Source of the DNA: a phage | Reading direction: 5' to 3' (one strand) | Length of the DNA stretch: 64,000 bases | Sequence record: PZ540767.1 | Shown: positions 1 to 64,000 of the stretch, piece by piece | Numbering within the stretch: position 1 is the first letter of the stretch | Layout: every line of letters starts with the position of its first letter | The notes under the pieces: generated by a model | What the model was told of the DNA's origin: nothing | The model's input: only the letters and a program-made list of their open reading frames with translations | Databases searched by the model: none | Position numbers and translations under genes: made by a program

Positions 1-185
1 CTATCACCTTCCAGACTTCTGGTAACCGTGTGAAGTTCGAGATCAACAGCCGCAAACCAGGTGAGAACATCGACCGTACTGACCCGTATGGCGAGACTGG
101 CTTCATCTCTATGCGCTGGTTCTATGGCTTCATGGCTCAACGTCCAGAACGCATTGGTCTGATCATGACCACTGCTAAGATGTAA
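1..185 (+). CDS. 3' end of a late structural gene entering from upstream (possibly major capsid protein, by position only)
   Basis: Frame 3 open from window edge to TAA 183-185 (...RWFYGFMAQRPERIGLIMTTAKM*); followed by terminator. Confidence 0.5.
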   Translation, partial: ITFQTSGNRVKFEINSRKPGENIDRTDPYGETGFISMRWFYGFMAQRPERIGLIMTTAKM

Positions 186-222
186 TACTGGTTTATTAAA
201 TCAGTTTGCATTAAGCTTAAAG

Positions 223-248
223 CCGGGGAATTCTCCCCGGTTTTTTAT
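223..248 (+). terminator. Intrinsic terminator
   Basis: ccgggga-attc-tccccgg hairpin (223-240) followed by TTTTTT. Confidence 0.6.
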
Positions 249-268
249 TAATTAAAGGTAGGTAAGAA

Positions 269-811
269 ATGTCACAGTACACTGAACAAGATCGTGAATT
301 ATTGGAAGCTCAAGCTAACCAACTGGGTGTAGATTTCCACCCTAATATCAGCTCTGAAAAACTGGCTGCACGTATTGCAGAAGTTATGGAAGGGCAAGAA
401 CCCCAAGAAAAAGAACGCCCTGTTAAAGGGGAAACCAAAGAACAACGTCGTCAGCGTAAGCATAAAGAAGCTATGGCTCTGGTTCGTTGTCTCATCGTCT
501 GTAATGACCCAAATAAACGTGAGTGGCCTGGTGAATGGTTAGGTGTATCCAATGGTGCTGGCGTCCAAGTTCGTAAATTGGTTCCGTATAACCAACCTGA
601 TAAACCATTCCACTTACCACGTATCATGGTAAACATGCTTCGTGAAAAACAGGTTCAGATCTTTGCTTCTAAACCTGGTAAATATGGCACTACTATTCGA
701 GTGCCTAAATCTATTCCAGCCTATACCATTACTGAGCTGCCTCCACTGACCCAAGCAGAGCTGGATGAATTGGCGCTTAGTCAGCTGCAACGTGGTGCTC
801 TGGACGACTAA
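269..811 (+). CDS. Hypothetical late protein (180 aa)
   Basis: ORF with ATG and upstream aggtaaga RBS; in late + strand operon. Confidence 0.6.
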   Translation: MSQYTEQDRELLEAQANQLGVDFHPNISSEKLAARIAEVMEGQEPQEKERPVKGETKEQRRQRKHKEAMALVRCLIVCNDPNKREWPGEWLGVSNGAGVQVRKLVPYNQPDKPFHLPRIMVNMLREKQVQIFASKPGKYGTTIRVPKSIPAYTITELPPLTQAELDELALSQLQRGALDD

Positions 812-820
812 GGATAAACC

Positions 821-2050
821 ATGGCCGATATCACTATTGATCAAGTAGTAGCTAAAGATCTTCACCTTGAGGATCTGACTACTATTGACCTTCAGGGATC
901 TGGCGTGTGGGATAAGATGCTGCGTAATATGCGTGTTCAACTCAACGATCAGTTTGAGAAGAATCGCATCACTGGCCCTACTTATGGGCAAGTATACGCA
1001 GCTACTTATGAGTCTACTCTTCAAGCTGCTATCACTTTACTTCTGGCTAAAGAACGTCAGGCATTAGAGATTAAGCAGCTTGAATTGCAGAACCAACTCA
1101 CTCAAGCTCAGATTGATCAAATCCATGACCAGATGCAGAAGACGCCTTATGAGATCGAACAGATTAAGGCACAGACAGAGAATATCAAAACTGAGACTGC
1201 ACAGACGCAGTACAATATTGATCATATTCTCCCACTTCAGGCTACTGGTTTAGAACTTGAAAACCAGACTCGTGAGTATAATCTCAACACTGTACTGCCT
1301 ACTCAGGTAGCTCAGACCGAAGCTCAGACTTCACTGACTAAATCTCAGGAAGAACAGATCCGTGCTGAGATGCAGAAAGTACCATATGAGATTGAAGTAC
1401 TTCAGTCCCAGGTGGATGAGTCTAAAATCAAGGTTCTGCAAGAGCAATATAACCTCGATAACCTCATGCCTGCTCAGCTGGGTCAAATCAATGCTCAGAC
1501 TGCTGGTGTGGTTAAAGAGACTGAACTTAAGGACTATCAACTGGTTAATCTGTACCCAGCACAGCTTGCAGGTACATTGGCCCAGACTGAGAATGTCCAA
1601 CAAGATACTGCTCTCAAAGAGTATCAGGTACAGTTCCTCTACCCTGCTCAATTAGCTCAGGCTAATAAGCAGCTTGAGTTAACTGAAGCTCAGATTGCTG
1701 TACAAAATAAGCAACTTGATCTACTTCAGGAACAGGTTAACCAGGCTAAAGCTCAGACTGATTACTATGCTCAGAAGGTTGTTACTGAGAAAGCTCAGAC
1801 TGATGCTACAGTGATTGGGGATGGGTCAGTAATTAATACCCAGGTTCAGCTGATGAATGCGCAGAAGGATGGGTATAAGCGTAATGCTGAACAGCAAGCT
1901 GCTCAGATTATGTCTAATACCTGGAATGTCCGTCGTCAAACTGATGAGGATACTTCTGCAAACAGTACCAACTTACTGGATGATGCTACTGTGGGTAAAA
2001 CCATTCAGACCTTGCTGTCTGGTGTAGGCGTAAATGTTAGCCCGTCCTAA
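821..2050 (+). CDS. Repeat-rich coiled-coil virion protein (409 aa)
   Basis: Seven or more tandem ~25-aa repeats of type Y(N/Q)L(D/N)xL(Y/M)PAQLAQT...; Q/E/A-rich. Confidence 0.65.
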   Translation: MADITIDQVVAKDLHLEDLTTIDLQGSGVWDKMLRNMRVQLNDQFEKNRITGPTYGQVYAATYESTLQAAITLLLAKERQALEIKQLELQNQLTQAQIDQIHDQMQKTPYEIEQIKAQTENIKTETAQTQYNIDHILPLQATGLELENQTREYNLNTVLPTQVAQTEAQTSLTKSQEEQIRAEMQKVPYEIEVLQSQVDESKIKVLQEQYNLDNLMPAQLGQINAQTAGVVKETELKDYQLVNLYPAQLAGTLAQTENVQQDTALKEYQVQFLYPAQLAQANKQLELTEAQIAVQNKQLDLLQEQVNQAKAQTDYYAQKVVTEKAQTDATVIGDGSVINTQVQLMNAQKDGYKRNAEQQAAQIMSNTWNVRRQTDEDTSANSTNLLDDATVGKTIQTLLSGVGVNVSPS

Positions 2051-2069
2051 TCGACTGGTATACTATATA

Positions 2070-2093
2070 GGGAGCCTTGTGCTCCCTTTTTTA
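2070..2093 (+). terminator. Intrinsic terminator/attenuator
   Basis: gggagc-cttgt-gctccc hairpin followed by TTTTTT; precedes RBS gaggt and ATG 2107. Confidence 0.6.
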
Positions 2094-2106
2094 TTATGAG
2101 GTCACC

Positions 2107-4854
2107 ATGGGACTCTTTAGCGGAAAGAAGAAAACGTACCGAGACTTTAGCTACTCTCGCCTAATTGAAGATGATTACCTGCCTGATGTTATGGGTCAGG
2201 CAGTTACTACGTATGTGCTGGATAAAGATAATACCAAATCACTTACTGATCTGATGCTGGAATATGGGTGGTCAGCTAACAATGTTAAGTGGGATGCTGC
2301 ATATCGCTGGGCCAAAAAAGGTAAGTATTTTTATGGCCTCCCTACTACCACTACTGTTACTGCTACTGACTTCACTGGTTCAGAGTCCTTAGAAGATGTT
2401 CTGCAATCACTCACAGGTCGTACAGATCTTACCTATGTATATAGTAAGTTTGTGCCTGGGAATTTCAGGCATGGTATGTGGCAGCAACTGATCTCAACTC
2501 AAAATTATAATGCCACTACTAATATCCTGGGATCTCTGACTTCATCTTTGGGCACTACGTGCTGGCTTCATAATGCTACTAACTATTTAACCAGTGAAAC
2601 CAGGGAAGCTGTAGAAGACACCATGCTGGAGCATTGGGGCTTGTCACCTAAGAGTGGAGCTACCAATATTCGAAGCCAGGATTTGAATGCTGCTGATACT
2701 CCTGATGGGGTTAGTGCCACTGGTTCCAATTATGTCCGTGTGGAGTATGCGTGTAGCTTTGCTGGGGTAGAACGAATTAAGACCGTGGAAACCACTAAGG
2801 TAACCACTACAATTAAAACCCCAGATCCCAATGAGGAAGGTAGCTACACAGAAGAGACTTCATCTACTTCTTCAGATACCACTACTAACACGACTAACTG
2901 GAATGGGGTAACTCTACCTAATAACGTGATCAGTGCAGTGGATGTAGGTACAGGTACTTCAGAGGTTACTGAAAGTGATCCTGTCGATACGCAAACTACA
3001 ACTGATGAAACTACTGGGGTAATTACAGAAGTCGTTACAGAGGTCACCAGAGTTATCACAACAAACACTGTTTCGATCAATGTTATTGCTTACTTCAATA
3101 TGTCGTTTGGGATCTATGACTACAACCCTGATTCTGAAACCATTGACACTACCACTGTGTTGGATGACCGAGATTCTGGGGATTATGATCCTACTGCTCC
3201 TCTGGTTCCAAGTGGGGAAGATACCGATGATTCCCCAGATTACTTCATGGTGTGTTATGAATATACCTCAGGGGGTACTCTCCATATTGGTTACTTTACC
3301 TATCAATATGGGTCTGGGAATTATCCTGCATTGGATGGGATCACAGGTACTGAGGTTGCCGACTTCGGACAACACTTCCCTCGTATGTATTTCCGTCTGG
3401 ATGGTAAACGCCTCATTTCAGATGAGTACTCACAAACTGAAGGCTATAAGACCAGTAAAAAGTTAGGTAATAAGCTGGACTTAGGTTGGTTAGATGTAGG
3501 AGAAGAAATTTATAATAGCTTGAGTTCTTTGGGCAAAATCAGAGATGTAATGATGATTCTTATGGTTCCTGCCAATACTGAAAATGCTATTGAACAGGAA
3601 TATCTCTATAACTATTTTCATACCCTCTGTATGTTACGTCCCCAGTACACTGAAAAAAACTGGACAATCTACTCAACTGAGTCTTCACAATCTGGTTCAG
3701 CTACAGTACCCCCATCAGATCTGGATACTTTTGATATGCGTTTAGGGGCTTTCATGGAGTCCTCTGACACATTTATTGCAACATCAAACCAGATGGACTG
3801 CCTGGGGTATGCTCGTATCACAGGCTCAATAGGTAACATTGGTGCCGTGGCTTCAGGGAGGGGTACAGGTAAGCTTCCCTTTAGATATGAATACAGACAG
3901 GATAATCAGCTTAAATACCGTTATGGTGTGAAAGATGTAGATTATCATTACTACAGAGTTCAGGTATCCAGCACTCAGTATGATGAAGTCAGGGTGTATA
4001 ACCTAAGCCACCAGGTTCGTGTAGGCGGTAAACAGGTTAACCGGAGTGGTTCCAGTGATGAACTCATGGTGCCTTTGGATCATGCTTTCAGAAAGCTGTT
4101 TAGTACTCATGAAAGAGAAACATTATATGCAAGGGCTGCTCAGATTTTAATCTGCACTGAGTATACAGTTAAGACTAAGTGGTATCAGACTAGCATTTTC
4201 AAGGCAATTACCGTTGTAATAGCTGTAGCTGTTTCTTGGTGGACTGGGGGAGCTTCTTTATCCATGATTAGTGTGTTAACTGCTGTAGCAACAACGGCAG
4301 CAACAATGATAGCTTTCTCACTATTGAGTAAGTATGTGTTCAGTAAACTGGGAAGTTGGGCTTCTATTCTGGCTACTGTAGTTGCTGTGGTCGCTGCTGT
4401 TTATGGGGGATATCTTGCTTATACAGGAACTACAGGCCCATATAGTTTAACTGCCCAAAATCTTATGCAGGCATCCAATGTTGCATTTAAAACTGCTGAT
4501 GCTTCCCTAAAAGGACAGCAAATAGCTATGCAGCAAAAGTTTGGATCTCTTCAGAAAGAGTTAGAAGAAAAGCAGGAAGTACTACAGCAAGCTCAAGATG
4601 AGTTAAACCAGGGTTCTAATACTATTTCTGACTGGATATTCCTACAGGCTACAAATGGCTATGTTAACTTAGGTGAAACACCTGATCAGATGATAACCCG
4701 TACTTTGAATACAAATATTGGAACACTGGCTTTACAGCTACCTGACGTATACCTAAGTCAGGCATTGTCTTTACCTTCACCTGTAGAGATCATGCAGTTT
4801 ATGCAACAAAAACTGTATACTGTTCCAGATGACGAACTCAATCCACTTACATGA
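2107..4854 (+). CDS. Large virion protein, Thr-rich with C-terminal transmembrane helices (putative ejection/internal protein)
   Basis: Track ORF 2077-4854 begins with TTG; first ATG at 2107 follows RBS gaggt; Thr-rich low-complexity region; two or more hydrophobic helices near C-terminus followed by coiled coil. Confidence 0.6.
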   Translation: MGLFSGKKKTYRDFSYSRLIEDDYLPDVMGQAVTTYVLDKDNTKSLTDLMLEYGWSANNVKWDAAYRWAKKGKYFYGLPTTTTVTATDFTGSESLEDVLQSLTGRTDLTYVYSKFVPGNFRHGMWQQLISTQNYNATTNILGSLTSSLGTTCWLHNATNYLTSETREAVEDTMLEHWGLSPKSGATNIRSQDLNAADTPDGVSATGSNYVRVEYACSFAGVERIKTVETTKVTTTIKTPDPNEEGSYTEETSSTSSDTTTNTTNWNGVTLPNNVISAVDVGTGTSEVTESDPVDTQTTTDETTGVITEVVTEVTRVITTNTVSINVIAYFNMSFGIYDYNPDSETIDTTTVLDDRDSGDYDPTAPLVPSGEDTDDSPDYFMVCYEYTSGGTLHIGYFTYQYGSGNYPALDGITGTEVADFGQHFPRMYFRLDGKRLISDEYSQTEGYKTSKKLGNKLDLGWLDVGEEIYNSLSSLGKIRDVMMILMVPANTENAIEQEYLYNYFHTLCMLRPQYTEKNWTIYSTESSQSGSATVPPSDLDTFDMRLGAFMESSDTFIATSNQMDCLGYARITGSIGNIGAVASGRGTGKLPFRYEYRQDNQLKYRYGVKDVDYHYYRVQVSSTQYDEVRVYNLSHQVRVGGKQVNRSGSSDELMVPLDHAFRKLFSTHERETLYARAAQILICTEYTVKTKWYQTSIFKAITVVIAVAVSWWTGGASLSMISVLTAVATTAATMIAFSLLSKYVFSKLGSWASILATVVAVVAAVYGGYLAYTGTTGPYSLTAQNLMQASNVAFKTADASLKGQQIAMQQKFGSLQKELEEKQEVLQQAQDELNQGSNTISDWIFLQATNGYVNLGETPDQMITRTLNTNIGTLALQLPDVYLSQALSLPSPVEIMQFMQQKLYTVPDDELNPLT

Positions 4855-4862
4855 GGTGACTA

Positions 4863-5288
4863 ATGGCTGGATTATCGATGTATCCAAGTCTGTGGGATCA
4901 GGGGTCTATGTCCCCATCTCTAGACTCTCTGAGTTCTGGTTTTACCAACTCAGCAAATACTTTTAACAATACGGCCCTTACTGGTTCAGGTGGTTCAGGT
5001 AGTTTCCTGGATAGTATCCTGGGAGGCTCTGGTGAAATGTCTGGTTTGCAGATGGGCCAGCTTGGTCTGGGGGGTGTAACCAGTTTGCTTAATGGTTATC
5101 TTGGTTTCCAGAACCTGGGCCTTGCTAAGAAACAATACCAGTCTCAGCTTGACCAGTTTAATAAGCAGTGGGATGCCAACAAGAAGTTAACCAATGCTTC
5201 TCTGGCAGACCGTCAGGCTGCTCGTGTTGCAAGTAACCCTAATGCATATCAGTCTGTTGATGACTATATGAAAAAATATGGGATCTAA
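4863..5288 (+). CDS. Gly/Ser-rich small virion-module protein (141 aa)
   Basis: ORF, tight spacing in late operon; GSGGSGSF low-complexity stretch. Confidence 0.55.
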   Translation: MAGLSMYPSLWDQGSMSPSLDSLSSGFTNSANTFNNTALTGSGGSGSFLDSILGGSGEMSGLQMGQLGLGGVTSLLNGYLGFQNLGLAKKQYQSQLDQFNKQWDANKKLTNASLADRQAARVASNPNAYQSVDDYMKKYGI

Positions 5289-5291
5289 ACC

Positions 5292-6368
5292 ATGGCTATT
5301 AGACTGCAACAAATTGCTGCACCTAACTTTGCTGGTTCTAACCAATTACTGCTGGCAGCAAACCAGCAGATTGGTAATGCTCTCCAGGGGCTACAAGGCA
5401 CCCTGGGGCAGTATCGTGATGAAGTAGTACGCCGTAATACAGCTCAGGCTGTAGGACTGCTTACTGGGGCTACAGATGCTAATGATCTGGCCCAGCGTCA
5501 ACAGCAAGTAGCACAGTTGGTTCAGCAAGGGGATATTGACCCCACTCGTGTATCTGAAGTGGCAGCAACCATGCCAGATACTTTGTTAGGACGTCAGACT
5601 AATCAGCTAAAGCTGAACCAGATTCAGACTGCACAGCATGATGCACCATTAATGGGTGCTTATATGCAAGCTGTTATGTCTGGGGATCAGAATGCAGCTA
5701 AAGGTATTTTGTCGCAATTCCAGGGGGATGCTTCAGATGCTCTGAAGTTTGCCTCTGATTGGGATATCAAAAACCAGCAGTTGAATCTTCAACGGTCTGA
5801 ACTGGCACAGCGTCAAGCTCAGTTTGCTGCAACTCAGGCAGCAGCTAAGGCAAGAGCCGGGCAGAGTAATGCACTGCTTAAAGCCTTACCTGGTTTGCTT
5901 AACACAGGTAATGATATTCAGGGGAAGGCTGAAGCCAGGGATTTACAGGCTAATGCTCAGGATGCTCAACAACGTGTTGCTATGGATCCTATAAACAACC
6001 CTAAGCTTAATGTTGCTGGGTGGGCTGATGCTAACAGTGATGTTTGGTTTAGGGGCTGGGGAAGACAGGCAGACTCTGACAGAATTTTTAATGCTCTGAA
6101 GGATCAACCAGCTTTTAAAGCACTTAATCCTCAACAGCAGATAAATATCCTAGACGGTGCCCTTGCTAATGAAAACTCCCGCGAAGATAAGGGAAATGTT
6201 TCTACTGTAAATGCTGCTACTAAGTATCTGACTGATGCAACGAAGCGCTTAAATACCCTGAAGATTACTTCACGGCAAGCAGAGGATGCAAAAGATCAGC
6301 AATCTGTTATGCAAGAGCAAAGGGATCGTTTAAATAAGCTGCTTCTGCCCTTACTTTTCCAACAGTAA
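5292..6368 (+). CDS. Gln/Ala-rich coiled-coil protein (358 aa), virion module
   Basis: ORF; stop overlaps start of the giant ORF (ATGA-type coupling geometry). Confidence 0.6.
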   Translation: MAIRLQQIAAPNFAGSNQLLLAANQQIGNALQGLQGTLGQYRDEVVRRNTAQAVGLLTGATDANDLAQRQQQVAQLVQQGDIDPTRVSEVAATMPDTLLGRQTNQLKLNQIQTAQHDAPLMGAYMQAVMSGDQNAAKGILSQFQGDASDALKFASDWDIKNQQLNLQRSELAQRQAQFAATQAAAKARAGQSNALLKALPGLLNTGNDIQGKAEARDLQANAQDAQQRVAMDPINNPKLNVAGWADANSDVWFRGWGRQADSDRIFNALKDQPAFKALNPQQQINILDGALANENSREDKGNVSTVNAATKYLTDATKRLNTLKITSRQAEDAKDQQSVMQEQRDRLNKLLLPLLFQQ

Positions 6369-9300
6369 TGAGGTTACAATCTGGGTACTCCACAATACTA
6401 AGGAATACTCAGATGGCTGGTAACTCATCTCCTCTGGACAAGTTTCTTGTCCCACAACAGGTAACAGGTCAGGAAGCTGCTCAGGCACTTCCTGCACCTA
6501 CCCAACCAACTATCGCCCAGCGTGTGAATGATGCTTCTACTCGTATCCTGAATAACCTCACAGGACAGGGTATGTATCCTACAGAAGAAGGCGAGATTGC
6601 TCGACTCAAACGAATTAATAACGAACAGTCGGCATATGCTAAAGAAGTAGCTGCAAAAGATTCAGATTACGGTTGGTCTTCTACCAACTTCTTAGATCCT
6701 GAAACGTCTTCATTGACTGATCGTACAGCTTCTACCTTTGTTAACTATGGCAAAGCTCTTACTGATGCTGTTAATGGTCTTGCAGGCAAAACAGATAAGA
6801 CTTTCAAAACACTGGGTAATGTGCTGGATCAGGCTTCTATTCCTAACGATGCACTGGATGCTTATCGTCGTGTGCAAGCTGGTAAAGGCACCGAAGCTGA
6901 TAATGCCCTGTTAGATCGTCAGGGTGCCTGGTGGACACAGCCTATTGAAGTAAATCAATATGGTGTACCAGAGATGGGTAACCAGACTCTTCGTCAACGT
7001 CTGGATGCTATCAACGAACGTCAGAAAACCCAAAACCAGAGTAGCTATGACAATCTTGAGAAACTAGCTAACCCTGTTCAAATGCAGCAAGCTGCTGCTG
7101 ATATTGAGAAATCAATTGAAGGTAAATCAGGACTTGATAAATTTGCTGCTGGTTTAGCTGCTATTGCTCGTAACCCTGGTGCTGCTGGTCAGACTATGGT
7201 GGAGTCTGCTCCATACATGGTTGGTGGTATCCCGGGTATGCTTGCTTCCTCTGCTATGCAGGGTGGCTCAGTATTGTCTCAGTATCTGGATACCCAACGT
7301 AAAGCTTCTGATGGTCAGATCCCTACAGCTAAAGATGTAGCTATCGGTACTGGTTTGGGTGTTGTTGATGGTGCTCTGAACTTTGCAGAAAGTATCATTA
7401 ACCGTACTGCTATGCTTCCAGGATCTAAAGTATTACCTGCCGGAGTTGCTGATCGTCTGGTGAACGCAGCACAGCGCATCGCACCACGCAGCTCTACGGC
7501 TGCTGCTGCTCTTGCGCGTGTGACTGCTCCTACCCTTGACCTTGCTAAGAATGCCTTAACTGAAGGTCTGGTATCTGGTGCTCAAAACCAGATTGAGGAG
7601 AACTATGCGAAGGGTAAAAATGAATGGGATACCAAAGGTAATGATGTTGCTTTCTTCCAGGGGATTGCTGCTGCTACTGGTTTTGGTGCTCCTCGTGCTG
7701 CACTTAGTACTGCTGGTGAAGTAGCTAATACTGCTGCTCAGGCTATGCAGAAACGTACTGAAGCACAAGATCCTGTAGGCCAAGCTGCTCGTAATACCAC
7801 CCCAGAAGACTTAATGAATCCACAGTCAGAAGGATATAACCCAGCTGCTGCAATTCGTCGTGCTGGTATGGAGTGGACTCGTAACACTGATGCTACTACT
7901 GATGAACAAAAGGCTGAGATTCAATCTCAGGCTCAGTCAGCTATGGATGCTGCACAGAATGATCACCAGAATAACCTGGATATGATTAACCAGAGGGCTA
8001 CTGCTGAACGTACTCTTGCTGACGCTGGTAAGTTTATTCCTGCTATTCAGGAGAGACTGGATCAACTTAGTAATGATCCTAATGCAGATCCTGATGCTGT
8101 TAATCAGTTACAAACCATTCTGGCTCAACAGACTGAAGCTCGTGATGCTGCACAGCAACAACTGGATGCTATGCCTTCTCAGGAGGAACTGGCACAGTCT
8201 GCTACCCGTTCTGCTGAAGTACTGGATCAGGCTAAGTCTGAGTTTGGTAAGTTCTCGTCAGCTACTGGTATGAATACCAATACAGCTAAACCAGAGAACC
8301 CAACAGCTTCTGACATTATCAGCCACCCAATGTCTTATACCAATGAAGACCTGCAAGAGTTTGTGCGTAATGCTCCTGCTAATGCTACCCCTGCTGAATT
8401 GGGTACGCTTCGTGCATTAGCTGATGCCAAAGTTGCAGAGAATGCTGTTAAGACTGGTTCTAAGGTTAATAGTGAGATCTTCAAATCCACTTCTAATAAC
8501 CTGTCACTGGGTGATTACCAACAGGGTATTAACACTGCTGTACAAGCTGGTGATACTAACCGTATCCAATCCCTGATGACTGGTATCAACAACTTTGAAA
8601 CTTCCCATACTGCTAAAGCAGATATTGCTCAACAGTACCTTAATGAAGCTAAACAGAATGGTAAGTCTTACCAGATCCTGAAAACTTCTAATGGCTGGGA
8701 GTTAAATACTGGCAAACGTCTGGATGCTAAAGCACAGGCTAAGAATGGTGGCTTTACTATCCACAAAGGCTCTACTGGTCTGGTTAACAATATTGTTAAT
8801 GAGGCCAAAGCTATTACAGCCACTCGTCAGTATATGGAAGGCATTGCTACCCCATCTACTAACCAGAATGTGACTGGCTCGACTGAGCAAGTAGCAAGCC
8901 CGGAGGCGCAGCCCGAGGGTGCAGCTACTGTAGCAGGAGAGACAGGAGCACAAGAACAACAAGCACAACCAACAATCAGCCCACTGACCACACGAGATAT
9001 TCGTGCAATGGATCAGGCAACGCTGGAAAAGGTTATGGCTACTACTCAGCAGGCTATGTCTTCTGACACTAATCCTGTACTGGCTCGTAACCTGGATGCA
9101 CTTGACCGTGAGTGGACTCGCCGTGCTGATGTGGCTACTAACCAGAATCGTGGTGTTGATGCTCCTCACCGTAAACTGGATGACTCCTTTAAGCCTAAAG
9201 CTCAGGAGAATGAGATCCAGCGTTCACAGGCTGAGACTACTACTCAAACTGAGCACACCCAGGCTGACATTGACAATGAGTCTACTGGTTCAGAATCTCA

Positions 9301-12300
9301 ACAAACTGCCCCAGTTAACGTAGATGATGTTGTTACCAACACTGATACTTTGACTGAGACTCAACAAGATAATGTAGCTCATGGTGCTCTGAGTATCTTT
9401 GGTAAAGTTGGTGAGTCCCTGAAAGCTCTGCGTGAGAAAGCTTTGGCTGAACCTAAAGGCTTACAGAACCTTGTGCTTACTGGTTTCAACCAGCGAGTTC
9501 GTCCAGGTTTTGGTAGCCCACTGGTAGCAGTGAAAGACTTTATCAATACTCTGAAAACTGCTGTGGATACTGGTAGCTTCACTGAAGTTAACCGTTTCCT
9601 GAAACAGCATATCAGTGAGTCGAAAGCTGAAGGTGCTAAACAGAAAGCTCTGCTGAAACAGTTTGTGGAATTCCATGATCACATCACAGCTAACCTGGAT
9701 AACATCATCCGTACTAAAGCCCCTGAGTATCGTTATCAGGACTTTGCTCAGTTTATCTTGGATGAGAATGGTAACTTTGACTCCAATACTAAAACTGGTA
9801 TTGCAGCAGGTATCTTCTCCTGGCTTGGTGAGAATGGGGATAAGATGTTCCTGAACCAGAGTGAAGTAGCTAAAACTCTGCGTATCAAAGAAGATCAGTT
9901 AACTCCACAAGCCATGTCTCGTATGGCTGATATTGGCTATCGCCAAGACTTGATCATGTCCCAACTTGGTCAACGTATTTATCAGGCTATGGGCTTTGCT
10001 AAACGTGCTGACGTTGATCCTAACCGTGCCAGCAAATTGCAGAATGCTCTGGGTGCTTATGCTCTCCATGCCATGTATTCCAATGGCTATATGGAACAGT
10101 CTTTAATGACTGCTAAAGAGTACTTCGATCTGCAAACCATGGGTCTGGATGAACAATCAGCTAAAGAAGCTGCACAAGCTTTCCAGAATGACTTTGGTGT
10201 TTCCCCTAACGATGCCAAGCACAAGATTGTGTTTAGCCGTCCTGCACGTAACTTTGATGCAGAAGGTAAACCAGTAGCTATTGAAGCTATCTCTGACATT
10301 AAGAATGGAATGAAAGATACCCGTTCTCTCATGTCTAAGCTGTTCGGTTATGATCCTGCTGTACGTGAGGTTCTGACCACTAAGCCTGCTGGTTTCAAAC
10401 AGAAAGTCTTCGGTAAAATGAATCGTGAAGTTCCTTCTGTTTTGGCTGCTCGTATCAGCAAAGCAATGCAATATGACTACACCATTGATCAGGGTGTAGT
10501 GAATGCTATGCGTACTATGTCCACTGTAGATAATGCTGCTCTGCAACATATCTTTGGTGTACGTACTGATGCTGATGTGCCCAATGAAATGGAGATCTTC
10601 AAGAAAGGACGTGAAGCCAAGAATGCTGATATCCAACGTTCTATGGAAATGGGTTTAGACTTTGCTAACCGTAGGGGTACTAACCCATTCTGGATGCCTA
10701 TGGAAGTCTGGACTAACCAACGTATTGGTGATCTGGCTTCAGAGTTCAACCCACAGGGTTCCAAAGTACACCGTGCTATGGGTGGCTTGAGTGCTCACCA
10801 GGTAGAGATTTCTGTAGCCCGTAATGCTCCTGTGCTGGACGCAGATGGTAAGCCTACTCAGTATGGCCTGTTCCTTGTATCCCTGGCTCAGGGTATGGAA
10901 GAAGCTCCTGTAATTGGTGCTGATGGTAAGAAACTGAAGTCTGTTGATAAGCAGACCTATGCTACCTTCTTACCTGCTTTCCAGAATTACCTGCGTAAAC
11001 CAGAGAACATTAAGGCTGTACGTGCTATGCAGAAAGTGATCGCTGGTTCAGCTACTACTGCTGATACCAACGTCATTAAGAATGCTGTGGCTGAGTATGG
11101 TATGAATGGTCAGTCTTTTGCTGCCCTGCATAACCTGGCTCAGTATGCTACTGCTCTGGAATCTGGTAAGTCTTCTGTTAAGCTGCTGGCTCAAATGGAA
11201 TCGGACGGTGTTACTAACGGCCCTATCCTGACTAACATCCTGAATGGCTCTGCTGACTTCGATCTACTGAAGCGTGGTGGTATTTATCGTGAAGGTGACA
11301 ATATTACCAACATGCCTACTTATCGTGAGTTGGGTGGTCAGGATTACTACGAGCTGCTGGGTGATGCTATGCGTCAGCATTGGGCTGATTACAAAACCAA
11401 TGCACCTGCTAGTCAGCAAGGTCAGATTCAGGCTCTGGAATATTTCTCTACTGGTTATGGTGCTCGTTCTAAGGCCAAGACTCTGGCTACCCCATTCAAC
11501 TACTCTGCTGGTATTCCAGCACTGAAAGCTGCTATGGGCCGAGCTACTGTAGAGGATGTTTACTCTAAGATTGGTTCCCTGATCCCACTGGCTAAAAGCA
11601 ATAACAAAGCAGACTTTGCCAAGGCTTATGCTGAGGTGAGTAAAAACCTTTCTGTACTCCTGGGTCAGAAAGTAAATCTGCCACGTACTGCTGATGGTCT
11701 GGTTAAGTTCAGCCTTAACCCGGCTCAAACTAAACGCATCATTGATGTGGATTCTCAGACTCGCGGTGTTGCTACAGAGACTGCTGTTAATGAGGTTGCT
11801 GCTGACTTCATTGCATCTCGTGATGCTAATACCAGTCTGGTTAACACAACCTTTACCCTGGCTAACCTTCGCTACAATGCTGCTAAAGCTGCACTGCTGA
11901 AGAAGCGTATTGCTGAGGGTAAAATCCCTGTGGATGCTAAAGGTGCTCCATTGGAAGGACTCACTCAGGCAGATCTGGATAAGCTATCCCGCATGATTCC
12001 TAACATGCCTTCTGCAACTGGTGTTCTGTCTGAGAATACCAAAGCTTCTGGTTACCCAATGGCTAAGGTGGAGAAAGCTTTTACTGCTAAGTCTCCTGCC
12101 ACCAGCATTGATATCTACTTCAAAGAAGCTGCTAACCCTAAACCAGCAATGGATGCTAATGGGATGCTGCTGAGTCAAGGTCTGGTAGGTGGATACAAAT
12201 CTACCCAGTCTACTGTGACTGAGACTAAGCTGACTAACCCTGGTGTTGCTATGGGTGCTAACGTTACTCAGGGTACTGATGCTGCAATCAGCTCTGATGT

Positions 12301-15300
12301 AATCAGCAAGATCGAAAGCCAGAACGTGCATGATGCTAACATCCTGTCTCCTGACAATGTGCTGAAAGGTGCTCGTATCCAGAACAAAGCTATGTTTGAT
12401 GCTGTGGTTTCTTATCATCCTCAACATCTGGCTGCTTCTGCACTGCTGACTGAAGTTCGTAGTCTGGCTGGTGCTAACCTGTCTACCAACGACAAGGTTG
12501 CAGCGAAGAAAGCTCTGGAAGCCATGAAGACTAAGATCCTGGGTAAAGACTTCAAGGGCAACATGAAAGCTGCTCTGAACACTATCCTTAACCAGGCATA
12601 TGATCGTGACATTAAGAAACTGGAGACTCTCTCTGAAGTCTATGCTGTTAACCAGTATGGTACTGAGGGGGGTGAATACCTGATCACTGATACTGATCGT
12701 AAGAAAATTGGTGATGAGATTGCACGTCTGAAACGTAGTCGTGCTGCTGGCTTACAACGTATCTCTGCTATGTTCTCTAAGGGTAATGCCCCAAAGGCTG
12801 AGGCCAACCAGTATCCTGATAAGATGAGACAATACCTGTATGAGGCTTCGGCCTCTACAGGCTCTGTGTCAGCTTCTGAGGTGATGGCTCGTACCAAAGG
12901 TAAGTTTGCTAACCCAGTATATAACGAACTCCACAATCTCATTTCTGGTTTGATTCCAGCTGATGCTGTGGTGAACGTACTGGATGGGCAGACTATGCCT
13001 AAGAATGTTAAGGGGCAGTCACTGCCCCAGAACCGTGATGCCATTGCATGGTCTTATCAAGATAAAAACACTGCACAGGTTAACCTGTCACTCAGCAAAG
13101 AGGCTTCACCTGAAGTCTTGCTGCATGAACTGACTCACATTGCTCTGGGACGTGCAATTGCTACTGCTGATTCAAATCCAAAAGTAAAAGCTGTACTGGC
13201 CCGTACAGAGAAGCTAATGGGTAGAGTGACCAAGCTGGTTTCAGCTGATCCTCAATTGACTCAGAAGTTTGCCCCTGCTTTGGCTAACGTGGATGAATTT
13301 ATCTCCTGGGGTATGACTAACCCAGAATTCCAACGTTACCTTGATACCATCACTGGTGTGCCTGAAATCTCAGGTCGTAACCGTGGATGGTTGGGTACTG
13401 CCTTTAAACAGTTTGTGGATCAAATGTCAGGCATCTTTGCTGCTGTAACTGGTCGAGCTATTAATGCTCGGGTTACTACTGCTCTGGAAGCTCTGACCTT
13501 CGATACTGCACATCTGGTTCAGGCTATTAATCCTACTGCTATTGAGAGTCCTGTATCTTCTATCAGCCACCCTATGAGCAACACTAACAGTGCTGCTGAT
13601 CAGGTAGCTAAGTTTAGCCATGTGGATATCTTTGATAACCTGGCTTCAACAGGTGGCAAGACTAACTCAGCACAGTTCACAGGTAACCTCCGTAATGTAA
13701 TATCCACTGTGGCGGATCAGCTTTACGGTGCTTTAGGCTCCAGAGTCACCCAGAATGCCAATGAGAATTATACTCCTGGTCAAGTCTGGAATGAGGCTGT
13801 AGCCACTGGGAAAGCCCCTGTCAGCACCGAAGCACTGAGCAATGGGTTTGTACTGACTAATCAGGAAGCCTTTGCTGTGGAGGCCATTGAGGCTGCTGTA
13901 TCTGAATCTCTGGCTTCTGGTTTCACTTCACCAGTTAACCGGGAGATTCGTCGTACTTGGCAAGCTGCTAAACAATCCCTGAAACCAGAAGACTTCCATA
14001 ATGGAAACTGGAATCAGGCAACTCAAGCAGAAAAACGAGCTGCTCAACAGAAATGGAATTATCTGTTTGATGTAACGAATGACTCTGGTGAGTCCCAGCA
14101 TCTGTCTCGTTTCGTTGCTATGGCTATTGGGCATGAAGACACCAGTAACTTACTTGGCTTCCAGATGGAAGATGGTAAGGACTCTGGTAATACTGCCTTT
14201 GAACAGGCTACTGCTTACTTTAACCAGGCTGTTAATACAGTCTCTGGCATGTTGACCAATACCCATCAAGGACAAGCTGCAAATGCTCGTGCTCAAGCAC
14301 TAGCTGAAAAGCTGATCCAGATTGAACTTAAGAACCGTGATACCACCATGAATATTCTTACTGGTGGGATCGACAAAGTAGAGAATGCCTTAGATACGGC
14401 TGCTGCTAAGTCTAAACAGTTCCTGGGTAAAATCGTTAAAGCTACTGGTATTGATCAGTCCTCCAACAATGCTCTGAATGCTATGGGCAAAGTTGCAGGA
14501 TTGGCTGCTCGTGATCAGCTGGGTAGCCTGAAAGAAACTATTAAAGAGTTCCGGGACTTTAATGCCCCTAGTACTCCAGAAGGTTCTCTGGCTTCCATTC
14601 TGACTGAAGCAACGAATGCTGATGATGTTCGTGCTCTGCATGAATCTCTGTTACGTTCTACTAAACGTATTGAACAGGATCGTGCAACCTTAGCTGCTGT
14701 TACTGCTAAGAACTTAAATGAGATGTTTGATAACAATGGTCAAGACCTGACTAAAGAAGATCGTACAGCAATGACTTACTCACTGCTTCGTACTGATCTT
14801 CAGTCTGTGTTGCACATTGAAGGTATGAACCTGAATAACTTACATAAACTGGTTTCTAATACTGGTTATCGTAAGCAGCAGATCAATAACCTTGAGAAAA
14901 CCATTAGCCAGTATGCTAACGGTAATGATAAGATCATTCGTGCCAAGGCTCTGGGATTCTGGATGGCTACTGGCAGAAATACCCTGGGACGTGATTTAGT
15001 TCTGAATGCAAAAGCTATTGCTACCGGAGCTGCTACTCACTATTCCACAGTAGGTATCGAACCGACTCTTGATGAAGTGAACGCCATTGATGCTCTGGCT
15101 TCAATGTACGCTCTAAGCTACACCAAGACCGAAAACCGTGTTCGCACTGCTGCTGTAATGGAACGTGAGCTTGCACGAGGTAAAGACAATGGCATTAAAA
15201 TGCTGATGGCTACTTATGCGAACCTGATTGAGGATTCTGCTAATACGCTGTTTGCTGGTAACCAGTTGTCTCGCATTAAAGGCTATTTGCCTGAAGATAC

Positions 15301-17050
15301 CAATCCTCATCATGACTTACGTGCGGTTGAGTCGGGGAGTGCAGATGAAGCAGCACTGGTGAACATGGGATACCAAAAAGTATCCCCACTGTCCCAGGAC
15401 TCTTTGTCAAAACACTCTGGACGTGTACTGTATGTGACCAAAGAGAATGGGTATCAACGAACCGTCTCTGGTACTTTCAGTTTAACTGGAAGCCAGCGTA
15501 AAGGTTCTTCCCTAAGTGGGGATCGTGCTGTTGCTGATCGTGTTCGAGCTGACGAGTTAGAACAGTTAAGGCAAGCGTCCTATGCAGACGTGCGAGGGCG
15601 TGAAGCACTGTCCCACACTGCCTTTGATCCTACTCAGATCCAGGATAACCATGTAGTGCCTGTATTAAGCACTGATGGTCATATCATGGACTTCCGTTAC
15701 ATGGCTACCCACAATACTCGTGACACGTTCCTTGATCGTAATAATGACTTTGCTGACCTTGTTGGTCGTCTGGCTGGTCAGAATATCGATAAGGGTGATG
15801 CCCCAAGCCAGAATGCTAAGATCCTGGAAGCTCTGCATGAAGACTCTAAGGCTAATATCCTGAAGAATCCTAATGCTTACTTTGAGATTGGGCCTAATGC
15901 ACCTACTGAGCGAGGACGTGAGATCTGGGCAATGATGCCTTATGAAGCACGTACTAAAGCTACTTCTCTGTGGGGTGCTGATCGTATGTATATTCGAAAC
16001 GATCTGGTTAACCTTACTTTTGGCTTCCGTAAGTATTCACTGGCTAACATTTTTGATGTTGATCCAGAACAGCGTAATATTGCTCAGGGTGTTGCTGCTG
16101 GTTTACTTGAAGCTGCTTTTGGTGATAAGGCTAAAGCTTATGTAATTAAGGGTGAGCGTGGCATTCAGGAATTTATGCAGTCCTATAAGGACGTGATCGT
16201 TATTCGTAACCTGAAAACCCAGTTCAGTAATATTATGTCTAATACTGCTCTACTGGCTGCTTATGGCGTTAACCCGGTACGTATGGTTAAAGATATCCGT
16301 ACTGCTCTGGTTGCTGGGATTGACTACCGTAAACAGTACTCGCTGCTACTCAAGTATCAGCAACAGCAACGTGCTGGTATTGGTAACTTTGCTCAGATGG
16401 AGTCCCTGATCAATGAGACGCAGGATCGCTTGAATGCTAACCCTCTGGCTAAGTTTATTCAGGCAGGTATGATGCCTACCATCGTAGAAGACGTTCAGCC
16501 TGATGCTGATGGTTACACTTATGGTTCTAAGATCCGTAAGAAATTTAATGAGGTATCTGCCCATCTGCCAGCTTCTGCTGTAACAGCTGCTCGCTGGGCT
16601 GTGATTGATAAAGGTACTGCACCTCATAAATTCTTAAGTGATGCTGCTCAGTTCAGTGACTTTGCTGCTAAGTATGCTCTGTATAAGCACCTGACAGAAC
16701 ATGCCCGAGATCGCCTGAGTCATACTGAGGCTTTACAACGTGCATCTGATGCTTTTGTTAACTATGACATTCCAGCTACAGCTACTCGCCAATATCTGGA
16801 TGATATGGGGATTACCATGTTTACGAAGTATCGTGTTCGTATCCAACGTGCAATGTTCTACTTGATGGATAAACGTCCAGCATCTGTTATGGCACATATG
16901 GCAATTACAGGGCAGTTTACTCATGCACCTGATGCTATGGAGCCACTGTTTGCACGTAACTTAGGTAACCCATTCACACCTTCAGTATTGCAGGGTGGGA
17001 GTTTGTTGAATGTCCCAATGCCTTGGAACTTATTCAGAATGGCATACTAA
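6368..17050 (+). CDS. Giant virion-associated RNA polymerase (vRNAP-like, 3560 aa)
   Basis: Single uninterrupted 10.7-kb ORF; size class matches N4 vRNAP (~3500 aa); sits at the end of the structural operon; followed by a strong terminator. Confidence 0.8.
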   Translation: MRLQSGYSTILRNTQMAGNSSPLDKFLVPQQVTGQEAAQALPAPTQPTIAQRVNDASTRILNNLTGQGMYPTEEGEIARLKRINNEQSAYAKEVAAKDSDYGWSSTNFLDPETSSLTDRTASTFVNYGKALTDAVNGLAGKTDKTFKTLGNVLDQASIPNDALDAYRRVQAGKGTEADNALLDRQGAWWTQPIEVNQYGVPEMGNQTLRQRLDAINERQKTQNQSSYDNLEKLANPVQMQQAAADIEKSIEGKSGLDKFAAGLAAIARNPGAAGQTMVESAPYMVGGIPGMLASSAMQGGSVLSQYLDTQRKASDGQIPTAKDVAIGTGLGVVDGALNFAESIINRTAMLPGSKVLPAGVADRLVNAAQRIAPRSSTAAAALARVTAPTLDLAKNALTEGLVSGAQNQIEENYAKGKNEWDTKGNDVAFFQGIAAATGFGAPRAALSTAGEVANTAAQAMQKRTEAQDPVGQAARNTTPEDLMNPQSEGYNPAAAIRRAGMEWTRNTDATTDEQKAEIQSQAQSAMDAAQNDHQNNLDMINQRATAERTLADAGKFIPAIQERLDQLSNDPNADPDAVNQLQTILAQQTEARDAAQQQLDAMPSQEELAQSATRSAEVLDQAKSEFGKFSSATGMNTNTAKPENPTASDIISHPMSYTNEDLQEFVRNAPANATPAELGTLRALADAKVAENAVKTGSKVNSEIFKSTSNNLSLGDYQQGINTAVQAGDTNRIQSLMTGINNFETSHTAKADIAQQYLNEAKQNGKSYQILKTSNGWELNTGKRLDAKAQAKNGGFTIHKGSTGLVNNIVNEAKAITATRQYMEGIATPSTNQNVTGSTEQVASPEAQPEGAATVAGETGAQEQQAQPTISPLTTRDIRAMDQATLEKVMATTQQAMSSDTNPVLARNLDALDREWTRRADVATNQNRGVDAPHRKLDDSFKPKAQENEIQRSQAETTTQTEHTQADIDNESTGSESQQTAPVNVDDVVTNTDTLTETQQDNVAHGALSIFGKVGESLKALREKALAEPKGLQNLVLTGFNQRVRPGFGSPLVAVKDFINTLKTAVDTGSFTEVNRFLKQHISESKAEGAKQKALLKQFVEFHDHITANLDNIIRTKAPEYRYQDFAQFILDENGNFDSNTKTGIAAGIFSWLGENGDKMFLNQSEVAKTLRIKEDQLTPQAMSRMADIGYRQDLIMSQLGQRIYQAMGFAKRADVDPNRASKLQNALGAYALHAMYSNGYMEQSLMTAKEYFDLQTMGLDEQSAKEAAQAFQNDFGVSPNDAKHKIVFSRPARNFDAEGKPVAIEAISDIKNGMKDTRSLMSKLFGYDPAVREVLTTKPAGFKQKVFGKMNREVPSVLAARISKAMQYDYTIDQGVVNAMRTMSTVDNAALQHIFGVRTDADVPNEMEIFKKGREAKNADIQRSMEMGLDFANRRGTNPFWMPMEVWTNQRIGDLASEFNPQGSKVHRAMGGLSAHQVEISVARNAPVLDADGKPTQYGLFLVSLAQGMEEAPVIGADGKKLKSVDKQTYATFLPAFQNYLRKPENIKAVRAMQKVIAGSATTADTNVIKNAVAEYGMNGQSFAALHNLAQYATALESGKSSVKLLAQMESDGVTNGPILTNILNGSADFDLLKRGGIYREGDNITNMPTYRELGGQDYYELLGDAMRQHWADYKTNAPASQQGQIQALEYFSTGYGARSKAKTLATPFNYSAGIPALKAAMGRATVEDVYSKIGSLIPLAKSNNKADFAKAYAEVSKNLSVLLGQKVNLPRTADGLVKFSLNPAQTKRIIDVDSQTRGVATETAVNEVAADFIASRDANTSLVNTTFTLANLRYNAAKAALLKKRIAEGKIPVDAKGAPLEGLTQADLDKLSRMIPNMPSATGVLSENTKASGYPMAKVEKAFTAKSPATSIDIYFKEAANPKPAMDANGMLLSQGLVGGYKSTQSTVTETKLTNPGVAMGANVTQGTDAAISSDVISKIESQNVHDANILSPDNVLKGARIQNKAMFDAVVSYHPQHLAASALLTEVRSLAGANLSTNDKVAAKKALEAMKTKILGKDFKGNMKAALNTILNQAYDRDIKKLETLSEVYAVNQYGTEGGEYLITDTDRKKIGDEIARLKRSRAAGLQRISAMFSKGNAPKAEANQYPDKMRQYLYEASASTGSVSASEVMARTKGKFANPVYNELHNLISGLIPADAVVNVLDGQTMPKNVKGQSLPQNRDAIAWSYQDKNTAQVNLSLSKEASPEVLLHELTHIALGRAIATADSNPKVKAVLARTEKLMGRVTKLVSADPQLTQKFAPALANVDEFISWGMTNPEFQRYLDTITGVPEISGRNRGWLGTAFKQFVDQMSGIFAAVTGRAINARVTTALEALTFDTAHLVQAINPTAIESPVSSISHPMSNTNSAADQVAKFSHVDIFDNLASTGGKTNSAQFTGNLRNVISTVADQLYGALGSRVTQNANENYTPGQVWNEAVATGKAPVSTEALSNGFVLTNQEAFAVEAIEAAVSESLASGFTSPVNREIRRTWQAAKQSLKPEDFHNGNWNQATQAEKRAAQQKWNYLFDVTNDSGESQHLSRFVAMAIGHEDTSNLLGFQMEDGKDSGNTAFEQATAYFNQAVNTVSGMLTNTHQGQAANARAQALAEKLIQIELKNRDTTMNILTGGIDKVENALDTAAAKSKQFLGKIVKATGIDQSSNNALNAMGKVAGLAARDQLGSLKETIKEFRDFNAPSTPEGSLASILTEATNADDVRALHESLLRSTKRIEQDRATLAAVTAKNLNEMFDNNGQDLTKEDRTAMTYSLLRTDLQSVLHIEGMNLNNLHKLVSNTGYRKQQINNLEKTISQYANGNDKIIRAKALGFWMATGRNTLGRDLVLNAKAIATGAATHYSTVGIEPTLDEVNAIDALASMYALSYTKTENRVRTAAVMERELARGKDNGIKMLMATYANLIEDSANTLFAGNQLSRIKGYLPEDTNPHHDLRAVESGSADEAALVNMGYQKVSPLSQDSLSKHSGRVLYVTKENGYQRTVSGTFSLTGSQRKGSSLSGDRAVADRVRADELEQLRQASYADVRGREALSHTAFDPTQIQDNHVVPVLSTDGHIMDFRYMATHNTRDTFLDRNNDFADLVGRLAGQNIDKGDAPSQNAKILEALHEDSKANILKNPNAYFEIGPNAPTERGREIWAMMPYEARTKATSLWGADRMYIRNDLVNLTFGFRKYSLANIFDVDPEQRNIAQGVAAGLLEAAFGDKAKAYVIKGERGIQEFMQSYKDVIVIRNLKTQFSNIMSNTALLAAYGVNPVRMVKDIRTALVAGIDYRKQYSLLLKYQQQQRAGIGNFAQMESLINETQDRLNANPLAKFIQAGMMPTIVEDVQPDADGYTYGSKIRKKFNEVSAHLPASAVTAARWAVIDKGTAPHKFLSDAAQFSDFAAKYALYKHLTEHARDRLSHTEALQRASDAFVNYDIPATATRQYLDDMGITMFTKYRVRIQRAMFYLMDKRPASVMAHMAITGQFTHAPDAMEPLFARNLGNPFTPSVLQGGSLLNVPMPWNLFRMAY

Positions 17051-17054
17051 TAAA

Positions 17055-17082
17055 AAGCCCCTCAATGAGGGGCTTCTTTTTG
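17055..17082. terminator. Bidirectional intrinsic terminator at convergence of + and - operons
   Basis: aagcccctc-aat-gaggggctt 9-bp stem, T-tract on + side (ctttttgg) and A/T-rich on - side. Confidence 0.6.
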
Positions 17083-17086
17083 GCTC

Positions 17087-17260
17087 TTATGAGTCACGCT
17101 TTTCCTGGATGACTGCTCCAATGAGGCAAGCAATAAAAATTACAGCCACAAAGAACCAGAAGAAGCTAAGTAACCAGAAAGCTACCTTCATTAAAGCCAG
17201 TACAGCAATGGCTGCAATCACACAGAACAGGCCAATAAAGCCATTAATAACGTGTCTCAT
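17087..17260 (-). CDS. Small hydrophobic membrane protein (57 aa), not in ORF track
   Basis: Hand-translated: MRHVINGFIGLFCVIAAIAVLALMKVAFWLLSFFWFFVAVIFIACLIGAVIQEKRDS*; ATG 17260 with aggtga RBS; two predicted TM segments. Confidence 0.4.
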   Translation of the reverse strand: MRHVINGFIGLFCVIAAIAVLALMKVAFWLLSFFWFFVAVIFIACLIGAVIQEKRDS

Positions 17261-17270
17261 AGATCACCTG

Positions 17271-17975
17271 TTAGTCGAAGTTAGCAAATGGGTCGTCTTC
17301 AGTATCTGCTGGTTTAGCAAAGCCAGCCTCACTGGTTTCAACTACTTTGGTTACCGGAGTATCTGCCTGAGCAAACAGCTCGTCACCTTCAGATGAAGCC
17401 AGCCCAGCGTCTGCGAATGGATCGACTTCTTCTGCTACAGCAGCATCTTTGGCTTCTGGCAGCAGTTCATTTTCAGCACGCAGGTTTGCACCTTCGTCAA
17501 TGTCGAATGGGGCAGCATTGTCTGCATCACTGGTTTCAGCAAAGAGATCTTCTTCACTTTCAGTTTGAGTTTCTGCTTCAGCTTTTACTTCAGCCTGTGC
17601 TGCGGCTTCTTCGGCAGCTTTATCAGCTTCGATTTCAGCTTTAGTACGACGTTTACGACGCTTAGGCTTATCGTCACCAGGTTCGTTACTGGTTTCCTCA
17701 GCTGAATCTTCTTCAGCCTCTTCCTCTTCCACTACTGGAGGCTCTGCGAAGAGTTGTTTAGCAACTTCAGACACAGAACCAGAACTAAGAGGGCCAGTTA
17801 AATCAGCAACAGATTTCAGGCGGAAGTTATCTTCGCCTACAGCTACAGCTGCCACGATCTGACCATCCAGAATACCTACTGTAACATCAGCCCCTTTAGC
17901 TGTAGGTACGAGACTGGAAAACGCATGTTTGGTCACCAGTTCGATCAGATCTTCAGTAGAAAGCAAAATACGCAT
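17271..17975 (-). CDS. Highly acidic protein with repeated D-P-F motifs (234 aa)
   Basis: ATG with aagga RBS; Glu/Asp-rich, KPKRRKRR basic patch; internal 'EEVDPFADAG' and C-terminal 'EDDPFANFD'. Confidence 0.6.
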   Translation of the reverse strand: MRILLSTEDLIELVTKHAFSSLVPTAKGADVTVGILDGQIVAAVAVGEDNFRLKSVADLTGPLSSGSVSEVAKQLFAEPPVVEEEEAEEDSAEETSNEPGDDKPKRRKRRTKAEIEADKAAEEAAAQAEVKAEAETQTESEEDLFAETSDADNAAPFDIDEGANLRAENELLPEAKDAAVAEEVDPFADAGLASSEGDELFAQADTPVTKVVETSEAGFAKPADTEDDPFANFD

Positions 17976-17977
17976 AG

Positions 17978-18541
17978 TTAATCCTTAGTAGCTAACATGG
18001 TTAGCATTTTGAAAGTTTCAGTTTTAATTCCAGCATGTACGGCTGCTACAGCGTCTGCCATGTGCTCTGCTTTACTGGCAATGATCTGGCCATTAAGTTT
18101 GGGCCAGTTAGCATCAGGATATAAACCAGATGCCCAATCAATACCTTGCTGCTTTGTTGCAGAGGATTTACCAGTGATTTCCATTCTGGTTTCAGTAGCA
18201 TTTACACAGATCACAGGTTTAGCACCATGACTGTTTCGTATGGCTGCTATTAACCCAATACAGGCACCTGCACCCAGTGAAGCTCTGGCATTCTGACTGC
18301 CATGAGGAACTTCAATACAGATGGCATCTATGTAAGGCATATAGCTCATTACCTTCTCAAACAGGTATTCAGCTCTGGCTAAGTCCTGAGAAGATTTCCG
18401 TACTTGCTTGGAATTATCTTTGGGTGGTTGGATAACATCCAGCTTGGCAACACTAAGAGATCTGGCTTCAGTGTCATATAACATTGCAGCCAGTCCCCAG
18501 TTACTAAAGCTTGGATCCATCCCCAGCAGTTTGAGTTTCAT
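17978..18541 (-). CDS. RuvC-like Holliday junction resolvase
   Basis: N-terminal 'LGMDPSFSNWG' resembles RuvC-family G(I/L)DPG motif; ~187 aa. Confidence 0.5.
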   Translation of the reverse strand: MKLKLLGMDPSFSNWGLAAMLYDTEARSLSVAKLDVIQPPKDNSKQVRKSSQDLARAEYLFEKVMSYMPYIDAICIEVPHGSQNARASLGAGACIGLIAAIRNSHGAKPVICVNATETRMEITGKSSATKQQGIDWASGLYPDANWPKLNGQIIASKAEHMADAVAAVHAGIKTETFKMLTMLATKD

Positions 18542-18827
18542 TAGGATCCTCTTCCATGGTGAAGGGCAGTTTTAAGAACTGGTTCAGAGCATACTCTACA
18601 CCCAGTTTAAATAAAGCACGTTCACGAGGATCAGTAATCAACTCAGGTTGATCAGCACCATCGAATTGGACGTTAAGATCGATATCGTCCGGGGCTTGAA
18701 TTACAGCCAACAGGTGATGGCCAATGTTACGATGCCAATCTGCTACCAGGAAACCTAACTGAAGGTGGTTCTCTACTGGCAGAATGTTTTCAGGTTGATC
18801 CTGTACTACGGTTGAATCTTGGGTCAT
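18504..18827 (-). CDS. Hypothetical protein (107 aa)
   Basis: ORF with ATG preceded by gaggt RBS; overlaps resolvase start by 38 nt. Confidence 0.45.
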   Translation of the reverse strand: MTQDSTVVQDQPENILPVENHLQLGFLVADWHRNIGHHLLAVIQAPDDIDLNVQFDGADQPELITDPRERALFKLGVEYALNQFLKLPFTMEEDPNETQTAGDGSKL

Positions 18828-18869
18828 GGTAACCTCAGAATAAGCCCCCTGGTTTAGGGGGCTAAGTTA

Positions 18870-19610
18870 TTACATGGTAAATGGATCATCACCAGTGGTG
18901 GCATTGTCAGATCCTGGGTTGAAACCAGCACCTGCAAAGTTACCACCCGGAGCACCAGCGTTACCCTGACCAGTCACTTCTTTGAAGCGATCCCATACCT
19001 GGCCTTTGTTAGCTTCGAGCCACTTATCTTTGAAAGTAGCGACTTCCTGCTTACCACGAATTTCCTGTTCAGTCTTATCGTCTTTACTACGGAAGACTTT
19101 TGCAATGGCATTGATCTCACGAGCTTCATTGATCGGCTCATACTGACCATCATCGTTGCGTTTCTGCTTGTTCTCTTTAATACGCTGGATAGCGAAGGTG
19201 ATCGGTTTACCACACAGATCCACCAGCATAGGAACATCAGTCGGAACTTCGGCTTTCTTCTCGAAGTTATACAGGTTGATGGTTTTGGTTTCTGGTTCCA
19301 GTTTAACCAGAGGCTTACCGCAGGCCAGCAGGCAGATCGAGTTTGCTTTCAGGAAGTTCTTGGTGTACTCGCCTTTATCGTTGACGACTTTACCCTGACC
19401 GTTCATGAACCAGATCTGCTCTTTGTAGATGCCGTGATCATCTTCGAATTCGATGTTCATGGCTTGAGCTTTGGACTTTTCCGACTTGGTGATGTAAGCC
19501 AGTTTGATGATGCCCGGATAGACGTCAGTGTCACGAATGCGCATACCAGTGCCCAGGGTATCTTTCTCTACTGCTTTTTCTGCATCATAGTTAAAATCAA
19601 AATAAGACAT
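18870..19610 (-). CDS. ssb: Single-stranded DNA-binding protein (phage SSB-like)
   Basis: 246 aa with Gly-rich linker (GNAGAPGGNFAGAGFNPG) and acidic tail 'GDDPFTM', reminiscent of SSB C-terminal tails; position in replication/recombination module. Confidence 0.5.
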   Translation of the reverse strand: MSYFDFNYDAEKAVEKDTLGTGMRIRDTDVYPGIIKLAYITKSEKSKAQAMNIEFEDDHGIYKEQIWFMNGQGKVVNDKGEYTKNFLKANSICLLACGKPLVKLEPETKTINLYNFEKKAEVPTDVPMLVDLCGKPITFAIQRIKENKQKRNDDGQYEPINEAREINAIAKVFRSKDDKTEQEIRGKQEVATFKDKWLEANKGQVWDRFKEVTGQGNAGAPGGNFAGAGFNPGSDNATTGDDPFTM

Positions 19611-19611
19611 G

Positions 19612-20142
19612 TTAGTTACCTTTTGTTTCTAGGCCATGGTTCTCATGGAAGCCTAATTCAATTAATTTCTCAGCCCGGCAGATAGCTGCTTCATTGGCTG
19701 TTTTGAAGGTACGTTGCCATACCTTCTTACGGTTCATCGTGATTTCTGCTACATAGCGATCACGACGTTTGCAGTACCAAATACCTTGGTGTCCAGTAAT
19801 GGTATTGCTGATTGCACCCCTGTTTCGCATATTCTGAAGCATCGTAGTGTCCTTCAGATTTACTGCCCTGTTGTCATCACGAATATGGTTATCGTGGTCT
19901 ACGTGCCCTTTAGGCCACTGCCTGTTGTGCATGTAGTAACAGATGATATGCTCTCCATAGGTAGTGCCGAAGATTGTTATATGGCGGTAGCCGCTAGCCT
20001 TGTGGAGACTCCCAGCGCGACTACCGATAACAATTCTCTTATTACAAGACTTGCTAATCCAAGTAAGATGTCCAGTAAGAGCATCATATTTTAGTACCTT
20101 TTCAAGCATTTCAAGGGTGAGATCTTTTTTGGGAATTTTCAT
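19612..20142 (-). CDS. HNH homing endonuclease with AP2-like DNA-binding domain
   Basis: 'HVDHDNHIRDDNRAVNL' HNH motif; C-terminal 'GIWYCKRRDRYVAEITMNRKKVWQRTFKTANEAAICRAEKL' AP2-like; free-standing between ssb and ATPase. Confidence 0.7.
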   Translation of the reverse strand: MKIPKKDLTLEMLEKVLKYDALTGHLTWISKSCNKRIVIGSRAGSLHKASGYRHITIFGTTYGEHIICYYMHNRQWPKGHVDHDNHIRDDNRAVNLKDTTMLQNMRNRGAISNTITGHQGIWYCKRRDRYVAEITMNRKKVWQRTFKTANEAAICRAEKLIELGFHENHGLETKGN

Positions 20143-20870
20143 GCGTAATACTCATGCAAACGGTCTAAGACCAACTGCATGTCATTATCGATGAAGGTTT
20201 CCTTGATATCAAATAAGTCCTCTGGGCCACGTAAACGCTCGTTAATGGTGTTCTTAGTAACCTGGGTCTGGTAAACATGCTTGTACCCGAGCATCTCCTC
20301 GCGCTCGTTAATGTGAAGTAACCCGTTCTGGTATTCTTCCAGATCCGTAAGCTTCACTTTCTTACAGGCAATAACCAGACTGAAGTATGACTCAATGCCC
20401 TGGTTCTTCAGTGCCCCTTTAACAGGTACACAGGTTTCACGAACCATGTCATCGTTAACTTCATCCTTCGTGTGAGCTAAGAAGATCACGTTCTTGGTAG
20501 ACGTGGCTACCAGCACCTGCATCAGGTGTTTGAACTGCTGGGCAAATTGGCCCCATGCAGCTTGGGTATTCGAGCTAGTAAGTACGAGCTGGCTCTCTAC
20601 CATGTCCATGTAGTACGTCAGTGAATCAACTACAATGGTGTGAATATTCGGCTGGGTTTCAGCCCACTGAAACGCTTTAGGGAGGATATCCCAACGTGCA
20701 ATGGTACGTTCCAGGAAACCTGATTTGAACGGCAGCTTTTTACCTGATTCACAGTTAAGGTACAGCACACCTTCCGGGTTCTTCAGGTTCTTCAGTGACC
20801 GTGATTTACCACTTGCTGATTTACCTACAAGCAGTACAAGGTTGTCATTAACGCTGATTTGATCGGACAT
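20139..20870 (-). CDS. RecA-fold P-loop ATPase (Sak4/AAA_24-like recombination ATPase)
   Basis: Walker A 'GKSASGKS', Walker B-like 'IVVDSL'; start set to internal ATG 20870 (MSDQ...). Confidence 0.5.
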   Translation of the reverse strand: MSDQISVNDNLVLLVGKSASGKSRSLKNLKNPEGVLYLNCESGKKLPFKSGFLERTIARWDILPKAFQWAETQPNIHTIVVDSLTYYMDMVESQLVLTSSNTQAAWGQFAQQFKHLMQVLVATSTKNVIFLAHTKDEVNDDMVRETCVPVKGALKNQGIESYFSLVIACKKVKLTDLEEYQNGLLHINEREEMLGYKHVYQTQVTKNTINERLRGPEDLFDIKETFIDNDMQLVLDRLHEYYA

Positions 20871-20939
20871 AATTACCTCTTTTGAAATGCCCCCGAAGGG
20901 GCAAACCCACAAAGGGAACGGAAGTTCCCCAACACACAA

Positions 20940-23099
20940 TTACTTAACTTTCTTGGCAATGGTGAGCATGATGCTGCCATCAATTTCACTCTCGTCCAGC
21001 TTACCGGGAAGCTTGTTGTTCAGTTCCTTCACCTGGCTTCTGATACGATCCAGAGAGAACCCTGCATCTACCAGTACCATGGCATAGTTGAACAGCTGCT
21101 TATTACGGTTACCATCACCAGTGTTGTTAAGTACCCAACGTTCCAGATTATCCAGTTGATGCTGATCAGTAAGCATTTGCTTACGATCCTCGTTCTTACT
21201 GGTTTTAGGAATGAAGGGGAGCACATCGAATAGCTGACCATCCGTATACTCATAATGCCCTTTATGTGTTAACCATTTCTTAGAACGGTGTGAACACTGG
21301 TCATCAGCTTTAAATGGCAAGCCTTCAAGGACGTTGTTATAAAACTCCTTGTAGTCTTTGGCATCCAGCTTCAGCTCATAGTTAATAGGCAAAATGATAC
21401 GGAAACGGTTAGTCTCTTCGGTATGTCGTTTAGTGGTGTAATACAAAGCCCTGTAGTCTTTCAGCAGTAACTTAGCTGTAGACAACTGACAGGTTCCATC
21501 CACATCAATAACCAGAAGGTTAAAGCCAGGAATGGCATTCTCTTCATTACGATAACCGTTCATCACTTTATGGGTCAGCCAGTGAAGATCAGGCTGATTT
21601 ACCAGTCTGTGCAGTTGATCGAATGGTACGTCTTTAGGTACGAAACCAGTGGTTAAATCCTTGCTGTATGACAAGATCATCTCATCAAGGTTAGTTGGTT
21701 TCAGAGATTCACCACTCAGGAATAAGATGCCATCAGTGTAGCTTCGCTTCACAATGATGTTGTTTTTATAACCATAAGCAATAGCCAGGTTAATCATCTC
21801 ATCCTTCTGGTTTTTACCACCACGGAAATAAGGCAGATCCTCATCCATGTCAGCCAAAGTAACGTCTGTGCCTACATCAGCTAAATACTTAGCCAACTTG
21901 GCATAGTTACGTTCAGGCGTAAGCAGCTTGGCAAAAGCTTCACCACATTCTTCAGTAAGCTTAATGGCGTTCTCCAGATGATCCTGAGAAAGCACAGGTG
22001 AACCATCTACGAAAGCATAAGCAGCAGCCAACTTCATGCACTTAAAGTAACGGTTCTCAAGTTCACCCTTTTGGATAGTTTGATACTCGTTTAAGTGTTT
22101 GGATTTGGCTTCGCAGTCCAGACGGTACTGCAAGATGTTACGTAGTACTTCGCGTGGGATAGTGATAGCTTTACGAAGGTTAGAGATATCTGCCAGCTTC
22201 TCCAGCTTCTTACCTAGATCGGTAATGAAGGTATCAGCATTGGCATCAAACATCTGCTTCATAATGTCATCAGCTGTAATCCCTTCTGGTTTCTTAGCTT
22301 TCAGCAGGAAACCAAAGTGACAACGACGTGCATAGCCCATCTCCAGCATGTCATACAGACGACGTTCAGTTACATCCCCATCAAACAGCTTGGTTGGAGT
22401 ACCAAACAACAACATGTTAGTTGGAGTACTACCTACCAGCTTCTCATGGCGAACGTTTTCAGCAGACGATTTGATCAGCTTATCTTTTACTAAACCGAGG
22501 TCATAGAGTTCCAGGAAAGTATCCAGTACCTCAGTCTGACCTACCAGGTTTGCACCGATTTCATCAATCTGCAAGTTAACAGCACCTGCATTACCCATAA
22601 GCAGTTTATGACGCATCTGCTTAACTGCTGGGGTAGTACCAGAGTCAAAGCTAAACAGAAGACTGCCTAAGCTTTCAAACTCTTTACGCACCTTCTCCAG
22701 CTCATCTTCTGGGTCAACCAGATTAGACGCTGTGGATTTACGTTGAGCACGTTTCTGAGCAAGCTCAAACATGTTCTGTTCAGCTACTGTAGGGAAAGTT
22801 ACTTCCAGGAATCGTTCACGGAATCCTGCAAGCAATTCACGTTCGATCAGGCTGGTGGAATAGCCTTTACCAGTACCTGACGGAGACAGGTTCAGAGCGT
22901 AGATATTGATAGGCAGATCGTTACGATCATATCCTTTAATGACTGCTCGCATAGACGAGGCCATTACACCCCAGTAGTAAGCCAGAACTACCCTGAAAAA
23001 GAGTCGTTCTTCGTTAAGGGTTTTAGCATTGAGAAAATCAACGATCTTCTCACTGGTGGGATGATATTTCATCTCACTCACTGGTTTGATGGAGATCAT
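20940..23099 (-). CDS. Large replication protein, putative primase (719 aa)
   Basis: 'LLVIDVDGTC' DxD-type motif and glycine-rich 'SPSGTGKGYS'; position in replication module. Confidence 0.4.
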   Translation of the reverse strand: MISIKPVSEMKYHPTSEKIVDFLNAKTLNEERLFFRVVLAYYWGVMASSMRAVIKGYDRNDLPINIYALNLSPSGTGKGYSTSLIERELLAGFRERFLEVTFPTVAEQNMFELAQKRAQRKSTASNLVDPEDELEKVRKEFESLGSLLFSFDSGTTPAVKQMRHKLLMGNAGAVNLQIDEIGANLVGQTEVLDTFLELYDLGLVKDKLIKSSAENVRHEKLVGSTPTNMLLFGTPTKLFDGDVTERRLYDMLEMGYARRCHFGFLLKAKKPEGITADDIMKQMFDANADTFITDLGKKLEKLADISNLRKAITIPREVLRNILQYRLDCEAKSKHLNEYQTIQKGELENRYFKCMKLAAAYAFVDGSPVLSQDHLENAIKLTEECGEAFAKLLTPERNYAKLAKYLADVGTDVTLADMDEDLPYFRGGKNQKDEMINLAIAYGYKNNIIVKRSYTDGILFLSGESLKPTNLDEMILSYSKDLTTGFVPKDVPFDQLHRLVNQPDLHWLTHKVMNGYRNEENAIPGFNLLVIDVDGTCQLSTAKLLLKDYRALYYTTKRHTEETNRFRIILPINYELKLDAKDYKEFYNNVLEGLPFKADDQCSHRSKKWLTHKGHYEYTDGQLFDVLPFIPKTSKNEDRKQMLTDQHQLDNLERWVLNNTGDGNRNKQLFNYAMVLVDAGFSLDRIRSQVKELNNKLPGKLDESEIDGSIMLTIAKKVK

Positions 23100-23107
23100 A
23101 CTTGTCC

Positions 23108-24082
23108 TTATACTTCGAGATGACCAGAACGAATTAGCTCATCTTTTTGTTTACAGATTGGAAAGGCTGGGCAGTATGCACAAGCTTTAACTTGACCAGG
23201 GTTATGTACGATCATACCCACGTTGCCATCGTCAGCTAGACGCTTATAAGCTTCAGCCTCAGTGTCAAAGTTTTTGGTTGATCGGGTCATGTTTGCCGGG
23301 TTCTTGTAGTACTTCCAGACCGGAGCATCACGCCATAACTCTTCATCGGTACATTCAGGAATGTCTTCGTCTTTGGCCTGTTTATATTTCTCATACAGGG
23401 CAATACGACCTTCAACATACTTCTGAGTTTCTTCCAGAGAGAGCAACTGATAACGCTTGGTTTCAGTCTTTCGCTGTGGGTAGTTAGGGTTAGCTCTGGC
23501 TTGAGCACGTTGCCAGTCAGTAAAGATAAACTGGATAGACATTACATCTTTAGTAATGATATCCGGGTTAAGCCAGCGATAGATACTACCTTGCAGGGCA
23601 TAGTCCAGATCCTTACTACCCTTCATATAGCTGAAGGTTGAGGTGGACTTAAAGTCCTCTAAGGCACCATTACCTACAAAGTCAAACTTACCAGTAACAC
23701 GGTAACCCATGACTTCTTTCTCAGATCGGATTTCCATATACACTGGGATATCCCCAGCCTTCAATTCCCATGGTTTAGGGTTCACCTTAACCTTGGCAAT
23801 CAGATCAGGTGAGTAACCTAGCTTCTCCATAGCTTTAGGGAAGTTTTCCGGTGACCAAGCCAGCTCAATACCCGAGTGAATAGCTGTACCCATACGAGAC
23901 GCTACCAGGTCTTCCAGGTCAGCTGTTTGCAGCTCTGGAGGAACACGGGGAGTCAGTATCAACTGACGAATAGGCTTCAGCAGTTTGGTTGCTGAGAAGG
24001 TTCCAGGGATATAATCGTAATGATCAGTAGCCAGGAACACTGCCATAGATAATGGGATCTTAGTGTTGTTTGTGTAAATCAT
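23108..24082 (-). CDS. PD-(D/E)xK nuclease with C-terminal Cys cluster (Cas4/RecB-like exonuclease)
   Basis: C-terminal 'CAYCPAFPIC' cluster; track start is GTG 24091, first ATG at 24082. Confidence 0.45.
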   Translation of the reverse strand: MIYTNNTKIPLSMAVFLATDHYDYIPGTFSATKLLKPIRQLILTPRVPPELQTADLEDLVASRMGTAIHSGIELAWSPENFPKAMEKLGYSPDLIAKVKVNPKPWELKAGDIPVYMEIRSEKEVMGYRVTGKFDFVGNGALEDFKSTSTFSYMKGSKDLDYALQGSIYRWLNPDIITKDVMSIQFIFTDWQRAQARANPNYPQRKTETKRYQLLSLEETQKYVEGRIALYEKYKQAKDEDIPECTDEELWRDAPVWKYYKNPANMTRSTKNFDTEAEAYKRLADDGNVGMIVHNPGQVKACAYCPAFPICKQKDELIRSGHLEV

Positions 24083-24193
24083 AACAACCACCCAGTAAGG
24101 TTTGTGATCAGTTTAGCTACACCAAAGTACATGAAGAAACCTGCTGTAGCTCCCCAGGCTGCAAATGCTGCAAACACAAAGGTAGACATTAAC

Positions 24194-24661
24194 TTACTTA
24201 GCATTGGCTGATTCCTCGCCCCATAAGGCTGCATATGCTGCCAGATCTTCAAAGTTATCCAGCTTAAATTCACCCTGGTTTGCACGGACAATTTTCAGTA
24301 GGACTTGAATGAGCCACCCATCAGCCGGGGTAAGATCCTTACCACGAATCTTATTGAACAGCTCAATGACCAGTGGAATGGAACGTTCACCTTCTGCATT
24401 ATCATAGGTAACTGCACGATCCTCTAAATGCCCAGCAGCAGCCAGTAGTACCTTGTGGGCACTGACTGTTGTATCTACTGGTTTAGGTTTAAGATCTTCA
24501 AGCTGTGCCTTTAGGTCAGTTATAGCTTGCTCATACTTTTTAACCTGGTTTCCCCAGTAAACTTTTTTATGCTCTGCACAAGACATACCTAAGTAGTTCT
24601 TAGCCTCATGCAGACACTTTTCTGCATAAGCAAGAGAGCGTTTTAATGATCTTTTACTCAT
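24194..24661 (-). CDS. Hypothetical protein (155 aa)
   Basis: Internal ATG 24661 preceded by aaggaaa RBS and a GC hairpin. Confidence 0.5.
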   Translation of the reverse strand: MSKRSLKRSLAYAEKCLHEAKNYLGMSCAEHKKVYWGNQVKKYEQAITDLKAQLEDLKPKPVDTTVSAHKVLLAAAGHLEDRAVTYDNAEGERSIPLVIELFNKIRGKDLTPADGWLIQVLLKIVRANQGEFKLDNFEDLAAYAALWGEESANAK

Positions 24662-24718
24662 TTGGATTTCCTTTGCAAAGAATTCACAGAGTGCCCGGAA
24701 GGGCACCCCACAAAACAC

Positions 24719-26449
24719 TTAAGCCTGACAGCTTAAGCATTCATCCTTAACAACCACACCACTTCGTGAGTAGACGTAGTAAACAGACAGGATTTCTTCA
24801 TCCAGTACACAACGAGTCATCAACTCTGAGATCAGATCTTCTGATCCATCTTCAGGTACGAAGAAGTTCAGGGACTGACCTTGGCAGATATGTTTCTGAC
24901 GTAAGCTGGCACGACGTAACAGGACTCGCTGATCCATTTCAAAGGCAGTCTTAAATACCTGCTTCTCGTGGTCATCAAGCCAGTCAACGTGTTGTACTGA
25001 GCCTACATGGTTAATGATATCGTTGATGGTTTCTGCTGAGTACACTCCACGTTCCTGCATGAGTTTGTAAATCTCAGGCACGATACGACTGAGCTGCCCA
25101 GCAGCAGAGCTGGCTTCAAATACCATTCCAGGATCCGGGAACCAGGATTCAGATACACCACCCATTAACAGGGCTGTGCTCTTGGTAGGTGCAATGGCTG
25201 TACGGTGAGTATTACGTACACCATGACCTTCACACCATTCTGGTTCACCCATGACTTCTGCCATCCACTGAGAAGCTTTGAGGCTTTCATCATGGATATG
25301 CTTGAAGATCTCTTGGTCGATAAATTGAGCTTCCAGTGACTCGTAGGGAATACGCTTCGATTGGAAATAGGTACTGAGTCCCATTACACCTAAGCCAATT
25401 GCTCGGCCTTTGATGGTAAAGTCTCGTACTTTTTCTAAGCCCTCAATACCATCACTAACTTCGATGAACTCTGAGCACAAGCAGTCCAGGAAAATAGTGG
25501 AATAGAATACTGCTTTGCTGGTTTTAATCTTATCCCAGTGAACCAGGTTCAATGAGGACAGAATACAGCTATAGGTCAGATCCTTGGATGAATGCAGCAT
25601 GATTTCGGTACACAGATTGCTTGCCTTAAGCATCAGGTCACGGTCTTTGTACATTGCAGGACGATGGCGGTTAGCCTTGTCTATGAAGTACAGATAACCC
25701 TTACCTGTCAGCATTTTGACATGCACAGCATCTTCGAATCGCTGGTTTGCTTCTGCATCACCAGCTTTCAGTTTCTCAACGAAACTATCTTTAATGATCC
25801 AGCCATAGTTCTTACCATTAGGATCGGTCTTCAGTGAGTTAAGGCACTCATAGAAATCCCCATGCTCGATATCGAGATAGGCACCAACAGAACCACGTCT
25901 GTTACCTCCCTGGCTTACCTTGCTGGTACAAGTGAAGAAGTCATCAATAACTTCCTTAGCACCATTAGCAATGCCACCAGTGCTGATCTTGGCACCACGA
26001 GGTCGGATATCCGAGAAGTCTGCTGAAGTACCAAATCCATATTTGGACAGGATTGCAGTCTCTCGTAAGGCTGAGTAGAAGCCATCAATGCTATCTGCCA
26101 CTACCTGCCCAGAGCAGGACACAGGCATACCACGATCGGTTCCTGTATTAGCCAGTGCTGGTGTAGCGGGTGACAAGATGCCATTCCACATAAGATCGAA
26201 GAATGCTTTTTCAAGTTCACCACGATAAAGCTGTGGTACATGACGTGCCAGAGTGTGTGCAATCTTCTGGTGACGTGCTCTTAATGAGCCTTCACTCTCG
26301 ACGATGTACTTACTCTTGAACATTTGCCATGCTTGAGTTGTATACCAATCAGGGAGTAATCCCTGTGCTTGTAACTTCTTACGCTCGGCACTAAGTGCTT
26401 CGAACTCAGTAGCGACTGAAGTTTCTACTCCTGTAGGTTTAAACGACAT
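24719..26449 (-). CDS. nrdA: Ribonucleotide reductase large subunit-like
   Basis: 'SNLCTEIML' active-site Cys motif; C-terminal CxxC (CLSCQA); adjacent to NrdB-like gene. Confidence 0.55.
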   Translation of the reverse strand: MSFKPTGVETSVATEFEALSAERKKLQAQGLLPDWYTTQAWQMFKSKYIVESEGSLRARHQKIAHTLARHVPQLYRGELEKAFFDLMWNGILSPATPALANTGTDRGMPVSCSGQVVADSIDGFYSALRETAILSKYGFGTSADFSDIRPRGAKISTGGIANGAKEVIDDFFTCTSKVSQGGNRRGSVGAYLDIEHGDFYECLNSLKTDPNGKNYGWIIKDSFVEKLKAGDAEANQRFEDAVHVKMLTGKGYLYFIDKANRHRPAMYKDRDLMLKASNLCTEIMLHSSKDLTYSCILSSLNLVHWDKIKTSKAVFYSTIFLDCLCSEFIEVSDGIEGLEKVRDFTIKGRAIGLGVMGLSTYFQSKRIPYESLEAQFIDQEIFKHIHDESLKASQWMAEVMGEPEWCEGHGVRNTHRTAIAPTKSTALLMGGVSESWFPDPGMVFEASSAAGQLSRIVPEIYKLMQERGVYSAETINDIINHVGSVQHVDWLDDHEKQVFKTAFEMDQRVLLRRASLRQKHICQGQSLNFFVPEDGSEDLISELMTRCVLDEEILSVYYVYSRSGVVVKDECLSCQA

Positions 26450-26451
26450 GC

Positions 26452-27516
26452 TTACTCTCCTGGTTTCAATAAAGCTGACAGATCACGGGCACCAGATAGC
26501 TCAGTAGCTAAGTTCTGGTTAAAGCCTAATTTATGCTTGGCCCAGTTACGGGTGTACTGCAACTGAGTACCAGCAAAGAAATCTGCAAACTTATAGGAAG
26601 ACAAGGAGGTATAGAACCAACTGGAGATAACGCCTGATTCCTGCTCGAACATGTTCGGCATACCCAGACGATTCAGCACCACGTTCACACGATCACGAAT
26701 GAAGTGCTGCATTTCTTCTTTGGTTACTACACGGATGGTTTCAGGAGCCTTGGCAAAGATACGTTCGATCATAGCGAACTCATGATCATGAACATCTTTA
26801 GCCATCTTCCAGATAGCATCAGCTAATGCTTCCTGTTTGGCTTCATCCATATTGCCAGCTTCAATACGTTCCTTTTTACAGGTGTTATGAAGCCAGGCAG
26901 AGAACATGCTGTGATAGTTTTCATCTTTGGCTGAACCGTCGATACCTGCCACAAAATGGGGGATCAACTTAAAGCCAGGACGGCTGAATGATTTGAAGAA
27001 TGCAAATGCTGAGAACAGCATCACACCTTCGAGGAATGCTAACGCTGCTGTAGCTTCCAGAGCATCACCAGAAGACGCTTGTTCGTCGATCCATGCAATA
27101 TGCTTGGACAGGTCTTCGTCACGCTTCCAGGTGGTGTAGAACTCATCTGTAGCCAGATCCAATGACTGATTAATCAGATCATAGAATGGGGCATGAGAGT
27201 TAAGCTCAACCATAGCGAATACAGCACAGGCACGTTGAACGTGAGGACGAGGGAACAGACGCTGGATACGTCCACCCCACATCTCTTCACCACCGATCAT
27301 TAACTCATACTGAGTCAGGACGGTCTGGAGAGTGAGGATACCTTCACGTTCACCTTCAGTTAGTTTGTTGTGGAAGTCACCAACGTCTTCCTCTACACCC
27401 AGTTCTTCAGCAGGCCAGAAGATAGCCATCTGGCTAGTGGCTGCTTCGATAGCTTGGGGGTAGTCGATGACGTAAGACTCTGTTGGAGTCTCAATACGTG
27501 AGAGAGGTTTAGTCAT
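26452..27516 (-). CDS. nrdB: Ribonucleotide reductase small subunit-like
   Basis: 'IFWPAEELGVEED' matches NrdB FWxPEE motif; E..H iron-ligand pairs. Confidence 0.6.
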   Translation of the reverse strand: MTKPLSRIETPTESYVIDYPQAIEAATSQMAIFWPAEELGVEEDVGDFHNKLTEGEREGILTLQTVLTQYELMIGGEEMWGGRIQRLFPRPHVQRACAVFAMVELNSHAPFYDLINQSLDLATDEFYTTWKRDEDLSKHIAWIDEQASSGDALEATAALAFLEGVMLFSAFAFFKSFSRPGFKLIPHFVAGIDGSAKDENYHSMFSAWLHNTCKKERIEAGNMDEAKQEALADAIWKMAKDVHDHEFAMIERIFAKAPETIRVVTKEEMQHFIRDRVNVVLNRLGMPNMFEQESGVISSWFYTSLSSYKFADFFAGTQLQYTRNWAKHKLGFNQNLATELSGARDLSALLKPGE

Positions 27517-27602
27517 AATTTACCCAAAGAATATTGAGTTGGTTGAAAAGGGTAGTGAGCATAACTCACTTCCCCGGATTCTGTAATCTGGTTATTTAAC
27601 CA

Positions 27603-28361
27603 TTATGACTTGGTGAGTGCTGCCCAGCTAACCGGGAACAGAGGTTCCACAATAGCTGCTACAGCATGGGCCAGATCCTGAATTTCCTGCTGTGCATGAG
27701 AATCAGAACGCTTGTTGAAGAAATTAGCAAAGGCCAGCAAGTTACCTGTCCAAATCCAGTTAACCATAGCACCTTGAGGCAGTACGAAACGTGCTTGCTC
27801 AGGGGCAACACCATCTTCAATCATCTTCTCATAAAGAGCTACTGCCTCTTGAGTATGGTAGATGTATTGGCGTTTCCAGTAGTCGTTTGCTTCATGGATA
27901 CCAGCACTACCTTGCTTGATTGAGCCTTCTGGTTTCTGGCGGAATTCAGGGATGAAGATCTCAGGAGTACTGCTGATATAACGACGAGACTCTTCATTCT
28001 CAACCAGTCCCTGCTTATGTTTGAAGCACTGGGTACGGATAGGAATTGGAGCCTTCATACGCAACGTGATTGCAGTATGGGCAAATGGTGTCCAGTGAAC
28101 AGCCTGATGACGGATACGATCATAAAGCCATTCTGCTTCTTCTTTGCCAGAAGTAGAGTAGTTATCTGATCCCTCTTGGATCATGTTGATAATTACAGCT
28201 TTATCTTTACTGGTTACACCATTAGCCAGGAAACGGATAAGACTGGCATCCTGTTCAGGGGTAGTGACCTTTTTCAGTGGGCCAAATGAAATACGAGCTA
28301 CATCTACTACACGTTGATCATCACCCATGTGATCAATGTACTCTGCTACTTGTTGGATCAT
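27603..28361 (-). CDS. thyX: Flavin-dependent thymidylate synthase (ThyX-like)
   Basis: 'EESRRY' and 'RSDSHAQQEIQ' resemble ThyX signature segments. Confidence 0.5.
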   Translation of the reverse strand: MIQQVAEYIDHMGDDQRVVDVARISFGPLKKVTTPEQDASLIRFLANGVTSKDKAVIINMIQEGSDNYSTSGKEEAEWLYDRIRHQAVHWTPFAHTAITLRMKAPIPIRTQCFKHKQGLVENEESRRYISSTPEIFIPEFRQKPEGSIKQGSAGIHEANDYWKRQYIYHTQEAVALYEKMIEDGVAPEQARFVLPQGAMVNWIWTGNLLAFANFFNKRSDSHAQQEIQDLAHAVAAIVEPLFPVSWAALTKS

Positions 28362-28443
28362 TATACTTACCTCAGTAAAGGGCTATGCTGCCCATTGTTT
28401 AAAAAACAGTTATCATGTCTGTATTCATATACAGGAGACTCCC

Positions 28444-29163
28444 ATGAATATTCGAACCACTAAGGTAGATGTGTACCTGGTTAATCCAGATGGATCGCCA
28501 GCTACTAATTTACGTTTTTACGTTAAACCATTGCGAGCAAGCTTCTGGTCAACCTACCCAGGGGTTGCTATAGATGTGGAGCTTTGTGAAACTACGGACA
28601 GTACAGGGCATTGTATTTTAGATCTCGTTGCTCTGCCTTATCCATATGAGCTTACCTATGATGACTCTGATGATTCAATCCCTGGTAGCTTCTTGTTCTA
28701 TGTCCCGGATGTAGACTTCACAGTTAATTTCCAGGATCTGATCGTTACCCGAGCTGATTCTCAGGATAAGTATGTAGATAATGCTCTTAACCAGATTATT
28801 GATGGTGTGGTTAAATCTAAGCATTATAGCGAAGTGGCTCAAGCAGCTTCTGAAGCTGCGAAGCAAGCGGAAGAAGCCATTGAGACACAAGCTCAAGTAC
28901 TCGCACCACAGATTACACAAACTGAACAGATGTTAACAGAAGCTCAAGAGGCTTTGACTGAAGTTCAGCAAGCCAAATCAGACTTTGAAAGTACCAATGC
29001 TTCCATTGTTACTGCTGCGGGTATTATTCAAAACAGTGCTATTACTGGAAAGTTACCTATTGGGGAATACACCCTCTGGGTTGATGCTGATGGATTACTT
29101 CGTATTATCCATGGCAACCCAACAGGGGACAAAGATGGGGTTGTTGTGGGATCTCAATCATAA
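28444..29163 (+). CDS. Tail-fibre-associated protein with coiled coil (240 aa)
   Basis: Internal ATG 28444 after aggag RBS; divergent from thyX; precedes tail fibre gene. Confidence 0.55.
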   Translation: MNIRTTKVDVYLVNPDGSPATNLRFYVKPLRASFWSTYPGVAIDVELCETTDSTGHCILDLVALPYPYELTYDDSDDSIPGSFLFYVPDVDFTVNFQDLIVTRADSQDKYVDNALNQIIDGVVKSKHYSEVAQAASEAAKQAEEAIETQAQVLAPQITQTEQMLTEAQEALTEVQQAKSDFESTNASIVTAAGIIQNSAITGKLPIGEYTLWVDADGLLRIIHGNPTGDKDGVVVGSQS

Positions 29164-29241
29164 CGGGTAATTTCGATAGCCTTATAGTAAGATCTTCCAT
29201 TAAGATTAGGGTAGTGACTTATTTTTGATGGGAGATCTTCT

Positions 29242-31479
29242 ATGTCTTGTAATTGCACCAACAATTGCAATTGTGGTGATCCATGTTCAGATACCCAGAT
29301 TCGTCGCATTGTTGATGATGCTGTAGCAGACCGCGTAGAGGACTTGGAAGGTATTGCTTCTGACGCCCAAGGTTCTGCTACTGCTTCTGCAAACTCTGCA
29401 AACCAATCTGCACAATCTGCTACACAATCACAGCAATTTGCAACCACTGCTGGTAACAATGCCACTTCTGCTGCCCAGTCAGCACAGCAAGCTGCTGTAT
29501 CTGCTACTGCTGCGGCTGAATCCGCGTCAGCAGCTGTTCAGGTTACTACTGGTTTAAAACAAGTAGCTGATGAGCTGACTGCTACTGCTTCTGGTTTATC
29601 TTCTAAGGTTGATCAGGCAAACCAGAATGCTGAATTAGCTGAGACTGCTCGTGATGAGGCTGTTGCTGCTGCTTCCAGTGCTCAAAATAGTGCTGCTACT
29701 TCCACAGCATCTGCCAGTGCTGCTAATGTGGCTGCTTCGGCTGCTGCTTCGTCGTCAGGCACTGCACAAACTGCTGCGGGTCAAGCAGGTGAGTACGCTG
29801 TACAAGCTGCTGAGTTAGTTTCTAATCTTGATACTAAGATTGATACTGCTGTATCTACTGCACTGGATAATGCAACCGAAGATGTAATTAATGCTGCTAC
29901 TGAACAGGCTACTTCAGCTGCAAACTCTGCATCTGCTGCTGCCAGTTCTTTAGAAACTATGTCCAGCACTCTCGCAGCTGCAACTACTAGTGCGGTTGCT
30001 CAAGCTACTGAAGATGCTGAAGCTGCACGAGATGCTGCTGAGTTAGCTCGTGATCAGGCTAATGCAATAGCAACCTCTGTGGGACTGGTGCCTGATGAGG
30101 CTACTGGTTTAGCAAATACCACTGAAGGGCAGTATTTTACTGTAGGTCAGGGTACAGAATCTGATGCTGCAACTATCACCTACCGTAATGTTGGCGGGGT
30201 TGCTGTGCCAGTATTTACTTCTGTGGGTACGGCTGCTTTTACCAAACTGTCTACTAAGTTCTTAAACCTGGTAACCCAGGTAGACTATGGAAATGCTGTT
30301 GCTGGTTTTATCGATGATGCAAACATGTCTCCTCTGTTTATTAATCCAGAAGGGTATGTGATCATTAACAACCTCAATTTCCTTGAGCAAGTGCAAGCTC
30401 TGCTTAATAAAATTGATGCTTTCTATAACTTCTTTAATAGCTATCCATCTGATGAGTATGTCCAGAAGGGTGGCTTTATTGATGATGAAGGCAAACTTCC
30501 CCTGTACTTTGACCAGTATGGGGATGTTTGGTTGGGTGATGGCCCGGTTAACCTCAGCAAATTTGTGCAGGATTACTCAGCACTGGTTACTAAGGTTAAT
30601 GATGCAGTTTATGAGATCAATGGAACAGGTAATATTGTCTGTCATGGTGACTCATTAACTGCTGGTGCAGGTTCTGCTACAGGTCGTGGGTATGTTGAAC
30701 GTTTACGTACTCGTCTTGCCCCACAGGGTATTACTGTAACTAAACGTGCTGTAGGTGGGCAGGGTGCCCAGGCTATCGCTACTCGACAAGGTGGTTATGT
30801 TAACCTGTTAACGCTGGAGAATAACATTCTTCCTGCTGCTGTTCAGCCAGTTAACATTGTATCCAGTTCCCAAAATCCAATCACCAGCCAAGGTGGTGGG
30901 CCTATCTCAGGTATGCTTAATGGTATTCGTGGTACTGTAGCTGCTACTTTCAATGGCACTACCCGCCTTACTTATACCTTTACCCGAGCAGAGGCTGGAA
31001 CTGCTGATGTCTATATTGATCCTGAATCTCCGTTTATCAAAACTGAAGACGGTCATGAATACGATATTGACATTATCTGGCTTGGTCGTAATAACACCTC
31101 AAGCCCTGACTTGGCTCAAATTTGTTTAGATGCTCTGGATGCTTGTGTTAAGCATCTTAAAGCTAAAAATAAACGTTTTGTGGTAATGTCCATCCTCAAT
31201 GGTGCGTACTCCACTGAGTACAAGGGAGGCGAGGTTTACCAGCGTATTATTAATGCAAACAATGCCATTAAGTACAAATACCCTGAGAACTATTTGGAAG
31301 TTCGTGGGCCATTGGTGCGTTCTTATAACCCATCTGTTCCTCAAGATGTGGTTGATTTTAACAATGATATTGTTCCTTCAAGTCTCCGTAATGATGCTAT
31401 CCACTTAAATGACAGTGGGTATGATATCCTTGAAGAACTGGTTTACAACTTTTTGAAAAGTAAAGGATGGGTAGCCTAA
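29242..31479 (+). CDS. Tail fibre/spike with C-terminal SGNH (GDSL) hydrolase domain
   Basis: Cys-rich N-terminus 'CNCTNNCNCGDPC'; long Ala/Ser-rich coiled coil; 'CHGDSLTAGAG' GDSL motif in C-terminal third. Confidence 0.6.
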   Translation: MSCNCTNNCNCGDPCSDTQIRRIVDDAVADRVEDLEGIASDAQGSATASANSANQSAQSATQSQQFATTAGNNATSAAQSAQQAAVSATAAAESASAAVQVTTGLKQVADELTATASGLSSKVDQANQNAELAETARDEAVAAASSAQNSAATSTASASAANVAASAAASSSGTAQTAAGQAGEYAVQAAELVSNLDTKIDTAVSTALDNATEDVINAATEQATSAANSASAAASSLETMSSTLAAATTSAVAQATEDAEAARDAAELARDQANAIATSVGLVPDEATGLANTTEGQYFTVGQGTESDAATITYRNVGGVAVPVFTSVGTAAFTKLSTKFLNLVTQVDYGNAVAGFIDDANMSPLFINPEGYVIINNLNFLEQVQALLNKIDAFYNFFNSYPSDEYVQKGGFIDDEGKLPLYFDQYGDVWLGDGPVNLSKFVQDYSALVTKVNDAVYEINGTGNIVCHGDSLTAGAGSATGRGYVERLRTRLAPQGITVTKRAVGGQGAQAIATRQGGYVNLLTLENNILPAAVQPVNIVSSSQNPITSQGGGPISGMLNGIRGTVAATFNGTTRLTYTFTRAEAGTADVYIDPESPFIKTEDGHEYDIDIIWLGRNNTSSPDLAQICLDALDACVKHLKAKNKRFVVMSILNGAYSTEYKGGEVYQRIINANNAIKYKYPENYLEVRGPLVRSYNPSVPQDVVDFNNDIVPSSLRNDAIHLNDSGYDILEELVYNFLKSKGWVA

Positions 31480-32255
31480 TGGGTAACTTCATTAAAATGG
31501 GCACTACGCTGAGTAATGCCAACCTGACTAAATTAACTGCTGATGCGACCATCGATAACAGCACTGTAATGCTGATTGACTTTGGGCGTAAAACTTCAGT
31601 GCCTAACCAAACAGATCTGGTTAACGGTGATACTGTTGGCAACCTGGTTGAAGGTCAAGCAGGGGGTTCTGTAATTACCGGAACCAAATTCCTCTTCTCT
31701 GCTGCTGGTAAGTACATTACTAAGCAAGAAGGCGATATCTCAACCCGAATCCAGTTGCCTGATGTTTGTAAGGTTAAATCTACTGATCGTAGCTTCCAAT
31801 TTAGCCTGTGGTTTACCCACATTGATAAAACGGATACTCAGGGTAGCCAAGCATTGGGTGGTTATGCATCTAACTCCAGTAACCAGATGCCTTTTGCATT
31901 TTACTGGTATGATGGTCAATACAACTTGGGTTGTGCTGGTTCACGTACTGCATTTGCTACTCCAGCGGCGGGAACAGTACACCAGTTGTCTGTTGCTTGT
32001 GACCTAGATCTGGGTATTCGTAAGTTCTATCACAACAATGAACTGATCCGTACTGAGACTAATATTGGTCTTAGTGAAATGACTCAGCCTGCTGCTGGAT
32101 CTCTGCCTTGGTTGTTCTACCTGGGTGGTGGTTTTAACAGCCGTGGTAACGTTAAGATGCACCGAGCATGGCTTGATATTAACGGTGGTGGTGCTAAGTT
32201 CGATGCAAAAGTAGCTGCGGACTACAACACCAACTACAGCCGATTTGCGGCTTAA
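31479..32255 (+). CDS. Beta-rich protein, possible receptor-binding/lectin-like partner of the tail fibre
   Basis: ATG overlaps upstream stop (TAATG); aagga RBS; Gly/Ser/Thr/Asn-rich. Confidence 0.5.
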   Translation: MGNFIKMGTTLSNANLTKLTADATIDNSTVMLIDFGRKTSVPNQTDLVNGDTVGNLVEGQAGGSVITGTKFLFSAAGKYITKQEGDISTRIQLPDVCKVKSTDRSFQFSLWFTHIDKTDTQGSQALGGYASNSSNQMPFAFYWYDGQYNLGCAGSRTAFATPAAGTVHQLSVACDLDLGIRKFYHNNELIRTETNIGLSEMTQPAAGSLPWLFYLGGGFNSRGNVKMHRAWLDINGGGAKFDAKVAADYNTNYSRFAA

Positions 32256-32272
32256 GTTAGTAACTTAGAACT

Positions 32273-32298
32273 AAGCCCCTTTATTAGGGGCTTTTTTA
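32273..32298 (+). terminator. Intrinsic terminator (partial), before lysis cassette
   Basis: aagcccct-ttatt-aggggctt hairpin followed by TTTT. Confidence 0.55.
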
Positions 32299-32313
32299 TA
32301 TATGAGGTTTATT

Positions 32314-32802
32314 ATGAAAATGTCGAATGAAGGACGCAAAGTAACTAAGTATTTTGAGTCCCTTAAATTACGTGCTTACCCTGATCCTGCTACTGGGGGT
32401 AAACCATGGACTATTGGGTATGGTCATACTGGCCCAGATGTTTATCCTGGTTTGGCAATTTCGCAAACCAGAGCTGAACAGTTGCTTGATGCTGACCTTG
32501 CTAAGGCTGAAGCAGAAGTAAACAAGTATGGGCATAACCTTACCCAAGGTCAGTTCGATTGCCTTGTGGACATGGTATTTAATATGGGATCTGGTTTTAT
32601 CCGGCCTGACAACATCAAGGGTGATTTTGATGACTTTGTTGCATCGGGTAATACTGCTGAGATGCGTAAACGTATTCCTCAATTCCGTATGGCCAACGGT
32701 AAAGTTATGAGAGGTTTAGTACGTCGTCGTGCTGCTAACCTTGCTACATGGGACGGTAAGTCTGGTGATGAAGCAATTAAAATAGGGGTAAATGCTGCAT
32801 GA
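32314..32802 (+). CDS. Endolysin, T4-lysozyme-like (GH24)
   Basis: 'ESLKLRAYPDPATGGKPWTIGYGH' matches the T4 lysozyme E-D-T catalytic region ([21 protein letters not shown]). Confidence 0.8.
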   Translation: MKMSNEGRKVTKYFESLKLRAYPDPATGGKPWTIGYGHTGPDVYPGLAISQTRAEQLLDADLAKAEAEVNKYGHNLTQGQFDCLVDMVFNMGSGFIRPDNIKGDFDDFVASGNTAEMRKRIPQFRMANGKVMRGLVRRRAANLATWDGKSGDEAIKIGVNAA

Positions 32803-33020
32803 AACTTGTAGAAAACTGGAAGTCAGCATGGAAGTGGTATTCTGTGCATATTATGGTAGTGATCGTTGCACTTCCTGAAATCTGGAGTTACTTTCCACAG
32901 GAGTTTAAGGATTCATTACCTCCACATGCTCTTGCTGGATTAACAACTTTCCTGGGTATCTCAGCGATTGTTGCTCGTCTGGTTTCTCAGGAGAAACGTA
33001 ATGATCAAGGATCTAATTAA
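32799..33020 (+). CDS. Putative holin (73 aa)
   Basis: ATG overlaps endolysin stop (ATGA); one or two hydrophobic helices; position between endolysin and spanins. Confidence 0.45.
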   Translation: MKLVENWKSAWKWYSVHIMVVIVALPEIWSYFPQEFKDSLPPHALAGLTTFLGISAIVARLVSQEKRNDQGSN

Positions 33021-33510
33021 ACAGTATGCTGTTTTGTTAGGTTCTGTTCTGGCCCTGGCTTTACTTGCCGGGGCTTGTTACTTAACCTATGTTGTAACAG
33101 ATAACCACTGGTCTGCTAAGTATTCTGGATTAGAACAGAAGTATAGTGATGCTTCTGCCAAAGCTACTCAGGAGGCCAGAGTCAAAGAATGGGAGTACCA
33201 AAACAATGTTGATGCAATCGCACAGCAAGGGGCTAAAGACCTCGCACAAGCTCGCTCTGACGCTGATATTGCCAATGCTTCTGTTAGCAGGTTGCAGCAA
33301 CGGATCAACCGTTTACTTGCCAACACCAGCTCCGAAGATTCCGGCACTACCCAAAGAGGCAAGACAGCCAGAGAAGCCCTCGATCTGCTTGCCAACGTGC
33401 TCGAAAAATCTCTCGAACGAAACAGACAGTTGGCTGACTACGCCGACAAAGCCAGTAGTGCTGGATTCACCTGTGAAAAAGCCTACGACGCCATCCAATC
33501 AGGCAAGTAA
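33001..33510 (+). CDS. i-spanin (Rz-like)
   Basis: Internal ATG 33001 after aggag RBS; N-terminal TM helix then coiled-coil periplasmic domain. Confidence 0.6.
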   Translation: MIKDLIKQYAVLLGSVLALALLAGACYLTYVVTDNHWSAKYSGLEQKYSDASAKATQEARVKEWEYQNNVDAIAQQGAKDLAQARSDADIANASVSRLQQRINRLLANTSSEDSGTTQRGKTAREALDLLANVLEKSLERNRQLADYADKASSAGFTCEKAYDAIQSGK

Positions 33511-33535
33511 TACTAAGTTGGTTTATTTCGTATAA
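33206..33535 (+). CDS. o-spanin (Rz1-like lipoprotein) overlapping i-spanin in +1 frame
   Basis: Signal peptide with lipobox 'LLAGC', Pro-rich mature region; embedded in or overlapping the Rz gene. Confidence 0.55.
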   Translation: MLMQSHSKGLKTSHKLALTLILPMLLLAGCSNGSTVYLPTPAPKIPALPKEARQPEKPSICLPTCSKNLSNETDSWLTTPTKPVVLDSPVKKPTTPSNQASNTKLVYFV

Positions 33536-33586
33536 ACCAGTAGAATGATGTACATTAACTAGACTTTTCATGAAGAGGAAACACCT

Positions 33587-34030
33587 ATGTCTAAAGTCCC
33601 CTCTATCGGTGCTGGTGTTATCACTACCGATGATGTGCTGGCACAAGGCTATGATTTTATCCCCCTGAAAATGGGTGGTATGGCTAAAGTGCCTGCTGAT
33701 GTAGCCGCTGCTCAATCTAAAGACGTCACTGGTGCTGCTTATACTAAACCAGCAGCTCTGAGTCTGACTACTGATCTGACTGCTACTAAATCTGTTGCTG
33801 AAGGTGCTGCCCTGGAACTGAAAGTAGTTCCTGCTGGCGGTGTTGCACCTTACAGCGTTACCTGGTTTAAAGGTGGCTCTGCTATCCAGACTCTGGGTAG
33901 TTCTACCCTTAACCTGGGTGCAGCTACTCTGGATATGGCTGGCTCTTACCATGCTGAAGTCTACGACGCAGCTGGTAAAGAGATTCAGTCTACTACCTGC
34001 GTAGTGACTGTCACTGAAGCTGGTGGTTAA
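33587..34030 (+). CDS. Ig-like (Big-type) domain protein, candidate capsid decoration protein
   Basis: gaggaaa RBS; 'YSVTWFKGGSAIQ...AGSYHAEVYDAAG' Ig-like signature; own terminator downstream. Confidence 0.55.
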   Translation: MSKVPSIGAGVITTDDVLAQGYDFIPLKMGGMAKVPADVAAAQSKDVTGAAYTKPAALSLTTDLTATKSVAEGAALELKVVPAGGVAPYSVTWFKGGSAIQTLGSSTLNLGAATLDMAGSYHAEVYDAAGKEIQSTTCVVTVTEAGG

Positions 34031-34048
34031 TAGCTACCAGCATGAATA

Positions 34049-34073
34049 AGCCCCCATTTGGGGGCTTTTTTAT
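34049..34073 (+). terminator. Intrinsic terminator
   Basis: agccccc-attt-gggggct hairpin followed by TTTTTT. Confidence 0.65.
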
Positions 34074-34254
34074 TACCCTGTTAAACCTAAAAGGTTATCA
34101 GGATCCTTTACCGCCGTATCTTTGATAAAGGCAAAGGGAACGATGATCTTCCCGAAATGGAAGGCATTAGCACTTTCTACAATTTTATTTGCTTTGAAAG
34201 TGAGTGCACCATTATTTCTGAAAAAGATAGTTATCTCAGCTGGAATTTTGTCTG

Positions 34255-34485
34255 TCATAGAGAGGCAATCCTGTGAGTTGCAGCCCTGATACGACTAATA
34301 CGCTTAGTGTGTATTGTCTCATTTCTGTCGTAGCCTCGGGCATTTCTACGAATGGTTTCACACTCTGCCCTATAGGCAGGAGTCTGAGTTTGTTTTTGTA
34401 GGATCTTAGAACATTTAGAGTGAACTCGTTTATTTCGTAAGATCCCACAGATTGGACATACGTTAAATGTTGGACTGAAAATCAT
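34255..34485 (-). CDS. Small basic Cys-containing protein (possible zinc ribbon), coupled to dam
   Basis: ATG overlaps dam stop (ATGA); 'CPICG...HSKC' motif. Confidence 0.35.
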   Translation of the reverse strand: MIFSPTFNVCPICGILRNKRVHSKCSKILQKQTQTPAYRAECETIRRNARGYDRNETIHTKRISRIRAATHRIASL

Positions 34486-35288
34486 GGTTTTAGTACAGCA
34501 ATGATATCTTTGGCTACTTCTCGTGATTCAGCTTTAGCTGAGATGCTACGAGTTGCAGTTAATGGGTGAATGTCAAAACCAGCTTTGGTATAGAGATCAA
34601 CTAAACGTGGAGCACTACTATTTGTAATGACCACTCTTACACCTCTGGCTTTAAGCTCAAGAGCTTTACCTACCAGACGTTTCTGATCTCCCCACTTAAA
34701 GCTGGTGCCACTATAGCTTGTGAACCCCTGATGTTTAGGCATAGGCTCATAAGGTGGATCACAAAATACAACATTACCTTCCTCAGCAGTGTTCATAAAT
34801 AACATGAAGTCTGTATTTGCTACTGTTGGTTTCAAACCAGAATTGATGAAATCTCTGAGTTCCTGTTCAGGGAAGTAAGGTTGTTCTTTCTGGCCCCAAG
34901 GAACATTGAATTCCTTTTTCTTGTTGTAACGACACAGGCCATTAAAGCCAGTACGATTGAGCACCAGGAAGAACACGGCTTTAGACAGGGAATTGAACTT
35001 ACCACTGTTAAAGTTAGCCCTGAGCTGATTGTAGCGAGCTTCTGAGTTACACCACTCATGCAGTTTCTTTGCCTGGTTCAATACATAATCACCATTATGG
35101 ATGAGGGCTAAGTAGAGCTGGCATAGATCAGGATTTACATCATTGATAGCCACCTTATCGAAACCAGCATTCATAAATACTGATCCTGCACCCACAAAAG
35201 GTTCAATGAGACGATTACCAACTAAGAATGGTTGGATTTGAGGAAGCTGGCGATACTTGCCACCTGCCCACTTAAGCCAAGGTTTCAT
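34482..35288 (-). CDS. dam: DNA N6-adenine methyltransferase (Dam-like)
   Basis: 'KWAGGKY' N-terminus, 'EPFVGAGSVF' AdoMet motif, 'FCDPPY' catalytic motif. Confidence 0.8.
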   Translation of the reverse strand: MKPWLKWAGGKYRQLPQIQPFLVGNRLIEPFVGAGSVFMNAGFDKVAINDVNPDLCQLYLALIHNGDYVLNQAKKLHEWCNSEARYNQLRANFNSGKFNSLSKAVFFLVLNRTGFNGLCRYNKKKEFNVPWGQKEQPYFPEQELRDFINSGLKPTVANTDFMLFMNTAEEGNVVFCDPPYEPMPKHQGFTSYSGTSFKWGDQKRLVGKALELKARGVRVVITNSSAPRLVDLYTKAGFDIHPLTATRSISAKAESREVAKDIIAVLKP

Positions 35289-35397
35289 TTGAGCACCAAT
35301 GCTAACAGGTTCATAACGAGTTCATTGGCTTGATAGGCCAAGAACCAGAAGGCACCCAGCAGTATTGCCAGTATGCACCACACTTTTCCGCGAAAGC

Positions 35398-35736
35398 TCA
35401 TAAAATTCCTATCCTCTTTTTGAGTAAAATTTCAGCAGTTAAAGGGACTGATACTTGAACTTTGATGGGTAATACAACATCATCATAGATATCCCAGGCA
35501 TCCCCTTCAGTAAGTGCTATCGTCCCTTCCCCTAACTCATTTAATACAATGACTTGATCATGAGGGCAGTACCAGCTATCACTACGTTCTCGGAACATAA
35601 TTACTGTTTTTTCTACTTCAATGAATTGGTCATTGAATATTGTAAAAGTGTCGTCTACCTCTACTCCTACTTCCCTGTTATTTAGCAGGATGATAATACC
35701 TGTAATAGTAGTTAGATCCATTGCAGTAATCTGCAT
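35398..35736 (-). CDS. Hypothetical protein (112 aa)
   Basis: Track start is TTG; first ATG 35736 follows ggaggg RBS. Confidence 0.45.
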   Translation of the reverse strand: MQITAMDLTTITGIIILLNNREVGVEVDDTFTIFNDQFIEVEKTVIMFRERSDSWYCPHDQVIVLNELGEGTIALTEGDAWDIYDDVVLPIKVQVSVPLTAEILLKKRIGIL

Positions 35737-35748
35737 GATCCCCTCCAA

Positions 35749-35773
35749 TGAAAAAGCCCTCCGAAGAGGGCTT
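35749..35773 (-). terminator. C(UUCG)G tetraloop terminator/attenuator
   Basis: On - strand: 8-bp stem with UUCG loop then UUUU, immediately followed by RBS of next gene. Confidence 0.5.
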
Positions 35774-35777
35774 GAGG

Positions 35778-36101
35778 TTACTTAGGTGAACCTGTGTAGG
35801 ACGTCTTGCCTTCAAACAGCCTTTCTACATACTGGAAGATCTTAATCCCCAGATAGGCAGATGCTGAAGTGAATATGGGTTGCGTAATCCCAGTAGGCAA
35901 CTGACTTGCCACTACAGGGTAGGCATCCCATGCCAAATAGCCTGCGAGTAGAGCTGCTGACATTTCTGTAGCTGCTGCAACGAAGGTTACCTGACCATAG
36001 CGTAGGATTCGTCTCCCAACGGAGATTGCACCACTGACAGTACTAATCAGGAGAGCACCCAGTAGCTGAACATAAAAGTTCTGTTGCTGATCTGGGGTCA
36101 T
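35778..36101 (-). CDS. Membrane protein (107 aa)
   Basis: ATG 36101 after ggag RBS; two or three hydrophobic helices. Confidence 0.45.
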   Translation of the reverse strand: MTPDQQQNFYVQLLGALLISTVSGAISVGRRILRYGQVTFVAAATEMSAALLAGYLAWDAYPVVASQLPTGITQPIFTSASAYLGIKIFQYVERLFEGKTSYTGSPK

Positions 36102-36146
36102 GACACTACTCCAATTCACTTACATGAAATGGATTGTAACGTTAAT

Positions 36147-36521
36147 TTACTTTGAATGCTCAGAATTATCTGACCATAAACTAGCAAATTTAGCGTTGAT
36201 CGCTTTCATGAACCCTTTCTGGTTATGGTTACGAAGACGTAGACGACTAAAGTTAATCTCATGAAGACCTTTAGTAATCCCTTTAAGGTTCTCAACAAAG
36301 ATAGCCTTGTCAGGTTCTTCTTGTACCAATGTGACTTTCTGGTTTAGAAAGTACAACTGACCATTAAGCAACGTCCAGAAACCAGTGCATTGATACACAC
36401 TCTCAGCCACTGGAGCACCCATAATTATCTGGCTTGCCAGTGATGTGATGCTCTCAGGGCATTCAAGGTATAACCCTACCTCTGGTTTAAGGTACTTGAG
36501 TTCAATGTTAAGTTTTACCAT
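36147..36521 (-). CDS. Hypothetical protein (124 aa)
   Basis: ORF with ATG; overlaps upstream gene end by 7 nt. Confidence 0.5.
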   Translation of the reverse strand: MVKLNIELKYLKPEVGLYLECPESITSLASQIIMGAPVAESVYQCTGFWTLLNGQLYFLNQKVTLVQEEPDKAIFVENLKGITKGLHEINFSRLRLRNHNQKGFMKAINAKFASLWSDNSEHSK

Positions 36522-37015
36522 GGATCCTCTACGCTAAACTTGGGCACCAAGATAGCGCTGACGTTAGGCAGGTATTTTCTGACTTTATTAATGACAGATT
36601 TGTCATCATCGATCAGGAAAATTTCTACTTTATCCATCGTAGTCATGGCACCCATGCAAAACATTGGGATCAGTGACAGCAATGCTTCCAGTTTGAAGTT
36701 AGCTGCACTTCCACCCAGATTTTCACTGCGGTTATGGAGTAAGTCGAAGATAAGATTACCTTCTTCTTTGAAACGATCGTTTGTTTCTTTATCCAGAACT
36801 TTGCTACGGTTAGACAGACTAATCAGAACTGAATCCTGATTAATCAGCGATTTAACCATTTCAATACCTTTATGGTTCAAAGGCTCTAAGATCCAGGCTT
36901 TATGCCAATCAAGCCACTCGTGCTGGTTTGATGGGTCTTTGGGGATGTACTGCTTTCGAAACTCACTGTTACCGTTTAGAACTCCGTCCAGGTCACAGAA
37001 GATCAGTCTACGCAT
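36515..37015 (-). CDS. HAD-superfamily phosphatase-like protein
   Basis: N-terminal 'FCDLDGVLNG' (HAD motif I DxDG). Confidence 0.5.
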   Translation of the reverse strand: MRRLIFCDLDGVLNGNSEFRKQYIPKDPSNQHEWLDWHKAWILEPLNHKGIEMVKSLINQDSVLISLSNRSKVLDKETNDRFKEEGNLIFDLLHNRSENLGGSAANFKLEALLSLIPMFCMGAMTTMDKVEIFLIDDDKSVINKVRKYLPNVSAILVPKFSVEDPW

Positions 37016-39632
37016 GTGATGCCTCTTTTTGTTTTAGCTTATCCAGTGCTTTAGCCACAAAGGGCTTTATATCATCTTCTGCGAGGTTGTTAGGCAGAGT
37101 GATAGCATTGGCCCAGTTGGGATAATACAAGTCCAGTTCAGCTGGCAGAGGGATTCGTGGATCAGCAATTTCAGGTAAACCTTTCCATGCCATACACTCG
37201 ATCAAGTTGTCATTAACAAACTTGATTACCCTTACGTTGTTACGCATCAGCACATAGATAGCATCATGAATCAGAGCCACAGGCAGAATGTCATAACGAA
37301 ACTCTGAAGCCCACACACGCTCCATGAACTCATTAGCAGCACGGTTGGTTAACAGACCATAAGACTGACCTGAGATAGCATTGCCTAATGTACGTCCCTC
37401 AGCTTCAGCTTCACGTAGCGTCTTGGTGGTATCCAGGATCGAACGTGCAAGGAGCGGGGTACGAATACGCAGCCCAAAGGCAGCAGTGGCATAGCCGTCA
37501 TTACAGGCTTGTCTGATGCGTTCTTTAACCCATTCACCCGATACAGCATAGAGTGCATGGAAACTGGCTTCAGTTTCTTTGGCTTCCTCTTCAGAGAAAC
37601 CACAGTTCTTAACCAGGGTAATCCAGGTGCCTTGATACTGAAGTGCAAAGCTTGGTGCTTTAGACTTATTACGTAGCGGGTAGTATGGGTGATCCTTTTC
37701 AGCTATCTGGTTTACAGAAGCTGGATCATTAATGTCGATATCCGGCATTAACTTGGCACCCCAATAGCCCACAGCACGTAACGAGTGACCGTCGAAGCCA
37801 TCCGTGAACACTTTGACCTTGTTAGGATCTTGTGTTAACAGTGCATTGATACGATCTTCCAGAGCATTAAAGTCTGCTCCACCGAATACCCAACCATCGG
37901 GTGCAGCAAAGCATTTCTTGATGAGTTTACCGAAGGTACTCCCAGAAGGTAGCTGCTGTAGGTTTGGATCCGATGAGCTTAATCGCCCTGATACTGTACC
38001 ACCCAGGTTGAAGTTACCATGAAGGTAAGATCTTCCATTACCTTTGTTGAAGGCATTTTTAAAGGTGGGTATAAAACTGGTGAGGATCTTCTCACCGTCT
38101 CCAAACTCACGAAGAGTTTTGAGTACTATCTTTCCACTTTCAGTAGCATGGTTTTCCAGCTTCTTAAGTGTTGCACCAGCCGTAGATGGCTGCTTGGTTT
38201 TGGTTCTGTCCAGCACAGGAAGTTTCATCACTTCATAAAGTAAAGTGATCAGATGGTTGCCACTATTAGGGTTAAACTTAAGGTGACTGAAAGCACTGAG
38301 AGGGTACTGTTTAGTCTTCAGAGTGGCATTCTTAGCTTCCATTGCTCTGGTTTGAATAAGCAATTCTGCTTTCTGAACCAGGGGGTGTGCATACAAAGTT
38401 TTAAGACTTCGATCATGCAATTCCTGTAATTGCTTCTCTGCCTTATCCACCATAGCGGGGATCATAGGCATACCAGTAAGTTCAATCTGGGTGATTGTCT
38501 TCTGGCTTGGCATCATCAGGTATTTATACAGCTCAAGCTGCATATCACGAACCATAACAGGGTAATACTTGTTATAGACGTACCAGGTAGACATGGTATC
38601 GATGATGTTATAGCGGAGCAGTTCAGGCAGGGGGATCACCAGGATATTGGTAATATCAGACATAGCCCAGTTACCTGCAAATTCATGAGCAAGCTGTTTC
38701 AAGCTCAGTTCATTTTTTGCAGTATTGTTCAGTGCGAGATAAGCAATGATGCGAGTATCATCACAATCTCGATAGAGACAATCCAGGCCACGCAGTAAAC
38801 CTTCATTATCCAGGGGATCTTTCATCCAGAGGTTATAGATCAGGACTTTGGTATCAAAGTTAGCCCTGTGGAATTTCAGGTTACCCTTATATTCCTCAAA
38901 GAACTTACGCAGCTTAATACGAAAGCCTTCGTTAAACCAACGGTAGTTTTCCCCTTCACTTACTGCAAGGTCACAGGTAAATGCTATACCGCCTGTATTA
39001 TCAGGGCTGAAAGCAATAGTACCAATGCCAGCAGTAAAGATATCAAGACTGAAAGTTTCGATATCACAGGTCAGCTTAGGGTAAGACATTAACTTGGCAA
39101 ATGCCTCGTCAATTTCCTTTTCAGTCTGGGGATACAAAGCCCATTTCAGGATATCAGCACCCAAAGCTTTATAGCTGTTGGTTACCTTACCTGCTAAGGC
39201 TTGCACAGACATTTCCAGTTTATCTGCCTGGTTTGGGTTATAGAGTAGAGCCTGATAGTTAATACCTACCAGTATTTCAATATCCTCGTACCCCGGTATT
39301 GAACAGGGAGTGCCATAACCGATCATTGCATCGATCTTGGCATTCTTAACCAGACACTTAAAGTAAGTGGAGTCAGCACAGTAAATGTACTTAACACCCA
39401 TCTTCTTAAGCTGAGGGAGAATTTTAGCCAGATAATCCTTACAGAACTTGGCTGGAGCTTTACCATTGGATTCATACTCTAGCGAAAACGCCAGAATGTT
39501 CTCTTTGGCATAGCCAGCTTCGACTAAAGGATTAACGTAGTGACGCTCAATCTGATCCTGATAGAAAGCAGACTCTTTGATGAGTATTGCTGTCTCGAAT
39601 TCAGGTTTATGAGCGAACATGATATGACGCAT
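37008..39632 (-). CDS. DNA polymerase, family A
   Basis: 874 aa; exonuclease-like 'CDIETFSLD', polymerase region with 'LIHDAIYV'; N4 gp39-like position. Confidence 0.8.
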   Translation of the reverse strand: MRHIMFAHKPEFETAILIKESAFYQDQIERHYVNPLVEAGYAKENILAFSLEYESNGKAPAKFCKDYLAKILPQLKKMGVKYIYCADSTYFKCLVKNAKIDAMIGYGTPCSIPGYEDIEILVGINYQALLYNPNQADKLEMSVQALAGKVTNSYKALGADILKWALYPQTEKEIDEAFAKLMSYPKLTCDIETFSLDIFTAGIGTIAFSPDNTGGIAFTCDLAVSEGENYRWFNEGFRIKLRKFFEEYKGNLKFHRANFDTKVLIYNLWMKDPLDNEGLLRGLDCLYRDCDDTRIIAYLALNNTAKNELSLKQLAHEFAGNWAMSDITNILVIPLPELLRYNIIDTMSTWYVYNKYYPVMVRDMQLELYKYLMMPSQKTITQIELTGMPMIPAMVDKAEKQLQELHDRSLKTLYAHPLVQKAELLIQTRAMEAKNATLKTKQYPLSAFSHLKFNPNSGNHLITLLYEVMKLPVLDRTKTKQPSTAGATLKKLENHATESGKIVLKTLREFGDGEKILTSFIPTFKNAFNKGNGRSYLHGNFNLGGTVSGRLSSSDPNLQQLPSGSTFGKLIKKCFAAPDGWVFGGADFNALEDRINALLTQDPNKVKVFTDGFDGHSLRAVGYWGAKLMPDIDINDPASVNQIAEKDHPYYPLRNKSKAPSFALQYQGTWITLVKNCGFSEEEAKETEASFHALYAVSGEWVKERIRQACNDGYATAAFGLRIRTPLLARSILDTTKTLREAEAEGRTLGNAISGQSYGLLTNRAANEFMERVWASEFRYDILPVALIHDAIYVLMRNNVRVIKFVNDNLIECMAWKGLPEIADPRIPLPAELDLYYPNWANAITLPNNLAEDDIKPFVAKALDKLKQKEASHA

Positions 39633-39649
39633 AGCCTACCTCTCTAGTG

Positions 39650-39679
39650 GCATACGAAAGAAAAGGGGCCGAAGCCCCT
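39650..39679 (-). terminator. C(UUCG)G tetraloop terminator/attenuator upstream of DNA polymerase
   Basis: On - strand: aggggc-uucg-gcccct followed by UUUUCUUUC, then RBS and ATG 39632. Confidence 0.5.
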
Positions 39680-39684
39680 CGGTA

Positions 39685-41562
39685 CTACTTAAGCCAGGTT
39701 TTCAGTTCATCACTGACTTTCGGATCAAGTCCGAATGCTTTTGGCCCTTTCTTACGAGAGGACATGAAGAACTGGAGTTCCCCTGCTGCATCTTTGGTGT
39801 CAGCACGGTTACCTTTGGCTTTAGTCTCTTTGAAGACACGATACAGCTCTTGTGCCTGCTCTTTGACTGTCATAGCCTTACCTTCTGGTTTAGCTGGAGA
39901 TTCAGCTTTTGTTTCAGGAGTAGTGACTTTGATATCACTGGCTTCACGAATGGACAGGATCAGCTCTGCATCTTCATCAGAGATGCCCAGTTTAGCCCAG
40001 CCTTTCTTAGCTTTCTGTTTGGCAGAGATTAATTCCTCTGCAAACTTCTGGGCAGTAGCCAGATCTTCAGCCAGATAAGCAGCTTCAAATTGCTCCCAAA
40101 GGAGGTCAATTTTAGTCTTCTTGATTTCAGGGGCAATAACTGGGGCAGGTTCTTTCAGATCAGCAGCCAACACTGGCGATACTTTTTCAGTAGGTGCTGC
40201 TTCTGACAGATCAGATTGTTCCAGTGTTTCCTTAACCAGATCTACTTTTACTTCTTCAGCTTTTGCTGTTTCAGTATTTTCGACCTTGGTATAGGTTACA
40301 TTGCTGCCATTGTGACCACCCACTTCAACCAGTTCAGTAATGCCCACATGAGCACCACGCAGAACTTTGTTCAGCAGCTCTTTACCCTCTGGGATAGAAG
40401 AAATAGAGCCACCACTGTTAACGTGGTTACGCAGCGATTCAGGCAGTACAGCAAGGATGTGGTAACCACATACACGCATTTTAGTGCGGCTGTATTCTGG
40501 TACAGCAAAGACGTCTTCAGGACGTACTTTAGCCATCACAGTGACGTTACCAGGGAAGCTGCTGAGATAGCCCAGGGAAGCTACATGGAGGCCATTAGAG
40601 CAGTCCTGACGGCGGTTAGGATCTACCAGACCTGGTTTCATGAAGACATAGGAACCCACATTCTGTTTGATGTTCCCGGAATGAACATCCACGAAAGTTC
40701 CATGCTTCTCTTTGAGACGTTTGTAGATAACGATACAGCCGTCATCTGCAATAGGAAGATCACCATGTTCGATGAACTTCATCAGGTCTTCAGCAGAGTG
40801 ACCACGATCTTTCAGAACAGGTTCCAGACGGTTCAGGAAGTTTACGAAGCCACGGAAATCCTTCAGCTTACTTGCTGCTTTCATCTGAGATGATAGCTTG
40901 TGAGCATGAGGAATCACACTACCTGTCTTGGTGTTGACTGCCACAATGGTATCAGGATCTTCATCCGTGATAGGTTTGTGGAAATCAGGATCATCAACAG
41001 TACTACCTTTGCCTGCAAGCTCGCGCATACGGGCTGTAGCCAGATCGATTTTCTGATCATTGGTGAGTTCTGCTGGTTTGGTTACCTCATTTGCAGGGGC
41101 TTCAACTACTTCTTTCAATGCTTCTAGGGCTTCTTCTGCTTCTACTGCCGCAGATGGAGCTTCCAAAGCATAAGTGAGGTCATCAGCTTCCTCTACATCC
41201 AGAATGGTCTGGCCTGGCTTGATACCCAGTTCCAGTGGCGAGATGTGAGCAACACTCTCATCCACCTTTTCAGGGGATTCAGTGTCGATGAACTTTTTGA
41301 CGAAACTTTTGGCAACACGGAAGAACTTGATAAGTCCCCCAGTGCCTTCTTCAGTTTCTTTGAACTCATTGCGTACCTTGATAGGTTCTGCAATGTCTAC
41401 AACCGCAGAGCCATCCACAGGGATGTACTTTTTGGCTGTTTCGACGATGTTCGGCAAACGAGGATCACCCTGTGCAATGGTCACAGTACTGCCATCCTCT
41501 AAATAGAGGACAGCATTCTGAGCATCGACAGAGATTCCTACGATGGTCACTAGTTTTTTCAT
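39685..41562 (-). CDS. rIIB: rIIB-like protein (by position downstream of rIIA-like gene), 625 aa
   Basis: Start overlaps rIIA-like stop; acidic/Lys-rich C-terminal half; no catalytic motif recognised. Confidence 0.4.
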   Translation of the reverse strand: MKKLVTIVGISVDAQNAVLYLEDGSTVTIAQGDPRLPNIVETAKKYIPVDGSAVVDIAEPIKVRNEFKETEEGTGGLIKFFRVAKSFVKKFIDTESPEKVDESVAHISPLELGIKPGQTILDVEEADDLTYALEAPSAAVEAEEALEALKEVVEAPANEVTKPAELTNDQKIDLATARMRELAGKGSTVDDPDFHKPITDEDPDTIVAVNTKTGSVIPHAHKLSSQMKAASKLKDFRGFVNFLNRLEPVLKDRGHSAEDLMKFIEHGDLPIADDGCIVIYKRLKEKHGTFVDVHSGNIKQNVGSYVFMKPGLVDPNRRQDCSNGLHVASLGYLSSFPGNVTVMAKVRPEDVFAVPEYSRTKMRVCGYHILAVLPESLRNHVNSGGSISSIPEGKELLNKVLRGAHVGITELVEVGGHNGSNVTYTKVENTETAKAEEVKVDLVKETLEQSDLSEAAPTEKVSPVLAADLKEPAPVIAPEIKKTKIDLLWEQFEAAYLAEDLATAQKFAEELISAKQKAKKGWAKLGISDEDAELILSIREASDIKVTTPETKAESPAKPEGKAMTVKEQAQELYRVFKETKAKGNRADTKDAAGELQFFMSSRKKGPKAFGLDPKVSDELKTWLK

Positions 41563-44036
41563 GGTTTAGTTCCGTTTTTGAGTGCACTTAAAACGATGGT
41601 TTTCAGAGCAGAAGCTCGCTCTGGGTATTGAATGAGCCACTGAAGGACACTTCCGTCACCATGCCCAAGGGCACGTAACATAGGGTCTTTACGCAGCACT
41701 TTCAATTTCTTGATAAAGGGTAACTCTTCCAGCCTACCCCGCATGATGGTTTGGATAGGATCCCAGTTTTCATCTGCGTTGAGTTTCTCATACTCTTCTG
41801 GAGTATAAGCATAGACAGCCACCACAGACGGAGTAAGAGTGAGAATACGCTCAAAGTAAGGATCATACCGTAGTTTCTCTAAACCAGGCAGTTTAATGCC
41901 GAGTTTAGTACACAGCTTGATATCCTGAGATGAGATACGATGCTGAGTAGCCAAGGCTTTCTGGCGTTCTTTGGTAACATACTTTGCAAATGCTTTACTC
42001 AATACCACTTGTTTAACACGCGGTATAAAATAGGCATCTACATCGATAGCACCACGGTTCTCAGCCATACGGCGTTCGATACCATTACGAACAACTACCC
42101 CATCAAACAAGTCCTCTGGTGTAGCATCCTTCAGATGAATAAAGCTTCCCAGCATACCCCCATGGATATCATCAATAGAGATGAAATACTTAGGGTTTTG
42201 GTTCACCTGGGTTGGCTCTTTACAGGCAGTAATTTCACCTTTAAGTTTCCAGTTACCGTTTTTCAGATAAGCAGAGACAGTACCCAGATTATTGCCTGGT
42301 TTTTCAGCTTTAATCTTGGCTTTTTTCTCACGCTTTTCCTTTGCTTCAAGGATTTCTTGATAGGCAGGATCCCATTCTACACCTGGGGTTAGATCCACTA
42401 CAGTAAACCCAAGCTTTTCCAGTTTTGCTGTGACAGCAGCAATCTCAGGAGCTTTAGCTCGTGGATCCACTTTCAGTGCCCATGCAGCATTGGAAGTTCC
42501 CTGAACATAACCCTTATATGCTGACTTACTCGCAGCAATACCTTTCAAACGGGAAGTAAGAAACACTACCTGGTTTTCAAGGTAAGTTACGATTTGAGTT
42601 CCTGAGAATGGAATACGACGCATAAAGCCATCGCTATAGACATTACGGCCCCACCAGGTATTTTCCTGGGTACTAAAGCGTAAACTCTTAACCGAGATAA
42701 AATCAGCCCCAGCAATACCTCGCATAATACGTTTGATAGTATGTTTGCGAAGGAATGCATAGATAGCTTCACGGGTTCTGTGAGTGCCATATGTGGTAGC
42801 TTTACGTAAATCCCACAGAGCCTGGTTAGCATATAGCCATTCTGGATTAGTAAACTGGTATAACTTTTTGAAGCCAACATGTTCGGCTTCTTTGAGTTCT
42901 TTCCAGTACTTCATACGAATAGAGGATCCCAGGTTACTACCAAGATAGCGTTTAACTACGTTAGGTTGGATTTCCTCCAGAATGTTGGCAGTACTGCCAA
43001 TAGCAGGTTGTCCCTTATAAAACTTACCTTCACGCATACGCTTGCAAGTAGCAGCAATAGAAGAAGGAATCTGAGCAATGATATCCTTTTCCATGGTTGC
43101 AACTAATTGCACACAGAGATCGGTAAGACCATCTTCAGTCAGTTTCTGACTGGAGAGGGCTTCACGAGCTGGGGTTAATGCCAGAGTATCAGGGGCTGCT
43201 TGAACCAGCAGACGTTGAATACCAACGATCTCCATAAACTCTGAGAGCATTCCAGTGGCTTTGCTGGTGGCTTCTGTAAACAGCATTGGGTAGATGACAG
43301 CACCATAACGCACAAAGATTCTGTGGTTACCCATGTACTTGTTGTACCAGACTTCATCATCTGTATTCCATGAACCAGGCTCCTGGGACATACCCAGTTT
43401 AGCCATAGGCTCAAATTCGCCACCCATCCAACTGAGTTCTGCATTCATTTCACCATGCATAACCAGATACTTCAGGTAGGTATGAGCTGTCTGGGCCTGA
43501 TCCAGGGTTAAACGAAAGCTGACAGTTAAACCAGAGCGGGTAGTAGGGACGCTAACCATAGGTGTAATACCTGGTTTGCCCCGGTTCTCTACTACTGAAC
43601 GAGCCATGTTATAGACTGTCTTCGTTCCGTTGTGCTCAGAAGTCACACGGAAGGCATCCACAAGTGCCCATGGAGCTTTACTACCCAAACCAAAGCCACC
43701 GGTAGTCTTACTGTCGTTACGCTTGGTGGAAGCACCATAGGTGCCATAGATTTGGGCGATCTTCTCCGGGGGAATACCCAGACCGTTATCCTGAATGATC
43801 AGTTCACCATCAGTGGTGATGGAGATCTTCAGGGGTTGATCGGTAGTACCAGCTTCGATATTAGCATCCCATGCATTACACAGTGGCTCACGAATAGCTG
43901 CCAGCAGCTGGTTTGAATACAGGTTAGATGACAGCATCATCAGAAATGCAGCATCCTCTACCATAGATACAGCGAGAGTTTCCCCAGCACCCAGAGAGGC
44001 AGAGGTCGATTTGTTTTGCATATCCGCAACTTGCAT
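41559..44036 (-). CDS. rIIA: rIIA-like protein with N-terminal GHKL (Bergerat-fold) ATPase domain
   Basis: 'EPLCNAWDA' (N-box), 'DNGLGIP' (G1), 'GGFGLGSK' (G2) in the first 130 aa; 825 aa. Confidence 0.6.
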   Translation of the reverse strand: MQVADMQNKSTSASLGAGETLAVSMVEDAAFLMMLSSNLYSNQLLAAIREPLCNAWDANIEAGTTDQPLKISITTDGELIIQDNGLGIPPEKIAQIYGTYGASTKRNDSKTTGGFGLGSKAPWALVDAFRVTSEHNGTKTVYNMARSVVENRGKPGITPMVSVPTTRSGLTVSFRLTLDQAQTAHTYLKYLVMHGEMNAELSWMGGEFEPMAKLGMSQEPGSWNTDDEVWYNKYMGNHRIFVRYGAVIYPMLFTEATSKATGMLSEFMEIVGIQRLLVQAAPDTLALTPAREALSSQKLTEDGLTDLCVQLVATMEKDIIAQIPSSIAATCKRMREGKFYKGQPAIGSTANILEEIQPNVVKRYLGSNLGSSIRMKYWKELKEAEHVGFKKLYQFTNPEWLYANQALWDLRKATTYGTHRTREAIYAFLRKHTIKRIMRGIAGADFISVKSLRFSTQENTWWGRNVYSDGFMRRIPFSGTQIVTYLENQVVFLTSRLKGIAASKSAYKGYVQGTSNAAWALKVDPRAKAPEIAAVTAKLEKLGFTVVDLTPGVEWDPAYQEILEAKEKREKKAKIKAEKPGNNLGTVSAYLKNGNWKLKGEITACKEPTQVNQNPKYFISIDDIHGGMLGSFIHLKDATPEDLFDGVVVRNGIERRMAENRGAIDVDAYFIPRVKQVVLSKAFAKYVTKERQKALATQHRISSQDIKLCTKLGIKLPGLEKLRYDPYFERILTLTPSVVAVYAYTPEEYEKLNADENWDPIQTIMRGRLEELPFIKKLKVLRKDPMLRALGHGDGSVLQWLIQYPERASALKTIVLSALKNGTKP

Positions 44037-44242
44037 TTGAATATCCTCAAGTAAGATTTACTAAGACTTTTAATAAGAAAAAGCCAGAATAAATCTGGCT
44101 TATTTGTTAGGCAGCTTGATTTAAGGCTTCAATACCTTGTGGTGTGAGGTGCCAGCCATACATCTGATTAAACTTGATAAGGCCAGCTTTAGCTAAAGCA
44201 GTCCCTGTACGGTTTTTATTAGAACGAGGGGCAGTACCAGAC

Positions 44243-44611
44243 TTAGCCATCTTGAGGAAGACGACTTGTTGCTTCGAGAGCGGCATTTCTTTTCCTTTCA
44301 AAACGTAGGTTTTTGAGTCCTCCCGGATAGCTATCAGCTATACGTCTGGCAAGACGATGGGAGATATTAAAGTGAGCTTCGGCCTGTTCCAGCGTGTGAT
44401 CAAAGAGATAATCCAGGATTTTAATTCTGGTTTCATCTCTGATCTCTTTACGCAATTCAGAAAGTCCAAGCACCCTGATTGCAGAGTCTATTGAGTTAAT
44501 AGATCTCCCCAAACAGACAGCAAGTCTTTTAATGGGCATACCTCGTAGGTAGTTATCAATCAGGAAGCTTTTTTCTTCTTTAGTCCATGGCCTCCTAATT
44601 GATGAGGCCAT
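44243..44611 (-). CDS. Putative HTH DNA-binding protein (122 aa)
   Basis: 'IKRLAVCLGRSINSIDSAIRVLGL' helix-turn-helix-like. Confidence 0.4.
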   Translation of the reverse strand: MASSIRRPWTKEEKSFLIDNYLRGMPIKRLAVCLGRSINSIDSAIRVLGLSELRKEIRDETRIKILDYLFDHTLEQAEAHFNISHRLARRIADSYPGGLKNLRFERKRNAALEATSRLPQDG

Positions 44612-44976
44612 TAGTCAGGCTCTTTAGGCAACTTGCTTGCCATAGCTTGCAGGGTGAATACAGCCATATCAGATGCCTGATCATCGCTGATTTCAGCTAA
44701 ATCAAAGTCCCAGGATTCATCCCACTCTTCAGCGATTCGTTGAACTTCACCTAGACCGGCATTCACCATGTCTTTGGTAGGCTCTATCCAGAGCTTTTCC
44801 AACTGTTCAATACGATCCAGCAAGACTGTGATCATTGCTGGTGAAGTGAGTTCACGCCATTGACTGATAGCTGTAACACGCTCATCCAGTTTCATGGTTT
44901 GAGTACTCAATGCCTGTTCAGCTACTGGAAGCAGCTTACGAAGGTCATGCATAACATCTTTGACTACTGGTTTCAT
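44611..44976 (-). CDS. Hypothetical acidic protein (121 aa)
   Basis: ORF with ATG; start/stop overlaps with neighbours. Confidence 0.45.
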   Translation of the reverse strand: MKPVVKDVMHDLRKLLPVAEQALSTQTMKLDERVTAISQWRELTSPAMITVLLDRIEQLEKLWIEPTKDMVNAGLGEVQRIAEEWDESWDFDLAEISDDQASDMAVFTLQAMASKLPKEPD

Positions 44977-45494
44977 ATGATTGATCCTTTGTTAACCCCA
45001 ATGCTTTCCATCGTTTTACGACGTTTAAACATTGAGATTGCTTTTGCATGTTCTTTACGGAATTCTACGATTTGCTCTGAAGATACCGAAGTGGGTTCAT
45101 CATGAGCTTTTAATCCTATTGACCTGATAGTTTCATGCATAGCTTCAGGCAGAAGGACAAAAAAGTCAGATAGACTGCCACTATTAGCTACGAGATCCCT
45201 CAGAAGGTATTCGTAGTAATTACCCTCAAGTTCTTCCATTTGACGTAACTGGTCATACCGTTCGTCAAAGGCTTCACATAATGAAGGGTGTAGTTGAACT
45301 ACAGGGGCATCCTCTATTACGTAAGTTGGGTGATGCTCCCCATTTCTGGTGAAATACTTAGAACCTGTTAAAGCTGTGTGTTTAGGCACTATCTCTTCGA
45401 ACACCCAAACTTTAAAGTCTGTTTTGGCTTTATCAAACATAGCCTGTTTGAAACACCGACAAAAAAGATCCATTTCAGTGGTCTTAATTATCAT
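44973..45494 (-). CDS. Hypothetical protein (173 aa)
   Basis: Track start is TTG; first ATG 45494 after ggggga RBS; stop overlaps next gene. Confidence 0.45.
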   Translation of the reverse strand: MIIKTTEMDLFCRCFKQAMFDKAKTDFKVWVFEEIVPKHTALTGSKYFTRNGEHHPTYVIEDAPVVQLHPSLCEAFDERYDQLRQMEELEGNYYEYLLRDLVANSGSLSDFFVLLPEAMHETIRSIGLKAHDEPTSVSSEQIVEFRKEHAKAISMFKRRKTMESIGVNKGSII

Positions 45495-46888
45495 GGTATA
45501 TCCCCCGTAAGTACTACCTGCAAACGAGCACGAGAAATAGCTACGTAGAGCAGGCGACGAAGCTGATCGATATCCCGGCAACGATTGAGGTCACCCAAGT
45601 CCACATAGACACGACGGAAGGTGGAACCTTGTGCTTTATGGATAGTGCATCCGAACACTGGACGTAGATCGATCCAGGTACTTTTAACCTTATCCAAGGC
45701 ATTTTTGATTGCGGTGAACTCTTCTGGGTTTTCTGCGAAAACCATTCCCTGAAGCTTCTTGGAGTAACGTCTTAACAGCTTATCTTTGGCCTTTTTATCA
45801 TTAGGCATAAAATAAGCTTGAACTTTCTCACCTGATTTAAAATCCTTTGAACCTTTACGGTTACGGTCGGTATAAACCCAGTGCCCTTCTTCCCCCAACT
45901 GTTTACCTCGTTCTAAACCAGTAAGGTAAACGAGACGGTCTGTGCCAATAGCAGGTAGGACATTCTTAATGCCCCCTACATAGCTGTTACAGATCGCATA
46001 GTCACCTTCTCTGAGCGTCTGAGAGCCAGTAACCTGAGAATAAATCTTATGGTTTACTTCGTTCACACGCTTGTTGGTAAAGGCCAGGAATTTGCTGGTG
46101 GAGTATTCCCATTCATCACGGGACATATCCCTGATCATCCCTGCTTCGAACTTACTACGTTCTACCCAGATGATGTTCTTACCGTCCACATTACATGGAG
46201 GAGTAGGGCCACCTTCAAGCACCCATTGACGAAGACGCTTAGATAACGCCTGTACAGGGTTATCGTCAGACTGTCTCATGATCTGGGTTAACTCGACCAT
46301 GGGGAAGCGTCCTTCTTCGAATACAGGCAAGTCACCTTCAGCAGTCTTACATTGGGCTTTGTCACCCATGAAGATTACTTTGGTGCCTTTACCCAGCTTC
46401 ATATAGATATGCTCTAACAAGGTCATATCGATGTAGCTGGCTTCATCAACAAAGACGAAGGTATTCCACAGCAATTCATCTGGTTTATGGGATACGAGAA
46501 CATCCTTATAAGTCTTAGGATCTTCTTCCATACCCAACCGAAGCAAGCTATGGATCGTCTTTGCAGTACAACCCATAGCATGTTCGAAGGCTTCAGCAGC
46601 CTTATTGGTGGTAGCTGTGAATTCGACGCGGGGATTACGCTGTACTTTAATCCCCAGTGCTTCCATCGTCTTTTGTACTTTTTCCAGATGTTCAAGCACA
46701 TACTTAATGACGGTGGTTTTCCCTGTACCAGCAGCACCAGATAAGACCATTACCTGATTACTGTTGAATATCATGGGATCTTCATCCCCCTTAAAGCGGG
46801 GGACATAGATATCATGAGGTTGATGTTTGTTAAGCAGAAAGTCCGTGATGAACTCACAGGCTTTCTGTTGACCTTGGGATAGCTGCAT
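45491..46888 (-). CDS. SF1 DNA helicase (Dda/RecD-like)
   Basis: Walker A 'GAAGTGKTT', 'VFVDEASY' Walker B, C-terminal 'TIHKAQGSTF' motif. Confidence 0.8.
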   Translation of the reverse strand: MQLSQGQQKACEFITDFLLNKHQPHDIYVPRFKGDEDPMIFNSNQVMVLSGAAGTGKTTVIKYVLEHLEKVQKTMEALGIKVQRNPRVEFTATTNKAAEAFEHAMGCTAKTIHSLLRLGMEEDPKTYKDVLVSHKPDELLWNTFVFVDEASYIDMTLLEHIYMKLGKGTKVIFMGDKAQCKTAEGDLPVFEEGRFPMVELTQIMRQSDDNPVQALSKRLRQWVLEGGPTPPCNVDGKNIIWVERSKFEAGMIRDMSRDEWEYSTSKFLAFTNKRVNEVNHKIYSQVTGSQTLREGDYAICNSYVGGIKNVLPAIGTDRLVYLTGLERGKQLGEEGHWVYTDRNRKGSKDFKSGEKVQAYFMPNDKKAKDKLLRRYSKKLQGMVFAENPEEFTAIKNALDKVKSTWIDLRPVFGCTIHKAQGSTFRRVYVDLGDLNRCRDIDQLRRLLYVAISRARLQVVLTGDIP

Positions 46889-46912
46889 AAATGCTCCTGG
46901 TTAAGGGGGCTT

Positions 46913-48094
46913 CTATACAAGCCCTTCCATTGTAAAGTGAACCACTTTGCCAAATTTTGGTACAAAGTTGGGGTTATCATAAACGAACCAGATTACAGGA
47001 CGTTTAGGATCTACCAGATTGTGCTGGCTGAGGTAACCATCAGTCAGGATAAACATCCCCAGTGATGCTTTATCACGGGCGAAGTCTTCGATGGTACTGT
47101 CGATGCAAGTACCGCCACCACCACTGAATTTAACATTGAGCAGATCACGTACTGTACATATACGAGAGATATCCTTGATATCAGTATCAAACTGATACAG
47201 CTTTATCTCGTCTGGTTTAAACAGTTTCAGTACCTGATAAACACCACCTAAGAAGATGGTGAACTCTTTCTTGCCAATGGAACCAGATACGTCAATAGCC
47301 CATGAAATACGTCCCAGGGACTTACCACGGCGTTCTGGAGCAGTGATATCGTGTACCAGCATACGACGACGAAGACGTGACCATGTACGGCCAGGCTTAC
47401 GTGTGACCTTCTCACAGAAGATCTTCAGATAGTGCTGCCAAGGAATTGGAGGATTCAGGAGATCCTCAATACGGCGAGCCATATCCTTAGTACCACGCCC
47501 AAACTGTTTACCAGTCTGGTTTGCCTCAGCCATTTCAGCTGCCATGTTAGCACCCAGTAAGATGCTATCAATTTGCTGCTTCTGGCTATCCTGTTCTTCT
47601 TGGGTCAGGGACTGTTTATTGAAATCAGGCATAGGGTTTTTACCCTTGTGAGTGCCTGGTTTCTTAGCCTCTTCCTGTTGAAGAATCCGGTATACCTGCA
47701 TGGTGGTCATACCATCAAAGCGGGAGTCTACCAATACCTTAATAGTTGTAGGCATTGGCATTCCAGACTTTTTCAATTCCAGGTTGATTACATAGTCACC
47801 AGCCTGGTTCCACAGATCTTCATCCAGATCGGCAGGGAAAGTAGTGCAGTGTTCATGCACAATATGCCCAACTTCATGAGCCACCACAAAAGGGTGTTCA
47901 GCAGGTTTGAGCATCTCCATGAATTTCTGGTTGTAATACACGGTTAAAGAATCCGTGTAAGCAGAATCACAAGGGTGCCCAGCGGGCACTTCCTTATGTT
48001 TTAATCTGAGGATCATTGAAGCCCAGAACACATACTTCTCATCCAAAGCCAGGGTAGTAAAGGCTTTGTCGAGGATCTTCTCAAGTGGTGACAT
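46913..48094 (-). CDS. vWA-domain protein with N-terminal HExxH metallopeptidase-like domain
   Basis: 'HEVGHIVHEH' zinc-binding-like motif; 'IDVSGSIG' MIDAS motif. Confidence 0.6.
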   Translation of the reverse strand: MSPLEKILDKAFTTLALDEKYVFWASMILRLKHKEVPAGHPCDSAYTDSLTVYYNQKFMEMLKPAEHPFVVAHEVGHIVHEHCTTFPADLDEDLWNQAGDYVINLELKKSGMPMPTTIKVLVDSRFDGMTTMQVYRILQQEEAKKPGTHKGKNPMPDFNKQSLTQEEQDSQKQQIDSILLGANMAAEMAEANQTGKQFGRGTKDMARRIEDLLNPPIPWQHYLKIFCEKVTRKPGRTWSRLRRRMLVHDITAPERRGKSLGRISWAIDVSGSIGKKEFTIFLGGVYQVLKLFKPDEIKLYQFDTDIKDISRICTVRDLLNVKFSGGGGTCIDSTIEDFARDKASLGMFILTDGYLSQHNLVDPKRPVIWFVYDNPNFVPKFGKVVHFTMEGLV

Positions 48095-48103
48095 TGTAAT
48101 TCC

Positions 48104-49156
48104 TTAGAAAAGTTCGTCAGCGTGGCGAGTACACCAGTTGCTTACCTCAGCATTACTGCCGAGTTTAGGGTTACGTGCAATGATGCTGCGCATTGAGATT
48201 ACCTGGTAGGACGCTGGCATACGCTCAATGAAGGTCATTGCTTTAGCAATGTTATCTTCAGCTACACCACGAGCCAGTACACCAGTCAGCGCATACATCC
48301 AGGATGGTTCATTAGTAGGGATACGAGCACCTTCAGGATCTTTGAGGATCTGTTCCATAGTTACTACTTTAGAGAAGTAGGTAACGAAGGTACGGAAGCT
48401 ACGTCCAGTGGCTACACCTACAGTGCCGTCGATCATCGGTTCCCAGCCTTCAATAGATTCCAGCGGGGTGATGAGCTTGGACAGCATAGACCAGGTACGA
48501 GCACACGCATGGGTATACTCGTTGGCATCCGGGTTGAATTTGTTGAATGCATCTGGCTCGTAGTTGAGGAATGCCACAATACGAGGATCCAGAGTTGCAG
48601 TGAACAGTTTCAGCCAGTACTTCAGGTTTTCTTTGATGGTCAGGTTGACCACACGAGAACCCAGAGCAGTACCCAGAGAGGATGCAATTGCACCATCATC
48701 TTCACGGTTACCAGCAGCCATGATCCACATACGTTTGTGTACGTGTTTCTGGCCTACTTTCTTGTCCAGAATGAACTTGTAGCTTGCAGCTTTGGTGTCG
48801 TCAGCAGCAGAGGTCAGTTCGTCCAGCAGTACCAGGAAACCAGCGTACTGCTTGCCAGTTTTAGGGTTAACCGGGATAGGATCACCTTCCAGCGGGATTT
48901 CATCCAGAGGGATGTATTTACCCTTGGTTTTGTCATCGTTGAAGCCCAGTACGCCATTCATGTCTACTGGTTCCATACCAGCCAAACGCAGGTCGATCAG
49001 CAGCAGGTTGTAAGTATCAGCTACTTCCTGCGCAATAGAGGATTTACCGAAGCCAGGAGCACCATACAGCATTGGTACAAGACCCTGCTTCATGATGTGG
49101 GCTACGGTAGTAGCAGCTTTGGAAATGTCGAGCGGAGTTGTCAGAGTCGTTGCCAT
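48104..49156 (-). CDS. MoxR-like AAA+ ATPase
   Basis: Walker A 'GAPGFGKSS', Walker B 'LVLLDELT'; adjacent to vWA gene. Confidence 0.6.
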   Translation of the reverse strand: MATTLTTPLDISKAATTVAHIMKQGLVPMLYGAPGFGKSSIAQEVADTYNLLLIDLRLAGMEPVDMNGVLGFNDDKTKGKYIPLDEIPLEGDPIPVNPKTGKQYAGFLVLLDELTSAADDTKAASYKFILDKKVGQKHVHKRMWIMAAGNREDDGAIASSLGTALGSRVVNLTIKENLKYWLKLFTATLDPRIVAFLNYEPDAFNKFNPDANEYTHACARTWSMLSKLITPLESIEGWEPMIDGTVGVATGRSFRTFVTYFSKVVTMEQILKDPEGARIPTNEPSWMYALTGVLARGVAEDNIAKAMTFIERMPASYQVISMRSIIARNPKLGSNAEVSNWCTRHADELF

Positions 49157-49157
49157 G

Positions 49158-49397
49158 TTAGATAGTCTCTACTTTAGATGCGGTGAATTTAATACGGTCG
49201 CCTAAGCTACCGTCTTTATTGATCATATAACCAATACCCTTACCACCTTGGGCAAGGATCTTGTTTGATACAGCAGACATTACTTCAGCAGTAATGACTT
49301 GAGGATCCATGATAGGCACACCATCAAGGATCACTTGAACAGTAATTTCTGGGGTAGTGTCGGTAGTGACACCGATTGCTAATGCAACATCGAACAT
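49158..49397 (-). CDS. Hypothetical protein (79 aa)
   Basis: ORF with ATG, tightly packed upstream of MoxR-like gene. Confidence 0.45.
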   Translation of the reverse strand: MFDVALAIGVTTDTTPEITVQVILDGVPIMDPQVITAEVMSAVSNKILAQGGKGIGYMINKDGSLGDRIKFTASKVETI

Positions 49398-49406
49398 GTG
49401 AATTCC

Positions 49407-50090
49407 TTAGCAGGAGCAGGAGAAGAAGTTAGGTTTCTCAACATTAGTGAGATCACGATTAAGCAATACAGACATTGCTTCCCAAAATTCAGCAGAAGGT
49501 CGTTCACCTTCCATAGAGGAACCACCCACCAGGTAGTTATATCCGTTAGGATCCTCAATGGCTTCTAACCCCTGATCAAAAAGTTGTTCAGCAGTTATGT
49601 CACCCTCATAGTCTGAGAGTTCTTCAGCATAGTTTTCCATGAACTCCCATGCTTTACCTAACTCAGTACCGATAGCTACATGGGTTTTACGTTCAGCATC
49701 ATTGAGATCATCCCATGCTTTGGATACTGCTACTTCATGGCTGGTTTCACGAGAATCAGGAAAATCAGGATGTTCCCAGACGTGGCGAAGGGAAGTGATC
49801 ATACGTGGGGCCATGACGAACCAAAACGCTTCCCCTGGTAATGGGCCTTTAGGAAGGAATGGGTCAACAATACCGTGATACGGTACAATTTTACCATCCC
49901 ATTCAATACCAGTGGCATATGCATGACCGTCAATAATGCCAATACGCTGACCTGGGTATAGGCCAGCACTTGCTGCTATTACTGGCTCAACACCCAAGTG
50001 AATAGCATCACGTTTTTCATCGTGTTGATGGATCATGCCCAGAGTTTCCAGAGCATCAGTATGGGGAGTACGTTTGTCATTATGGGACAT
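49407..50090 (-). CDS. Hypothetical protein (227 aa)
   Basis: ORF with ATG; no recognised motif. Confidence 0.5.
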   Translation of the reverse strand: MSHNDKRTPHTDALETLGMIHQHDEKRDAIHLGVEPVIAASAGLYPGQRIGIIDGHAYATGIEWDGKIVPYHGIVDPFLPKGPLPGEAFWFVMAPRMITSLRHVWEHPDFPDSRETSHEVAVSKAWDDLNDAERKTHVAIGTELGKAWEFMENYAEELSDYEGDITAEQLFDQGLEAIEDPNGYNYLVGGSSMEGERPSAEFWEAMSVLLNRDLTNVEKPNFFSCSC

Positions 50091-50114
50091 GATTAATTCC
50101 TTAATAGGTTGAAG

Positions 50115-50300
50115 TTACTTAATAGGTTTAAACGCATTAGCAGGTAATTTTTTAGCTCCTGCTACAGCATTCTGAATTGCTTTGATTCTCCCAAATAGGG
50201 TGTCAGGTTCACCTGGATAGGATCGGGCAAATTCAAAGCCAGAATGTTCAAGTTGCCCCTCTTTGGTAACAACCATGTATCCGAATTTAGTTACGATCAT
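50115..50300 (-). CDS. Small protein (61 aa)
   Basis: ATG preceded by strong ggagga RBS. Confidence 0.45.
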   Translation of the reverse strand: MIVTKFGYMVVTKEGQLEHSGFEFARSYPGEPDTLFGRIKAIQNAVAGAKKLPANAFKPIK

Positions 50301-50384
50301 TAATCCTCCAGATTTTCTGAATAATTAGGGAATAGTGTGAATAACTTTCACAAACCTGGCTTACATGAAACCAGGTTTAGGAAG

Positions 50385-51221
50385 TTACTTAACAGGGACG
50401 AAAGGTACAGAAGCACCTGGCACCATAGTGGTAGGCATTACACCGTTCCACTTAGCAATGGCATCCAGTTGAATTACGTTCGGGTTAGCAGCGAGTGCTT
50501 CACCACGCAATTTGATAGCATCAGCTTCACCTTGGGCACGGATACGTGCAGAGTCGGATTCACCACGAGCTTTCGCACGTTCTTTCTCCGCTTCAGCTTC
50601 AGATTGTTTGATCTCTTGTTCACGCTGCAATGTAACCTGGTTTGCAGTTACTTTGGCGTTAATGGAAGCAATGACGGTTGGTGGGTATTCAGGCTTGCCC
50701 ACATAGGACAGACTGATCACCTCAATACCAACTGGGGTCATTTCAGCCTGGATCATACTGAGTGCTTGGGTCAAGAGATCAGATTTACCACCATCAATGA
50801 ACTTGTCAGTAGTCATACGTGAGGCCAGACGGTTCAGGCTGTCAGCAATCTTCTGTTGCAGATCGCTGTCGGTGATTTCATCCACACCTTTACGATAGGT
50901 CTGGAAGACTGTCGCTACTTTAGTCGGGTTGACTTTATAAGCCACACCGATGTGATAGCCGATGGTTGTACCGTCAGACATTTGGAACGTAAAGATCCCG
51001 TCGTAGGTTTTCATCTGCTTGAAGGTCGGGAACGTGTACAGGTCTTCGTTCCAGCCGATCCAGTAACGGCCTACACCTTTCACTTGCTGTTCAACACCCT
51101 TCTCGTCACCGAGACGGTTAACGATAATACCCACGTTACCTGGTTCGACACGCTCATAGCAGCCTGTCAGCGAGGTCATTGCAACGACTGCCAGAATGCA
51201 GCCCATGATAAATTTACGCAT
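50385..51221 (-). CDS. SPFH/band-7 (stomatin/prohibitin-like) lipoprotein
   Basis: Start at internal ATG 51221: signal peptide with 'LTGC' lipobox; SPFH-like core and Ala/Glu-rich coiled coil (QREQEIKQSEAEAEKERAKA...). Confidence 0.6.
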   Translation of the reverse strand: MRKFIMGCILAVVAMTSLTGCYERVEPGNVGIIVNRLGDEKGVEQQVKGVGRYWIGWNEDLYTFPTFKQMKTYDGIFTFQMSDGTTIGYHIGVAYKVNPTKVATVFQTYRKGVDEITDSDLQQKIADSLNRLASRMTTDKFIDGGKSDLLTQALSMIQAEMTPVGIEVISLSYVGKPEYPPTVIASINAKVTANQVTLQREQEIKQSEAEAEKERAKARGESDSARIRAQGEADAIKLRGEALAANPNVIQLDAIAKWNGVMPTTMVPGASVPFVPVK

Positions 51222-51417
51222 GTTTGATCTTCTTTTTGATTTGACGATAAACGAAAGTGACCACCAGAGCAGGCCACACCAGAGCACCAGCAATGCCGAT
51301 GAACACGAGGATGGTATCTTTAGCTGATACCAATGAAGGCAATATGCCTCCATACAGGACACCTGACAGGAGTAAGATCACTACTCCATACAGGTAGAGT
51401 TTCAGATATTTATTCAT
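51214..51417 (-). CDS. Small two-TM membrane protein, partner of SPFH protein
   Basis: 67 aa, two hydrophobic helices, KKKIKHA tail; stop overlaps SPFH start. Confidence 0.45.
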   Translation of the reverse strand: MNKYLKLYLYGVVILLLSGVLYGGILPSLVSAKDTILVFIGIAGALVWPALVVTFVYRQIKKKIKHA

Positions 51418-51736
51418 CTGTTTTGCGATTCCTTAAACCAGGGATTGTGTAGGCTTTGGAGATATACTCCCCAATATAGAAATACTCATGAATTTCACTT
51501 TCAATCATTCGTACTTCAGAGCCTGCATCAGTCAGTACGGTGTAACAGGGTTCTGGCTTAAAGTCGGCAATGCTCATTGTGGATCCGATTTTGGTAATGA
51601 AAGCATTACCTAACCGACGTCCATCTTTTGTGCATAGCTGACGATGTAATTCCAGAGTCCCGGACGGATCGTAACGTTCAGCCCAGTCAGGCAGGACTTC
51701 ACGTTTAAACTGTTCGTCATACTCTTCGTCTGTCAT
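51410..51736 (-). CDS. Hypothetical protein (108 aa)
   Basis: ORF with ATG; stop overlaps next start. Confidence 0.45.
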   Translation of the reverse strand: MTDEEYDEQFKREVLPDWAERYDPSGTLELHRQLCTKDGRRLGNAFITKIGSTMSIADFKPEPCYTVLTDAGSEVRMIESEIHEYFYIGEYISKAYTIPGLRNRKTDE

Positions 51737-52098
51737 GAAGCCTCCTTTAAAGCTTTGTCACGACGCTTACAGTTTTCTTTCTGGCTTACCATTTCCAGAT
51801 GTGCAGGGTTACAGCACAAGCGATTACGACACTTATGGTCTATCTGCTTCTTGGATGGGATATAGCCATAGAAGTGGGTATATACAACGAGGTGAGTAGC
51901 TACAGTCTGGCTATTGAGACTCATACGCCCATAGCCTCCACCACGTCCAGTCCCTGAATCAGGGCCAGTCCATATGAAGCAAGGGCTAGGTAAGCCTTCA
52001 AGTTTAAAGCCCAGATCTCTGATATCTACTCGTTCGAATACACGCTGGAGTATTTCTTCCCTACGATTGGGAAGTTCCTCCAGTATCTTGTCGAGCAT
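51733..52098 (-). CDS. HNH endonuclease
   Basis: 'QIDHKCRNRLCCNPAHLEMVSQKEN' HNH/zinc motif. Confidence 0.65.
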   Translation of the reverse strand: MLDKILEELPNRREEILQRVFERVDIRDLGFKLEGLPSPCFIWTGPDSGTGRGGGYGRMSLNSQTVATHLVVYTHFYGYIPSKKQIDHKCRNRLCCNPAHLEMVSQKENCKRRDKALKEAS

Positions 52099-52232
52099 TG
52101 AGCATCTCTTTGATCAGGGTATTGTGGTAGCACATGACAGCAGCATGTACATCGTTAGGGGAACAACCATACAGACTGGCTTTAGCACGATTCATTGCAT
52201 CGTCCAGACTGTCGGCTGTAGGGTAGAGGCTA

Positions 52233-52775
52233 TTAACTACTGGCTTCATCTTTTCCATAATAGCGTTTTTGCAGTTCGTTCATCCCTACCTGAAGCAAAT
52301 ACATCAGATCTTCATCTTCCAGGTGTTGGACGTAGGTTAATGGGTTAATGGAATCGACTACTTCTTTAGCCTTTTCCAGTGATTTTTTAGCAGCCAGAAT
52401 GGCAGCAGTATCCTGAGCTACTTTCAGATACTCCGTAGGAGTCAGCTTAGGCTTTGCTGGTTTAACTTCTGGGTTACCCCAGGCATTTTCACCAGAAGCC
52501 ATAAGAGCATGGATACGTTCTTCCAGCTTGCCATAGTCCATAGGAGGCACTTGAGGGTACTGCCAGGCACGAGAAGCCAGAATTGCAGGGTTATGGGACA
52601 ACTGACGTTTAGTAGGTGACAGATGCAGGGCAGCATCAAATTCACCATTCTGGTTTGCAGCACGGAGAATGCCCCGTACAGTTTCCAGTTTAACCCCAGA
52701 TACTGTAGAGATCTGGTGGATACAGTAGCCTTCACGAGCCATAGCCAGAAGTGCAGCAGATTTGATAGCTGTCAT
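52233..52775 (-). CDS. Hypothetical protein (180 aa), possible N-terminal HTH
   Basis: ORF with ATG; N-terminal 'CIHQISTVSGVKLETVRGILRAA' HTH-like. Confidence 0.45.
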   Translation of the reverse strand: MTAIKSAALLAMAREGYCIHQISTVSGVKLETVRGILRAANQNGEFDAALHLSPTKRQLSHNPAILASRAWQYPQVPPMDYGKLEERIHALMASGENAWGNPEVKPAKPKLTPTEYLKVAQDTAAILAAKKSLEKAKEVVDSINPLTYVQHLEDEDLMYLLQVGMNELQKRYYGKDEASS

Positions 52776-52962
52776 TTGGATTCCTTATTTTCTAACTTTT
52801 TCAATAAGCACTCAGCATCATTAATGTCGAGTACTGCGTTTTTTACTTTATTAGACAAGTGAGCTAATTCCCTATTGGGAGGGTTAAACTCACATGCCTT
52901 TTGAAGAAGTTCATCTTTGTAAGTAGTGAGTAGCTTCTTCATCAGAGTAATTTCTGACTTTT

Positions 52963-53625
52963 TCAAAAAGTCCCCCACACTTTAGGGTTGATCAAATACT
53001 GTTCCCAGACCTTATCGAAATAGCAATTGTCTGGGGCATTTTTGAACATAGGAGCAATGTCGCTGTCTTTTAAGCCAGCAAGACCACACCCCACACGAGT
53101 GACCATGAAGTTCAGTTCACCATGTTCCCGTGCATAAGCCAGGAAGGTATCCACATACTCATGGATCACTTGACCACGTAGGGTGCGTAAGCCAGGAGAC
53201 TTAGTGGGCAGAGCGTAGCTATTGCCATAGTGACCATGACCTTTACCCAGTACAGCACCATAGAGCTGTAGGGCTGTTTTAGCAGCACCAGCACCGTGGA
53301 TACCTGCTTCATTGGACCCGAATACGAATACCATTGGTTTGCCTTCAAGGCAGCGTTGAATAGTCACTTCGACTGTCTCCATTGGAAGAGTTTCACGGTG
53401 AGGTTTACTTCGGTACACCTCAATACCATCTTCCCAGTGCATACCCCATTTACCTTGTCGCCATAGAGTTAATGCCTGTGAAGCATTCCGTTTAGCTAAT
53501 AACAGGCGAGGTGATCCTCTGAACCCTGGTTCATGCTTGGTATAAGAATTACTCTGGCTTATGGATCGGCATTCAGGAAGGTAGGCATGGGTTTCAGGAT
53601 CACGATTGATCCACCATGTCTTCAT
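52963..53625 (-). CDS. Hypothetical protein with Gly-rich motif (220 aa)
   Basis: 'VFVFGSNEAGIHGAGAAKTALQLYGAVLGKGHG' looks like a conserved nucleotide-binding-type loop; family not recognised. Confidence 0.5.
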   Translation of the reverse strand: MKTWWINRDPETHAYLPECRSISQSNSYTKHEPGFRGSPRLLLAKRNASQALTLWRQGKWGMHWEDGIEVYRSKPHRETLPMETVEVTIQRCLEGKPMVFVFGSNEAGIHGAGAAKTALQLYGAVLGKGHGHYGNSYALPTKSPGLRTLRGQVIHEYVDTFLAYAREHGELNFMVTRVGCGLAGLKDSDIAPMFKNAPDNCYFDKVWEQYLINPKVWGTF

Positions 53626-53908
53626 TACTGGATTCCTTATTATTTAGGGAATGTAAATAACCCTATCGTGTATGACATTGCACTTTGAAGCCCTACAACA
53701 TAGGGTACTTCCCAGTGTAAGAAGGTGAACACCAGGTAACTAATGAAGATTGAAGCACCATTAATTAGTACAGAGATCATCACTAGTTTCCTTATTCAGG
53801 TTGTATTGATTGATGAACTCACGACGAAGTTCTTGCAGACGAGCTACCTCAGCCTCTGCTTTGTCGATAGCTTCGTCGAAGTCTTTCATCGTTTCATTGA
53901 TTTTGTCT

Positions 53909-54157
53909 TTATCCATTGTACATACAGCTCCAGACAAGGGCACAGATGAACGCTGAGATTCCCCAGAACCCGTGCCACATTTGTTGACGGTGAAGTTTTG
54001 CCTCATAACCACAGAGACGTAAGTGAGCTTTGACTGTCTGGGTAGCTTCGTACTCATACTCAGCTTTCTCCAGTTCAGCTTTTGAGATCCTTACCAGGTG
54101 TGTCCACCAGATAAAGTTGATGCAGCAAATGGCTAAAGCAATTAATACGTAGATCAT
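53909..54157 (-). CDS. Small membrane protein (82 aa)
   Basis: ATG; N- and C-terminal hydrophobic helices with central coiled coil. Confidence 0.4.
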   Translation of the reverse strand: MIYVLIALAICCINFIWWTHLVRISKAELEKAEYEYEATQTVKAHLRLCGYEAKLHRQQMWHGFWGISAFICALVWSCMYNG

Positions 54158-54412
54158 AGGAGCCTCTTTAGGATATAGGTTAAGACTGTCTTAAACCCCG
54201 TTAGCCTATAGGTTACTTTAGTCAAAATGGGGATTTTTGGTAAATTTAGAATATAGGTTGAAAGCGTACTAGTAGTACTAAGAAGTACTACCAGAACACT
54301 CTGAACTACTAAAAATGAGGGGAGACTAGCTCCCCTGCCAAAGGCATAGATAAGAATTAAGTGATGGTAATGAGTCGAGCGACTCACAGAAGTGACCGGA
54401 GGTCACAAAGGC

Positions 54413-54697
54413 TTAAGCCCACTTCAGCATATACTTGTGGAAGTTGTCAGCAGTAATGCCACACAAGATGATATGTGCTGTACCTACTCCTCCTTTCTGC
54501 TTACCGAGAAACTCAATACCTTTTGAGACATCAGTTATGGCTTGAACACCACTGGCATCGACTGTGCCTTTGGTTGGGTAATACATGAGTTTACCAGCCC
54601 AAAATACTGATTTAACTGCTACATGCCCTTGAGTAGGCACTTCTGCTGTAAAACCAGGGAATTTATTGATGAAATCTGCTGCTTCAGATGCGTTCAT
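54413..54697 (-). CDS. Hypothetical protein (94 aa)
   Basis: ATG after agagga RBS. Confidence 0.45.
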   Translation of the reverse strand: MNASEAADFINKFPGFTAEVPTQGHVAVKSVFWAGKLMYYPTKGTVDASGVQAITDVSKGIEFLGKQKGGVGTAHIILCGITADNFHKYMLKWA

Positions 54698-54748
54698 AAG
54701 ATCCTCTTTACCGTTGATGGAAACACTCGCAAAGATGCCCGGAGGGCA

Positions 54749-55156
54749 TCAACGCTTAGTATTATCGCTATATATTTTATTGAAGAAGTTAAAAGCATCA
54801 GCGATATCAGATGTACTTTTAGGTTCCTGAATAGACCGATCATAGATAAATTGTTTAGGGTTGTTTATTTCCTGTCTTCTGAGCACTTCCTCTAGCATCT
54901 TACGTTGAAAATCTTTCATAGAGTTGTACACAGGTTGCTCCTCATTGCCTGGTTTCCAGTAGATCCAGCCTAATGGGGCAGACTCTAAGTCCATTTCAAT
55001 TCCTGGGATGGAATTTTTATGAATGACTTCAAATTGCCCTTCTACTGCTGCTATGACAGTAACTGGTTTCAGCTCCAGTTCTTGTATGCCTATGGCATTA
55101 GCTGTTTTGATTCTCTTAACAGTGCCCCTTGGCACCATGTATTTTATTGTGTCCAT
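54749..55156 (-). CDS. Paralogue 3 of 'KxIKTxxAIG' family (135 aa)
   Basis: N-terminal 'GTVKRIKTANAIGIQELELKP'; first ATG 55156. Confidence 0.5.
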   Translation of the reverse strand: MDTIKYMVPRGTVKRIKTANAIGIQELELKPVTVIAAVEGQFEVIHKNSIPGIEMDLESAPLGWIYWKPGNEEQPVYNSMKDFQRKMLEEVLRRQEINNPKQFIYDRSIQEPKSTSDIADAFNFFNKIYSDNTKR

Positions 55157-55392
55157 ATTGCAGTCCACTTTTTAAAGATAGTTGGCACATCAGATACTAG
55201 TTCAACCCTTGTCATGGTTTGCCAGACTTGGATCCCTTTGGGTAAATCAGCTTTGAAATAGAGTCCCATTTTACAGTTAGAAGGTACTTCAATTTCTGTT
55301 CTGGTTAACCCTATAGCTTTGCTGGTTTTGATCAGTTTAAACAGGGATTCCGGGAATAAAGCTTGGGTATCACCTACCCCTGTTATGGCCAT
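55144..55392 (-). CDS. Paralogue 2 of 'KLIKTxxAIGL' family (82 aa)
   Basis: 'LFKLIKTSKAIGLTRTEIEVP'. Confidence 0.5.
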   Translation of the reverse strand: MAITGVGDTQALFPESLFKLIKTSKAIGLTRTEIEVPSNCKMGLYFKADLPKGIQVWQTMTRVELVSDVPTIFKKWTAIWTQ

Positions 55393-55604
55393 TTAGCCTC
55401 CCATATGATCATGTTAGTTTTCATGCTCCTGTGAGCACTACAATGGGTTCCTGGGGGTACACCTTGAGGTACTGTAGGATTCGTTGGATCATCATAGGGA
55501 ATTTCCAATCGTGCTTCTTTAAGCCCAATAGCTGCTCTGGTTTTGATTAACTTAACCAGCTCTAGTGGTACATACCGCGCATTGGGGGTGTTGAAATTAG
55601 CCAT
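55383..55604 (-). CDS. Paralogue 1 of 'KLIKTxxAIGL' family (73 aa)
   Basis: 'LVKLIKTRAAIGLKEARLEIP'; ATG 55604 after gagga RBS. Confidence 0.5.
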   Translation of the reverse strand: MANFNTPNARYVPLELVKLIKTRAAIGLKEARLEIPYDDPTNPTVPQGVPPGTHCSAHRSMKTNMIIWEAKWP

Positions 55605-55610
55605 AGTATT

Positions 55611-55642
55611 CCTCAAAAAATAAACCTACCCCGAAGGGTAGG
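55611..55642 (-). terminator. C(UUCG)G tetraloop intrinsic terminator after RNAP II genes
   Basis: On - strand: 7-bp stem cctaccc/gggtagg with UUCG loop followed by UUUAUUUUUU. Confidence 0.6.
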
Positions 55643-55649
55643 TGTTTGG

Positions 55650-56924
55650 TTAGCTTAATGCATAGTTGGAACCACGGATTTTATCTCCGAGGTTGTTAGA
55701 CAGTTTGGTATATACCCCATCAGTGCTTCCATACAGCTGGTTCATCAGGGATTGCAGAATGGTGCTATCAGCGAATTCTGCCAGCATCTCTTTGTACCAG
55801 TACCGTACTTCATTACAGTTGTTTGGATGGGAACCAAAGGCATCGTGAACAGTAGCCACAGGGAATGGTTTGTAGGTCAGCATGAAGTTAACTTTACGCA
55901 TTACATCACGAGCTAAGTCGATAGGTAACTGCATGTAGTTGCTCCAGTTGATATCGTTGAGAATAACCATAGAAGACTGCTTATTCTCATTCCACAGACG
56001 GATACGACGTACCATATCACCAGTAGCTTCTTCAGCCTGCATACCCATGCTATTAGCCAGCAGACGTGCTTCCAGCATCTTCTGCACCTCTGCTACCAGT
56101 TCTGGATCGTAGTTGCACAGACGCTCCAGCTCACGCAGCAGATAGGCATCACAGCAGTGAATGGTATTGGCTACGTTAGCTCGGCCTTTCTCTGTACCCC
56201 GGTTCTCTTTGTATTCCATGGTGAAAGTAGCGTGATCAAGCTCATCTACTTCAATTCTGGTTTCCAGAGTTTCCATGACTTTCATCTTAGCGATGAAGCC
56301 ATCAGGCAGCTCCAGAACGTGTTCCAGAGCATACGGACGCCAGGAACCCAGGAGTTCATCCATGAGGTTGAACGCACCAGGAGCGATGATGTGGGCTGCT
56401 TCGTAGAAGTAGTCCAGCATCTCGCCCTCACCGAATACCTTCTTAGGCACAGCCTTAGAACCGTAACCAGAGGTCATTACAGCTTGTTTGATATGGCTAC
56501 GAGGTACTTGGATACTATCCAGACCTTTACGCTTCAGAACGCCATTCATGGCGTCTGTAGTGTTGCTGTAGGCATCCATACGCTTCTCTGGGTCAATACA
56601 ACCAGTGTTGTATGCACCTCTCTCACAGCCTGTGAGGGCACTCATAATCTGAATTCCAGAGCAGCAACCATCCCAGTAGGTGATGTTGCCTACAGCTTCC
56701 CCACGCTGTACACGACGTAAAGTCATAACAGCTTTGTGGTACAGCTCAGGGGTTTCAGCATCTTGAACCTTAGATTCCAGATCCTTGATGTTGTCGTATA
56801 CCCACTGAATACGTTCTTCGAACAGTTTCTTGTCCAGACCGTAATAGTTGGCTACGTCGATGCACATGTATTCCCAACCAGACATATATTTGAAGTTTGG
56901 GCCATAAGCGGTGTTGATTACCAT
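55650..56924 (-). CDS. Phage RNA polymerase II, large (catalytic) subunit; T7-like single-subunit RNAP C-terminal half
   Basis: 'DGCCSGIQIMSALTG' (T7 RNAP motif A-like DGSCSGIQ) and 'VHDAFGSHP' (motif C-like HDSFG). Confidence 0.85.
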   Translation of the reverse strand: MVINTAYGPNFKYMSGWEYMCIDVANYYGLDKKLFEERIQWVYDNIKDLESKVQDAETPELYHKAVMTLRRVQRGEAVGNITYWDGCCSGIQIMSALTGCERGAYNTGCIDPEKRMDAYSNTTDAMNGVLKRKGLDSIQVPRSHIKQAVMTSGYGSKAVPKKVFGEGEMLDYFYEAAHIIAPGAFNLMDELLGSWRPYALEHVLELPDGFIAKMKVMETLETRIEVDELDHATFTMEYKENRGTEKGRANVANTIHCCDAYLLRELERLCNYDPELVAEVQKMLEARLLANSMGMQAEEATGDMVRRIRLWNENKQSSMVILNDINWSNYMQLPIDLARDVMRKVNFMLTYKPFPVATVHDAFGSHPNNCNEVRYWYKEMLAEFADSTILQSLMNQLYGSTDGVYTKLSNNLGDKIRGSNYALS

Positions 56925-56941
56925 TAGTTAAGTCTCTCTAT

Positions 56942-57949
56942 TTAAAGTTTAAATTCATCAGGCACACCAGTTACTTGCTCTTTATTGGCAAAGTTTAAAC
57001 TGGCTTTCTTGAAGGGAGTGCCTTGAAGGTTGATGTGATAACCCTGGGTATACAGACGTCCACGTTTGTCAGGTTTATTGCCAAAGTAGAACTTATTACC
57101 CTGGTTTACCATCAGGCTATAGAAGTAGTACGACTGACGTTTGTAACGCATCCAGTTGTCTTTCTGTTTACGTACCAGATCAGCCTTCTCCCACGGTGTG
57201 AGAGGTTTCTTACGGTGTTTCTGGAGCTTCTCTTCATCGATCTCATTGAGATCAAATGTAGGTTCTTCTTCGTAGTTACAGAGGAATTCTACGTCCAGAG
57301 AGTAAGGCACAGCATTACGGCTGTTGATTACATCCAGACAGATATCCTCATTATGGTGATTGAATGATCCCCCTAGAATAAGGCTATCAGATGAATAAGT
57401 AAGGTAAGGAGTATCCATGTTATGGGTAAGCTTCTTGGGTGGGCAAACCAGTGGTGGTAGATAACACGAACGCTCAATGAATTGAGCCAACTGGTCAGGC
57501 AACCCAATATTGCTAACGATATACAGAGATGCTTTAGGATGAGGCTTGTTAATGTCATATACATCAGTATCCGTAAGGACAGCAACGATTTCAGCCATAG
57601 TCTGAATGCTGTCACGTTTATCATCGAAACCCAGTCTGGAAGCCAGCTGGCCTACTACGTTGACCATTGGAGTAGGTTCAGGGAAATACATAATTCCCAC
57701 GAACACTTCTTTCACAATAGCTTCCAGATCAAGGGATTTGAGGTGGTTAAGGCGTACAGCTTTAGAGTCGTAATACTCACCCTCAAGCCACTGGTTTAAC
57801 AGAGATACACCCTGTTCTACCTTGTCTAACAGGTTGCAATCAGGGTCTTCAAACAGCTCTTTACGGATATAACCATCAATATGTTTCCTGTTGAACTGAC
57901 GTTCATTGATGGCCTGAAGTTCCTCAACTGGTAACCATTTATGCTGCAT
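56942..57949 (-). CDS. Phage RNA polymerase II, small subunit (N-terminal half of split T7-like RNAP)
   Basis: Immediately upstream of catalytic subunit in same orientation; 335 aa; N4 gp15/gp16-like split arrangement. Confidence 0.65.
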   Translation of the reverse strand: MQHKWLPVEELQAINERQFNRKHIDGYIRKELFEDPDCNLLDKVEQGVSLLNQWLEGEYYDSKAVRLNHLKSLDLEAIVKEVFVGIMYFPEPTPMVNVVGQLASRLGFDDKRDSIQTMAEIVAVLTDTDVYDINKPHPKASLYIVSNIGLPDQLAQFIERSCYLPPLVCPPKKLTHNMDTPYLTYSSDSLILGGSFNHHNEDICLDVINSRNAVPYSLDVEFLCNYEEEPTFDLNEIDEEKLQKHRKKPLTPWEKADLVRKQKDNWMRYKRQSYYFYSLMVNQGNKFYFGNKPDKRGRLYTQGYHINLQGTPFKKASLNFANKEQVTGVPDEFKL

Positions 57950-58251
57950 TAGTTAGTTCCTCGTATTACTCGTAATTGCCATTCACAGCCAGGTTCATTG
58001 ATCCTGTTAGCTATTATTCTTGGTTTAGAACTGGCTATTCCTTCAGGGAAGTAACCAGTATTAATCATGTACTCACTGTTGGTTTTATATTTACCCAACA
58101 CCCCTGGAAGCCTGAGTAAAGGTTCCTCAATGCCCAGCATATATTGGGTACGTAGCTGTTTAATCCATGACTCTTCAAGGACGATATAAACATGTCCATC
58201 AAAGCCAGCAGTAATGCTCTTGCCTACAAGGGCTTCCCATGAATCATTCAA
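57949..58251 (-). CDS. Hypothetical early protein (100 aa), TTG start
   Basis: No in-frame ATG near 5' end; gggag RBS 8 nt upstream of TTG. Confidence 0.4.
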   Translation of the reverse strand: MNDSWEALVGKSITAGFDGHVYIVLEESWIKQLRTQYMLGIEEPLLRLPGVLGKYKTNSEYMINTGYFPEGIASSKPRIIANRINEPGCEWQLRVIRGTN

Positions 58252-58594
58252 GATAGAACTCCCATACGTCTTTGTTGATGTACTTGGCAGATACCCAGAT
58301 ACTCTGGTTTATTAGCACATTGGGCATTGGGTATTTAGGTAGCTGCTCACCATTACAGGTGATCATCTTGTTCAGTCTAAATTCCTTTAATCCCAGTGCT
58401 TTACGCATGAGTATCTGCTTAACCAGAGTCTTAGTGATAAGTACACAGAGACTGCTATTACTGCCTTTGCTGGCAATATGGGTAGAGGTATCAGTATCCT
58501 GAAACTCTTTAATACTCCAACGATATCTGGAGCCTCGTCTACGTGATTTAGCTTCATTACCCCAACGATCATTCCAGTTCTTTTCTTTAGCCAT
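58244..58594 (-). CDS. Hypothetical early basic protein (116 aa)
   Basis: ATG after gagga RBS. Confidence 0.45.
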   Translation of the reverse strand: MAKEKNWNDRWGNEAKSRRRGSRYRWSIKEFQDTDTSTHIASKGSNSSLCVLITKTLVKQILMRKALGLKEFRLNKMITCNGEQLPKYPMPNVLINQSIWVSAKYINKDVWEFYLE

Positions 58595-58640
58595 GGTATA
58601 TCCTCAATTAAATAGCCCAGCACTAGGCTGGGCATATGAA

Positions 58641-58931
58641 TTACAGTTCGAAGTTTTCGAGTGCCTTGGCATCACCGAAGGTGACTGACAGACGCTCTCC
58701 CAGAGCCTCTACGCCGTGCTCACGAATGAAGGCCAGTACTGCACCTTCAACCGGGTGATCTTCACGCAGAGCGATGCCACGGCCACCCTGACCCAGGCGA
58801 CGAACCTGACCGTCACGGCCTTTGACGCCGATGTTCAGATAGCCACCAATGTTACGCTCAACAGGAGCAGCAGCATTGTTAGCAGAGGAATTGGAAGTGT
58901 TGTTTGCAGCAGTGTTTTTCTGATAAGCCAT
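58641..58931 (-). CDS. Early protein (96 aa), first gene after a hairpin promoter; possible RNAP II cofactor by position only
   Basis: ATG 58931 (MAYQKN...) after gaggt RBS; Asn/Ala-rich N-terminus, Gly/Arg-rich core. Confidence 0.45.
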   Translation of the reverse strand: MAYQKNTAANNTSNSSANNAAAPVERNIGGYLNIGVKGRDGQVRRLGQGGRGIALREDHPVEGAVLAFIREHGVEALGERLSVTFGDAKALENFEL

Positions 58932-58992
58932 GATAAATACCTCGATAGTTAATATGAAATGAAGAACGAACAGGCAGGATTGCCTTTGCATT

Positions 58993-59011
58993 CATTGCCC
59001 TGTGGGCAATG
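58993..59011 (-). promoter_or_regulatory. Hairpin promoter candidate (N4 vRNAP-type), instance 1
   Basis: + strand gcaTTCATTgccc-TGT-gggcaatg: 8-bp stem, 3-nt loop; ~60 nt upstream of ATG 58931. Confidence 0.5.
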
Positions 59012-59014
59012 TTT

Positions 59015-59275
59015 TTACAGAAGAAAGATGGACGAGATAACATCTTCATAGGCAGCATGTTCTGCCGGATCAGAGATAATGAGAGCCTGATATTCATGAA
59101 GAGTATCAATACAGTCTTCAGTGAGGATTTCAGCTACTACATTGAGTGCTTCAGCCTCACCCACATTTGCACACAAATGGCTTACAGCACGGGTGAATAG
59201 CTTCAAAGCTAACTCATCCATACCACCTTCATAAGCCAGTTGGCATTGTTCCAGAGTAATATTTACATCGATCAT
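59015..59275 (-). CDS. Small strongly acidic early protein (86 aa)
   Basis: ATG; 16 Asp+Glu versus 2 Lys+Arg. Confidence 0.45.
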   Translation of the reverse strand: MIDVNITLEQCQLAYEGGMDELALKLFTRAVSHLCANVGEAEALNVVAEILTEDCIDTLHEYQALIISDPAEHAAYEDVISSIFLL

Positions 59276-59565
59276 GAGAATGAGATCCGTTGTTCAAGGA
59301 TAACTGGGACTCCAATGGCTACTTTAGCCATCAGAGCTTTAATTTCACGCATATCTACTTTGATAGTGAAGTTCTTTTTATAAAAACCATCTAGCGAAGC
59401 TGGGAAGTCTACCACTGCAATACGTGGAAACTTCTCCAGTGCTACATTGAATTTGGTAATAGTGATAGTGGCATTAATGCCAATGTTGAAGTCACTATAA
59501 TAAGATATAGTACCTTCACCCAGCATCTTAGAATGCCAGTTAAATACTTGGTTAGAATTGGTCAT
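59272..59565 (-). CDS. Hypothetical early protein (97 aa)
   Basis: ATG after ggaga RBS. Confidence 0.4.
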   Translation of the reverse strand: MTNSNQVFNWHSKMLGEGTISYYSDFNIGINATITITKFNVALEKFPRIAVVDFPASLDGFYKKNFTIKVDMREIKALMAKVAIGVPVILEQRISFS

Positions 59566-59806
59566 CGTCTAGTTTCTCCAGACACAGATACTGACCTTTG
59601 CTCATAATTGCATAGTCAATACCATTAAGAGTTAGATAGTCTTCAGTCCCCAGATTTCTGCTACCATCACGCATCTTGTTCTGTAGTCTTATGTCCTCTG
59701 GTTTAATACCAATGGCTAGTTTAGTTTGAATAGTTTTAGCTTCAGCTTCATCTACCCTAACCATCAATGAGGGATGAATATCCCCAAATACAGCATAGTA
59801 GCTCAT
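59552..59806 (-). CDS. Hypothetical early protein (84 aa)
   Basis: ATG; acidic. Confidence 0.4.
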   Translation of the reverse strand: MSYYAVFGDIHPSLMVRVDEAEAKTIQTKLAIGIKPEDIRLQNKMRDGSRNLGTEDYLTLNGIDYAIMSKGQYLCLEKLDDDQF

Positions 59807-59939
59807 GTTACCCCCATACTGATATTAACCAGTCATACTCCTCCTGGGTTAATACAGGTTTATATTGCTCAATTACATTGAGTGCATTATTGAAGTTCTC
59901 ATTGCAGAAGAATGAGATGATTGCAAAGTATTTCATTGG

Positions 59940-60278
59940 TTATACCTTGGGTAAGTTTTGGATGCTTCCAGCATTACTTGACCAACGCCCACTAACTACG
60001 CCATGGAGCCTCTCTTTAGGTACATACTTCTTAAATTCCCACATACCATTTTTATTAAGGAATACATCAAATCCCATAAACATTTCATCAGCATGACCAC
60101 GATTGGTAGAAGTATGTTTTTGGTTTTTACGTTTAATACGAGAACCATCAATACAGTACCCATCAAGGGTACAGCCAATGGCTAAAGCCATCTTTACTTT
60201 CTTGAGCCATGCATCAGTAACACGGATATGAATACACTTTTGCATAGCAGGTGCATAGACATAGATTATTTTACTCAT
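59940..60278 (-). CDS. Hypothetical early protein (112 aa)
   Basis: ATG; downstream of hairpin promoter instance 2. Confidence 0.45.
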   Translation of the reverse strand: MSKIIYVYAPAMQKCIHIRVTDAWLKKVKMALAIGCTLDGYCIDGSRIKRKNQKHTSTNRGHADEMFMGFDVFLNKNGMWEFKKYVPKERLHGVVSGRWSSNAGSIQNLPKV

Positions 60279-60344
60279 AGTAATCTTCCCATAATAAATA
60301 GAGGATTAAGATAAAACCAGATATGTAAGCAAGCAATAACATAT

Positions 60345-60566
60345 TCATTTATTGTCCTGTGGACAATATACCTCCCAATCTGTCCATTTTTGAGCTAGGA
60401 AGCCTTCTACAGTATCTGTGATAGTATGGCCATCAAGAAATCTTACAAGTATTATACTATCCTGGGACAATGTTATATAAGAACCACTATCCCATACTGA
60501 TCTTTTTATCTTAGCCCCTAGTTTCAGCATTAATAATGCTTCTTTAGCAGTCATATAATGTACCAT
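60345..60566 (-). CDS. DUF2829/Tad2-like small protein, copy 1
   Basis: N-terminus 'MTAKEALLMLKLGAKIKRSVW'. Confidence 0.5.
   Translation of the reverse strand: MVHYMTAKEALLMLKLGAKIKRSVWDSGSYITLSQDSIILVRFLDGHTITDTVEGFLAQKWTDWEVYCPQDNK
60350..60368 (-). promoter_or_regulatory. Hairpin promoter candidate, instance 2
   Basis: + strand ataTTCATTtattgtcc-TGT-ggacaata; overlaps 3' end of the preceding small ORF; ~75 nt upstream of ATG 60278. Confidence 0.5.
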
Positions 60567-60742
60567 TCATGTGATTCATCGAAGAATGAACAGAATTCAG
60601 ATACTTTAATAAGCCCAGGTGGGATAGTGTTATCACAACATACATTATCCCCTTTGATATAATAAAAGAGTTCTGGTTTCATCCAGTCAGCTCTGATCTT
60701 ACATCCGATCTTCATTGCTAACAGGGCTTCCTGAGTCGTCAT
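60551..60742 (-). CDS. DUF2829/Tad2-like small protein, copy 2
   Basis: Start at internal ATG 60742: 'MTTQEALLAMKIGCKIRADW'. Confidence 0.5.
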   Translation of the reverse strand: MTTQEALLAMKIGCKIRADWMKPELFYYIKGDNVCCDNTIPPGLIKVSEFCSFFDESHEWYII

Positions 60743-60938
60743 ATAATTTCCACTCCATATCTGCATATTCTTCAGTAAACTTATTAACAGCACAGGCTAG
60801 ACTGACAAAGTTTAATGGTTTATGTACATAGCAAATACAGTTGCCTTGTAAATCATAATAGTTAGTATAATCAGTCCAGGTAGCAGGAATAACCTTGCAA
60901 CCTATTTTCATTGCAAGCAATGCTTCAGCTGTTGTCAT
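60699..60938 (-). CDS. DUF2829/Tad2-like small protein, copy 3
   Basis: 'MTTAEALLAMKIGCKVIPATW'. Confidence 0.5.
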   Translation of the reverse strand: MTTAEALLAMKIGCKVIPATWTDYTNYYDLQGNCICYVHKPLNFVSLACAVNKFTEEYADMEWKLYDDSGSPVSNEDRM

Positions 60939-61128
60939 TGAATAACTCCCAATTATCTACGTCACCATAACAAGGTATATAGTCTTCAAGTACCAAATGG
61001 GGAGTACCATCTTCATTAACTGTTATATCATCTATAGGATCATATTGTACCCAATCACCTGGTGCCCATGTTTCCCTTCGTACTTTGCATCCTAGTTTAA
61101 GAGCTAGTACTGCTTCTTTGGTTTTCAT
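60925..61128 (-). CDS. DUF2829/Tad2-like small protein, copy 4
   Basis: Start at internal ATG 61128: 'MKTKEAVLALKLGCKVRRETW'. Confidence 0.5.
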   Translation of the reverse strand: MKTKEAVLALKLGCKVRRETWAPGDWVQYDPIDDITVNEDGTPHLVLEDYIPCYGDVDNWELFNDNS

Positions 61129-61174
61129 CCCCTGTCTCCAGTAGACCGATTCACAAGAGTGTTCGGAGAACACG

Positions 61175-61204
61175 TTAATAAACTAAGCCCTCCAGTGAGG
61201 GCTT
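61175..61204 (-). terminator. Hairpin, terminator-like, upstream of the paralogue array
   Basis: aagccctc-cagt-gagggctt 8-bp stem; U/A-rich downstream on - strand. Confidence 0.4.
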
Positions 61205-61208
61205 TTGT

Positions 61209-61481
61209 TTAATATGAATATTCAATACGTTTCCAGTGCTCAAGGTTGAGTACACCACCATCTTTGATATGTTTGAGCATAGTAAGCAGTAAAACATACA
61301 GCTTATCTTTCTCACCTTTAATCTCTGATTTAACGTGATAGAACTCTTCACCCATGATGGTTATTTCAATACGATTGACATACCACTGCTGACCTAAATG
61401 ATCTTGAATCAGTCTACGAGTGATATGAGGATATGATGCTTCTTTGACAGCTTTACGATGCAGCTCTAATTCAAGATCCAT
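61209..61481 (-). CDS. Hypothetical early protein (90 aa)
   Basis: ORF with ATG. Confidence 0.45.
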   Translation of the reverse strand: MDLELELHRKAVKEASYPHITRRLIQDHLGQQWYVNRIEITIMGEEFYHVKSEIKGEKDKLYVLLLTMLKHIKDGGVLNLEHWKRIEYSY

Positions 61482-61670
61482 AGTTATAGTCCTACATTTA
61501 CCCAGCCTACACTGGGTATAAGAATTGAACGGATATTTAATGTTTTCAGAGAGCGTATGAAGTAATGGTTATCCCTCAACTTATACGTCTCATAGATATG
61601 AAAGTTCATGATATTTCTAACACGTGCAGCAAAGTGATCATACCCTTTACCTTTCTTAATCATAAATACC

Positions 61671-61922
61671 TCAATTGTAGTTTTCGTACATGTCGTAGCA
61701 CACTTTGAAGTGTTTACGAGCTTTACGTATTTGCTTACGAGTAGGCTTAGTTACAAACGTATAATAACGTTCGTAGGGCAGACCATAGTTATGATTAGTT
61801 ACCGATTGTTGACTGAATACCAGTTGCCAGAAACTTGGCACTGATTCAATGATGCCATTACCAATACTAAACTTGTATGCGGATACAAATACAACATCGG
61901 TATAGATTGTAGTAGTGCTCAT
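61671..61922 (-). CDS. Early protein, paralogue A of 'TKPTxKQ(I/V)R' pair (83 aa)
   Basis: 'YTFVTKPTRKQIRKARKH'. Confidence 0.45.
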   Translation of the reverse strand: MSTTTIYTDVVFVSAYKFSIGNGIIESVPSFWQLVFSQQSVTNHNYGLPYERYYTFVTKPTRKQIRKARKHFKVCYDMYENYN

Positions 61923-61935
61923 AATTACCTCTGGT

Positions 61936-62127
61936 TTAATGTACTGGGATTACTAAAGTATTATGACCAGCAAAGCTGACTTTATTACTATCTTTGATGA
62001 GCACACAGTTATGGTTATCACCATCTTCTGTGGCTTTCTGCCATACATTACGGTCACCATATGCCCATGTCTGAGCAAACATGAACTGAGCACCATCTTC
62101 TAATTCATGGAATTTAATTACTTGCAT
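61936..62127 (-). CDS. Hypothetical early protein (63 aa)
   Basis: ATG after agagga RBS. Confidence 0.4.
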   Translation of the reverse strand: MQVIKFHELEDGAQFMFAQTWAYGDRNVWQKATEDGDNHNCVLIKDSNKVSFAGHNTLVIPVH

Positions 62128-62192
62128 GATTTAATCCTCTAATTCAGCATATTGATTAATAGCCCTGGTTTCACAGGGCTTATTAAATAGGG

Positions 62193-62477
62193 TTAGAACC
62201 AATGTGGGTAATCAGCCATGAACTGGGCTAATTCACGCTCATGCTCACTGATAGCTGTACGCTTACAACGACGTACTTGCTTAGCTGTAGGCTTGGCTGT
62301 AAATGCATACTGGTGCATTGATGAGGACATGGGATTGTTATCCACTACCAATTCAACAGCTACACACCATTGAGCAGGTTGAACCATATCATCAGGGAAA
62401 CCGCTACGTTTAGTGATTTCGTTAACTGCACAAGGGTCAGCAGGTAAGAACATTACGGAGGTTTTAATAACACGCAT
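62193..62477 (-). CDS. Early protein, paralogue B of 'TKPTxKQ(I/V)R' pair (94 aa)
   Basis: 'YAFTAKPTAKQVRRCKRT'. Confidence 0.45.
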   Translation of the reverse strand: MRVIKTSVMFLPADPCAVNEITKRSGFPDDMVQPAQWCVAVELVVDNNPMSSSMHQYAFTAKPTAKQVRRCKRTAISEHERELAQFMADYPHWF

Positions 62478-62529
62478 AGTTAATACTCCAATAGGTTATA
62501 TACCCTGGCTTACACCAGGGCTTGAGTGA

Positions 62530-62745
62530 TTAGAATGGGCAACCAGTTTCAGCTTCGAGCTTGTCCATGAAGTAGCCTTCATTGTGCAAGCGAGCGTGCA
62601 GCTCTACATGACTTTGCATACGATAGTTATCGAGTAATGACAGGAAGTCTGCATACTCGGTATCAGTTGCCCTACGAGCATTACTCATGTCTACAGGCTT
62701 AGTGCTAAAGCAATTCTCAATCATACGAATGTCAGAAGTACGCAT
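62530..62745 (-). CDS. Hypothetical early protein (71 aa)
   Basis: ATG after ggag RBS; ~40 nt downstream of hairpin promoter instance 3. Confidence 0.45.
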   Translation of the reverse strand: MRTSDIRMIENCFSTKPVDMSNARRATDTEYADFLSLLDNYRMQSHVELHARLHNEGYFMDKLEAETGCPF

Positions 62746-62782
62746 AGGTATATCTCCAATAGATTAAGTGGACACTTCTATT

Positions 62783-62800
62783 CATTGCCTGTAGGCAATG
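62783..62800 (-). promoter_or_regulatory. Hairpin promoter candidate, instance 3
   Basis: + strand cttctaTTCATTgcc-TGTA-ggcaatg; 7-bp stem. Confidence 0.5.
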
Positions 62801-62930
62801 CATGGTCGTAGTACTGTCGCTGTCGCTTCGTACTACTCCCTGTGTAATACCAGTGTTCATTAGAATGGCTTACAGAGACTGTGACTATTAGTTATTATTT
62901 TAAAGGCAACCCGTTAGGGTTGCCTCTATT

Positions 62931-63152
62931 TCAAAACGGAATCTCATCACTGAATCCTGACAGATTCACTGGATAAAACTCATGCCAGTAATAAGACTGA
63001 TCATGAGCCTCAATGGACTCTGCACGGATTTCCTTATACATACCACTGTTACGAACTTCTTGCAGGGCAGCTTCCGCTTCCTCAAGAGTTCCAAAGGTAT
63101 CTACAAAGGTATCTGCATAGAGATCCCCAGGTACAACAGTAAGTAAGAACAT
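62931..63152 (-). CDS. Acidic early protein with SSB-tail-like C-terminus (73 aa)
   Basis: ATG after ggaga RBS; ends '...NLSGFSDEIPF'; first gene after hairpin promoter instance 4. Confidence 0.5.
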   Translation of the reverse strand: MFLLTVVPGDLYADTFVDTFGTLEEAEAALQEVRNSGMYKEIRAESIEAHDQSYYWHEFYPVNLSGFSDEIPF

Positions 63153-63203
63153 AATATGTTCTCCAAATCAATGATAGGACACCATGTCCTATCTCTTCTA
63201 TTC

Positions 63204-63220
63204 ATTCTCCTGTGGAGAAT
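63204..63220 (-). promoter_or_regulatory. Hairpin promoter candidate, instance 4
   Basis: + strand cttctaTTCATTctcc-TGT-ggagaat; 7-bp stem, 3-nt loop; ~52 nt upstream of ATG 63152. Confidence 0.5.
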
Positions 63221-63769
63221 ACCACTGATGCTTAAGTGCAAGAGAACTACGTAGTAGTTCTCCTTGCATACTTCCACTGAAGGTATAGGTACACTTTGTG
63301 TGTAAGATATAGGTTGGTTTAGGTATGAGGTAGGTGGATGATAGGATATAGGGTGAGTATAGAAACATTACCAAAGTAGTAATTTGACACTCAATTCCCA
63401 TCATTTCCTATATAAGTTAACTGGTCACGGTACTGAGTGATTAGGTTATCGGAGTACACCGTTAGGGTGTACGGAGATAACTGGTGATTCTACATAGAAT
63501 AGATCTATAGCTATGTGATGACTGAGGGTGGGTTAGTGAGGGATTGTGTTAAGGGATTGAGTGAGATAGTAACACTGTGTCAAGTGGTTTGTCTTATATC
63601 ATTTTGTTATAAGCATATTCAGAATTGATATATAGATTAATCTGGACTGGTTTATCAGTAACTTACTGTATACAGGAAGTAGTACAGAGTTAGACTGACA
63701 TACGCCAGAGAGTAAGTTTGCCACAAGTTTTGAAACGGAGTAGCGCACCTGTACTGTCATGTAGCACAG

Positions 63770-63801
63770 TGTGTATTGTGTATGATGTGTATTGTGTATG
63801 A
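63770..63801. repeat. Perfect 16-bp tandem duplication (tgtgtattgtgtatga x2)
   Basis: Read directly: 63770-63785 identical to 63786-63801, in non-coding C-poor region. Confidence 0.8.
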
Positions 63802-63840
63802 GTCGAAGACACCGCAACACCGAAGCGAAGCGAGTGTGTA

Positions 63841-63871
63841 AGGTAATTAAATAGCTCACCCGAAGGTGAGC
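63841..63871 (-). terminator. C(UUCG)G tetraloop terminator after the partial gene at window end
   Basis: On - strand: gctcacc-uucg-ggtgagc followed by UAUUUAAUU. Confidence 0.5.
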
Positions 63872-63878
63872 ATATTTA

Positions 63879-64000
63879 TTACTTATCATCATCATCCAGT
63901 GATACACCAAGTGCAGCCAGCTGATTCTCCAGCTGCTTCTTGGTGCTGATGTATTCAGCTTTATCCTTCAGCTCTACCATCTCACTGAAGCGCTTGGCTT
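63879..64000 (-). CDS. 3' end of a minus-strand gene entering from beyond the window
   Basis: Hand-translated open frame ...AKRFSEMVELKDKAEYISTKKQLENQLAALGVSLDDDDK*, stop at 63879-63881. Confidence 0.45.
   Translation of the reverse strand, partial: AKRFSEMVELKDKAEYISTKKQLENQLAALGVSLDDDDK

What the first reader, a model, noticed from the sequence alone, without database searches (positions are those of the whole stretch)
6368..17050. Single 3560-aa ORF: giant virion RNA polymerase defining the phage type
A 10.7-kb uninterrupted ORF at the end of the structural operon is the hallmark of N4-like phages, which inject a giant RNAP to transcribe early genes. Together with the split RNAP II and the hairpin promoter candidates, the window contains a complete three-polymerase-stage transcription programme. 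Upstream proteins (821-6368), including the repeat-rich and the Thr-rich/TM proteins, are candidates for co-ejected components.
Basis: partly seen in the sequence, partly recalled or inferred. Interest (0 to 1): 0.4.

Follow-up and report, generated by a model that had tools for sequence, protein, structure and literature searches.

The report
N4-type giant virion RNA polymerase gene
The 10.7-kb gene is an ordinary, already annotated example of the giant RNA polymerase that N4-like (Schitoviridae) phages pack into the virion and inject to start infection; it is 97% identical in protein sequence to the one in known Klebsiella phages.

Summary
The ORF 6368-17050 (+, 3560 codons) exists exactly as described. 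The real start is probably ATG 6413, giving 3545 aa. The gene is 91-95% nucleotide-identical over its full length to 13 Klebsiella N4-like phages (genus Efbeekayvirus). Its protein is 97.2% identical to the RefSeq "virion RNA polymerase" of phage FBKp27.

A profile of the central domain, built without N4, hits the N4 mini-vRNAP crystal structure 2PO4 at E = 2.9e-39. The catalytic residues map one-to-one: R1452, D1613, R1700/K1704/Y1712, D1989. All except the motif B Tyr (Tyr or Phe) and R1700 (149 of 150) are invariant in 150 family representatives.

The context agrees:
- Gene order matches N4 gp55-54-53-52-51-50.
- Both RNAP II subunits and an N4SSB homologue are in the window.
- Three conserved hairpins in the early region look like vRNAP promoters.

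One correction concerns the four upstream proteins. Only the two nearest (4863-5288, 5292-6368) correspond to the ejection proteins gp52 and gp51. [quoted passage not shown]

Verdict: correct interpretation, already known, low interest.

The parts
6368..17050 (+).
6413..17050 (+). Probable true CDS of the virion RNA polymerase (vRNAP, N4 gp50 orthologue), 3545 aa. Residue numbers used elsewhere in this report count from ATG 6368.
   Evidence: AAGGA SD before ATG 6413. Same start annotated in FBKp27. N-termini of relatives align with Met16. 97.2% aa identity to FBKp27 vRNAP.
6413..8845 (+). N-terminal domain (aa 16 to about 826). It includes a Gly/Ala-rich, weakly hydrophobic stretch (aa 260-441) colinear with N4 gp50 262-435, the region that holds N4's predicted membrane-spanning helices.
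   Evidence: BLASTP/phmmer colinear match. N4 domain description in PMC13434306. Boundary is approximate.
8846..9379 (+). Low-complexity Thr/Gln/Glu/Ala-rich linker region (aa 827-1004), equivalent in position to the N4 NTD-RNAP linker 907-1006
   Evidence: N4 linker described. Boundary is approximate.
9380..12847 (+). Central single-subunit RNA polymerase domain (aa 1005 to about 2160), equivalent to N4 mini-vRNAP (998-2103)
   Evidence: Alignment A1. Profile A2 vs PDB 2PO4/3C2P/9PNR, E=2.9e-39. 251 Schitoviridae records by tblastn. 544 clusters by phmmer.
10709..10723 (+). T/DxxGR-equivalent motif, WTNQR (aa 1448-1452). R1452 = N4 R1421 (mini R424) = T7 R425.
   Evidence: Arg invariant in 150/150 representatives.
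11198..11221 (+). Motif A, ESDGVTNG (aa 1611-1618). Catalytic D1613 = N4 D1556 (mini D559) = T7 D537.
   Evidence: Asp 150/150.
11465..11506 (+). Motif B, RSKAKTLATPFNYS (aa 1700-1713). R1700/K1704/Y1712 = N4 R666/K670/Y678 (mini numbering) = T7 R627/K631/Y639.
   Evidence: Lys 150/150, Arg 149/150, Tyr 70 / Phe 80.
12326..12340 (+). Motif C, VHDAN (aa 1987-1991). Catalytic D1989 = N4 D1948 (mini D951).
   Evidence: His-Asp 150/150.
12875..13627 (+). C-terminal subdomain C1 (about aa 2170-2420), with the HExxH motif HELTH at aa 2253-2257 (nt 13124-13138), colinear with N4 HELVH
   Evidence: The N4 C1 HExxH is described in PMC13434306. HExxH is present 150-450 aa after motif C in 125/146 representatives. 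Boundaries are approximate.
13628..17047 (+). C-terminal subdomain C2 (about aa 2421-3560), the part best conserved with N4 (query 2487-3505 = N4 2439-3443). In N4 the CTD is needed for encapsidation and autoinhibits the polymerase.
   Evidence: phmmer vs PDB full-length N4 vRNAP, E 1e-33 to 1e-36. BLASTP 25% identity over 751 aa, E=1e-38. Function taken from PMC13434306 and PMC13492108.
17055..17075 (.). Bidirectional intrinsic terminator (AAGCCCCTC-AAT-GAGGGGCTT with an A-run before and a T-run after). It ends the ejection operon and the convergent - strand genes.
   Evidence: Terminators are annotated on both strands at the same place in FBKp27.
5292..6368 (+). 358-aa all-alpha, Cys-free protein in the position of N4 gp51 / DEV gp72 (ejection protein). 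The assignment rests on position plus weak N-terminal similarity.
   Evidence: BLASTP of the N-terminal 41 aa vs N4 gp51, E=2e-4. It falls in different PHROGs from N4 gp51. 0 Cys. AF2 model is all-helical, pLDDT 66.5. Relatives are annotated 'virion structural protein'.
4863..5288 (+). 141-aa homologue of N4 gp52 / DEV gp73 (ejection protein)
   Evidence: It shares all four PHROG families with N4 gp52 (2646, 22703, 16623, 18869). Colinear weak BLASTP match, E=0.029. 0 Cys.
2107..4854 (+). Homologue of N4 gp53 (tail plug), 915 aa from ATG 2107. This is the 'Thr-rich/TM' protein.
   Evidence: PHROG 2220 is shared with N4 gp53. BLASTP E=3e-10, and MGLFSGKKK aligns with residue 1 of gp53. The listed TTG start at 2077 lies inside the terminator 2069-2087.
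821..2050 (+). Homologue of N4 gp54 (tail tube), 409 aa. This is the 'repeat-rich' protein, enlarged by extra helical repeat blocks.
   Evidence: PHROG 2050 is shared with N4 gp54. BLASTP E=1e-15. Two insertions relative to the 272-aa FBKp27 protein.
56942..57949 (-). RNAP II small subunit (N4 gp15 homologue), the N-terminal half of a split T7-like RNAP
   Evidence: PHROG 2166 E=3e-110, and PHROG 414 positions 227-424. tblastn with N4 gp15, E=4e-26.
55650..56924 (-). RNAP II large subunit (N4 gp16 homologue), the C-terminal half of the split T7-like RNAP
   Evidence: PHROG 2051 E=1.5e-137, and PHROG 414 positions 426-595. Pfam PF00940 E=2.8e-18. tblastn with N4 gp16, E=2e-51.
18870..19610 (-). 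N4SSB (gp45) homologue. In N4 this protein is the activator of host RNAP at late promoters.
   Evidence: tblastn with N4 gp45, E=5e-22. Annotated SSB in FBKp27.
63204..63220 (-). Candidate vRNAP hairpin promoter a: 7-bp stem, template-strand (+) loop 5'-TGT-3'. Predicted +1 is near 63201. It lies upstream of the first early ORF, 62931-63152.
60350..60368 (-). Candidate vRNAP hairpin promoter b: 8-bp stem, loop TGT on the template strand. Predicted +1 is near 60348, about 70 nt before the SD-led ORF 59940-60278.
   Evidence: Exactly conserved in 7 related ~76-kb IMG/VR contigs.
58993..59011 (-). Candidate vRNAP hairpin promoter c: 8-bp stem, loop TGT on the template strand. Predicted +1 is near 58991, about 60 nt before an SD-led ATG at 58931. 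It heads the gene block that ends with RNAP II.
   Evidence: Exactly conserved in 7 related contigs.

Best explanation
The ORF encodes the virion-encapsidated RNA polymerase (vRNAP) of an N4-like phage: family Schitoviridae, genus Efbeekayvirus or a very close relative, Klebsiella host. It is the orthologue of N4 gp50.

Shown here:
- It is one polypeptide of about 3545 aa with the three-part N4 layout: an N-terminal domain, a low-complexity linker, a central T7-like single-subunit RNAP domain, and a large alpha-helical C-terminal domain that starts with an HExxH subdomain.
- The central domain keeps every catalytic residue: the T/DxxGR Arg, the motif A and C aspartates, and the motif B Arg/Lys/Tyr.
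- It has no cysteines.
- It is the last gene of the cassette gp53-gp52-gp51-gp50, which is bracketed by terminators.

Inferred from work on N4 and DEV (PMC13434306, PMC13492108, PMC11445570):
- A few copies are packaged into the capsid through the C-terminal domain, which also keeps the polymerase autoinhibited.
- On infection the protein is threaded through the tail, domain by domain, behind the two small ejection proteins, which build a channel across the cell envelope. The N-terminal domain associates with the membrane.
- The polymerase domain then binds DNA hairpins that negative supercoiling extrudes on the template strand, and transcribes the early genes without host RNAP.

The likely promoters in this window are three conserved hairpins at 63.2, 60.36 and 59.0 kb, each with a central G in a 3-nt loop. 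The early products include the split RNAP II (55650-57949), which transcribes the middle genes. An N4SSB homologue (18870-19610) would then switch host RNAP to the late genes, including this one.
For: - ORF and coordinates.
- 91-95% nt identity over 100% of the gene to 13 Klebsiella N4-like phages, several annotated 'virion RNA polymerase'. Taxonomy and synteny in FBKp27. 97.2% aa identity end to end.
- PHROG 2206 'virion RNA polymerase', E=0, 1750 bits, residues 60-3555.
- phmmer against PDB hits only N4 vRNAP chains (E down to 2.7e-36), with colinear N-terminal, motif A, HExxH and C-terminal segments.
- A profile of 8 non-N4 sequences hits the mini-vRNAP crystal structures 2PO4/3Q0A/3C2P at E about 3e-39 over profile positions 334-999.
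- Residue-by-residue mapping of N4 R424, D559, R666, K670, Y678, D951 to R1452, D1613, R1700, K1704, Y1712, D1989.
- These positions in 150 representatives: Arg 150/150, Asp 150/150, Arg 149/150, Lys 150/150, Tyr or Phe, Asp 150/150.
- hhalign to T7 RNAP puts R1452/D1613/R1700/K1704/Y1712 on T7 R425/D537/R627/K631/Y639.
- 544 clusters at 50% identity carry this domain, almost all in proteins of 3300-5900 aa with the domain in the middle.
- 0 Cys against 37.8 expected, as in N4 gp50-52 and in 9 other genera. This is a published family trait.
- Synteny with N4 gp55-gp50, by shared PHROGs for gp55, gp54, gp53 and gp52 and by BLASTP for gp54 to gp51.
- RNAP II and SSB homologues.
- Three hairpins sharing ATTNNCCACAGGNNAATNAAT, all on the early-gene strand within 4.3 kb. 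Their stems differ by compensatory changes and they fold stably as ssDNA. Two are exactly conserved in 7 related contigs while their flanks diverge. The same scan recovers N4 P1, P2 and P3.
Against: - Pfam has no model that matches the protein; the best is a chance-level TmoB hit.
- Direct similarity to N4 in the polymerase domain is very low (16% identity in A1) and needed a profile to become significant.
- The direct link to T7 RNAP is statistically weak (hhalign probability 8%, E=0.004), even though it is in register.
- In this lineage the T/DxxGR motif is degenerate (WTNQR): only the Arg is kept.
- No structure model of the polymerase domain was made.
- Encapsidation, ejection and hairpin-promoter use are inferred from N4 and DEV, not shown for this phage.
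- N4 gp1 and gp2 (RNAP II cofactors) have no BLAST-detectable homologue in the window.
Confidence: 0.97

Rival explanations
1. The protein is mainly a structural part of the DNA ejectosome: the inner-membrane or cytoplasmic component analogous to T7 gp16. On this reading the polymerase domain serves chiefly as the motor that pulls the genome in, rather than as a dedicated early-gene transcriptase. This complements the main explanation rather than excluding it.
For: - It is the third gene of the conserved ejection cassette, behind the gp52- and gp51-like genes.
- It is Cys-free, like the two small ejection proteins.
- The DEV and N4 papers treat vRNAP as the third ejection protein and as a 'genome ejection motor'.
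- The N-terminal region is colinear with the N4 segment predicted to span membranes.
Against: - The catalytic residues are invariant across the family.
- Conserved hairpins sit in front of early genes, which argues that promoter-specific transcription is retained.
- In N4 the two roles are coupled, not alternatives.
Confidence: 0.5
2. The giant ORF is a polymerase-dead internal virion protein, that is, a decayed vRNAP kept only for ejection.
For: There is no Pfam RNA_pol hit. The T/DxxGR motif is degenerate, WTNQR.
Against: - All catalytic Asp, Arg and Lys residues and the motif B Tyr are present and align with N4 and T7.
- N4 vRNAP, which is active, is not recognised by Pfam-style sequence similarity outside the motifs either.
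- The degenerate T/DxxGR motif is shared by most family members, with the Arg kept in 150/150.
Confidence: 0.01
3. The long ORF is an artefact: an assembly or frameshift error that fused separate genes.
For: None found.
Against: - Thirteen independent phage genomes carry the same uninterrupted gene.
- It is colinear from end to end with N4 gp50 and with PHROG 2206.
- The chance of such an ORF arising at random is about 1e-87.
Confidence: 0.003

Closest known systems
Virion RNA polymerase of Klebsiella phage vB_KpP_FBKp27 (YP_010563440.1; Schitoviridae, Efbeekayvirus) and its relatives HS106, P184, Tribble_ER49, GADU21
   Same: - Same gene: 95% nt and 97.2% aa identity with one 1-aa indel.
- Same neighbours on both sides.
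- Same terminator after the gene.
- Same start codon, if ATG 6413 is used.
   Different: - Scattered substitutions, densest in aa 16-164 (88.7% identity) and aa 3015-3314 (93-94% identity).
- The neighbouring tail-tube gene is much more divergent: 409 vs 272 aa.
Escherichia phage N4 gp50 (vRNAP; PDB 2PO4, 3C2P, 9PNR, 9PNQ, 11GP)
   Same: - Similar length (3500 vs 3545 aa).
- Same three-domain order: low-complexity linker before the polymerase domain, HExxH at the start of the C-terminal domain, large alpha-helical C2 subdomain (25% identity over 751 aa).
- Same catalytic residues.
- No cysteines.
- Same operon position after gp52 and gp51.
- Three hairpin promoters with 3-nt loops near the early end of the genome.
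   Different: - Only about 16% identity in the polymerase domain.
- T/DxxGR reads WTNQR instead of TRVGR.
- The -11-base contacts differ: N4 R119 aligns with Pro and N4 W129 with Phe1129 (alignment uncertain here).
- The candidate promoters have 7-8 bp stems and template loop TGT with +1 A. N4 has 5-7 bp stems, loops GAA/GGA and +1 G.
- The gp51-like partner is 358 aa rather than 644 aa.
Pseudomonas phage DEV gp71 (vRNAP) with gp72/gp73 ejection proteins (PDB 8VXQ)
   Same: Same family and the same three-gene ejection cassette, with cysteine suppression. LIT1-type polymerases, taken here to be DEV's group, align over 92% of the central domain at about 26% identity.
   Different: Different genus and host. 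The motif B aromatic residue is Phe in the LIT1/KPP21 group but Tyr here.
T7 RNA polymerase (single-subunit RNAP family, Pfam PF00940)
   Same: Catalytic motifs T/DxxGR, A and B align in register, including an identical FNPQG after the conserved Arg.
   Different: - There is no significant overall sequence similarity (hhalign probability 8%) and no Pfam hit.
- The polymerase is embedded in a protein four times larger.
- Going by N4, it works on hairpin-form single-stranded promoters rather than duplex promoters.

Membership tests
Schitoviridae virion RNA polymerase (N4 gp50 family, PHROG 2206) | Single giant polypeptide of roughly 3300-3800 aa | tested here: met
   3560-codon ORF, probable CDS 3545 aa
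Schitoviridae virion RNA polymerase (N4 gp50 family, PHROG 2206) | Full-length sequence homology to known vRNAPs | tested here: met
   PHROG 2206 E=0 over aa 60-3555. 97.2% aa identity to the RefSeq vRNAP of FBKp27. Colinear matches to N4 gp50 in the N-terminal, polymerase and C-terminal parts.
Schitoviridae virion RNA polymerase (N4 gp50 family, PHROG 2206) | Central mini-vRNAP-type polymerase domain with the T/DxxGR Arg and motifs A, B and C | tested here: met
   Profile vs 2PO4, E=2.9e-39. R1452, D1613, R1700, K1704, Y1712 and D1989 map to N4 R424, D559, R666, K670, Y678 and D951. Across 150 representatives R1452, D1613, K1704 and D1989 are invariant, R1700 is Arg in 149, and Y1712 is Tyr or Phe.
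Schitoviridae virion RNA polymerase (N4 gp50 family, PHROG 2206) | C-terminal domain homologous to the N4 CTD, with HExxH in subdomain C1 | tested here: met
   aa 2487-3505 = N4 2439-3443, E about 1e-33. HELTH 2253 aligns with N4 HELVH.
Schitoviridae virion RNA polymerase (N4 gp50 family, PHROG 2206) | Position as last gene of the ejection cassette gp52-gp51-gp50, downstream of tail tube and plug genes | tested here: met
   Shared PHROGs with N4 gp55, gp54, gp53 and gp52, in the same order. The gp51 position is filled by a weakly similar protein.
Schitoviridae virion RNA polymerase (N4 gp50 family, PHROG 2206) | Suppression of cysteine residues | tested here: met
   0 Cys in 3545 aa against 37.8 expected from the other genes in the window, P about 3e-17. 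Family trait published in PMC11445570.
Schitoviridae virion RNA polymerase (N4 gp50 family, PHROG 2206) | Packaged in the virion and ejected into the host | not testable with these tools
   Needs virion proteomics and infection experiments. Inferred from N4 and DEV.
Schitoviridae virion RNA polymerase (N4 gp50 family, PHROG 2206) | Transcribes early genes from hairpin-form promoters on single-stranded template | tested here: inconclusive
   Three conserved hairpins with 3-nt loops (central G on the template strand) lie ahead of early genes. The same scan finds N4 P1-P3. No transcription data.
T7-like single-subunit RNA polymerases (Pfam PF00940 RNA_pol) | Significant match to the Pfam RNA_pol model | tested here: not met
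   No Pfam hit for the vRNAP. By contrast the RNAP II large subunit in the same window hits PF00940 at E=2.8e-18.
T7-like single-subunit RNA polymerases (Pfam PF00940 RNA_pol) | Catalytic motifs T/DxxGR, A, B (and C) in T7 order and register | tested here: met
   hhalign aligns R1452/D1613/R1700/K1704/Y1712 with T7 R425/D537/R627/K631/Y639, although probability is only 8%. Motif C was identified through N4 D951.
T7-like single-subunit RNA polymerases (Pfam PF00940 RNA_pol) | Right-hand fold (palm, fingers, thumb) shown by structure | not tested
   No model of the central domain was made. The fold is inferred from the E=2.9e-39 profile match to N4 crystal structures.
N4 gp51 / DEV gp72 ejection protein (for ORF 5292-6368) | Sequence or fold homology to gp51/gp72 | tested here: inconclusive
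   Only the N-terminal 41 aa resemble gp51 (E=2e-4). It falls in different PHROGs. The AF2 model is all-alpha but low confidence (pLDDT 66.5), and Foldseek vs PDB gives nothing below E=1. Position, size class and absence of Cys fit.

The most novel reading that the evidence does not exclude
This lineage's vRNAP may recognise a promoter class different from N4's: 7-8 bp stems closed by CC/GG, template-strand loop 5'-TGT-3', a conserved AAT at -1/+1/+2, and so initiation with ATP rather than GTP. The -11-base pocket would be changed to match, with N4 W129 replaced by Phe1129 and N4 R119 not conserved in the alignment. If so, the phage offers a natural polymerase-promoter specificity variant of the hairpin-dependent system. 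Such a variant could be useful for orthogonal transcription from ssDNA templates.
Probability: 0.5. Interest if true: 0.3.

Novelty: already known. Interest (0 to 1): 0.1.

Why it matters
It fixes the identity of the window. This is a Schitoviridae (N4-like) Klebsiella phage, and its transcription programme and ejection machinery can be read off from N4 and DEV.

Nothing about the gene itself is new. Orthologues at 97% protein identity are already annotated in RefSeq, and the family's structure and mechanism were published in 2024-2026.

The only modest added value is the set of three conserved hairpin promoter candidates with a loop and start site unlike N4's. These could be tested directly.

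Tried and rejected
1. The search for homologous proteins with the 1196-aa central domain returned no hit. This is a limit of the word index for a long query, since an exhaustive phmmer found 544 clusters. It also meant no permitted alignment was available for an AlphaFold model of the polymerase domain, so that model was not attempted.
2. Pfam on the whole protein gave only a chance-level TmoB hit.
3. An AlphaFold2 model of the gp51-like protein, built with 25 homologues, reached only pLDDT 66.5 and pTM 0.41. Foldseek against PDB gave no match below E=1, so fold-level homology to N4 gp51, DEV gp72 or T7 gp15 could not be shown.
4. tblastn with the gp51-like protein reaches only Efbeekayvirus, Cbunavirus and neighbouring genera, not N4.
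5. hhalign of the family alignment against T7 RNAP is in register but weak: probability 8%.
6. Leaderless early mRNAs were considered, because the predicted +1 of hairpins b and c falls on an ATG. This was rejected: SD-preceded start codons lie 60-70 nt downstream.
7. The complete absence of cysteine looked striking, but it is already published for the Schitoviridae ejection operon.
8. Rfam and tRNA scans of the whole window found nothing.
9. N4 gp1 and gp2 have no detectable homologue in the window by tblastn.
Full report
**Observation.** The window has a single ORF at 6368..17050 on the + strand: ATG start, 3560 aa, the longest ORF in the window (translation). Stop trinucleotides make up 5.5% of the sequence, so the chance of a stop-free run of this length is about 1e-87.

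The first ATG overlaps the stop of the upstream gene (TAATG) and has no ribosome-binding site. The second ATG, at 6413, has AAGGA 8-12 nt upstream. It is the start annotated in the closest RefSeq relative. It also aligns with residue 1 of a 70%-identical homologue and of more distant ones, all starting 'MA...'. The coding sequence is therefore most likely 6413..17050, 3545 aa. Residue numbers below count from ATG 6368.

Four bases after the stop lies a 9-bp GC-rich hairpin flanked by an A-run and a T-run, a bidirectional terminator. Another strong terminator lies at 2069-2087. The transcription unit is thus gp53-like, gp52-like, gp51-like, giant gene.

**What it is.** Megablast finds 13 Klebsiella phages with 91-95% identity over the whole gene, several annotated 'virion RNA polymerase'. 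The RefSeq relative vB_KpP_FBKp27 is classified in Schitoviridae, genus Efbeekayvirus. Its vRNAP is 97.2% identical in protein sequence with a single 1-aa indel. PHROG 2206 'virion RNA polymerase' matches residues 60-3555 at E=0.

Pfam has no matching model. That fits the published view that N4 vRNAP shares little with T7-like enzymes outside the catalytic motifs.

- Direct comparison with N4 gp50 is strong only in the C-terminal domain: aa 2487-3505 against N4 2439-3443, E about 1e-33 to 1e-38. It shows short colinear islands at the N-terminal Gly/Ala-rich region, at motif A (SDGVTNGP vs ADGVTNGP) and at an HExxH segment.
- I therefore collected central domains from nine other Schitoviridae genera by tblastn. 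That search found 251 records, all N4-like, with the nearest outside the genus at 38-40% identity (loci). I aligned them with N4 (A1).
- A profile built without N4 or its subfamily (A2) hits the mini-vRNAP crystal structures 2PO4, 3Q0A and 3C2P at E about 3e-39 across profile positions 334-999, and the new full-length cryo-EM chains at about 1e-33.
- N4's catalytic residues map one-to-one: R424 to R1452, D559 to D1613, R666/K670/Y678 to R1700/K1704/Y1712, and D951 to D1989.
- An exhaustive phmmer search of 1.84 billion representative proteins found 544 clusters with this domain, nearly all in proteins of 3300-5900 aa with the domain in the middle third.
- In an alignment of the window with 149 of those representatives, the Arg, both Asp and the Lys are invariant and R1700 is Arg in 149 of 150. 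The motif B aromatic residue is Tyr in 70 and Phe in 80.
- A profile-to-sequence comparison with T7 RNAP is statistically weak (probability 8%, E=0.004). It nevertheless places R1452, D1613, R1700, K1704 and Y1712 on T7 R425, D537, R627, K631 and Y639, with an identical FNPQG after the Arg.

**Domain map (approximate boundaries).**
- N-terminal domain: aa 16 to about 826.
- Low-complexity linker: aa 827-1004. It matches the position of N4's 907-1006 linker.
- Polymerase domain: aa 1005 to about 2160.
- C1 subdomain: about aa 2170-2420, with HELTH at 2253. The N4 equivalent, HELVH, is the published 'conserved HExxH'. The motif occurs 150-450 aa after motif C in 125 of 146 representatives.
- C2 subdomain: runs to the end of the protein.

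**Surroundings.** The five upstream genes match N4 gp55, gp54, gp53, gp52 and gp51 in order. PHROG families are shared with the N4 proteins for the first four.

| Window ORF | N4 counterpart | BLASTP E-value |
|---|---|---|
| 821-2050 | gp54 | 1e-15 |
| 2107-4854 | gp53 | 3e-10 |
| 4863-5288 | gp52 | 0.029 |
| 5292-6368 | gp51 (N-terminal 41 aa only) | 2e-4 |

According to the 2026 N4 structures, gp54 is the tail tube, gp53 the tail plug, and gp51 and gp52 the two small ejection proteins that leave with vRNAP. That paper's abstract and its figure legend disagree on which of the two forms the outer-membrane part.

It does not hold for the repeat-rich protein (tail tube) or the Thr-rich/TM protein (tail plug).

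The gp51-like assignment is the weakest. The protein is 358 aa against 644 in N4 and falls in a different PHROG. Its AlphaFold2 model is all-helical but of low confidence, and Foldseek found nothing.

vRNAP and the gp51-, gp52- and gp54-like proteins contain no cysteine, against 1.07% in the other genes of the window. The same holds for N4 gp50-52 and for vRNAP fragments from nine other genera. This trait is already published and attributed to passage through the oxidising periplasm.

**Transcription programme.**
- RNAP II: both subunits are present on the - strand. ORF 56942-57949 matches N4 gp15 (E=4e-26) and PHROG 2166. ORF 55650-56924 matches N4 gp16 (E=2e-51), PHROG 2051 and Pfam RNA_pol. 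The two align to adjoining halves of a T7-like profile.
- N4SSB: a homologue is at 18870-19610 (E=5e-22).
- N4 gp1 and gp2 are not detectable.
- Hairpins: a scan for perfect hairpins with 3-nt loops found three that share the 21-nt pattern ATTNNCCACAGGNNAATNAAT on the - strand, at 63200-63220, 60347-60367 and 58990-59010. There are no further matches in the window, even with three mismatches allowed.
- All three lie in the AT-richer early region, on the strand of the early genes, 50-70 nt before SD-led start codons. Their stems differ by paired changes. As single-stranded DNA they fold at -4.6 to -8.2 kcal/mol.
- On the template (+) strand the loop is 5'-TGT-3', that is, a central G. In N4 the -11G is the key contact.
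- An exact-pattern scan of 2.9 million viral contigs found 79 loci. Fourteen of the matches fall two-by-two in seven contigs of 75-77 kb. There the hairpins are identical while the flanks vary.
- The same hairpin scan on N4 recovers its known P1, P2 and P3, with +1 eleven bases from the loop centre.

These are good promoter candidates, but no transcript data support them.

**Mechanism.** Shown here: gene structure, homology, intact catalytic residues, operon context and candidate promoters.

Inferred from N4 and DEV:
- A few copies are packaged by way of the C-terminal domain, which also locks the active site.
- Ejection through the tail and the gp51/gp52 channel proceeds as loosely linked subdomains.
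- The N-terminal domain associates with the membrane.
- The polymerase recognises hairpins extruded by supercoiling and transcribes the early genes.
- RNAP II then transcribes the middle genes, and SSB-activated host RNAP the late genes.

**Novelty.** None for the gene. It is an orthologue of annotated proteins in a well-populated, structurally characterised family. Interest is low (0.1). The most novel reading left open is that the promoter-polymerase pair has a specificity different from N4's (loop TGT, +1 A, Phe in place of W129).

Noticed in passing
window 821-2050: The tail-tube (N4 gp54) homologue is 409 aa, against 272 aa in FBKp27 and 299 aa in N4. It carries two extra blocks of a helical 'QYNL..LP.Q'-type repeat. 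Only phage pKP-BM327-1.2 shares the long form (93% nt). Other relatives are about 77% nt identical here, although the vRNAP gene a few kb downstream is about 95% identical. This looks like a local mosaic hot spot, possibly changing tail-tube length.
   Followed up: partly
window 2077-2107: The mechanical ORF start of the gp53-like gene (TTG 2077) lies inside the terminator hairpin 2069-2087. ATG 2107 (MGLFSGKKK) aligns with residue 1 of N4 gp53, so the gene is 2107-4854 (915 aa).
   Followed up: yes
window 58993-59011, 60350-60368, 63204-63220: Three hairpins (7-8 bp stem, 3-nt loop, shared flanks) lie in the early region. They are candidate vRNAP promoters with template loop TGT and predicted +1 A. 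Two are exactly conserved in seven related ~76-kb metagenomic viral contigs.
   Followed up: yes
window 63400-63880: A stretch of about 480 nt with no credible ORF, containing CATACACAATACACA-type short repeats. It lies between a terminator-ended gene (ends near 63880, - strand) and the first hairpin promoter candidate. It could be the physical genome end or the terminal-repeat region.
   Followed up: no
window 11501-11503 (Y1712) and family alignment: The motif B tyrosine (N4 Y678, T7 Y639; from my own knowledge, the residue that discriminates rNTP from dNTP in T7 RNAP) is Tyr here. It is Phe in 80 of 150 vRNAP family representatives, including the Pseudomonas LIT1/KPP21 group.
   Followed up: partly
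window 821-17050: vRNAP and the gp51-, gp52- and gp54-like proteins together have 0 Cys in 4453 residues, against 1.07% in the other genes. The gp53-like plug has 6. For the vRNAP and the gp51- and gp52-type ejection proteins this is already published as a Schitoviridae ejection-operon trait (PMC11445570); in N4 itself the tail-tube protein gp54 has 3 Cys.
   Followed up: yes
window 17087-17260 (- strand): A 57-aa ORF convergent with the vRNAP gene, just beyond the shared terminator. Read by eye (no hydropathy calculation), its sequence looks strongly hydrophobic, like a small membrane protein. It has no PHROG match.
   Followed up: no
GenBank PQ898399.1 (hit H111): The record 'Enterobacter phage SonariX' (248,734 bp) carries a gp51-like match at its extreme end, with the same statistics as the 76-kb N4-like phage SABI. 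The record may be two genomes joined together.
   Followed up: no
GenBank OY979417.1 (hits H10, H92): In Klebsiella phage vB_Kpn_K17alpha62, the features annotated under the vRNAP and gp51-like matches have unrelated names (tail spike, methyltransferase, thymidylate synthase). The annotation coordinates seem to be shifted relative to the sequence.
   Followed up: no

What the first reader, a model, noticed from the sequence alone, without database searches (positions are those of the whole stretch)
17271..19610. Acidic protein with repeated D-P-F motifs next to an SSB that ends in DDPF
The putative SSB (18870-19610) ends 'GDDPFTM'. Two genes downstream, a 234-aa highly acidic protein (17271-17975) contains 'EEVDPFADAG' and ends 'EDDPFANFD'. 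The acidic protein may carry decoy copies of the SSB tail tip and so compete for or organise the same partners. Together with the early 'DEIPF' protein this suggests several SSB-tail-based interaction motifs in one genome.
Basis: inference. Interest (0 to 1): 0.5.

Follow-up and report, generated by a model that had tools for sequence, protein, structure and literature searches.

The report
Phage protein copies SSB tail tip
In this N4-like Klebsiella phage, a mostly disordered acidic protein repeats the short peptide that ends the phage's own single-stranded-DNA-binding protein; across the whole phage family the two tips change together, so both probably dock on one partner, which gives a testable mechanism for the recently named anti-defence protein Bes2.

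Summary
The window is an N4-like Klebsiella phage (Schitoviridae, Efbeekayvirus). The N4 gp45-type SSB (18870-19610, -) ends GDDPFTM. The 234-aa acidic protein (17271-17975, -) ends EDDPFANFD and carries further [D/E]-[L/P]-F-A copies.

The acidic protein is the positional and profile homologue of N4 gp47 and of Pseudomonas phage Ab09 gp61. A June 2026 preprint named Ab09 gp61 Bes2, an anti-Thoeris/CBASS factor of unknown mechanism.

I found no mention of the following in the papers I read. In every usable N4-like locus, the SSB and the gp47/Bes2-like protein both end in the same tip, usually K-x-T-T-S-L-F-G/S/N. The tips co-vary between lineages: 0 of 20,000 shuffles matched the observed similarity, even with one representative per clade.

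In N4 this tip (S260, K264, K265) is the published "activating region" through which SSB switches host RNA polymerase to late genes.

Best reading: a multivalent mimic of the SSB tip that engages the same receptor. That receptor is most likely host RNA polymerase, or else a phage replication protein. The receptor and the direction of the effect are untested. I rate it a new variant of a known kind, with interest about 0.68.

The parts
18870..19610 (-). N4 gp45-type single-stranded-DNA-binding protein, 246 aa
   Evidence: phrog_743, E 3.5e-65. 33% identical to N4SSB, E 1e-27. It follows the Sak4-like ATPase as in N4.
18873..18971 (-). Gly-rich flexible linker of the SSB (residues 214-246), ending in the tip
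   Evidence: The sequence reads GQGNAGAPGGNFAGAGFNPGSDNATTGDDPFTM. This segment aligns with the low-complexity C-terminal segments of the other SSBs.
18873..18893 (-). SSB C-terminal tip GDDPFTM; the Phe is invariant in the family
   Evidence: F244 is invariant in alignment A1. All 70 distinct SSBs carry a [L/P/V]-[F/W] tip within the last 9 residues. The equivalent N4 residues S260, K264 and K265 form the activating region.
18504..18827 (-). Gam-like 107-aa protein, specific to this clade; it lies between the SSB and the resolvase
   Evidence: phrog_15896, E 9e-11. Also present in MIF8 and Nepra.
17978..18541 (-). RuvC-like protein, orthologue of N4 gp46 and Ab09 gp60 (Bes1)
   Evidence: phrog_159, E 1.8e-32. 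43% identical to Ab09 gp60, E 1e-47. The Bes1 name comes from the preprint.
17271..17975 (-). Acidic 234-aa protein, an expanded member of the N4 gp47 / Ab09 gp61 (Bes2) family
   Evidence: It sits directly after the resolvase and before a small TM protein. N-domain profile against the canonical family profile: hhalign 94.7%, E 6.4e-8. It shares the same tip as its SSB.
17808..17975 (-). N-terminal folded domain (residues 1-56; helix then three strands)
   Evidence: AF2 gives H7-22, E31-36, E39-46, E50-55 with pLDDT 60-80. The family alignments are A3/A7/A8.
17622..17669 (-). Conserved basic patch KPKRRKRRTKAEIEAD, which starts a predicted helix (residues 112-140)
   Evidence: It is invariant among 121 close relatives. 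Similar patches occur in MIF8, Nepra, P0124, L066 and G7C. The helix is seen in the AF2 model.
17742..17759 (-). Motif copy KQLFAE (lineage-specific)
   Evidence: Present in only about 6% of close relatives.
17535..17555 (-). Motif copy EEDLFAE
   Evidence: F145 is invariant in 121 relatives. Coordinates.
17499..17519 (-). Motif copy NAAPFDI
   Evidence: F157 is invariant. The counterparts are TPPFDT in MIF8 and TPPFDV in P0124.
17409..17429 (-). Motif copy EVDPFAD
   Evidence: F187 is invariant. The counterparts are DNPFAD in MIF8, ADPFAD in P0124 and TDLFAD in Nepra.
17367..17387 (-). Motif copy GDELFAQ
   Evidence: F201 is invariant. P0124 has GDELFAQ and L018 has DENLFAD.
17310..17330 (-). 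Separate conserved motif EAGFAKP (G-F-[A/V]-K-P)
   Evidence: It is conserved as TEDGFVKP (Nepra), TEEGFAKP (L018) and ADGFVKP (P0124).
17274..17300 (-). C-terminal tip EDDPFANFD, matching the SSB tip GDDPFTM
   Evidence: The codons differ at synonymous sites from those of the SSB tip.
17087..17260 (-). Small two-TM protein that always follows the gp47-like gene
   Evidence: MIF8 gp65, Nepra gp81, TR2 gp88, Pylas_062.
18845..18860 (-). Terminator-like hairpin just after the SSB gene
   Evidence: FBKp27 has an annotated terminator at the same place.
17055..17075 (.). Hairpin terminator between the convergent vRNAP gene and this operon
   Evidence: It is annotated on both strands in FBKp27.

Best explanation
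The acidic protein is this phage's gp47/Bes2-family protein. It has four parts: a small N-terminal folded domain, a basic patch with a helix, a long acidic disordered region, and a C-terminal tip. The tip and four to five internal copies reproduce the short linear motif that ends the phage's own SSB. That motif is [acidic]-[L/P]-F here and K-x-T-T-S-L-F-G/S/N in most relatives.

Because the two tips stay alike within each phage while differing between phages, both must dock on the same receptor. In phage N4 this tip (S260-L-F-G-K264-K265) is the activating region, through which SSB contacts the conserved C-terminal region of host RNA polymerase beta' and switches on late genes.

The most likely mechanism is therefore that the acidic protein is a multivalent mimic of the SSB tip. 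It binds the SSB-tip receptor, most probably host RNA polymerase, and so tunes SSB-dependent late transcription by competing with SSB or by bringing its own N-domain cargo. Tuning when and how much late structural protein is made could explain how Bes2 blunts Thoeris and CBASS without touching their signals.

What is shown: the motif, its conservation and co-variation, family membership, and the disorder.
What comes from the literature: the function of the N4 tip and the Bes2 phenotype.
What is inferred: that the receptor is shared, that it is RNA polymerase in this phage, and the direction of the effect.

Rough odds: shared functional motif with a common receptor, about 0.85. Receptor is RNA polymerase in this phage, about 0.4.
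For: Family identity:
- The SSB is of the N4 gp45 type.
- The acidic protein sits where N4 gp47 and Ab09 gp61 sit.
- Its N-domain profile matches the canonical one (hhalign 94.7%, E 6.4e-8).

Shared tip:
- All 70 distinct SSBs carry the tip motif, and 41 of 42 distinct locus pairs end alike.
- The one exception, N4 gp47, is a frameshift in the reference record. Its conspecific PMBT57 ends AKPSLFAGLKR*.
- All 120 family members retrieved with an N-domain-only profile end in [hydrophobic]-F plus at most 6 residues.
- The two families have identical position profiles, and the net charge of the last 12 residues correlates with rho 0.88.

Co-variation:
- Examples: SLFAKPQS/SLFAKPQSN, SLFGKPAA/TLFGKPATAA, SLFD/NLFD against SLFG/NLFG in sister lineages, SDLFL/LDLFS, DNPFL/DNPFA, DDPFTM/DDPFAN.
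- Same-phage tips beat all shuffles: 144 against 100.6+-5.3 (0 of 10,000). With one representative per clade: 58 against 36.4+-3.6 (0 of 20,000).
- Synonymous codon differences argue for selection on the peptide rather than copying of DNA.

Literature:
- N4SSB C-terminal residues are essential for late activation and ssDNA binding is dispensable; the target is the beta' C-terminus (PMC4496689). The residues are S260, K264 and K265 (PMC2784036), which are the S of SLF and the last two residues.
- Bes2 (Ab09 gp61) counters Thoeris I/II and CBASS II-A on its own, neither binds nor cleaves signals, and 'may contribute to phage development'.

Ab09 deletion:
- The published Ab09 deletion 41,096-42,899 lies between two copies of CCGGCAG that are 1803 bp apart.
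- It therefore fuses SSB in frame to the Bes2 tail...GRPAP-AAKQAAPASTGGSLFS*, so the viable mutant still has an SLF-tipped SSB.

Disorder: the motif region is predicted disordered (pLDDT below 50).
Against: - No binding data exist for any gp47/Bes2-like protein.
- In N4 the activating region includes two lysines. Most family members lack them, as PMC2784036 already noted. The window's tip is acidic, which is the opposite charge.
- Phages of the same host genus carry very different tips: Klebsiella phage Pylas has SLFSK and this phage has DDPFTM. This fits a co-evolving phage-encoded receptor better than an invariant host protein.
- SSB tails usually serve replication partners.
- Precise bes1/bes2 deletions in Ab09 are viable without defences, so the protein is not an essential transcription factor.
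- The in-frame Ab09 fusion is a single event with a prior of 1 in 3.
- Homology of the window's N-domain rests on a profile-profile comparison and on synteny. A leave-clade-out HMM alone does not reach it.
Confidence: 0.45

Rival explanations
1. The shared tip is a replisome/recombination hub motif, as in other SSB tails. Its receptor is a phage-encoded protein such as DNA polymerase (37008-39632), primase (20940-23099), the Sak4-like ATPase, the exonuclease or the adjacent resolvase. The gp47-like protein would then be an adaptor or regulator that brings its N-domain, perhaps with the neighbouring resolvase, to the same site or displaces SSB from it.
For: - The tips vary by phage clade, not by host. 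Klebsiella phages carry SLFSK or DDPFTM, as expected if the receptor co-evolves with the phage.
- The gene always follows the resolvase, whether that is RuvC-like or RusA-like.
- A PHROG that merges RusA with this family exists.
- N4SSB is also required for replication and recombination.
- There is a T7 precedent: the gp2.5 and gp4 tails share one site on the polymerase (plus my own knowledge).
Against: - No experiment links this tip to a replication partner.
- The only mapped function of the tip is transcriptional.
- The S-L-F core is nearly constant in phages of alpha-, beta- and gamma-proteobacteria, which would require a very conserved phage pocket.
Confidence: 0.3
2. The tip folds back onto the SSB's own DNA-binding surface, as the tails of T7 gp2.5, T4 gp32 and E. 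coli SSB do. The very acidic, multi-copy protein would then be a DNA-mimicking regulator or chaperone of SSB itself.
For: - In this clade both the SSB tail and the gp47-like protein are acidic (59 D/E in 234 aa).
- Co-variation would follow naturally from co-evolution with the fast-evolving SSB core.
Against: - In most of the family the tip context is basic or neutral (K-K-P-T-T-S-L-F), so it is not DNA-like.
- N4 genetics separate ssDNA binding from tip function.
Confidence: 0.1
3. The tip is a degenerate beta-sliding-clamp-binding motif (consensus QL[S/D]LF, often C-terminal). It would tether SSB and the gp47-like protein to the host clamp.
For: - [S/D]-L-F matches the last three consensus positions.
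- Some tips read Q-x-[S/D/N]-L-F: Nepra has QSDLF, L018 has QDNLF and L033 has QNSLF.
- The C-terminal position is typical, from my own knowledge of clamp-binding motifs.
Against: - Q occupies position -4 in only 11% of SSBs.
- The hydrophobic second position is usually missing.
- The window's tip is D-D-P-F.
- N4 late activation by SSB works through RNA polymerase.
- From memory, N4 replication is reported to be independent of host Pol III functions; I did not verify this here.
Confidence: 0.07
4. The resemblance is a by-product of low-complexity acidic sequence or of recent DNA copying between the two genes, and has no function.
For: The protein is compositionally biased. It draws spurious labels such as 'ribonuclease E', 'tail protein' and 'RusA-like'.
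Against: - The tip is conserved in 120/120 and 70/70 proteins.
- Co-variation beats all shuffles.
- 28 of 39 disordered-region Phe follow L or P, against 4.8 expected.
- The tips differ at synonymous sites.
- Non-acidic family members keep the tip.
Confidence: 0.02

Closest known systems
Ab09 gp61 'Bes2' (broad evasion of signaling 2) and N4 gp47
   Same: It occupies the same position, directly after the RuvC-like Bes1/gp46 gene in the primase-to-vRNAP region. It has the same N-domain family (hhalign 94.7%). It has the same build of small domain, disordered linker and C-terminal Phe tip.
   Different: It is twice as long (234 aa against about 100-145 aa) and strongly acidic. Its tip is D-D-P-F instead of S-L-F, and it carries four to five extra internal copies plus a G-F-A-K-P motif. 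The loop A-G-R-K of the N-domain is missing. Anti-defence activity has not been tested for this member.
N4SSB (N4 gp45) C-terminal activating region
   Same: The window's SSB is a homologue (33% identity). It ends in the equivalent flexible linker plus Phe tip. The mapped N4 residues S260, K264 and K265 lie in that tip.
   Different: The window's tip is acidic and lacks the two lysines and the Ser-Leu. Whether it still activates host RNA polymerase is unknown.
T7 gp2.5 (SSB) and gp4 (helicase-primase) acidic C-terminal tails ending in Phe
   Same: Two proteins of one phage carry the same C-terminal Phe tip and use the same site on a partner. A gp4-tail peptide, DTDF, is used as a template for docking the gp2.5 tail on the polymerase (PMC12339929). 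That the tails are interchangeable comes from my own knowledge. The Ab09 deletion suggests a similar interchange here.
   Different: The protein families are unrelated. In T7 the Phe is the last residue and the tails are acidic. Here the Phe is followed by 0-6 residues and most tips are not acidic. The second protein here is a small, mostly disordered factor rather than an enzyme, and it can carry several copies.
Bacterial SSB C-terminal tip (E. coli ...DDDIPF) as an interaction hub, and its mimics
   Same: It has a flexible linker plus a short acidic Pro-Phe tip. The window's D-D-P-F looks like D-D-I-P-F.
   Different: There is no Pfam SSB/OB match. The Phe is not C-terminal. The family consensus is S-L-F in a basic context. 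A better mimic of the host tip in this genome is the early 73-aa protein that ends FSDEIPF*.

Membership tests
N4 gp45-type phage SSB (phrog_743) | Sequence homology to N4SSB over the core | tested here: met
   phrog_743, E 3.5e-65 over residues 5-226. BLASTP against N4SSB gives 33% identity, E 1e-27.
N4 gp45-type phage SSB (phrog_743) | Gene position after primase and the Sak4-like ATPase in the replication module | tested here: met
   Here an HNH/AP2 endonuclease gene is inserted between the ATPase and the SSB.
N4 gp45-type phage SSB (phrog_743) | Flexible C-terminal linker ending in an [S/D/N]-[L/P]-F tip | tested here: met
   F244 is invariant. 70 of 70 distinct SSBs carry the tip.
N4 gp45-type phage SSB (phrog_743) | ssDNA binding, and tip-dependent activation of host RNA polymerase at late promoters | not testable with these tools
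   Known only for N4.
N4 gp47 / Ab09 gp61 (Bes2) family | N-terminal domain of about 55 aa (M-x-I-x-L-x-Q-x-E-I-x-x-A-L ... two to three strands) | tested here: met
   hhalign of clade profile A7 against canonical profile A8 gives 94.7%, E 6.4e-8, over 47 columns. Caveat: a leave-clade-out HMM reaches only L019/L028 (E 0.005-0.008) and not the window protein.
N4 gp47 / Ab09 gp61 (Bes2) family | Gene directly downstream of the resolvase (RuvC-like or RusA-like), followed by a small TM protein | tested here: met
N4 gp47 / Ab09 gp61 (Bes2) family | Disordered linker ending in a Phe tip that matches the tip of the same phage's SSB | tested here: met
   Disorder is shown.
N4 gp47 / Ab09 gp61 (Bes2) family | Counteracts Thoeris I/II and CBASS II-A when expressed alone | not testable with these tools
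   Shown only for Ab09 gp61.
Bacterial OB-fold SSB with acidic ...D-I-P-F tip | SSB/OB-fold domain (Pfam SSB) | tested here: not met
   No Pfam family at E up to 0.01. No PDB relative found by profile search.
Bacterial OB-fold SSB with acidic ...D-I-P-F tip | Phe is the very last residue, with a free carboxylate | tested here: not met
   The SSB ends PFTM* and the acidic protein ends PFANFD*. In the family, 0-6 residues follow the Phe.
Beta-clamp-binding motif QL[S/D]LF | Gln at position 1 and Leu/Met-Phe at positions 4-5 | tested here: inconclusive
   In the family, L-F occurs in 87-92% and S/D before it in about 93%, but Q at -4 occurs in only 11%. The window's tip is G-D-D-P-F. Two internal copies are E-D-L-F and D-E-L-F.
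Beta-clamp-binding motif QL[S/D]LF | Binding to the DnaN hydrophobic pocket | not testable with these tools
   No complex prediction or binding assay was available.
RusA-like Holliday junction resolvase (label given to this protein in phage Tribble_ER49) | RusA catalytic domain | tested here: not met
   No Pfam hit. The weak phrog_14238 hit (E 2.7e-5) covers profile positions 145-281 of 311, outside where a RusA domain of about 130 aa would lie. In TR2 and Pylas, RusA is a separate upstream gene.
T7-type shared SSB/helicase tail | Two proteins of one phage with the same C-terminal tip, functionally interchangeable | tested here: inconclusive
   The shared tip is shown. Interchange is only suggested, by the in-frame SSB::Bes2-tail fusion deduced for the viable Ab09 deletion.

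The most novel reading that the evidence does not exclude
gp47/Bes2-like proteins are dedicated mimics of the SSB activating tip. They bind the beta' C-terminal region of host RNA polymerase and set the timing or level of SSB-driven late transcription. This control of late (structural) protein supply would be the 'novel mode' by which Bes2 evades Thoeris and CBASS. In the Efbeekayvirus/Cbunavirus clade, the mimic has become a multivalent acidic scaffold that can hold several receptor molecules at once.
Probability: 0.3. Interest if true: 0.85.

Novelty: new variant of a known kind. Interest (0 to 1): 0.68.

Why it matters
Bes2 was described in 2026 as a broad anti-Thoeris/CBASS factor with no recognisable fold, no signal binding and no mechanism. 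N4SSB's activating region was mapped in 1997, but why it is conserved without its lysines remained a puzzle.

Seeing that every N4-like phage writes the same, co-varying tip on both proteins links the two observations and turns them into simple experiments: peptide competition, Phe-to-Ala mutants, tail swaps, and late-promoter transcription assays.

It would also add a bacterial-virus example of motif mimicry in a disordered protein, here multivalent, used to control a hub interaction. It also corrects two database annotations: the 'RusA-like resolvase' label on this protein, and the frameshifted N4 gp47.

Tried and rejected
- tblastn of the acidic protein found only close Klebsiella phages.
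- phmmer with the N-domain alone against 1.8 billion representatives gave 7 hits.
I used the primase alignment instead.
- Both AF2 models are of low confidence (mean pLDDT 52.5 and 59.0).
- No solved relative of the SSB was found.
- The N-domain profile weakly matched YfiA/RaiA (E 0.006; hhalign 80.6%) but not its paralogue HPF (8.8%), and only 1 of 33 members touched the Pfam family at E 0.18. I treat this as an unresolved lead and did not use it.
- Gene conversion between the two tips was considered and set aside because of synonymous differences.
- I looked for a wider 'tip network'. The ATPase at 48104-49156 ends ADELF*, but N4 gp24 does not. Among N4 gp1-gp49, only SSB and the corrected gp47 have the SLF tip.
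- The original N4SSB papers and the T7 tail paper are not in the library. Their content is cited second-hand from PMC4496689, PMC2784036 and PMC12339929.
- Within the genus the whole C-terminal half is conserved, so motif-versus-linker conservation there is only weakly informative (0.87 against 0.82, p = 0.017).
Full report
**What the window is.** The region is about 96% identical to Klebsiella phages FBKp27, P184 and Tribble_ER49 (Schitoviridae, Efbeekayvirus). The 3560-aa virion RNA polymerase gene (6368-17050, +) converges on a minus-strand operon, in this order:
- primase (20940-23099)
- Sak4-like ATPase (20139-20939)
- HNH/AP2 endonuclease (19612-20142)
- SSB (18870-19610)
- Gam-like protein (18504-18827)
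- RuvC-like protein (17978-18541)
- the acidic protein (17271-17975)
- a 57-aa membrane protein (17087-17260)

Terminator-like hairpins lie just after the SSB gene and between the operon and the polymerase gene (both are annotated in FBKp27).

**Checking the observation.**
- The acidic protein has 59 acidic against 20 basic residues.
- After residue 70 it has eight Phe and no other aromatic residue. They lie in KQLFAE, EEDLFAE, NAAPFDI, EVDPFAD, GDELFAQ, EAGFAKP and EDDPFANFD.
- In the window's predicted proteome, DDPF occurs only in the SSB and this protein, each time within the last nine residues. All four [D/E]-[L/P]-F-A matches are in this protein.
- AlphaFold2 gives a modestly confident N-terminal domain (helix 7-22, strands 31-36, 39-46, 50-55) and a helix at 112-140. 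The motif region has pLDDT below 50.

**What the acidic protein is.** Sequence searches reach only close relatives, so I used gene order.
- In N4, G7C, ECBP1, LUZ7, DL64, TR2, Pylas, MIF8 and Nepra, the gene that follows the resolvase encodes a protein beginning M-x-I-x-L-x-Q-x-E-I-x-x-A-L. The resolvase is RuvC-like, or RusA-like in TR2 and Pylas.
- An HMM of that domain found the protein in 56 of 92 loci.
- Loci without a hit were truncated or held an obvious divergent copy.
- A profile of the window's clade matches the profile of the canonical proteins at 94.7% probability (E 6.4e-8). A leave-clade-out HMM alone does not reach the window protein, so membership rests on profile-profile similarity plus synteny plus architecture.
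- The Pseudomonas phage Ab09 member is gp61. A June 2026 preprint names it Bes2, and names the RuvC-like gp60 Bes1. The window's RuvC-like protein is 43% identical to gp60.
- According to the preprint, each protein alone restores resistance to Thoeris I, Thoeris II and CBASS II-A, and neither binds nor cleaves the signals. Bes2 is described as lacking any recognisable similarity.
- The words motif, mimic and disordered do not occur in the preprint's text.

**The main result.** In every locus, the SSB and the gp47/Bes2-like protein end in the same kind of tip.
- All 70 distinct SSBs carry it.
- All 120 gp47-like proteins retrieved from 5.8 billion sequences with a profile of the N-domain only carry it, so the tip played no part in finding them.
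- The position profiles are the same: K-P/K-T-T-S-L-F-G/S/A/N-stop.
- The tips differ between lineages and do so together:

| Phage or locus | SSB tip | gp47/Bes2-like tip |
|---|---|---|
| G7C | KSLFGKR | PSLFAGLKRS |
| L034 | SLFAKPQS | SLFAKPQSN |
| L075 | SLFGKPAA | TLFGKPATAA |
| L078-80 | VDSLFD | DDNLFD |
| L081-83 (sister lineages) | VDSLFG | EENLFG |
| Nepra | QSDLFL | LDLFS |
| L018 | QDNLFM | AINLFA |
| MIF8 | GDNPFL | DNPFAD |
| this window | GDDPFTM | EDDPFANFD |

- Anchored at the Phe, same-phage tips share 144 identities against 100.6+-5.3 in shuffles (0 of 10,000).
- With one representative per SSB-core cluster the result holds: 41, 31 or 19 representatives, 0 of 20,000 each.
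- The net charge of the last 12 residues correlates at rho 0.88.
- Codons differ at synonymous sites, so the peptide is what is kept.
- The single apparent exception, N4 gp47, is a one-base difference in an A-run of the reference record. The conspecific phage PMBT57 encodes ...AKPSLFAGLKR*.

**What is special in this clade.** Typical family members are about 100-145 aa with one tip. In the Efbeekayvirus and Cbunavirus-like phages (this window, MIF8, Nepra, L018/L019, P0124) the protein is 217-262 aa and acidic.
- It has four to six extra [L/P]-F copies in the same order.
- It has a conserved G-F-[A/V]-K-P element and a basic patch, K-P-K-R-R-K-R-R-T-K-A-E-I-E-A-D.
- 28 of 39 Phe follow L or P, against 4.8 expected.
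- Within the genus all these Phe are invariant, except the lineage-specific F76.

**Link to function.** Two papers, taken together, describe the N4SSB tip.
- The ssDNA-binding activity of N4SSB is dispensable for late activation, but its C-terminal residues are essential. [quoted passage not shown]
- The activating region comprises S260, K264 and K265 (PMC2784036, citing Miller et al. 1997).

N4SSB is 265 aa and ends A-K-S-L-F-G-K-K. The mapped region therefore is the tip, and the corrected N4 gp47 tip (S-L-F-A-G-L-K-R) copies it, including two basic residues.

A second piece of evidence comes from the preprint's viable Cas3 deletion in Ab09, given as positions 41,096-42,899, which removes 51 bp of the SSB gene and most of gp61.
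- In the Ab09 record the heptamer CCGGCAG starts exactly at 41,096 and at 42,899.
- Recombination between the two copies removes 1803 bp.
- The result is an in-frame protein, SSB...GRPAP-AAKQAAPASTGGSLFS*.
- The surviving mutant therefore still has an SSB with an S-L-F tip, donated by Bes2.
- This is one event with a one-in-three chance of being in frame, so it is suggestive only.

**Interpretation.**
- Shown: a short linear motif shared by two proteins, conserved family-wide and co-varying; family membership; and disorder around the motif.
- Inferred: both tips bind one receptor. The receptor is host RNA polymerase, by extension from N4. The gp47/Bes2-like protein therefore tunes SSB-dependent late transcription, which could lower or delay the structural proteins that trigger Thoeris and CBASS. 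The preprint itself suggests that Bes proteins may act through phage development.

Three points count against RNA polymerase as the receptor in this particular phage.
- The tip is acidic here, whereas N4 needs two lysines.
- Most relatives lack those lysines.
- Tip type follows phage clade and not host.

A phage-encoded receptor such as polymerase, primase or the resolvase next door is therefore a serious rival. Other rivals are binding to the SSB core, a degenerate clamp-binding motif, and chance. Chance is excluded by the statistics.

**Comparison with known systems.**
- The closest analogue in logic is T7, where the SSB (gp2.5) and helicase (gp4) tails share a site on the polymerase (plus my own knowledge).
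- The closest relatives in sequence are N4 gp47 and Ab09 Bes2.
- It is not a bacterial-type SSB tail: there is no OB/SSB Pfam hit and the Phe is not terminal.
- The 'RusA-like resolvase' label seen in one GenBank record is not supported.

**Verdict.** The partner and the direction of the effect are open. I rate it a new variant of a known kind, with interest about 0.68.

Noticed in passing
window 62931-63152 (-): An early 73-aa ORF ends ...SGFSDEIPF*. All 8 homologues in the large protein collection (67-95% identical) keep FSDEIPF* unchanged. The tip looks like the enterobacterial SSB C-terminal tip (DDDIPF, from my own knowledge), with a terminal Phe. There is no PHROG match, and tblastn finds nothing in GenBank phages.
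   Followed up: partly
L003 5679-6121 (N4 NC_008720 31678-32120): The N4 reference gp47 is frameshifted: it has an A4 run where the conspecific phage PMBT57 has A5. The annotated end ...NLLCLQV* should read ...AKPSLFAGLKR*. This is either a sequencing error or a laboratory-strain mutation.
   Followed up: yes
L092 (Ab09 HG962375 41096-42899): The published Cas3 deletion Ab09 delta-gp57-61 has endpoints at two copies of CCGGCAG that are 1803 bp apart. This predicts an in-frame SSB::Bes2-tail fusion, which the preprint does not mention.
   Followed up: yes
window 17808-17975 (-) and alignment A3: The gp47/Bes2 N-domain profile weakly resembles the N-terminal half of the ribosome-associated inhibitor YfiA/RaiA (PDB hmmsearch E 0.006; hhalign 80.6%). 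It does not resemble the paralogue HPF (8.8%), and Pfam S30AE is touched by only 1 of 33 members at E 0.18. The lead is unresolved.
   Followed up: partly
window 17087-17260 (-): A small two-TM protein follows the gp47-like gene here and also in MIF8 (gp65), Nepra (gp81), TR2 (gp88) and Pylas (062). N4 appears to have an unannotated one just after gp47.
   Followed up: no
L001 3265-3948 (Tribble_ER49) and window 17271-17975: The homologue in Tribble_ER49 is labelled 'RusA-like Holliday junction resolvase', and JGI calls another homologue 'ribonuclease E'. Both labels come from weak or low-complexity matches. The phrog_14238 hit covers profile positions 145-281 of 311, which suggests that this PHROG merges a RusA with a gp47-like part.
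   Followed up: partly
L008 4912-5735 (TR2), L011 5478-6300 (Pylas): Where a RusA-like resolvase replaces the RuvC-like one, the gp47-like gene still follows it directly, abutting or overlapping it. This hints at a functional tie between the resolvase and the gp47-like protein, whatever the resolvase type.
   Followed up: no
window 48104-49156 (-): An ATPase (phrog_1297, the counterpart of N4 gp24) ends ...RHADELF*. N4 gp24 does not end this way, so this is probably unrelated to the shared tip.
   Followed up: partly
window 19612-20142 (-): An HNH/AP2-type homing endonuclease gene is inserted between the Sak4-like ATPase and the SSB. Its ends overlap or abut both neighbours. It is also present in MIF8 and Nepra but absent from N4.
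   Followed up: no
L003 6114-7632 (N4 32113-33631): N4 has about 1.5 kb without annotated genes between gp47 and gp48. ECBP1 carries tRNA genes in the corresponding stretch, and G7C has annotated terminators there.
   Followed up: no

What the first reader, a model, noticed from the sequence alone, without database searches (positions are those of the whole stretch)
17978..24082. Compact recombination module: Cas4-like nuclease, primase-like protein, Sak4-like ATPase, SSB, RuvC-like resolvase
The gene set suggests recombination-dependent replication. The nuclease carries a Cas4-type Cys cluster. The module is interrupted by an HNH endonuclease and punctuated by two tandem GC hairpins (20889-20929).
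Basis: partly seen in the sequence, partly recalled or inferred. Interest (0 to 1): 0.35.

Follow-up and report, generated by a model that had tools for sequence, protein, structure and literature searches.

The report
N4-type phage replication–recombination gene block
This is the conserved replication and recombination gene block of an N4-like Klebsiella phage, already annotated the same way in near-identical public genomes, so it is ordinary; a side observation ties the Holliday-junction resolvase to a neighbouring acidic protein that copies the tail of the phage's own DNA-binding protein.

Summary
Window 17978-24091, minus strand, holds seven tightly packed genes. In order they are a Cas4-fold PD-(D/E)XK nuclease, a DUF3987 ATPase fused to an AEP primase with PriCT-1, a Sak4-like ATPase, an HNH homing endonuclease, an N4SSB-type SSB, a 107-aa unknown and a RuvC-like nuclease. 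Two hairpins lie at 20888-20929.

The window is an N4-like Klebsiella phage (Schitoviridae, Efbeekayvirus). It is about 96% identical to FBKp27, whose RefSeq record already carries the same gene names. The genes are orthologs of N4 gp42-gp46, a block kept in hundreds of phage records. The finding is therefore already known.

- **Cys cluster:** the four invariant Cys have Cas4 spacing (CX2CX5C), but the first Cys lies after the nuclease core, not before it.
- **"Mu Gam-like" label:** this label on the 107-aa gene fails direct tests.
- **RuvC-like gene:** it is the ortholog of Ab09 Bes1, a reported anti-Thoeris/CBASS factor. RusA replaces it at this slot in other Schitoviridae.
- **Next gene (17271-17975):** it resembles N4 gp47/Bes2. 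Its C-terminal motif matches the cognate SSB tail in 47 of 65 distinct loci. In three phages the equivalent module is fused to RusA.

Recombination-dependent replication is plausible but untested.

The parts
23108..24082 (-). Cas4-fold PD-(D/E)XK nuclease (N4 gp42 ortholog), 324 aa from the ATG; an alternative GTG start lies at 24091
   Evidence: phrog_2139 'exonuclease' at 2.9e-137. Pfam PDDEXK_1 scores 20.3 bits, below the 22-bit cut-off. Invariant residues are H69, E73, D134, D143-x-K145, Q164..Y168 and C244/C301/C304/C310. AF2 pLDDT is 93.5. Best Foldseek PDB match is Cas4 SSO0001 (4ic1), E 3e-6, TM 0.58-0.61 on the target.
20940..23099 (-). N4 gp43-type primase: N-terminal DUF3987 P-loop ATPase (presumed helicase), C-terminal AEP primase-polymerase and PriCT-1
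   Evidence: phrog_2135 'DNA primase', E 0, full length. PriCT_1 at residues 657-707 scores 18.9 bits, below the 21.1 cut-off. Among 33 family members, PriCT_1 hits 17 and DUF3987 hits 8. Invariant residues are S74-G75-x-G77-K78-G79, D179-E180, D532-x-D534 and H559. Present in 470 phage records.
20888..20929 (-). Two tandem GC-rich stem-loops in the 69-nt gap between the primase stop and the Sak4-like start
   Evidence: A hairpin at this position, with unrelated sequence, recurs in N4, Ab09, Pylas and L012-L019. The terminator scan did not call them.
20139..20870 (-). Sak4-like RecA-core ATPase (N4 gp44 ortholog), 243 aa
   Evidence: Pfam AAA_24 at 1.4e-14, 54.8 bits, above the 27-bit cut-off. 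phrog_124 'Sak4-like ssDNA annealing protein' at 5e-48. 52% identical to N4 gp44, E 2e-86.
19612..20142 (-). Free-standing HNH homing endonuclease (HNH_3 plus an AP2-like DNA-binding domain) inserted between the Sak4-like and SSB genes
   Evidence: Pfam HNH_3 scores 32.6 bits, above the 24.8 cut-off; AP2 scores 24.1, below 33.3. phrog_99 at 3e-49. Orthologs sit at the same junction in Kc283 (57% identity) and XC38 (47%). The gene is absent there in N4, Ab09, Pylas, KP8 and RiverRider.
18870..19610 (-). N4SSB-type single-stranded DNA-binding protein (N4 gp45 ortholog); its C-terminus is ...GDDPFTM
   Evidence: phrog_743 at 3.5e-65. 33% identical to N4 gp45 over the full length, E 1e-27. No Pfam or PDB sequence match.
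18843..18863 (-). Stem-loop after the SSB gene, annotated as a terminator in the FBKp27 record
18504..18827 (-). 107-aa acidic protein of unknown function; public annotation calls it 'Mu Gam-like', which is not supported here
   Evidence: phrog_15896 at 9e-11. Mu Gam itself falls in phrog_491. hhalign against Mu Gam gives probability 0.1%. No Pfam hit in 37 family members. AF2 pLDDT is 57. Only 48 representatives among 1.84 billion proteins. Invariant residues are W31 and L87-P88-F89.
17978..18541 (-). RuvC-like nuclease (ortholog of N4 gp46 and of Ab09 Bes1)
   Evidence: phrog_159 at 1.8e-32. 43% identical to Ab09 ORF60, E 1e-47. D9, E77, H160 and D163 are invariant. The best PDB profile hit is RuvC 7w8d, E 0.011. 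Present in 316 phage records.
17271..17975 (-). 234-aa acidic protein (pI 4.05), a probable gp47/Bes2-type partner of the resolvase. It has four SSB-tail-like motifs (EDLF, VDPF, DELF, DDPF).
   Evidence: hhalign probability 63%, E 7e-5. (BLASTP against Kc283 gp67, E 0.04). phrog_14238, positions 145-281 of 311. Tail statistics.
17055..17075 (.). Hairpin where this cluster converges with the virion RNA polymerase gene; annotated as a terminator on both strands in FBKp27

Best explanation
The region is the distal end of the middle-gene cluster of an N4-like Klebsiella phage. It holds orthologs of N4 gp42 to gp47 in conserved order, with one homing endonuclease inserted.

Proposed working, with identity shown and mechanism inferred:

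1. The gp43-type protein (DUF3987 ATPase plus AEP primase) unwinds and primes DNA.
2. The Cas4-fold nuclease resects DNA ends to give single strands.
3. The N4SSB-type protein coats those strands.
4. The Sak4-like RecA-core ATPase anneals complementary strands. It is recruited through the short C-terminal tail of the SSB, as shown for HK620 Sak4. This gives concatemers or recombination-primed forks.
5. The RuvC-like nuclease removes branches.
6. The acidic protein encoded just downstream carries copies of the SSB tail motif. It probably acts with the resolvase and docks it on, or competes for, the partner that reads the SSB tail.

The two hairpins after the primase gene most likely mark an RNA 3' end or a stabiliser that splits the block into two expression units. 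The HNH gene is a selfish insertion with no role in the module.
For: **Identity.** The region is 95.9% identical over all 6.1 kb to Klebsiella phage FBKp27, whose RefSeq record carries the same product names. All genes were assigned by profile.

**Orthology to N4 and Ab09.**
- gp44: 52% identity.
- gp45: 33% identity.
- gp46/Bes1: 43% identity.
- gp42: 44-59% identity.

**Synteny.** The same order holds in N4, Ab09, Kc283, Pylas, XC38, pVa5, KP8, JWAlpha, RiverRider and RG-2014.

**Nuclease.** The model is confident, and the top PDB matches are Cas4, then RecE, lambda exonuclease, MGME1, AdnAB and Exo5.

**Literature.**
- N4SSB is required for replication, recombination and late transcription, and its C-terminus is essential for activation (PMC4496689).
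- ssb usually lies next to sak4, and the last six SSB residues are needed for Sak4 stimulation (PMC5928155).

**Resolvase role.** The catalytic D-E-H-D residues are invariant. The slot holds a RuvC-like gene in 316 phage records and a RusA-like gene in 160. The primase is found in 470.

**Link between the resolvase and the downstream protein.**
- RusA is fused in frame to a gp47-type module in RG-2014, RD-1410W1-01 and RHph_N38.
- The SSB tail tripeptide recurs in the last 14 residues of the downstream protein in 47 of 65 distinct loci. For other ORFs the figure is 4 of 825.
- Deviant tails change together: DDPF, DLF, NLF and SIF.
Against: - No activity was measured for any protein of this phage.
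- The Ab09 deletion of gp57(3' end)-gp61 still replicated well, so the resolvase and its neighbours are not essential for growth.
- The window's nuclease and PriCT-1 Pfam hits are below the curated cut-offs, and no Pfam AEP model hits the primase.
- The first Cys of the nuclease is not placed as in Cas4, AddB, Dna2 or Exo5.
- The 234-aa protein is linked to gp47/Bes2 only weakly. A gp47 N-terminal-domain HMM misses it (E 4). BLASTP against Kc283 gp67 gives E 0.04. hhalign probability is 63%.
- N4 itself lacks the matching tail on gp47.
- The tail statistics are not corrected for phylogeny.
- The hairpins are not significant against shuffles and lack a long U-run.
Confidence: 0.8

Rival explanations
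1. The part downstream of the SSB (the 107-aa gene, the RuvC-like gene and the 234-aa gene) is mainly an anti-defence island. On this reading the RuvC-like protein (Bes1) and its neighbour (Bes2-like) protect the phage from signalling immunity (Thoeris, CBASS), and do not serve recombination.
For: The preprint 10.64898/2026.06.04.730250 reports the following.
- The interval from the primase to the virion RNA polymerase in N4-like phages is a gene-acquisition hot spot carrying Tad2, Tad3, Acb4 and Sequestin.
- Ab09 gp60 (Bes1, RuvC fold) and gp61 (Bes2) each restore resistance to Thoeris I/II and CBASS II-A.
- The deletion mutant grows well without immunity.

The window's RuvC-like protein is 43% identical to Bes1. 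The 107-aa gene sits in the variable slot and has a narrow distribution.
Against: - A resolvase, RuvC-like or RusA-like, is near-universal at this slot: 316 plus 160 records against 470 with the primase. That pattern is not typical of accessory anti-defence cargo.
- The catalytic residues are invariant.
- Replacement by an unrelated resolvase family points to junction cleavage as the selected function.
- No known sponge domain is present in the window's interval.

The two readings are compatible. Removing branched or single-stranded DNA could lower immune activation.
Confidence: 0.3
2. Replication is origin- or end-primed and does not depend on recombination. The nuclease, Sak4-like protein and resolvase serve only repair, terminal-repeat processing and debranching of concatemers before packaging, as T7 endonuclease I and T4 endonuclease VII do.
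For: - A dedicated primase-helicase-type protein, a DNA polymerase (37008-39632) and a Dda-like helicase (45491-46888) are present.
- The literature lists helicase, polymerase, SSB, gp43 and vRNAP as the genes essential for N4 replication. It does not list gp42, gp44 or gp46 (PMC2784036).
- The Ab09 resolvase deletion is viable.
Against: - N4SSB is reported as required for recombination as well as replication (title of ref. 61 in PMC4496689).
- The nuclease, Sak4-like protein and SSB are kept together in essentially all family members.
- Nothing here separates the two models.
Confidence: 0.4
3. The two hairpins are a regulatory RNA element or a promoter-type DNA hairpin, as N4 virion RNA polymerase promoters are, rather than a terminator or stabiliser.
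For: N4 early promoters are DNA hairpins (PMC4496689). The hairpins sit just upstream of the Sak4-like ribosome-binding site.
Against: - N4 vRNAP promoter hairpins have 3-nt loops and lie in the early region (own knowledge of the N4 literature). These hairpins have 4-nt loops (UUCC, UUCG) and lie inside a middle-gene operon.
- Similar GC hairpins with UUCG-type loops follow other genes in the window, at 35754, 39664, 55624 and 63854.
- Relatives keep a hairpin followed by a T-run right after the primase stop, with no sequence conservation.
Confidence: 0.1

Closest known systems
Escherichia phage N4 gp42-gp47 (middle-gene replication block) and the same block in Klebsiella phage FBKp27 (NC_068555.1, gp06-gp13)
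   Same: Same genes in the same order and orientation, ending convergently with the virion RNA polymerase gene. FBKp27 is 95.9% identical in DNA and already carries the same product names.
   Different: N4 has no HNH gene between gp44 and gp45 and no 107-aa gene. N4 gp47 lacks the SSB-like tail. N4 has extra genes, including gp48 (reported as Acb4) and gp49, before the vRNAP gene.
Cas4 / RecB-family iron-sulfur nucleases (SSO0001 Cas4, AddB, Dna2, Exo5)
   Same: PD-(D/E)XK core with D...(D/E)xK and QxxxY motifs. Cas4 is the best structural match. The last three Cys have CX2CX5C spacing.
   Different: The first Cys lies 57 residues before the triad and after the nuclease core, not N-terminal to it. 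The four Cys would therefore bracket a small inserted subdomain (residues 255-294) rather than the whole nuclease domain. There is no CRISPR context. The Pfam hit is below threshold. Metal content is unknown.
Sak4 of phage HK620 with its cognate SSB (Hutinet et al. 2018, PMC5928155)
   Same: A RecA-core-only ATPase of about 240 aa encoded next to an ssb gene whose product ends in a short acidic/aromatic tail.
   Different: The SSB here is the N4SSB type with no detectable OB-fold family match, not a bacterial-type SSB. An HNH gene separates the pair. Annealing activity is untested.
Bes1/Bes2 of Pseudomonas phage Ab09 (bioRxiv 10.64898/2026.06.04.730250)
   Same: The RuvC-like protein is 43% identical over its full length to Bes1. 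The next gene has the same position, a small N-terminal domain and a long acidic low-complexity tail, like Bes2.
   Different: The link between the 234-aa protein and Bes2 is weak at the sequence level. The window has no Acb4-Sequestin gene between the SSB and RuvC-like genes. No anti-defence activity has been tested for this phage.
T7 gp2.5 and gp4 C-terminal tails (own knowledge, not tested here)
   Same: Two proteins of one phage carry similar acidic tails ending in Phe that are read by a common partner. This is a precedent for the shared SSB and gp47-type tail motif.
   Different: The protein families are unrelated, and the partner here is unknown.

Membership tests
Cas4/RecB-family PD-(D/E)XK nuclease | Catalytic motifs D...(D/E)xK plus QxxxY | tested here: met
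   D134, D143-x-K145, Q164 and Y168 are invariant in 50 sequences.
Cas4/RecB-family PD-(D/E)XK nuclease | Fold similar to a solved Cas4 | tested here: met
   The AF2 model has pLDDT 93.5. The top four Foldseek hits are chains of SSO0001 (4ic1), E 3e-6 to 3e-5, TM 0.55-0.61 on the target.
Cas4/RecB-family PD-(D/E)XK nuclease | Curated Pfam score (PDDEXK_1 gathering threshold) | tested here: not met
   20.3 bits against a 22-bit cut-off for the window protein. A few homologs carry a precomputed PF12705 hit.
Cas4/RecB-family PD-(D/E)XK nuclease | Four-Cys 'iron staple': one Cys N-terminal to the nuclease core plus a C-terminal CX2CX5C | tested here: inconclusive
   The CX2CX5C triad is present and invariant (C301, C304, C310). 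The fourth invariant Cys (C244) lies after the core, and there is no N-terminal Cys.
Cas4/RecB-family PD-(D/E)XK nuclease | Bound 4Fe-4S cluster and exonuclease activity | not testable with these tools
   Needs purified protein.
AEP primase-polymerase with PriCT-1 | AEP motifs DxD and sxH | tested here: met
   D532-x-D534 and H559 are invariant or nearly so in 33 sequences. They were identified by inspection, not by a curated AEP model.
AEP primase-polymerase with PriCT-1 | Curated family model hit (Pfam AEP or PriCT_1) | tested here: inconclusive
   PriCT_1 scores 18.9 bits against 21.1 in the window protein. It hits 17 of 33 relatives at E<=0.01, best 1e-9. No Pfam AEP model hits. PHROG cross-hits to primase families are at about 1e-5. 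No PDB sequence hit.
DUF3987 P-loop ATPase (presumed helicase) | Pfam DUF3987 match, Walker A and Walker B | tested here: inconclusive
   8 of 33 relatives hit DUF3987, best 7.5e-7, but the window protein itself does not. The invariants SGxGKG and DE at 179-180 are present.
Sak4 family | Pfam AAA_24 above cut-off, Sak4 PHROG, RecA core only | tested here: met
   54.8 bits against 27. phrog_124 at 5e-48. The protein is 243 aa with GKSASGKS and VVDS motifs.
Sak4 family | Adjacent cognate ssb gene with a short C-terminal tail | tested here: met
   The SSB gene follows, separated only by the HNH insertion. Its tail is GDDPFTM. The criterion is from PMC5928155.
Sak4 family | ATP-dependent single-strand annealing | not testable with these tools
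   Biochemistry needed.
N4SSB family | Full-length similarity to N4 gp45 at the syntenic position | tested here: met
   33% identity, E 1e-27. phrog_743 at 3.5e-65.
RuvC Holliday-junction resolvase | Catalytic acidic tetrad (D, E, H/D, D) | tested here: met
   D9, E77, H160 and D163 are invariant in four orthologs of 39-49% identity.
RuvC Holliday-junction resolvase | Significant match to a curated RuvC model or a solved RuvC | tested here: inconclusive
   There is no Pfam or NCBIfam hit. The profile's best PDB hit is RuvC 7w8d, but at E 0.011. phrog_159 at 1.8e-32. The preprint reports that its AlphaFold model of Bes1 superposes on RuvC 4EP4 with RMSD 2.9 A.
RuvC Holliday-junction resolvase | Four-way junction cleavage | not testable with these tools
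   Indirect support only: a RusA-like resolvase occupies the same slot in 160 records.
Mu Gam-like end protection (public label of the 107-aa gene) | Homology to Mu Gam | tested here: not met
   Mu Gam falls in phrog_491, not phrog_15896. hhalign probability is 0.1%. No Pfam hit in 37 members.
HNH homing endonuclease | HNH_3 domain above cut-off; sporadic presence at a fixed site | tested here: met
   32.6 bits against 24.8. Present at the sak4-ssb junction in three genera and absent in others.
Intrinsic terminator (the two hairpins) | GC-rich stem-loop followed by a run of at least 5 T in 8 | tested here: not met
   The stems are present, but each is followed by only three T, and the scan did not list them.
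gp47/Bes2-type protein (the 234-aa gene) | N-terminal M-x-I-x-L-x-Q-x-E-I domain, acidic low-complexity tail, position just after the resolvase | tested here: inconclusive
   Position and architecture are met. hhalign probability is 63%, E 7e-5. The family HMM hits Kc283 gp67 at 5e-7 but misses the window protein, E 4. BLASTP against Kc283 gp67 gives E 0.04.

The most novel reading that the evidence does not exclude
The protein encoded just after the resolvase (17271-17975; the family of N4 gp47 and Ab09 Bes2) is a resolvase partner that carries copies of the phage SSB's C-terminal docking peptide. On this reading the SSB and the resolvase module compete for, or are both recruited by, the same unknown hub. 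Candidates for that hub are the Sak4-like ATPase, the polymerase, the primase or host RNA polymerase beta'. If true, this gives a concrete and testable mechanism for Bes2 and links the reported anti-Thoeris/CBASS phenotype of Bes1/Bes2 to DNA-branch processing. I found no mention of this in the preprint or in a literature search.
Probability: 0.4. Interest if true: 0.6.

Novelty: already known. Interest (0 to 1): 0.3.

Why it matters
It adds little beyond confirming that sequence-only reading can recover it.

Three corrections are useful for annotation:
- The "Mu Gam-like" label on the 107-aa gene is unsupported.
- The "RusA-like resolvase" label given to the 234-aa ortholog in one record (PP738785) is probably an artefact of PHROG families built from RusA-gp47 fusion proteins.
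- The nuclease has a variant Cys-cluster topology.

The side observation could matter more. A short tail motif is shared, and changes together, between the phage SSB and the protein that follows the resolvase. In three lineages that protein is fused to the resolvase. This suggests how the newly described Bes1/Bes2 pair might work, and it can be tested with peptides and point mutants.

Tried and rejected
- **PDB sequence searches.** The nuclease, primase, Sak4-like protein and SSB, as single sequences or profiles, gave nothing informative.
- **NCBIfam.** It gave nothing useful.
- **AF2 of the 107-aa protein.** With its nine-sequence alignment the model reached only pLDDT 57, so no fold search was run on it. 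A full-library HMMER search enlarged the family to 48 representatives, but no member hits Pfam or the PDB.
- **"Mu Gam-like" label.** Rejected.
- **Ab09 comparisons.** Direct similarity of the 107-aa protein to Ab09 gp58 or gp59, and of the 234-aa protein to Ab09 Bes2, was not found by BLASTP.
- **gp47/Bes2 N-terminal-domain HMM.** It does not reach the window's 234-aa protein. hhalign of the RG-2014 linker region against that domain was insignificant. The RG-2014 fusion therefore rests on PHROG coverage and the repeated RKSLF motif. The RD-1410W1-01 and RHph_N38 fusions show the N-terminal motif plainly.
- **Pfam and the RusA proteins.** Pfam did not confirm RusA for the Pylas and pVa5 proteins. 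PHROGs did.
- **The two hairpins.** They are not called by the terminator scan and are not significant against shuffles.
- **Chance ORFs.** Rejected outright, given E-values down to 0 and conservation in hundreds of genomes.

Full report
**What the window is.** The window carries a 3560-aa ORF on the plus strand (6368-17050) that converges on a run of minus-strand genes. The queried stretch is 95.9% identical over its whole length to Klebsiella phage vB_KpP_FBKp27 (Schitoviridae, Efbeekayvirus) and to about ten sister phages. The RefSeq record NC_068555.1 annotates the same stretch as follows: exonuclease, DNA primase, Sak4-like ssDNA annealing protein, putative HNH endonuclease, single strand DNA binding protein, Mu Gam-like end protection, RuvC-like Holliday junction resolvase. 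Two hypothetical proteins and the virion RNA polymerase follow.

**Check of the observation.** All genes lie on the minus strand at the stated coordinates.
- PHROG profiles assign them with E-values from 1.8e-32 down to 0, apart from the 107-aa gene at 9e-11.
- Pfam supports AAA_24 (54.8 bits against 27) and HNH_3 (32.6 against 24.8) above their cut-offs.
- Pfam places PDDEXK_1 (20.3 against 22) and PriCT_1 (18.9 against 21.1) just below theirs.
- The real start of the Sak4-like gene is the ATG at 20870, behind AGAGG. The longer TTG ORF runs through the hairpins.
- The two hairpins exist at 20914-20929 and 20888-20903.

**The nuclease.**
- It has exactly four Cys, spaced CX56-CX2-CX5-C.
- In 50 homologs of 52-73% identity the four Cys are invariant. 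So are H69, E73, D134, D143-x-K145, Q164 and Y168 (also for N4, Ab09, Kc283 and Pylas).
- No PDB protein is detectable by sequence.
- An AlphaFold2 model built on that alignment is confident: pLDDT 93.5, pTM 0.86.
- Its best PDB matches are four chains of Sulfolobus Cas4 SSO0001 (E 3e-6 to 3e-5). RecE, lambda exonuclease, MGME1, AdnAB and Exo5 follow.
- In the viral structure library the next matches after the N4-like ortholog include Cas4-like proteins of archaeal viruses and uncultured phages.

"Cas4-like" is therefore supported at the level of fold and catalytic motifs. The spacing of the last three Cys is the Cas4/AddB/Dna2/Exo5 spacing (family knowledge). The fourth Cys lies after the nuclease core, in the coil at 240-254. 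It sits ahead of a small strand-helix insert at 255-294. In the "iron staple" arrangement it would lie N-terminal to the core. Whether the four Cys bind an Fe-S cluster or zinc cannot be decided here.

**The primase-like protein.**
- The family is present at full length in 470 phage records, all N4-like.
- Among 33 aligned members, PriCT_1 hits 17 and DUF3987 hits 8.
- Invariant residues are a Walker-A-like SGxGKG (74-79), DE (179-180), DxD (532/534) and H559.
- PHROG cross-hits place a primase-type domain at residues 511-707. It aligns to the N-terminal parts of primase-helicase families.

The architecture is therefore a P-loop DUF3987 domain first and AEP plus PriCT-1 last. Those families, like the usual AEP-helicase proteins, have the reverse order. 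This holds for the whole N4 gp43 family and is not special to this window.

**Sak4-like protein, SSB and HNH.**
- The ATPase is 52% identical to N4 gp44 and meets the sequence criteria for Sak4.
- The SSB is an N4SSB ortholog (33% identity, E 1e-27) with no Pfam or PDB match.
- The literature states that N4SSB is needed for replication, recombination and late transcription, and that its C-terminus is essential for activation (PMC4496689).
- It also states that ssb usually lies next to sak4, and that the last six SSB residues drive Sak4 stimulation in HK620 (PMC5928155).
- The HNH gene is a typical free-standing homing endonuclease with relatives in 1300 phage records.
- Orthologs sit at the same sak4-ssb junction in Kc283 (57% identity) and XC38 (47%). 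N4, Ab09, Pylas, KP8 and RiverRider have none there.

**The RuvC-like protein.**
- It is 43% identical over its full length to Ab09 ORF60 and belongs with N4 gp46.
- D9, E77, H160 and D163 are invariant.
- A four-sequence profile finds RuvC (7w8d) as its best PDB hit, though only at E 0.011.

A 2026 preprint names Ab09 gp60 Bes1 and gp61 Bes2, and reports the following.
- Each restores resistance to Thoeris I/II and CBASS II-A.
- Neither binds or cleaves the signals.
- A deletion of gp57(3' end)-gp61 grows well without immunity.
- The interval from the primase to the vRNAP is a gene-acquisition hot spot in N4-like phages.

Against a purely anti-defence reading, the slot is almost never empty. 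A RuvC-like gene is found in 316 phage records and a RusA-like gene in 160. The primase is found in 470. Replacement of one resolvase family by another at a fixed position argues that junction resolution is the selected function. The two views are compatible.

**The 107-aa gene.**
- It has eight close homologs.
- It matches the C-terminal half of Kc283 gp65 at the same position.
- A full HMMER search finds 48 representatives in 1.84 billion proteins.
- The family shares W31, an LPF motif and an acidic tail.
- No member hits Pfam or the PDB.
- Mu Gam belongs to a different PHROG and does not align.
- The structure model is unreliable.

Its function is unknown and the Gam label should be dropped.

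**Beyond the given coordinates: the 234-aa protein (17271-17975).** It is very acidic (pI 4.05). It carries four motifs of the type [DE][DE]x[PL]F and ends in …EDDPFANFD. The SSB ends in …GDDPFTM. In position and architecture it resembles N4 gp47 and Ab09 Bes2: a small N-terminal domain followed by a long acidic tail. Sequence support is weak, however.
- hhalign probability is 63%.
- The family HMM misses it, although that HMM hits its relative Kc283 gp67 at 5e-7.
- BLASTP against Kc283 gp67 gives E 0.04.

**The shared tail motif.** I collected 80 IMG/VR loci with a RuvC-like gene and added the annotated phages. This gave 66 distinct pairs of an SSB and the protein encoded just after the resolvase.
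- An [LIP]F motif lies within the last 14 residues in 65 of the SSBs and 57 of the downstream proteins. It is mostly SLF.
- The exact SSB tripeptide recurs in the downstream protein's last 14 residues in 47 of 65 loci. For other ORFs of at least 70 aa in the same loci the figure is 4 of 825. One of those four is the displaced gp47-like gene of JWAlpha.
- Where the SSB tail departs from SLF, the partner departs the same way: DDPF/DDPF (this phage), DLF/DLF (Kc283 and L039), NLF/NLF (L070) and SIF/SIF (L076). Only XC38 differs, with GLF against SLF.
- Matched pairs share 190 identical positions in the five residues ending at F. Shuffled pairs share 162 on average, and none of 20000 shuffles reaches 190.

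These numbers are not corrected for shared ancestry. N4 itself is an exception.

**Fusion to the resolvase.** In three lineages the RusA-like resolvase is fused in frame to such a module.
- Delftia phage RG-2014_058: 372 aa with two RKSLF motifs. Its SSB tail is RKSLF.
- Roseobacter phage RD-1410W1-01: …PMRILLDQADIQTAL…, ending KKSSIFDVD. Its SSB ends KSNLFDD.
- Rhizobium phage RHph_N38: …MRISLVQSEIELAL…, ending KKSIFGNAS. Its SSB ends KPSLFGKK.

PHROG families built from such fusions explain two things. One is why the 234-aa protein weakly hits a "RusA-like" PHROG at profile positions 145-281. The other is probably why one public record (PP738785) labels its ortholog RusA-like. The preprint does not mention any of this, and a literature search found nothing. 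I infer that the gp47/Bes2-type protein works with the resolvase and uses an SSB-like tail to reach the same partner as the SSB. The partner is unknown.

**The hairpins.** Taken alone they are not remarkable: z = -1.5, no long T-run, and no call from the scan. A stable hairpin right after the primase stop codon recurs with unrelated sequence in several relatives.
- N4 and Pylas have one hairpin each.
- Ab09 has GGGTGCC/GGCACCC followed by TTT.
- L012-L016 and L019 have ACCCCAAG/CTTGGGGT followed by a T-rich run. L018 has only a weak, GC-poor stem there.
- L017 has two hairpins.

Similar GC hairpins with UUCG-type loops follow other genes in the window. The likeliest role is an RNA 3' end or stabiliser between the gp42-gp43 pair and the gp44 onward group. 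This is an inference.

**Context.** Other minus-strand genes in the window are as follows.
- DNA polymerase: 37008-39632.
- rIIB and rIIA: 39685-44036.
- Dda-like helicase: 45491-46888.
- A second HNH gene: 46913-48094.
- An ATPase: 48104-49156.
- Phage RNA polymerase II subunits: 55650-57949.
- Ribonucleotide reductase: 24719-27516.

A plus-strand tail-fibre island (about 28336-34030) separates the block studied here from the polymerase.

**Verdict.** The block is the known N4 gp42-gp47 unit, so the finding is already known and of low interest as given. The most useful new lead is the shared and co-varying tail motif, together with the resolvase fusions. I give it about 40% probability of reflecting a real shared docking mechanism.

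Noticed in passing
window 17271-17975 and 18870-19610; loci L003, L021, L024-L029, L030-L109: The C-terminal tail motif of the phage SSB (mostly SLF; DDPF in this phage) recurs at the C-terminus of the protein encoded just after the resolvase. This holds in 47 of 65 distinct N4-like loci, against 4 of 825 other ORFs. Deviant tails change together (DDPF, DLF, NLF, SIF).
   Followed up: partly
L029 11801-12919; L110 2501-3403; L111 2501-3298: In Delftia phage RG-2014, Roseobacter phage RD-1410W1-01 and Rhizobium phage RHph_N38, a RusA-like resolvase is fused in frame to a gp47/Bes2-type module ending in an SSB-like tail motif. This links the resolvase to that protein family.
   Followed up: partly
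window 18504-18827: Public records label this 107-aa gene 'Mu Gam-like end protection'. Mu Gam belongs to a different PHROG and does not align. The family is small (48 representatives) and acidic, with an invariant W and an LPF motif, and its function is unknown.
   Followed up: yes
ortholog of window 17271-17975 in PP738785.1: The ortholog of the 234-aa acidic protein is annotated 'RusA-like Holliday junction resolvase' in one record. This probably arises because PHROG families built from RusA-gp47 fusions match its non-RusA half.
   Followed up: partly
window 62900-63270 (e.g. 63173-63193, 63242-63262) and 35754, 39664, 55624, 63854: A cluster of long-stem hairpins with 3-nt loops lies near the right end of the window and might be N4-type virion RNA polymerase promoters. 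Several GC hairpins with CGAA/UUCG loops follow other genes.
   Followed up: no
proteins P0151, P0156, P0161, P0175: Some 61%-identical primase homologs sit on contigs of 284-758 kb in NCBI bacterial assemblies (Pseudomonas, Stutzerimonas). That is far longer than an N4-like genome. It could mean chimeric assembly or a phage sequence resident in a bacterial contig.
   Followed up: no
window 48104-49156: The 350-aa ATPase (phrog_1297) also ends in an acidic tail with a terminal Phe (…HADELF). This may be chance.
   Followed up: no
window 28336-34030: A plus-strand island with tail-fibre-like genes interrupts the minus-strand replication genes, between the nucleotide-metabolism genes and the DNA polymerase.
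   Followed up: no
window 46913-48094: A second, larger HNH endonuclease gene (393 aa, phrog_1314) lies between the Dda-like helicase and the ATPase.
   Followed up: no
window 17087-17260: A 57-aa hydrophobic ORF, a predicted membrane protein, ends the cluster. Kc283 has a 59-aa 'membrane protein' gene at the same position.
   Followed up: no
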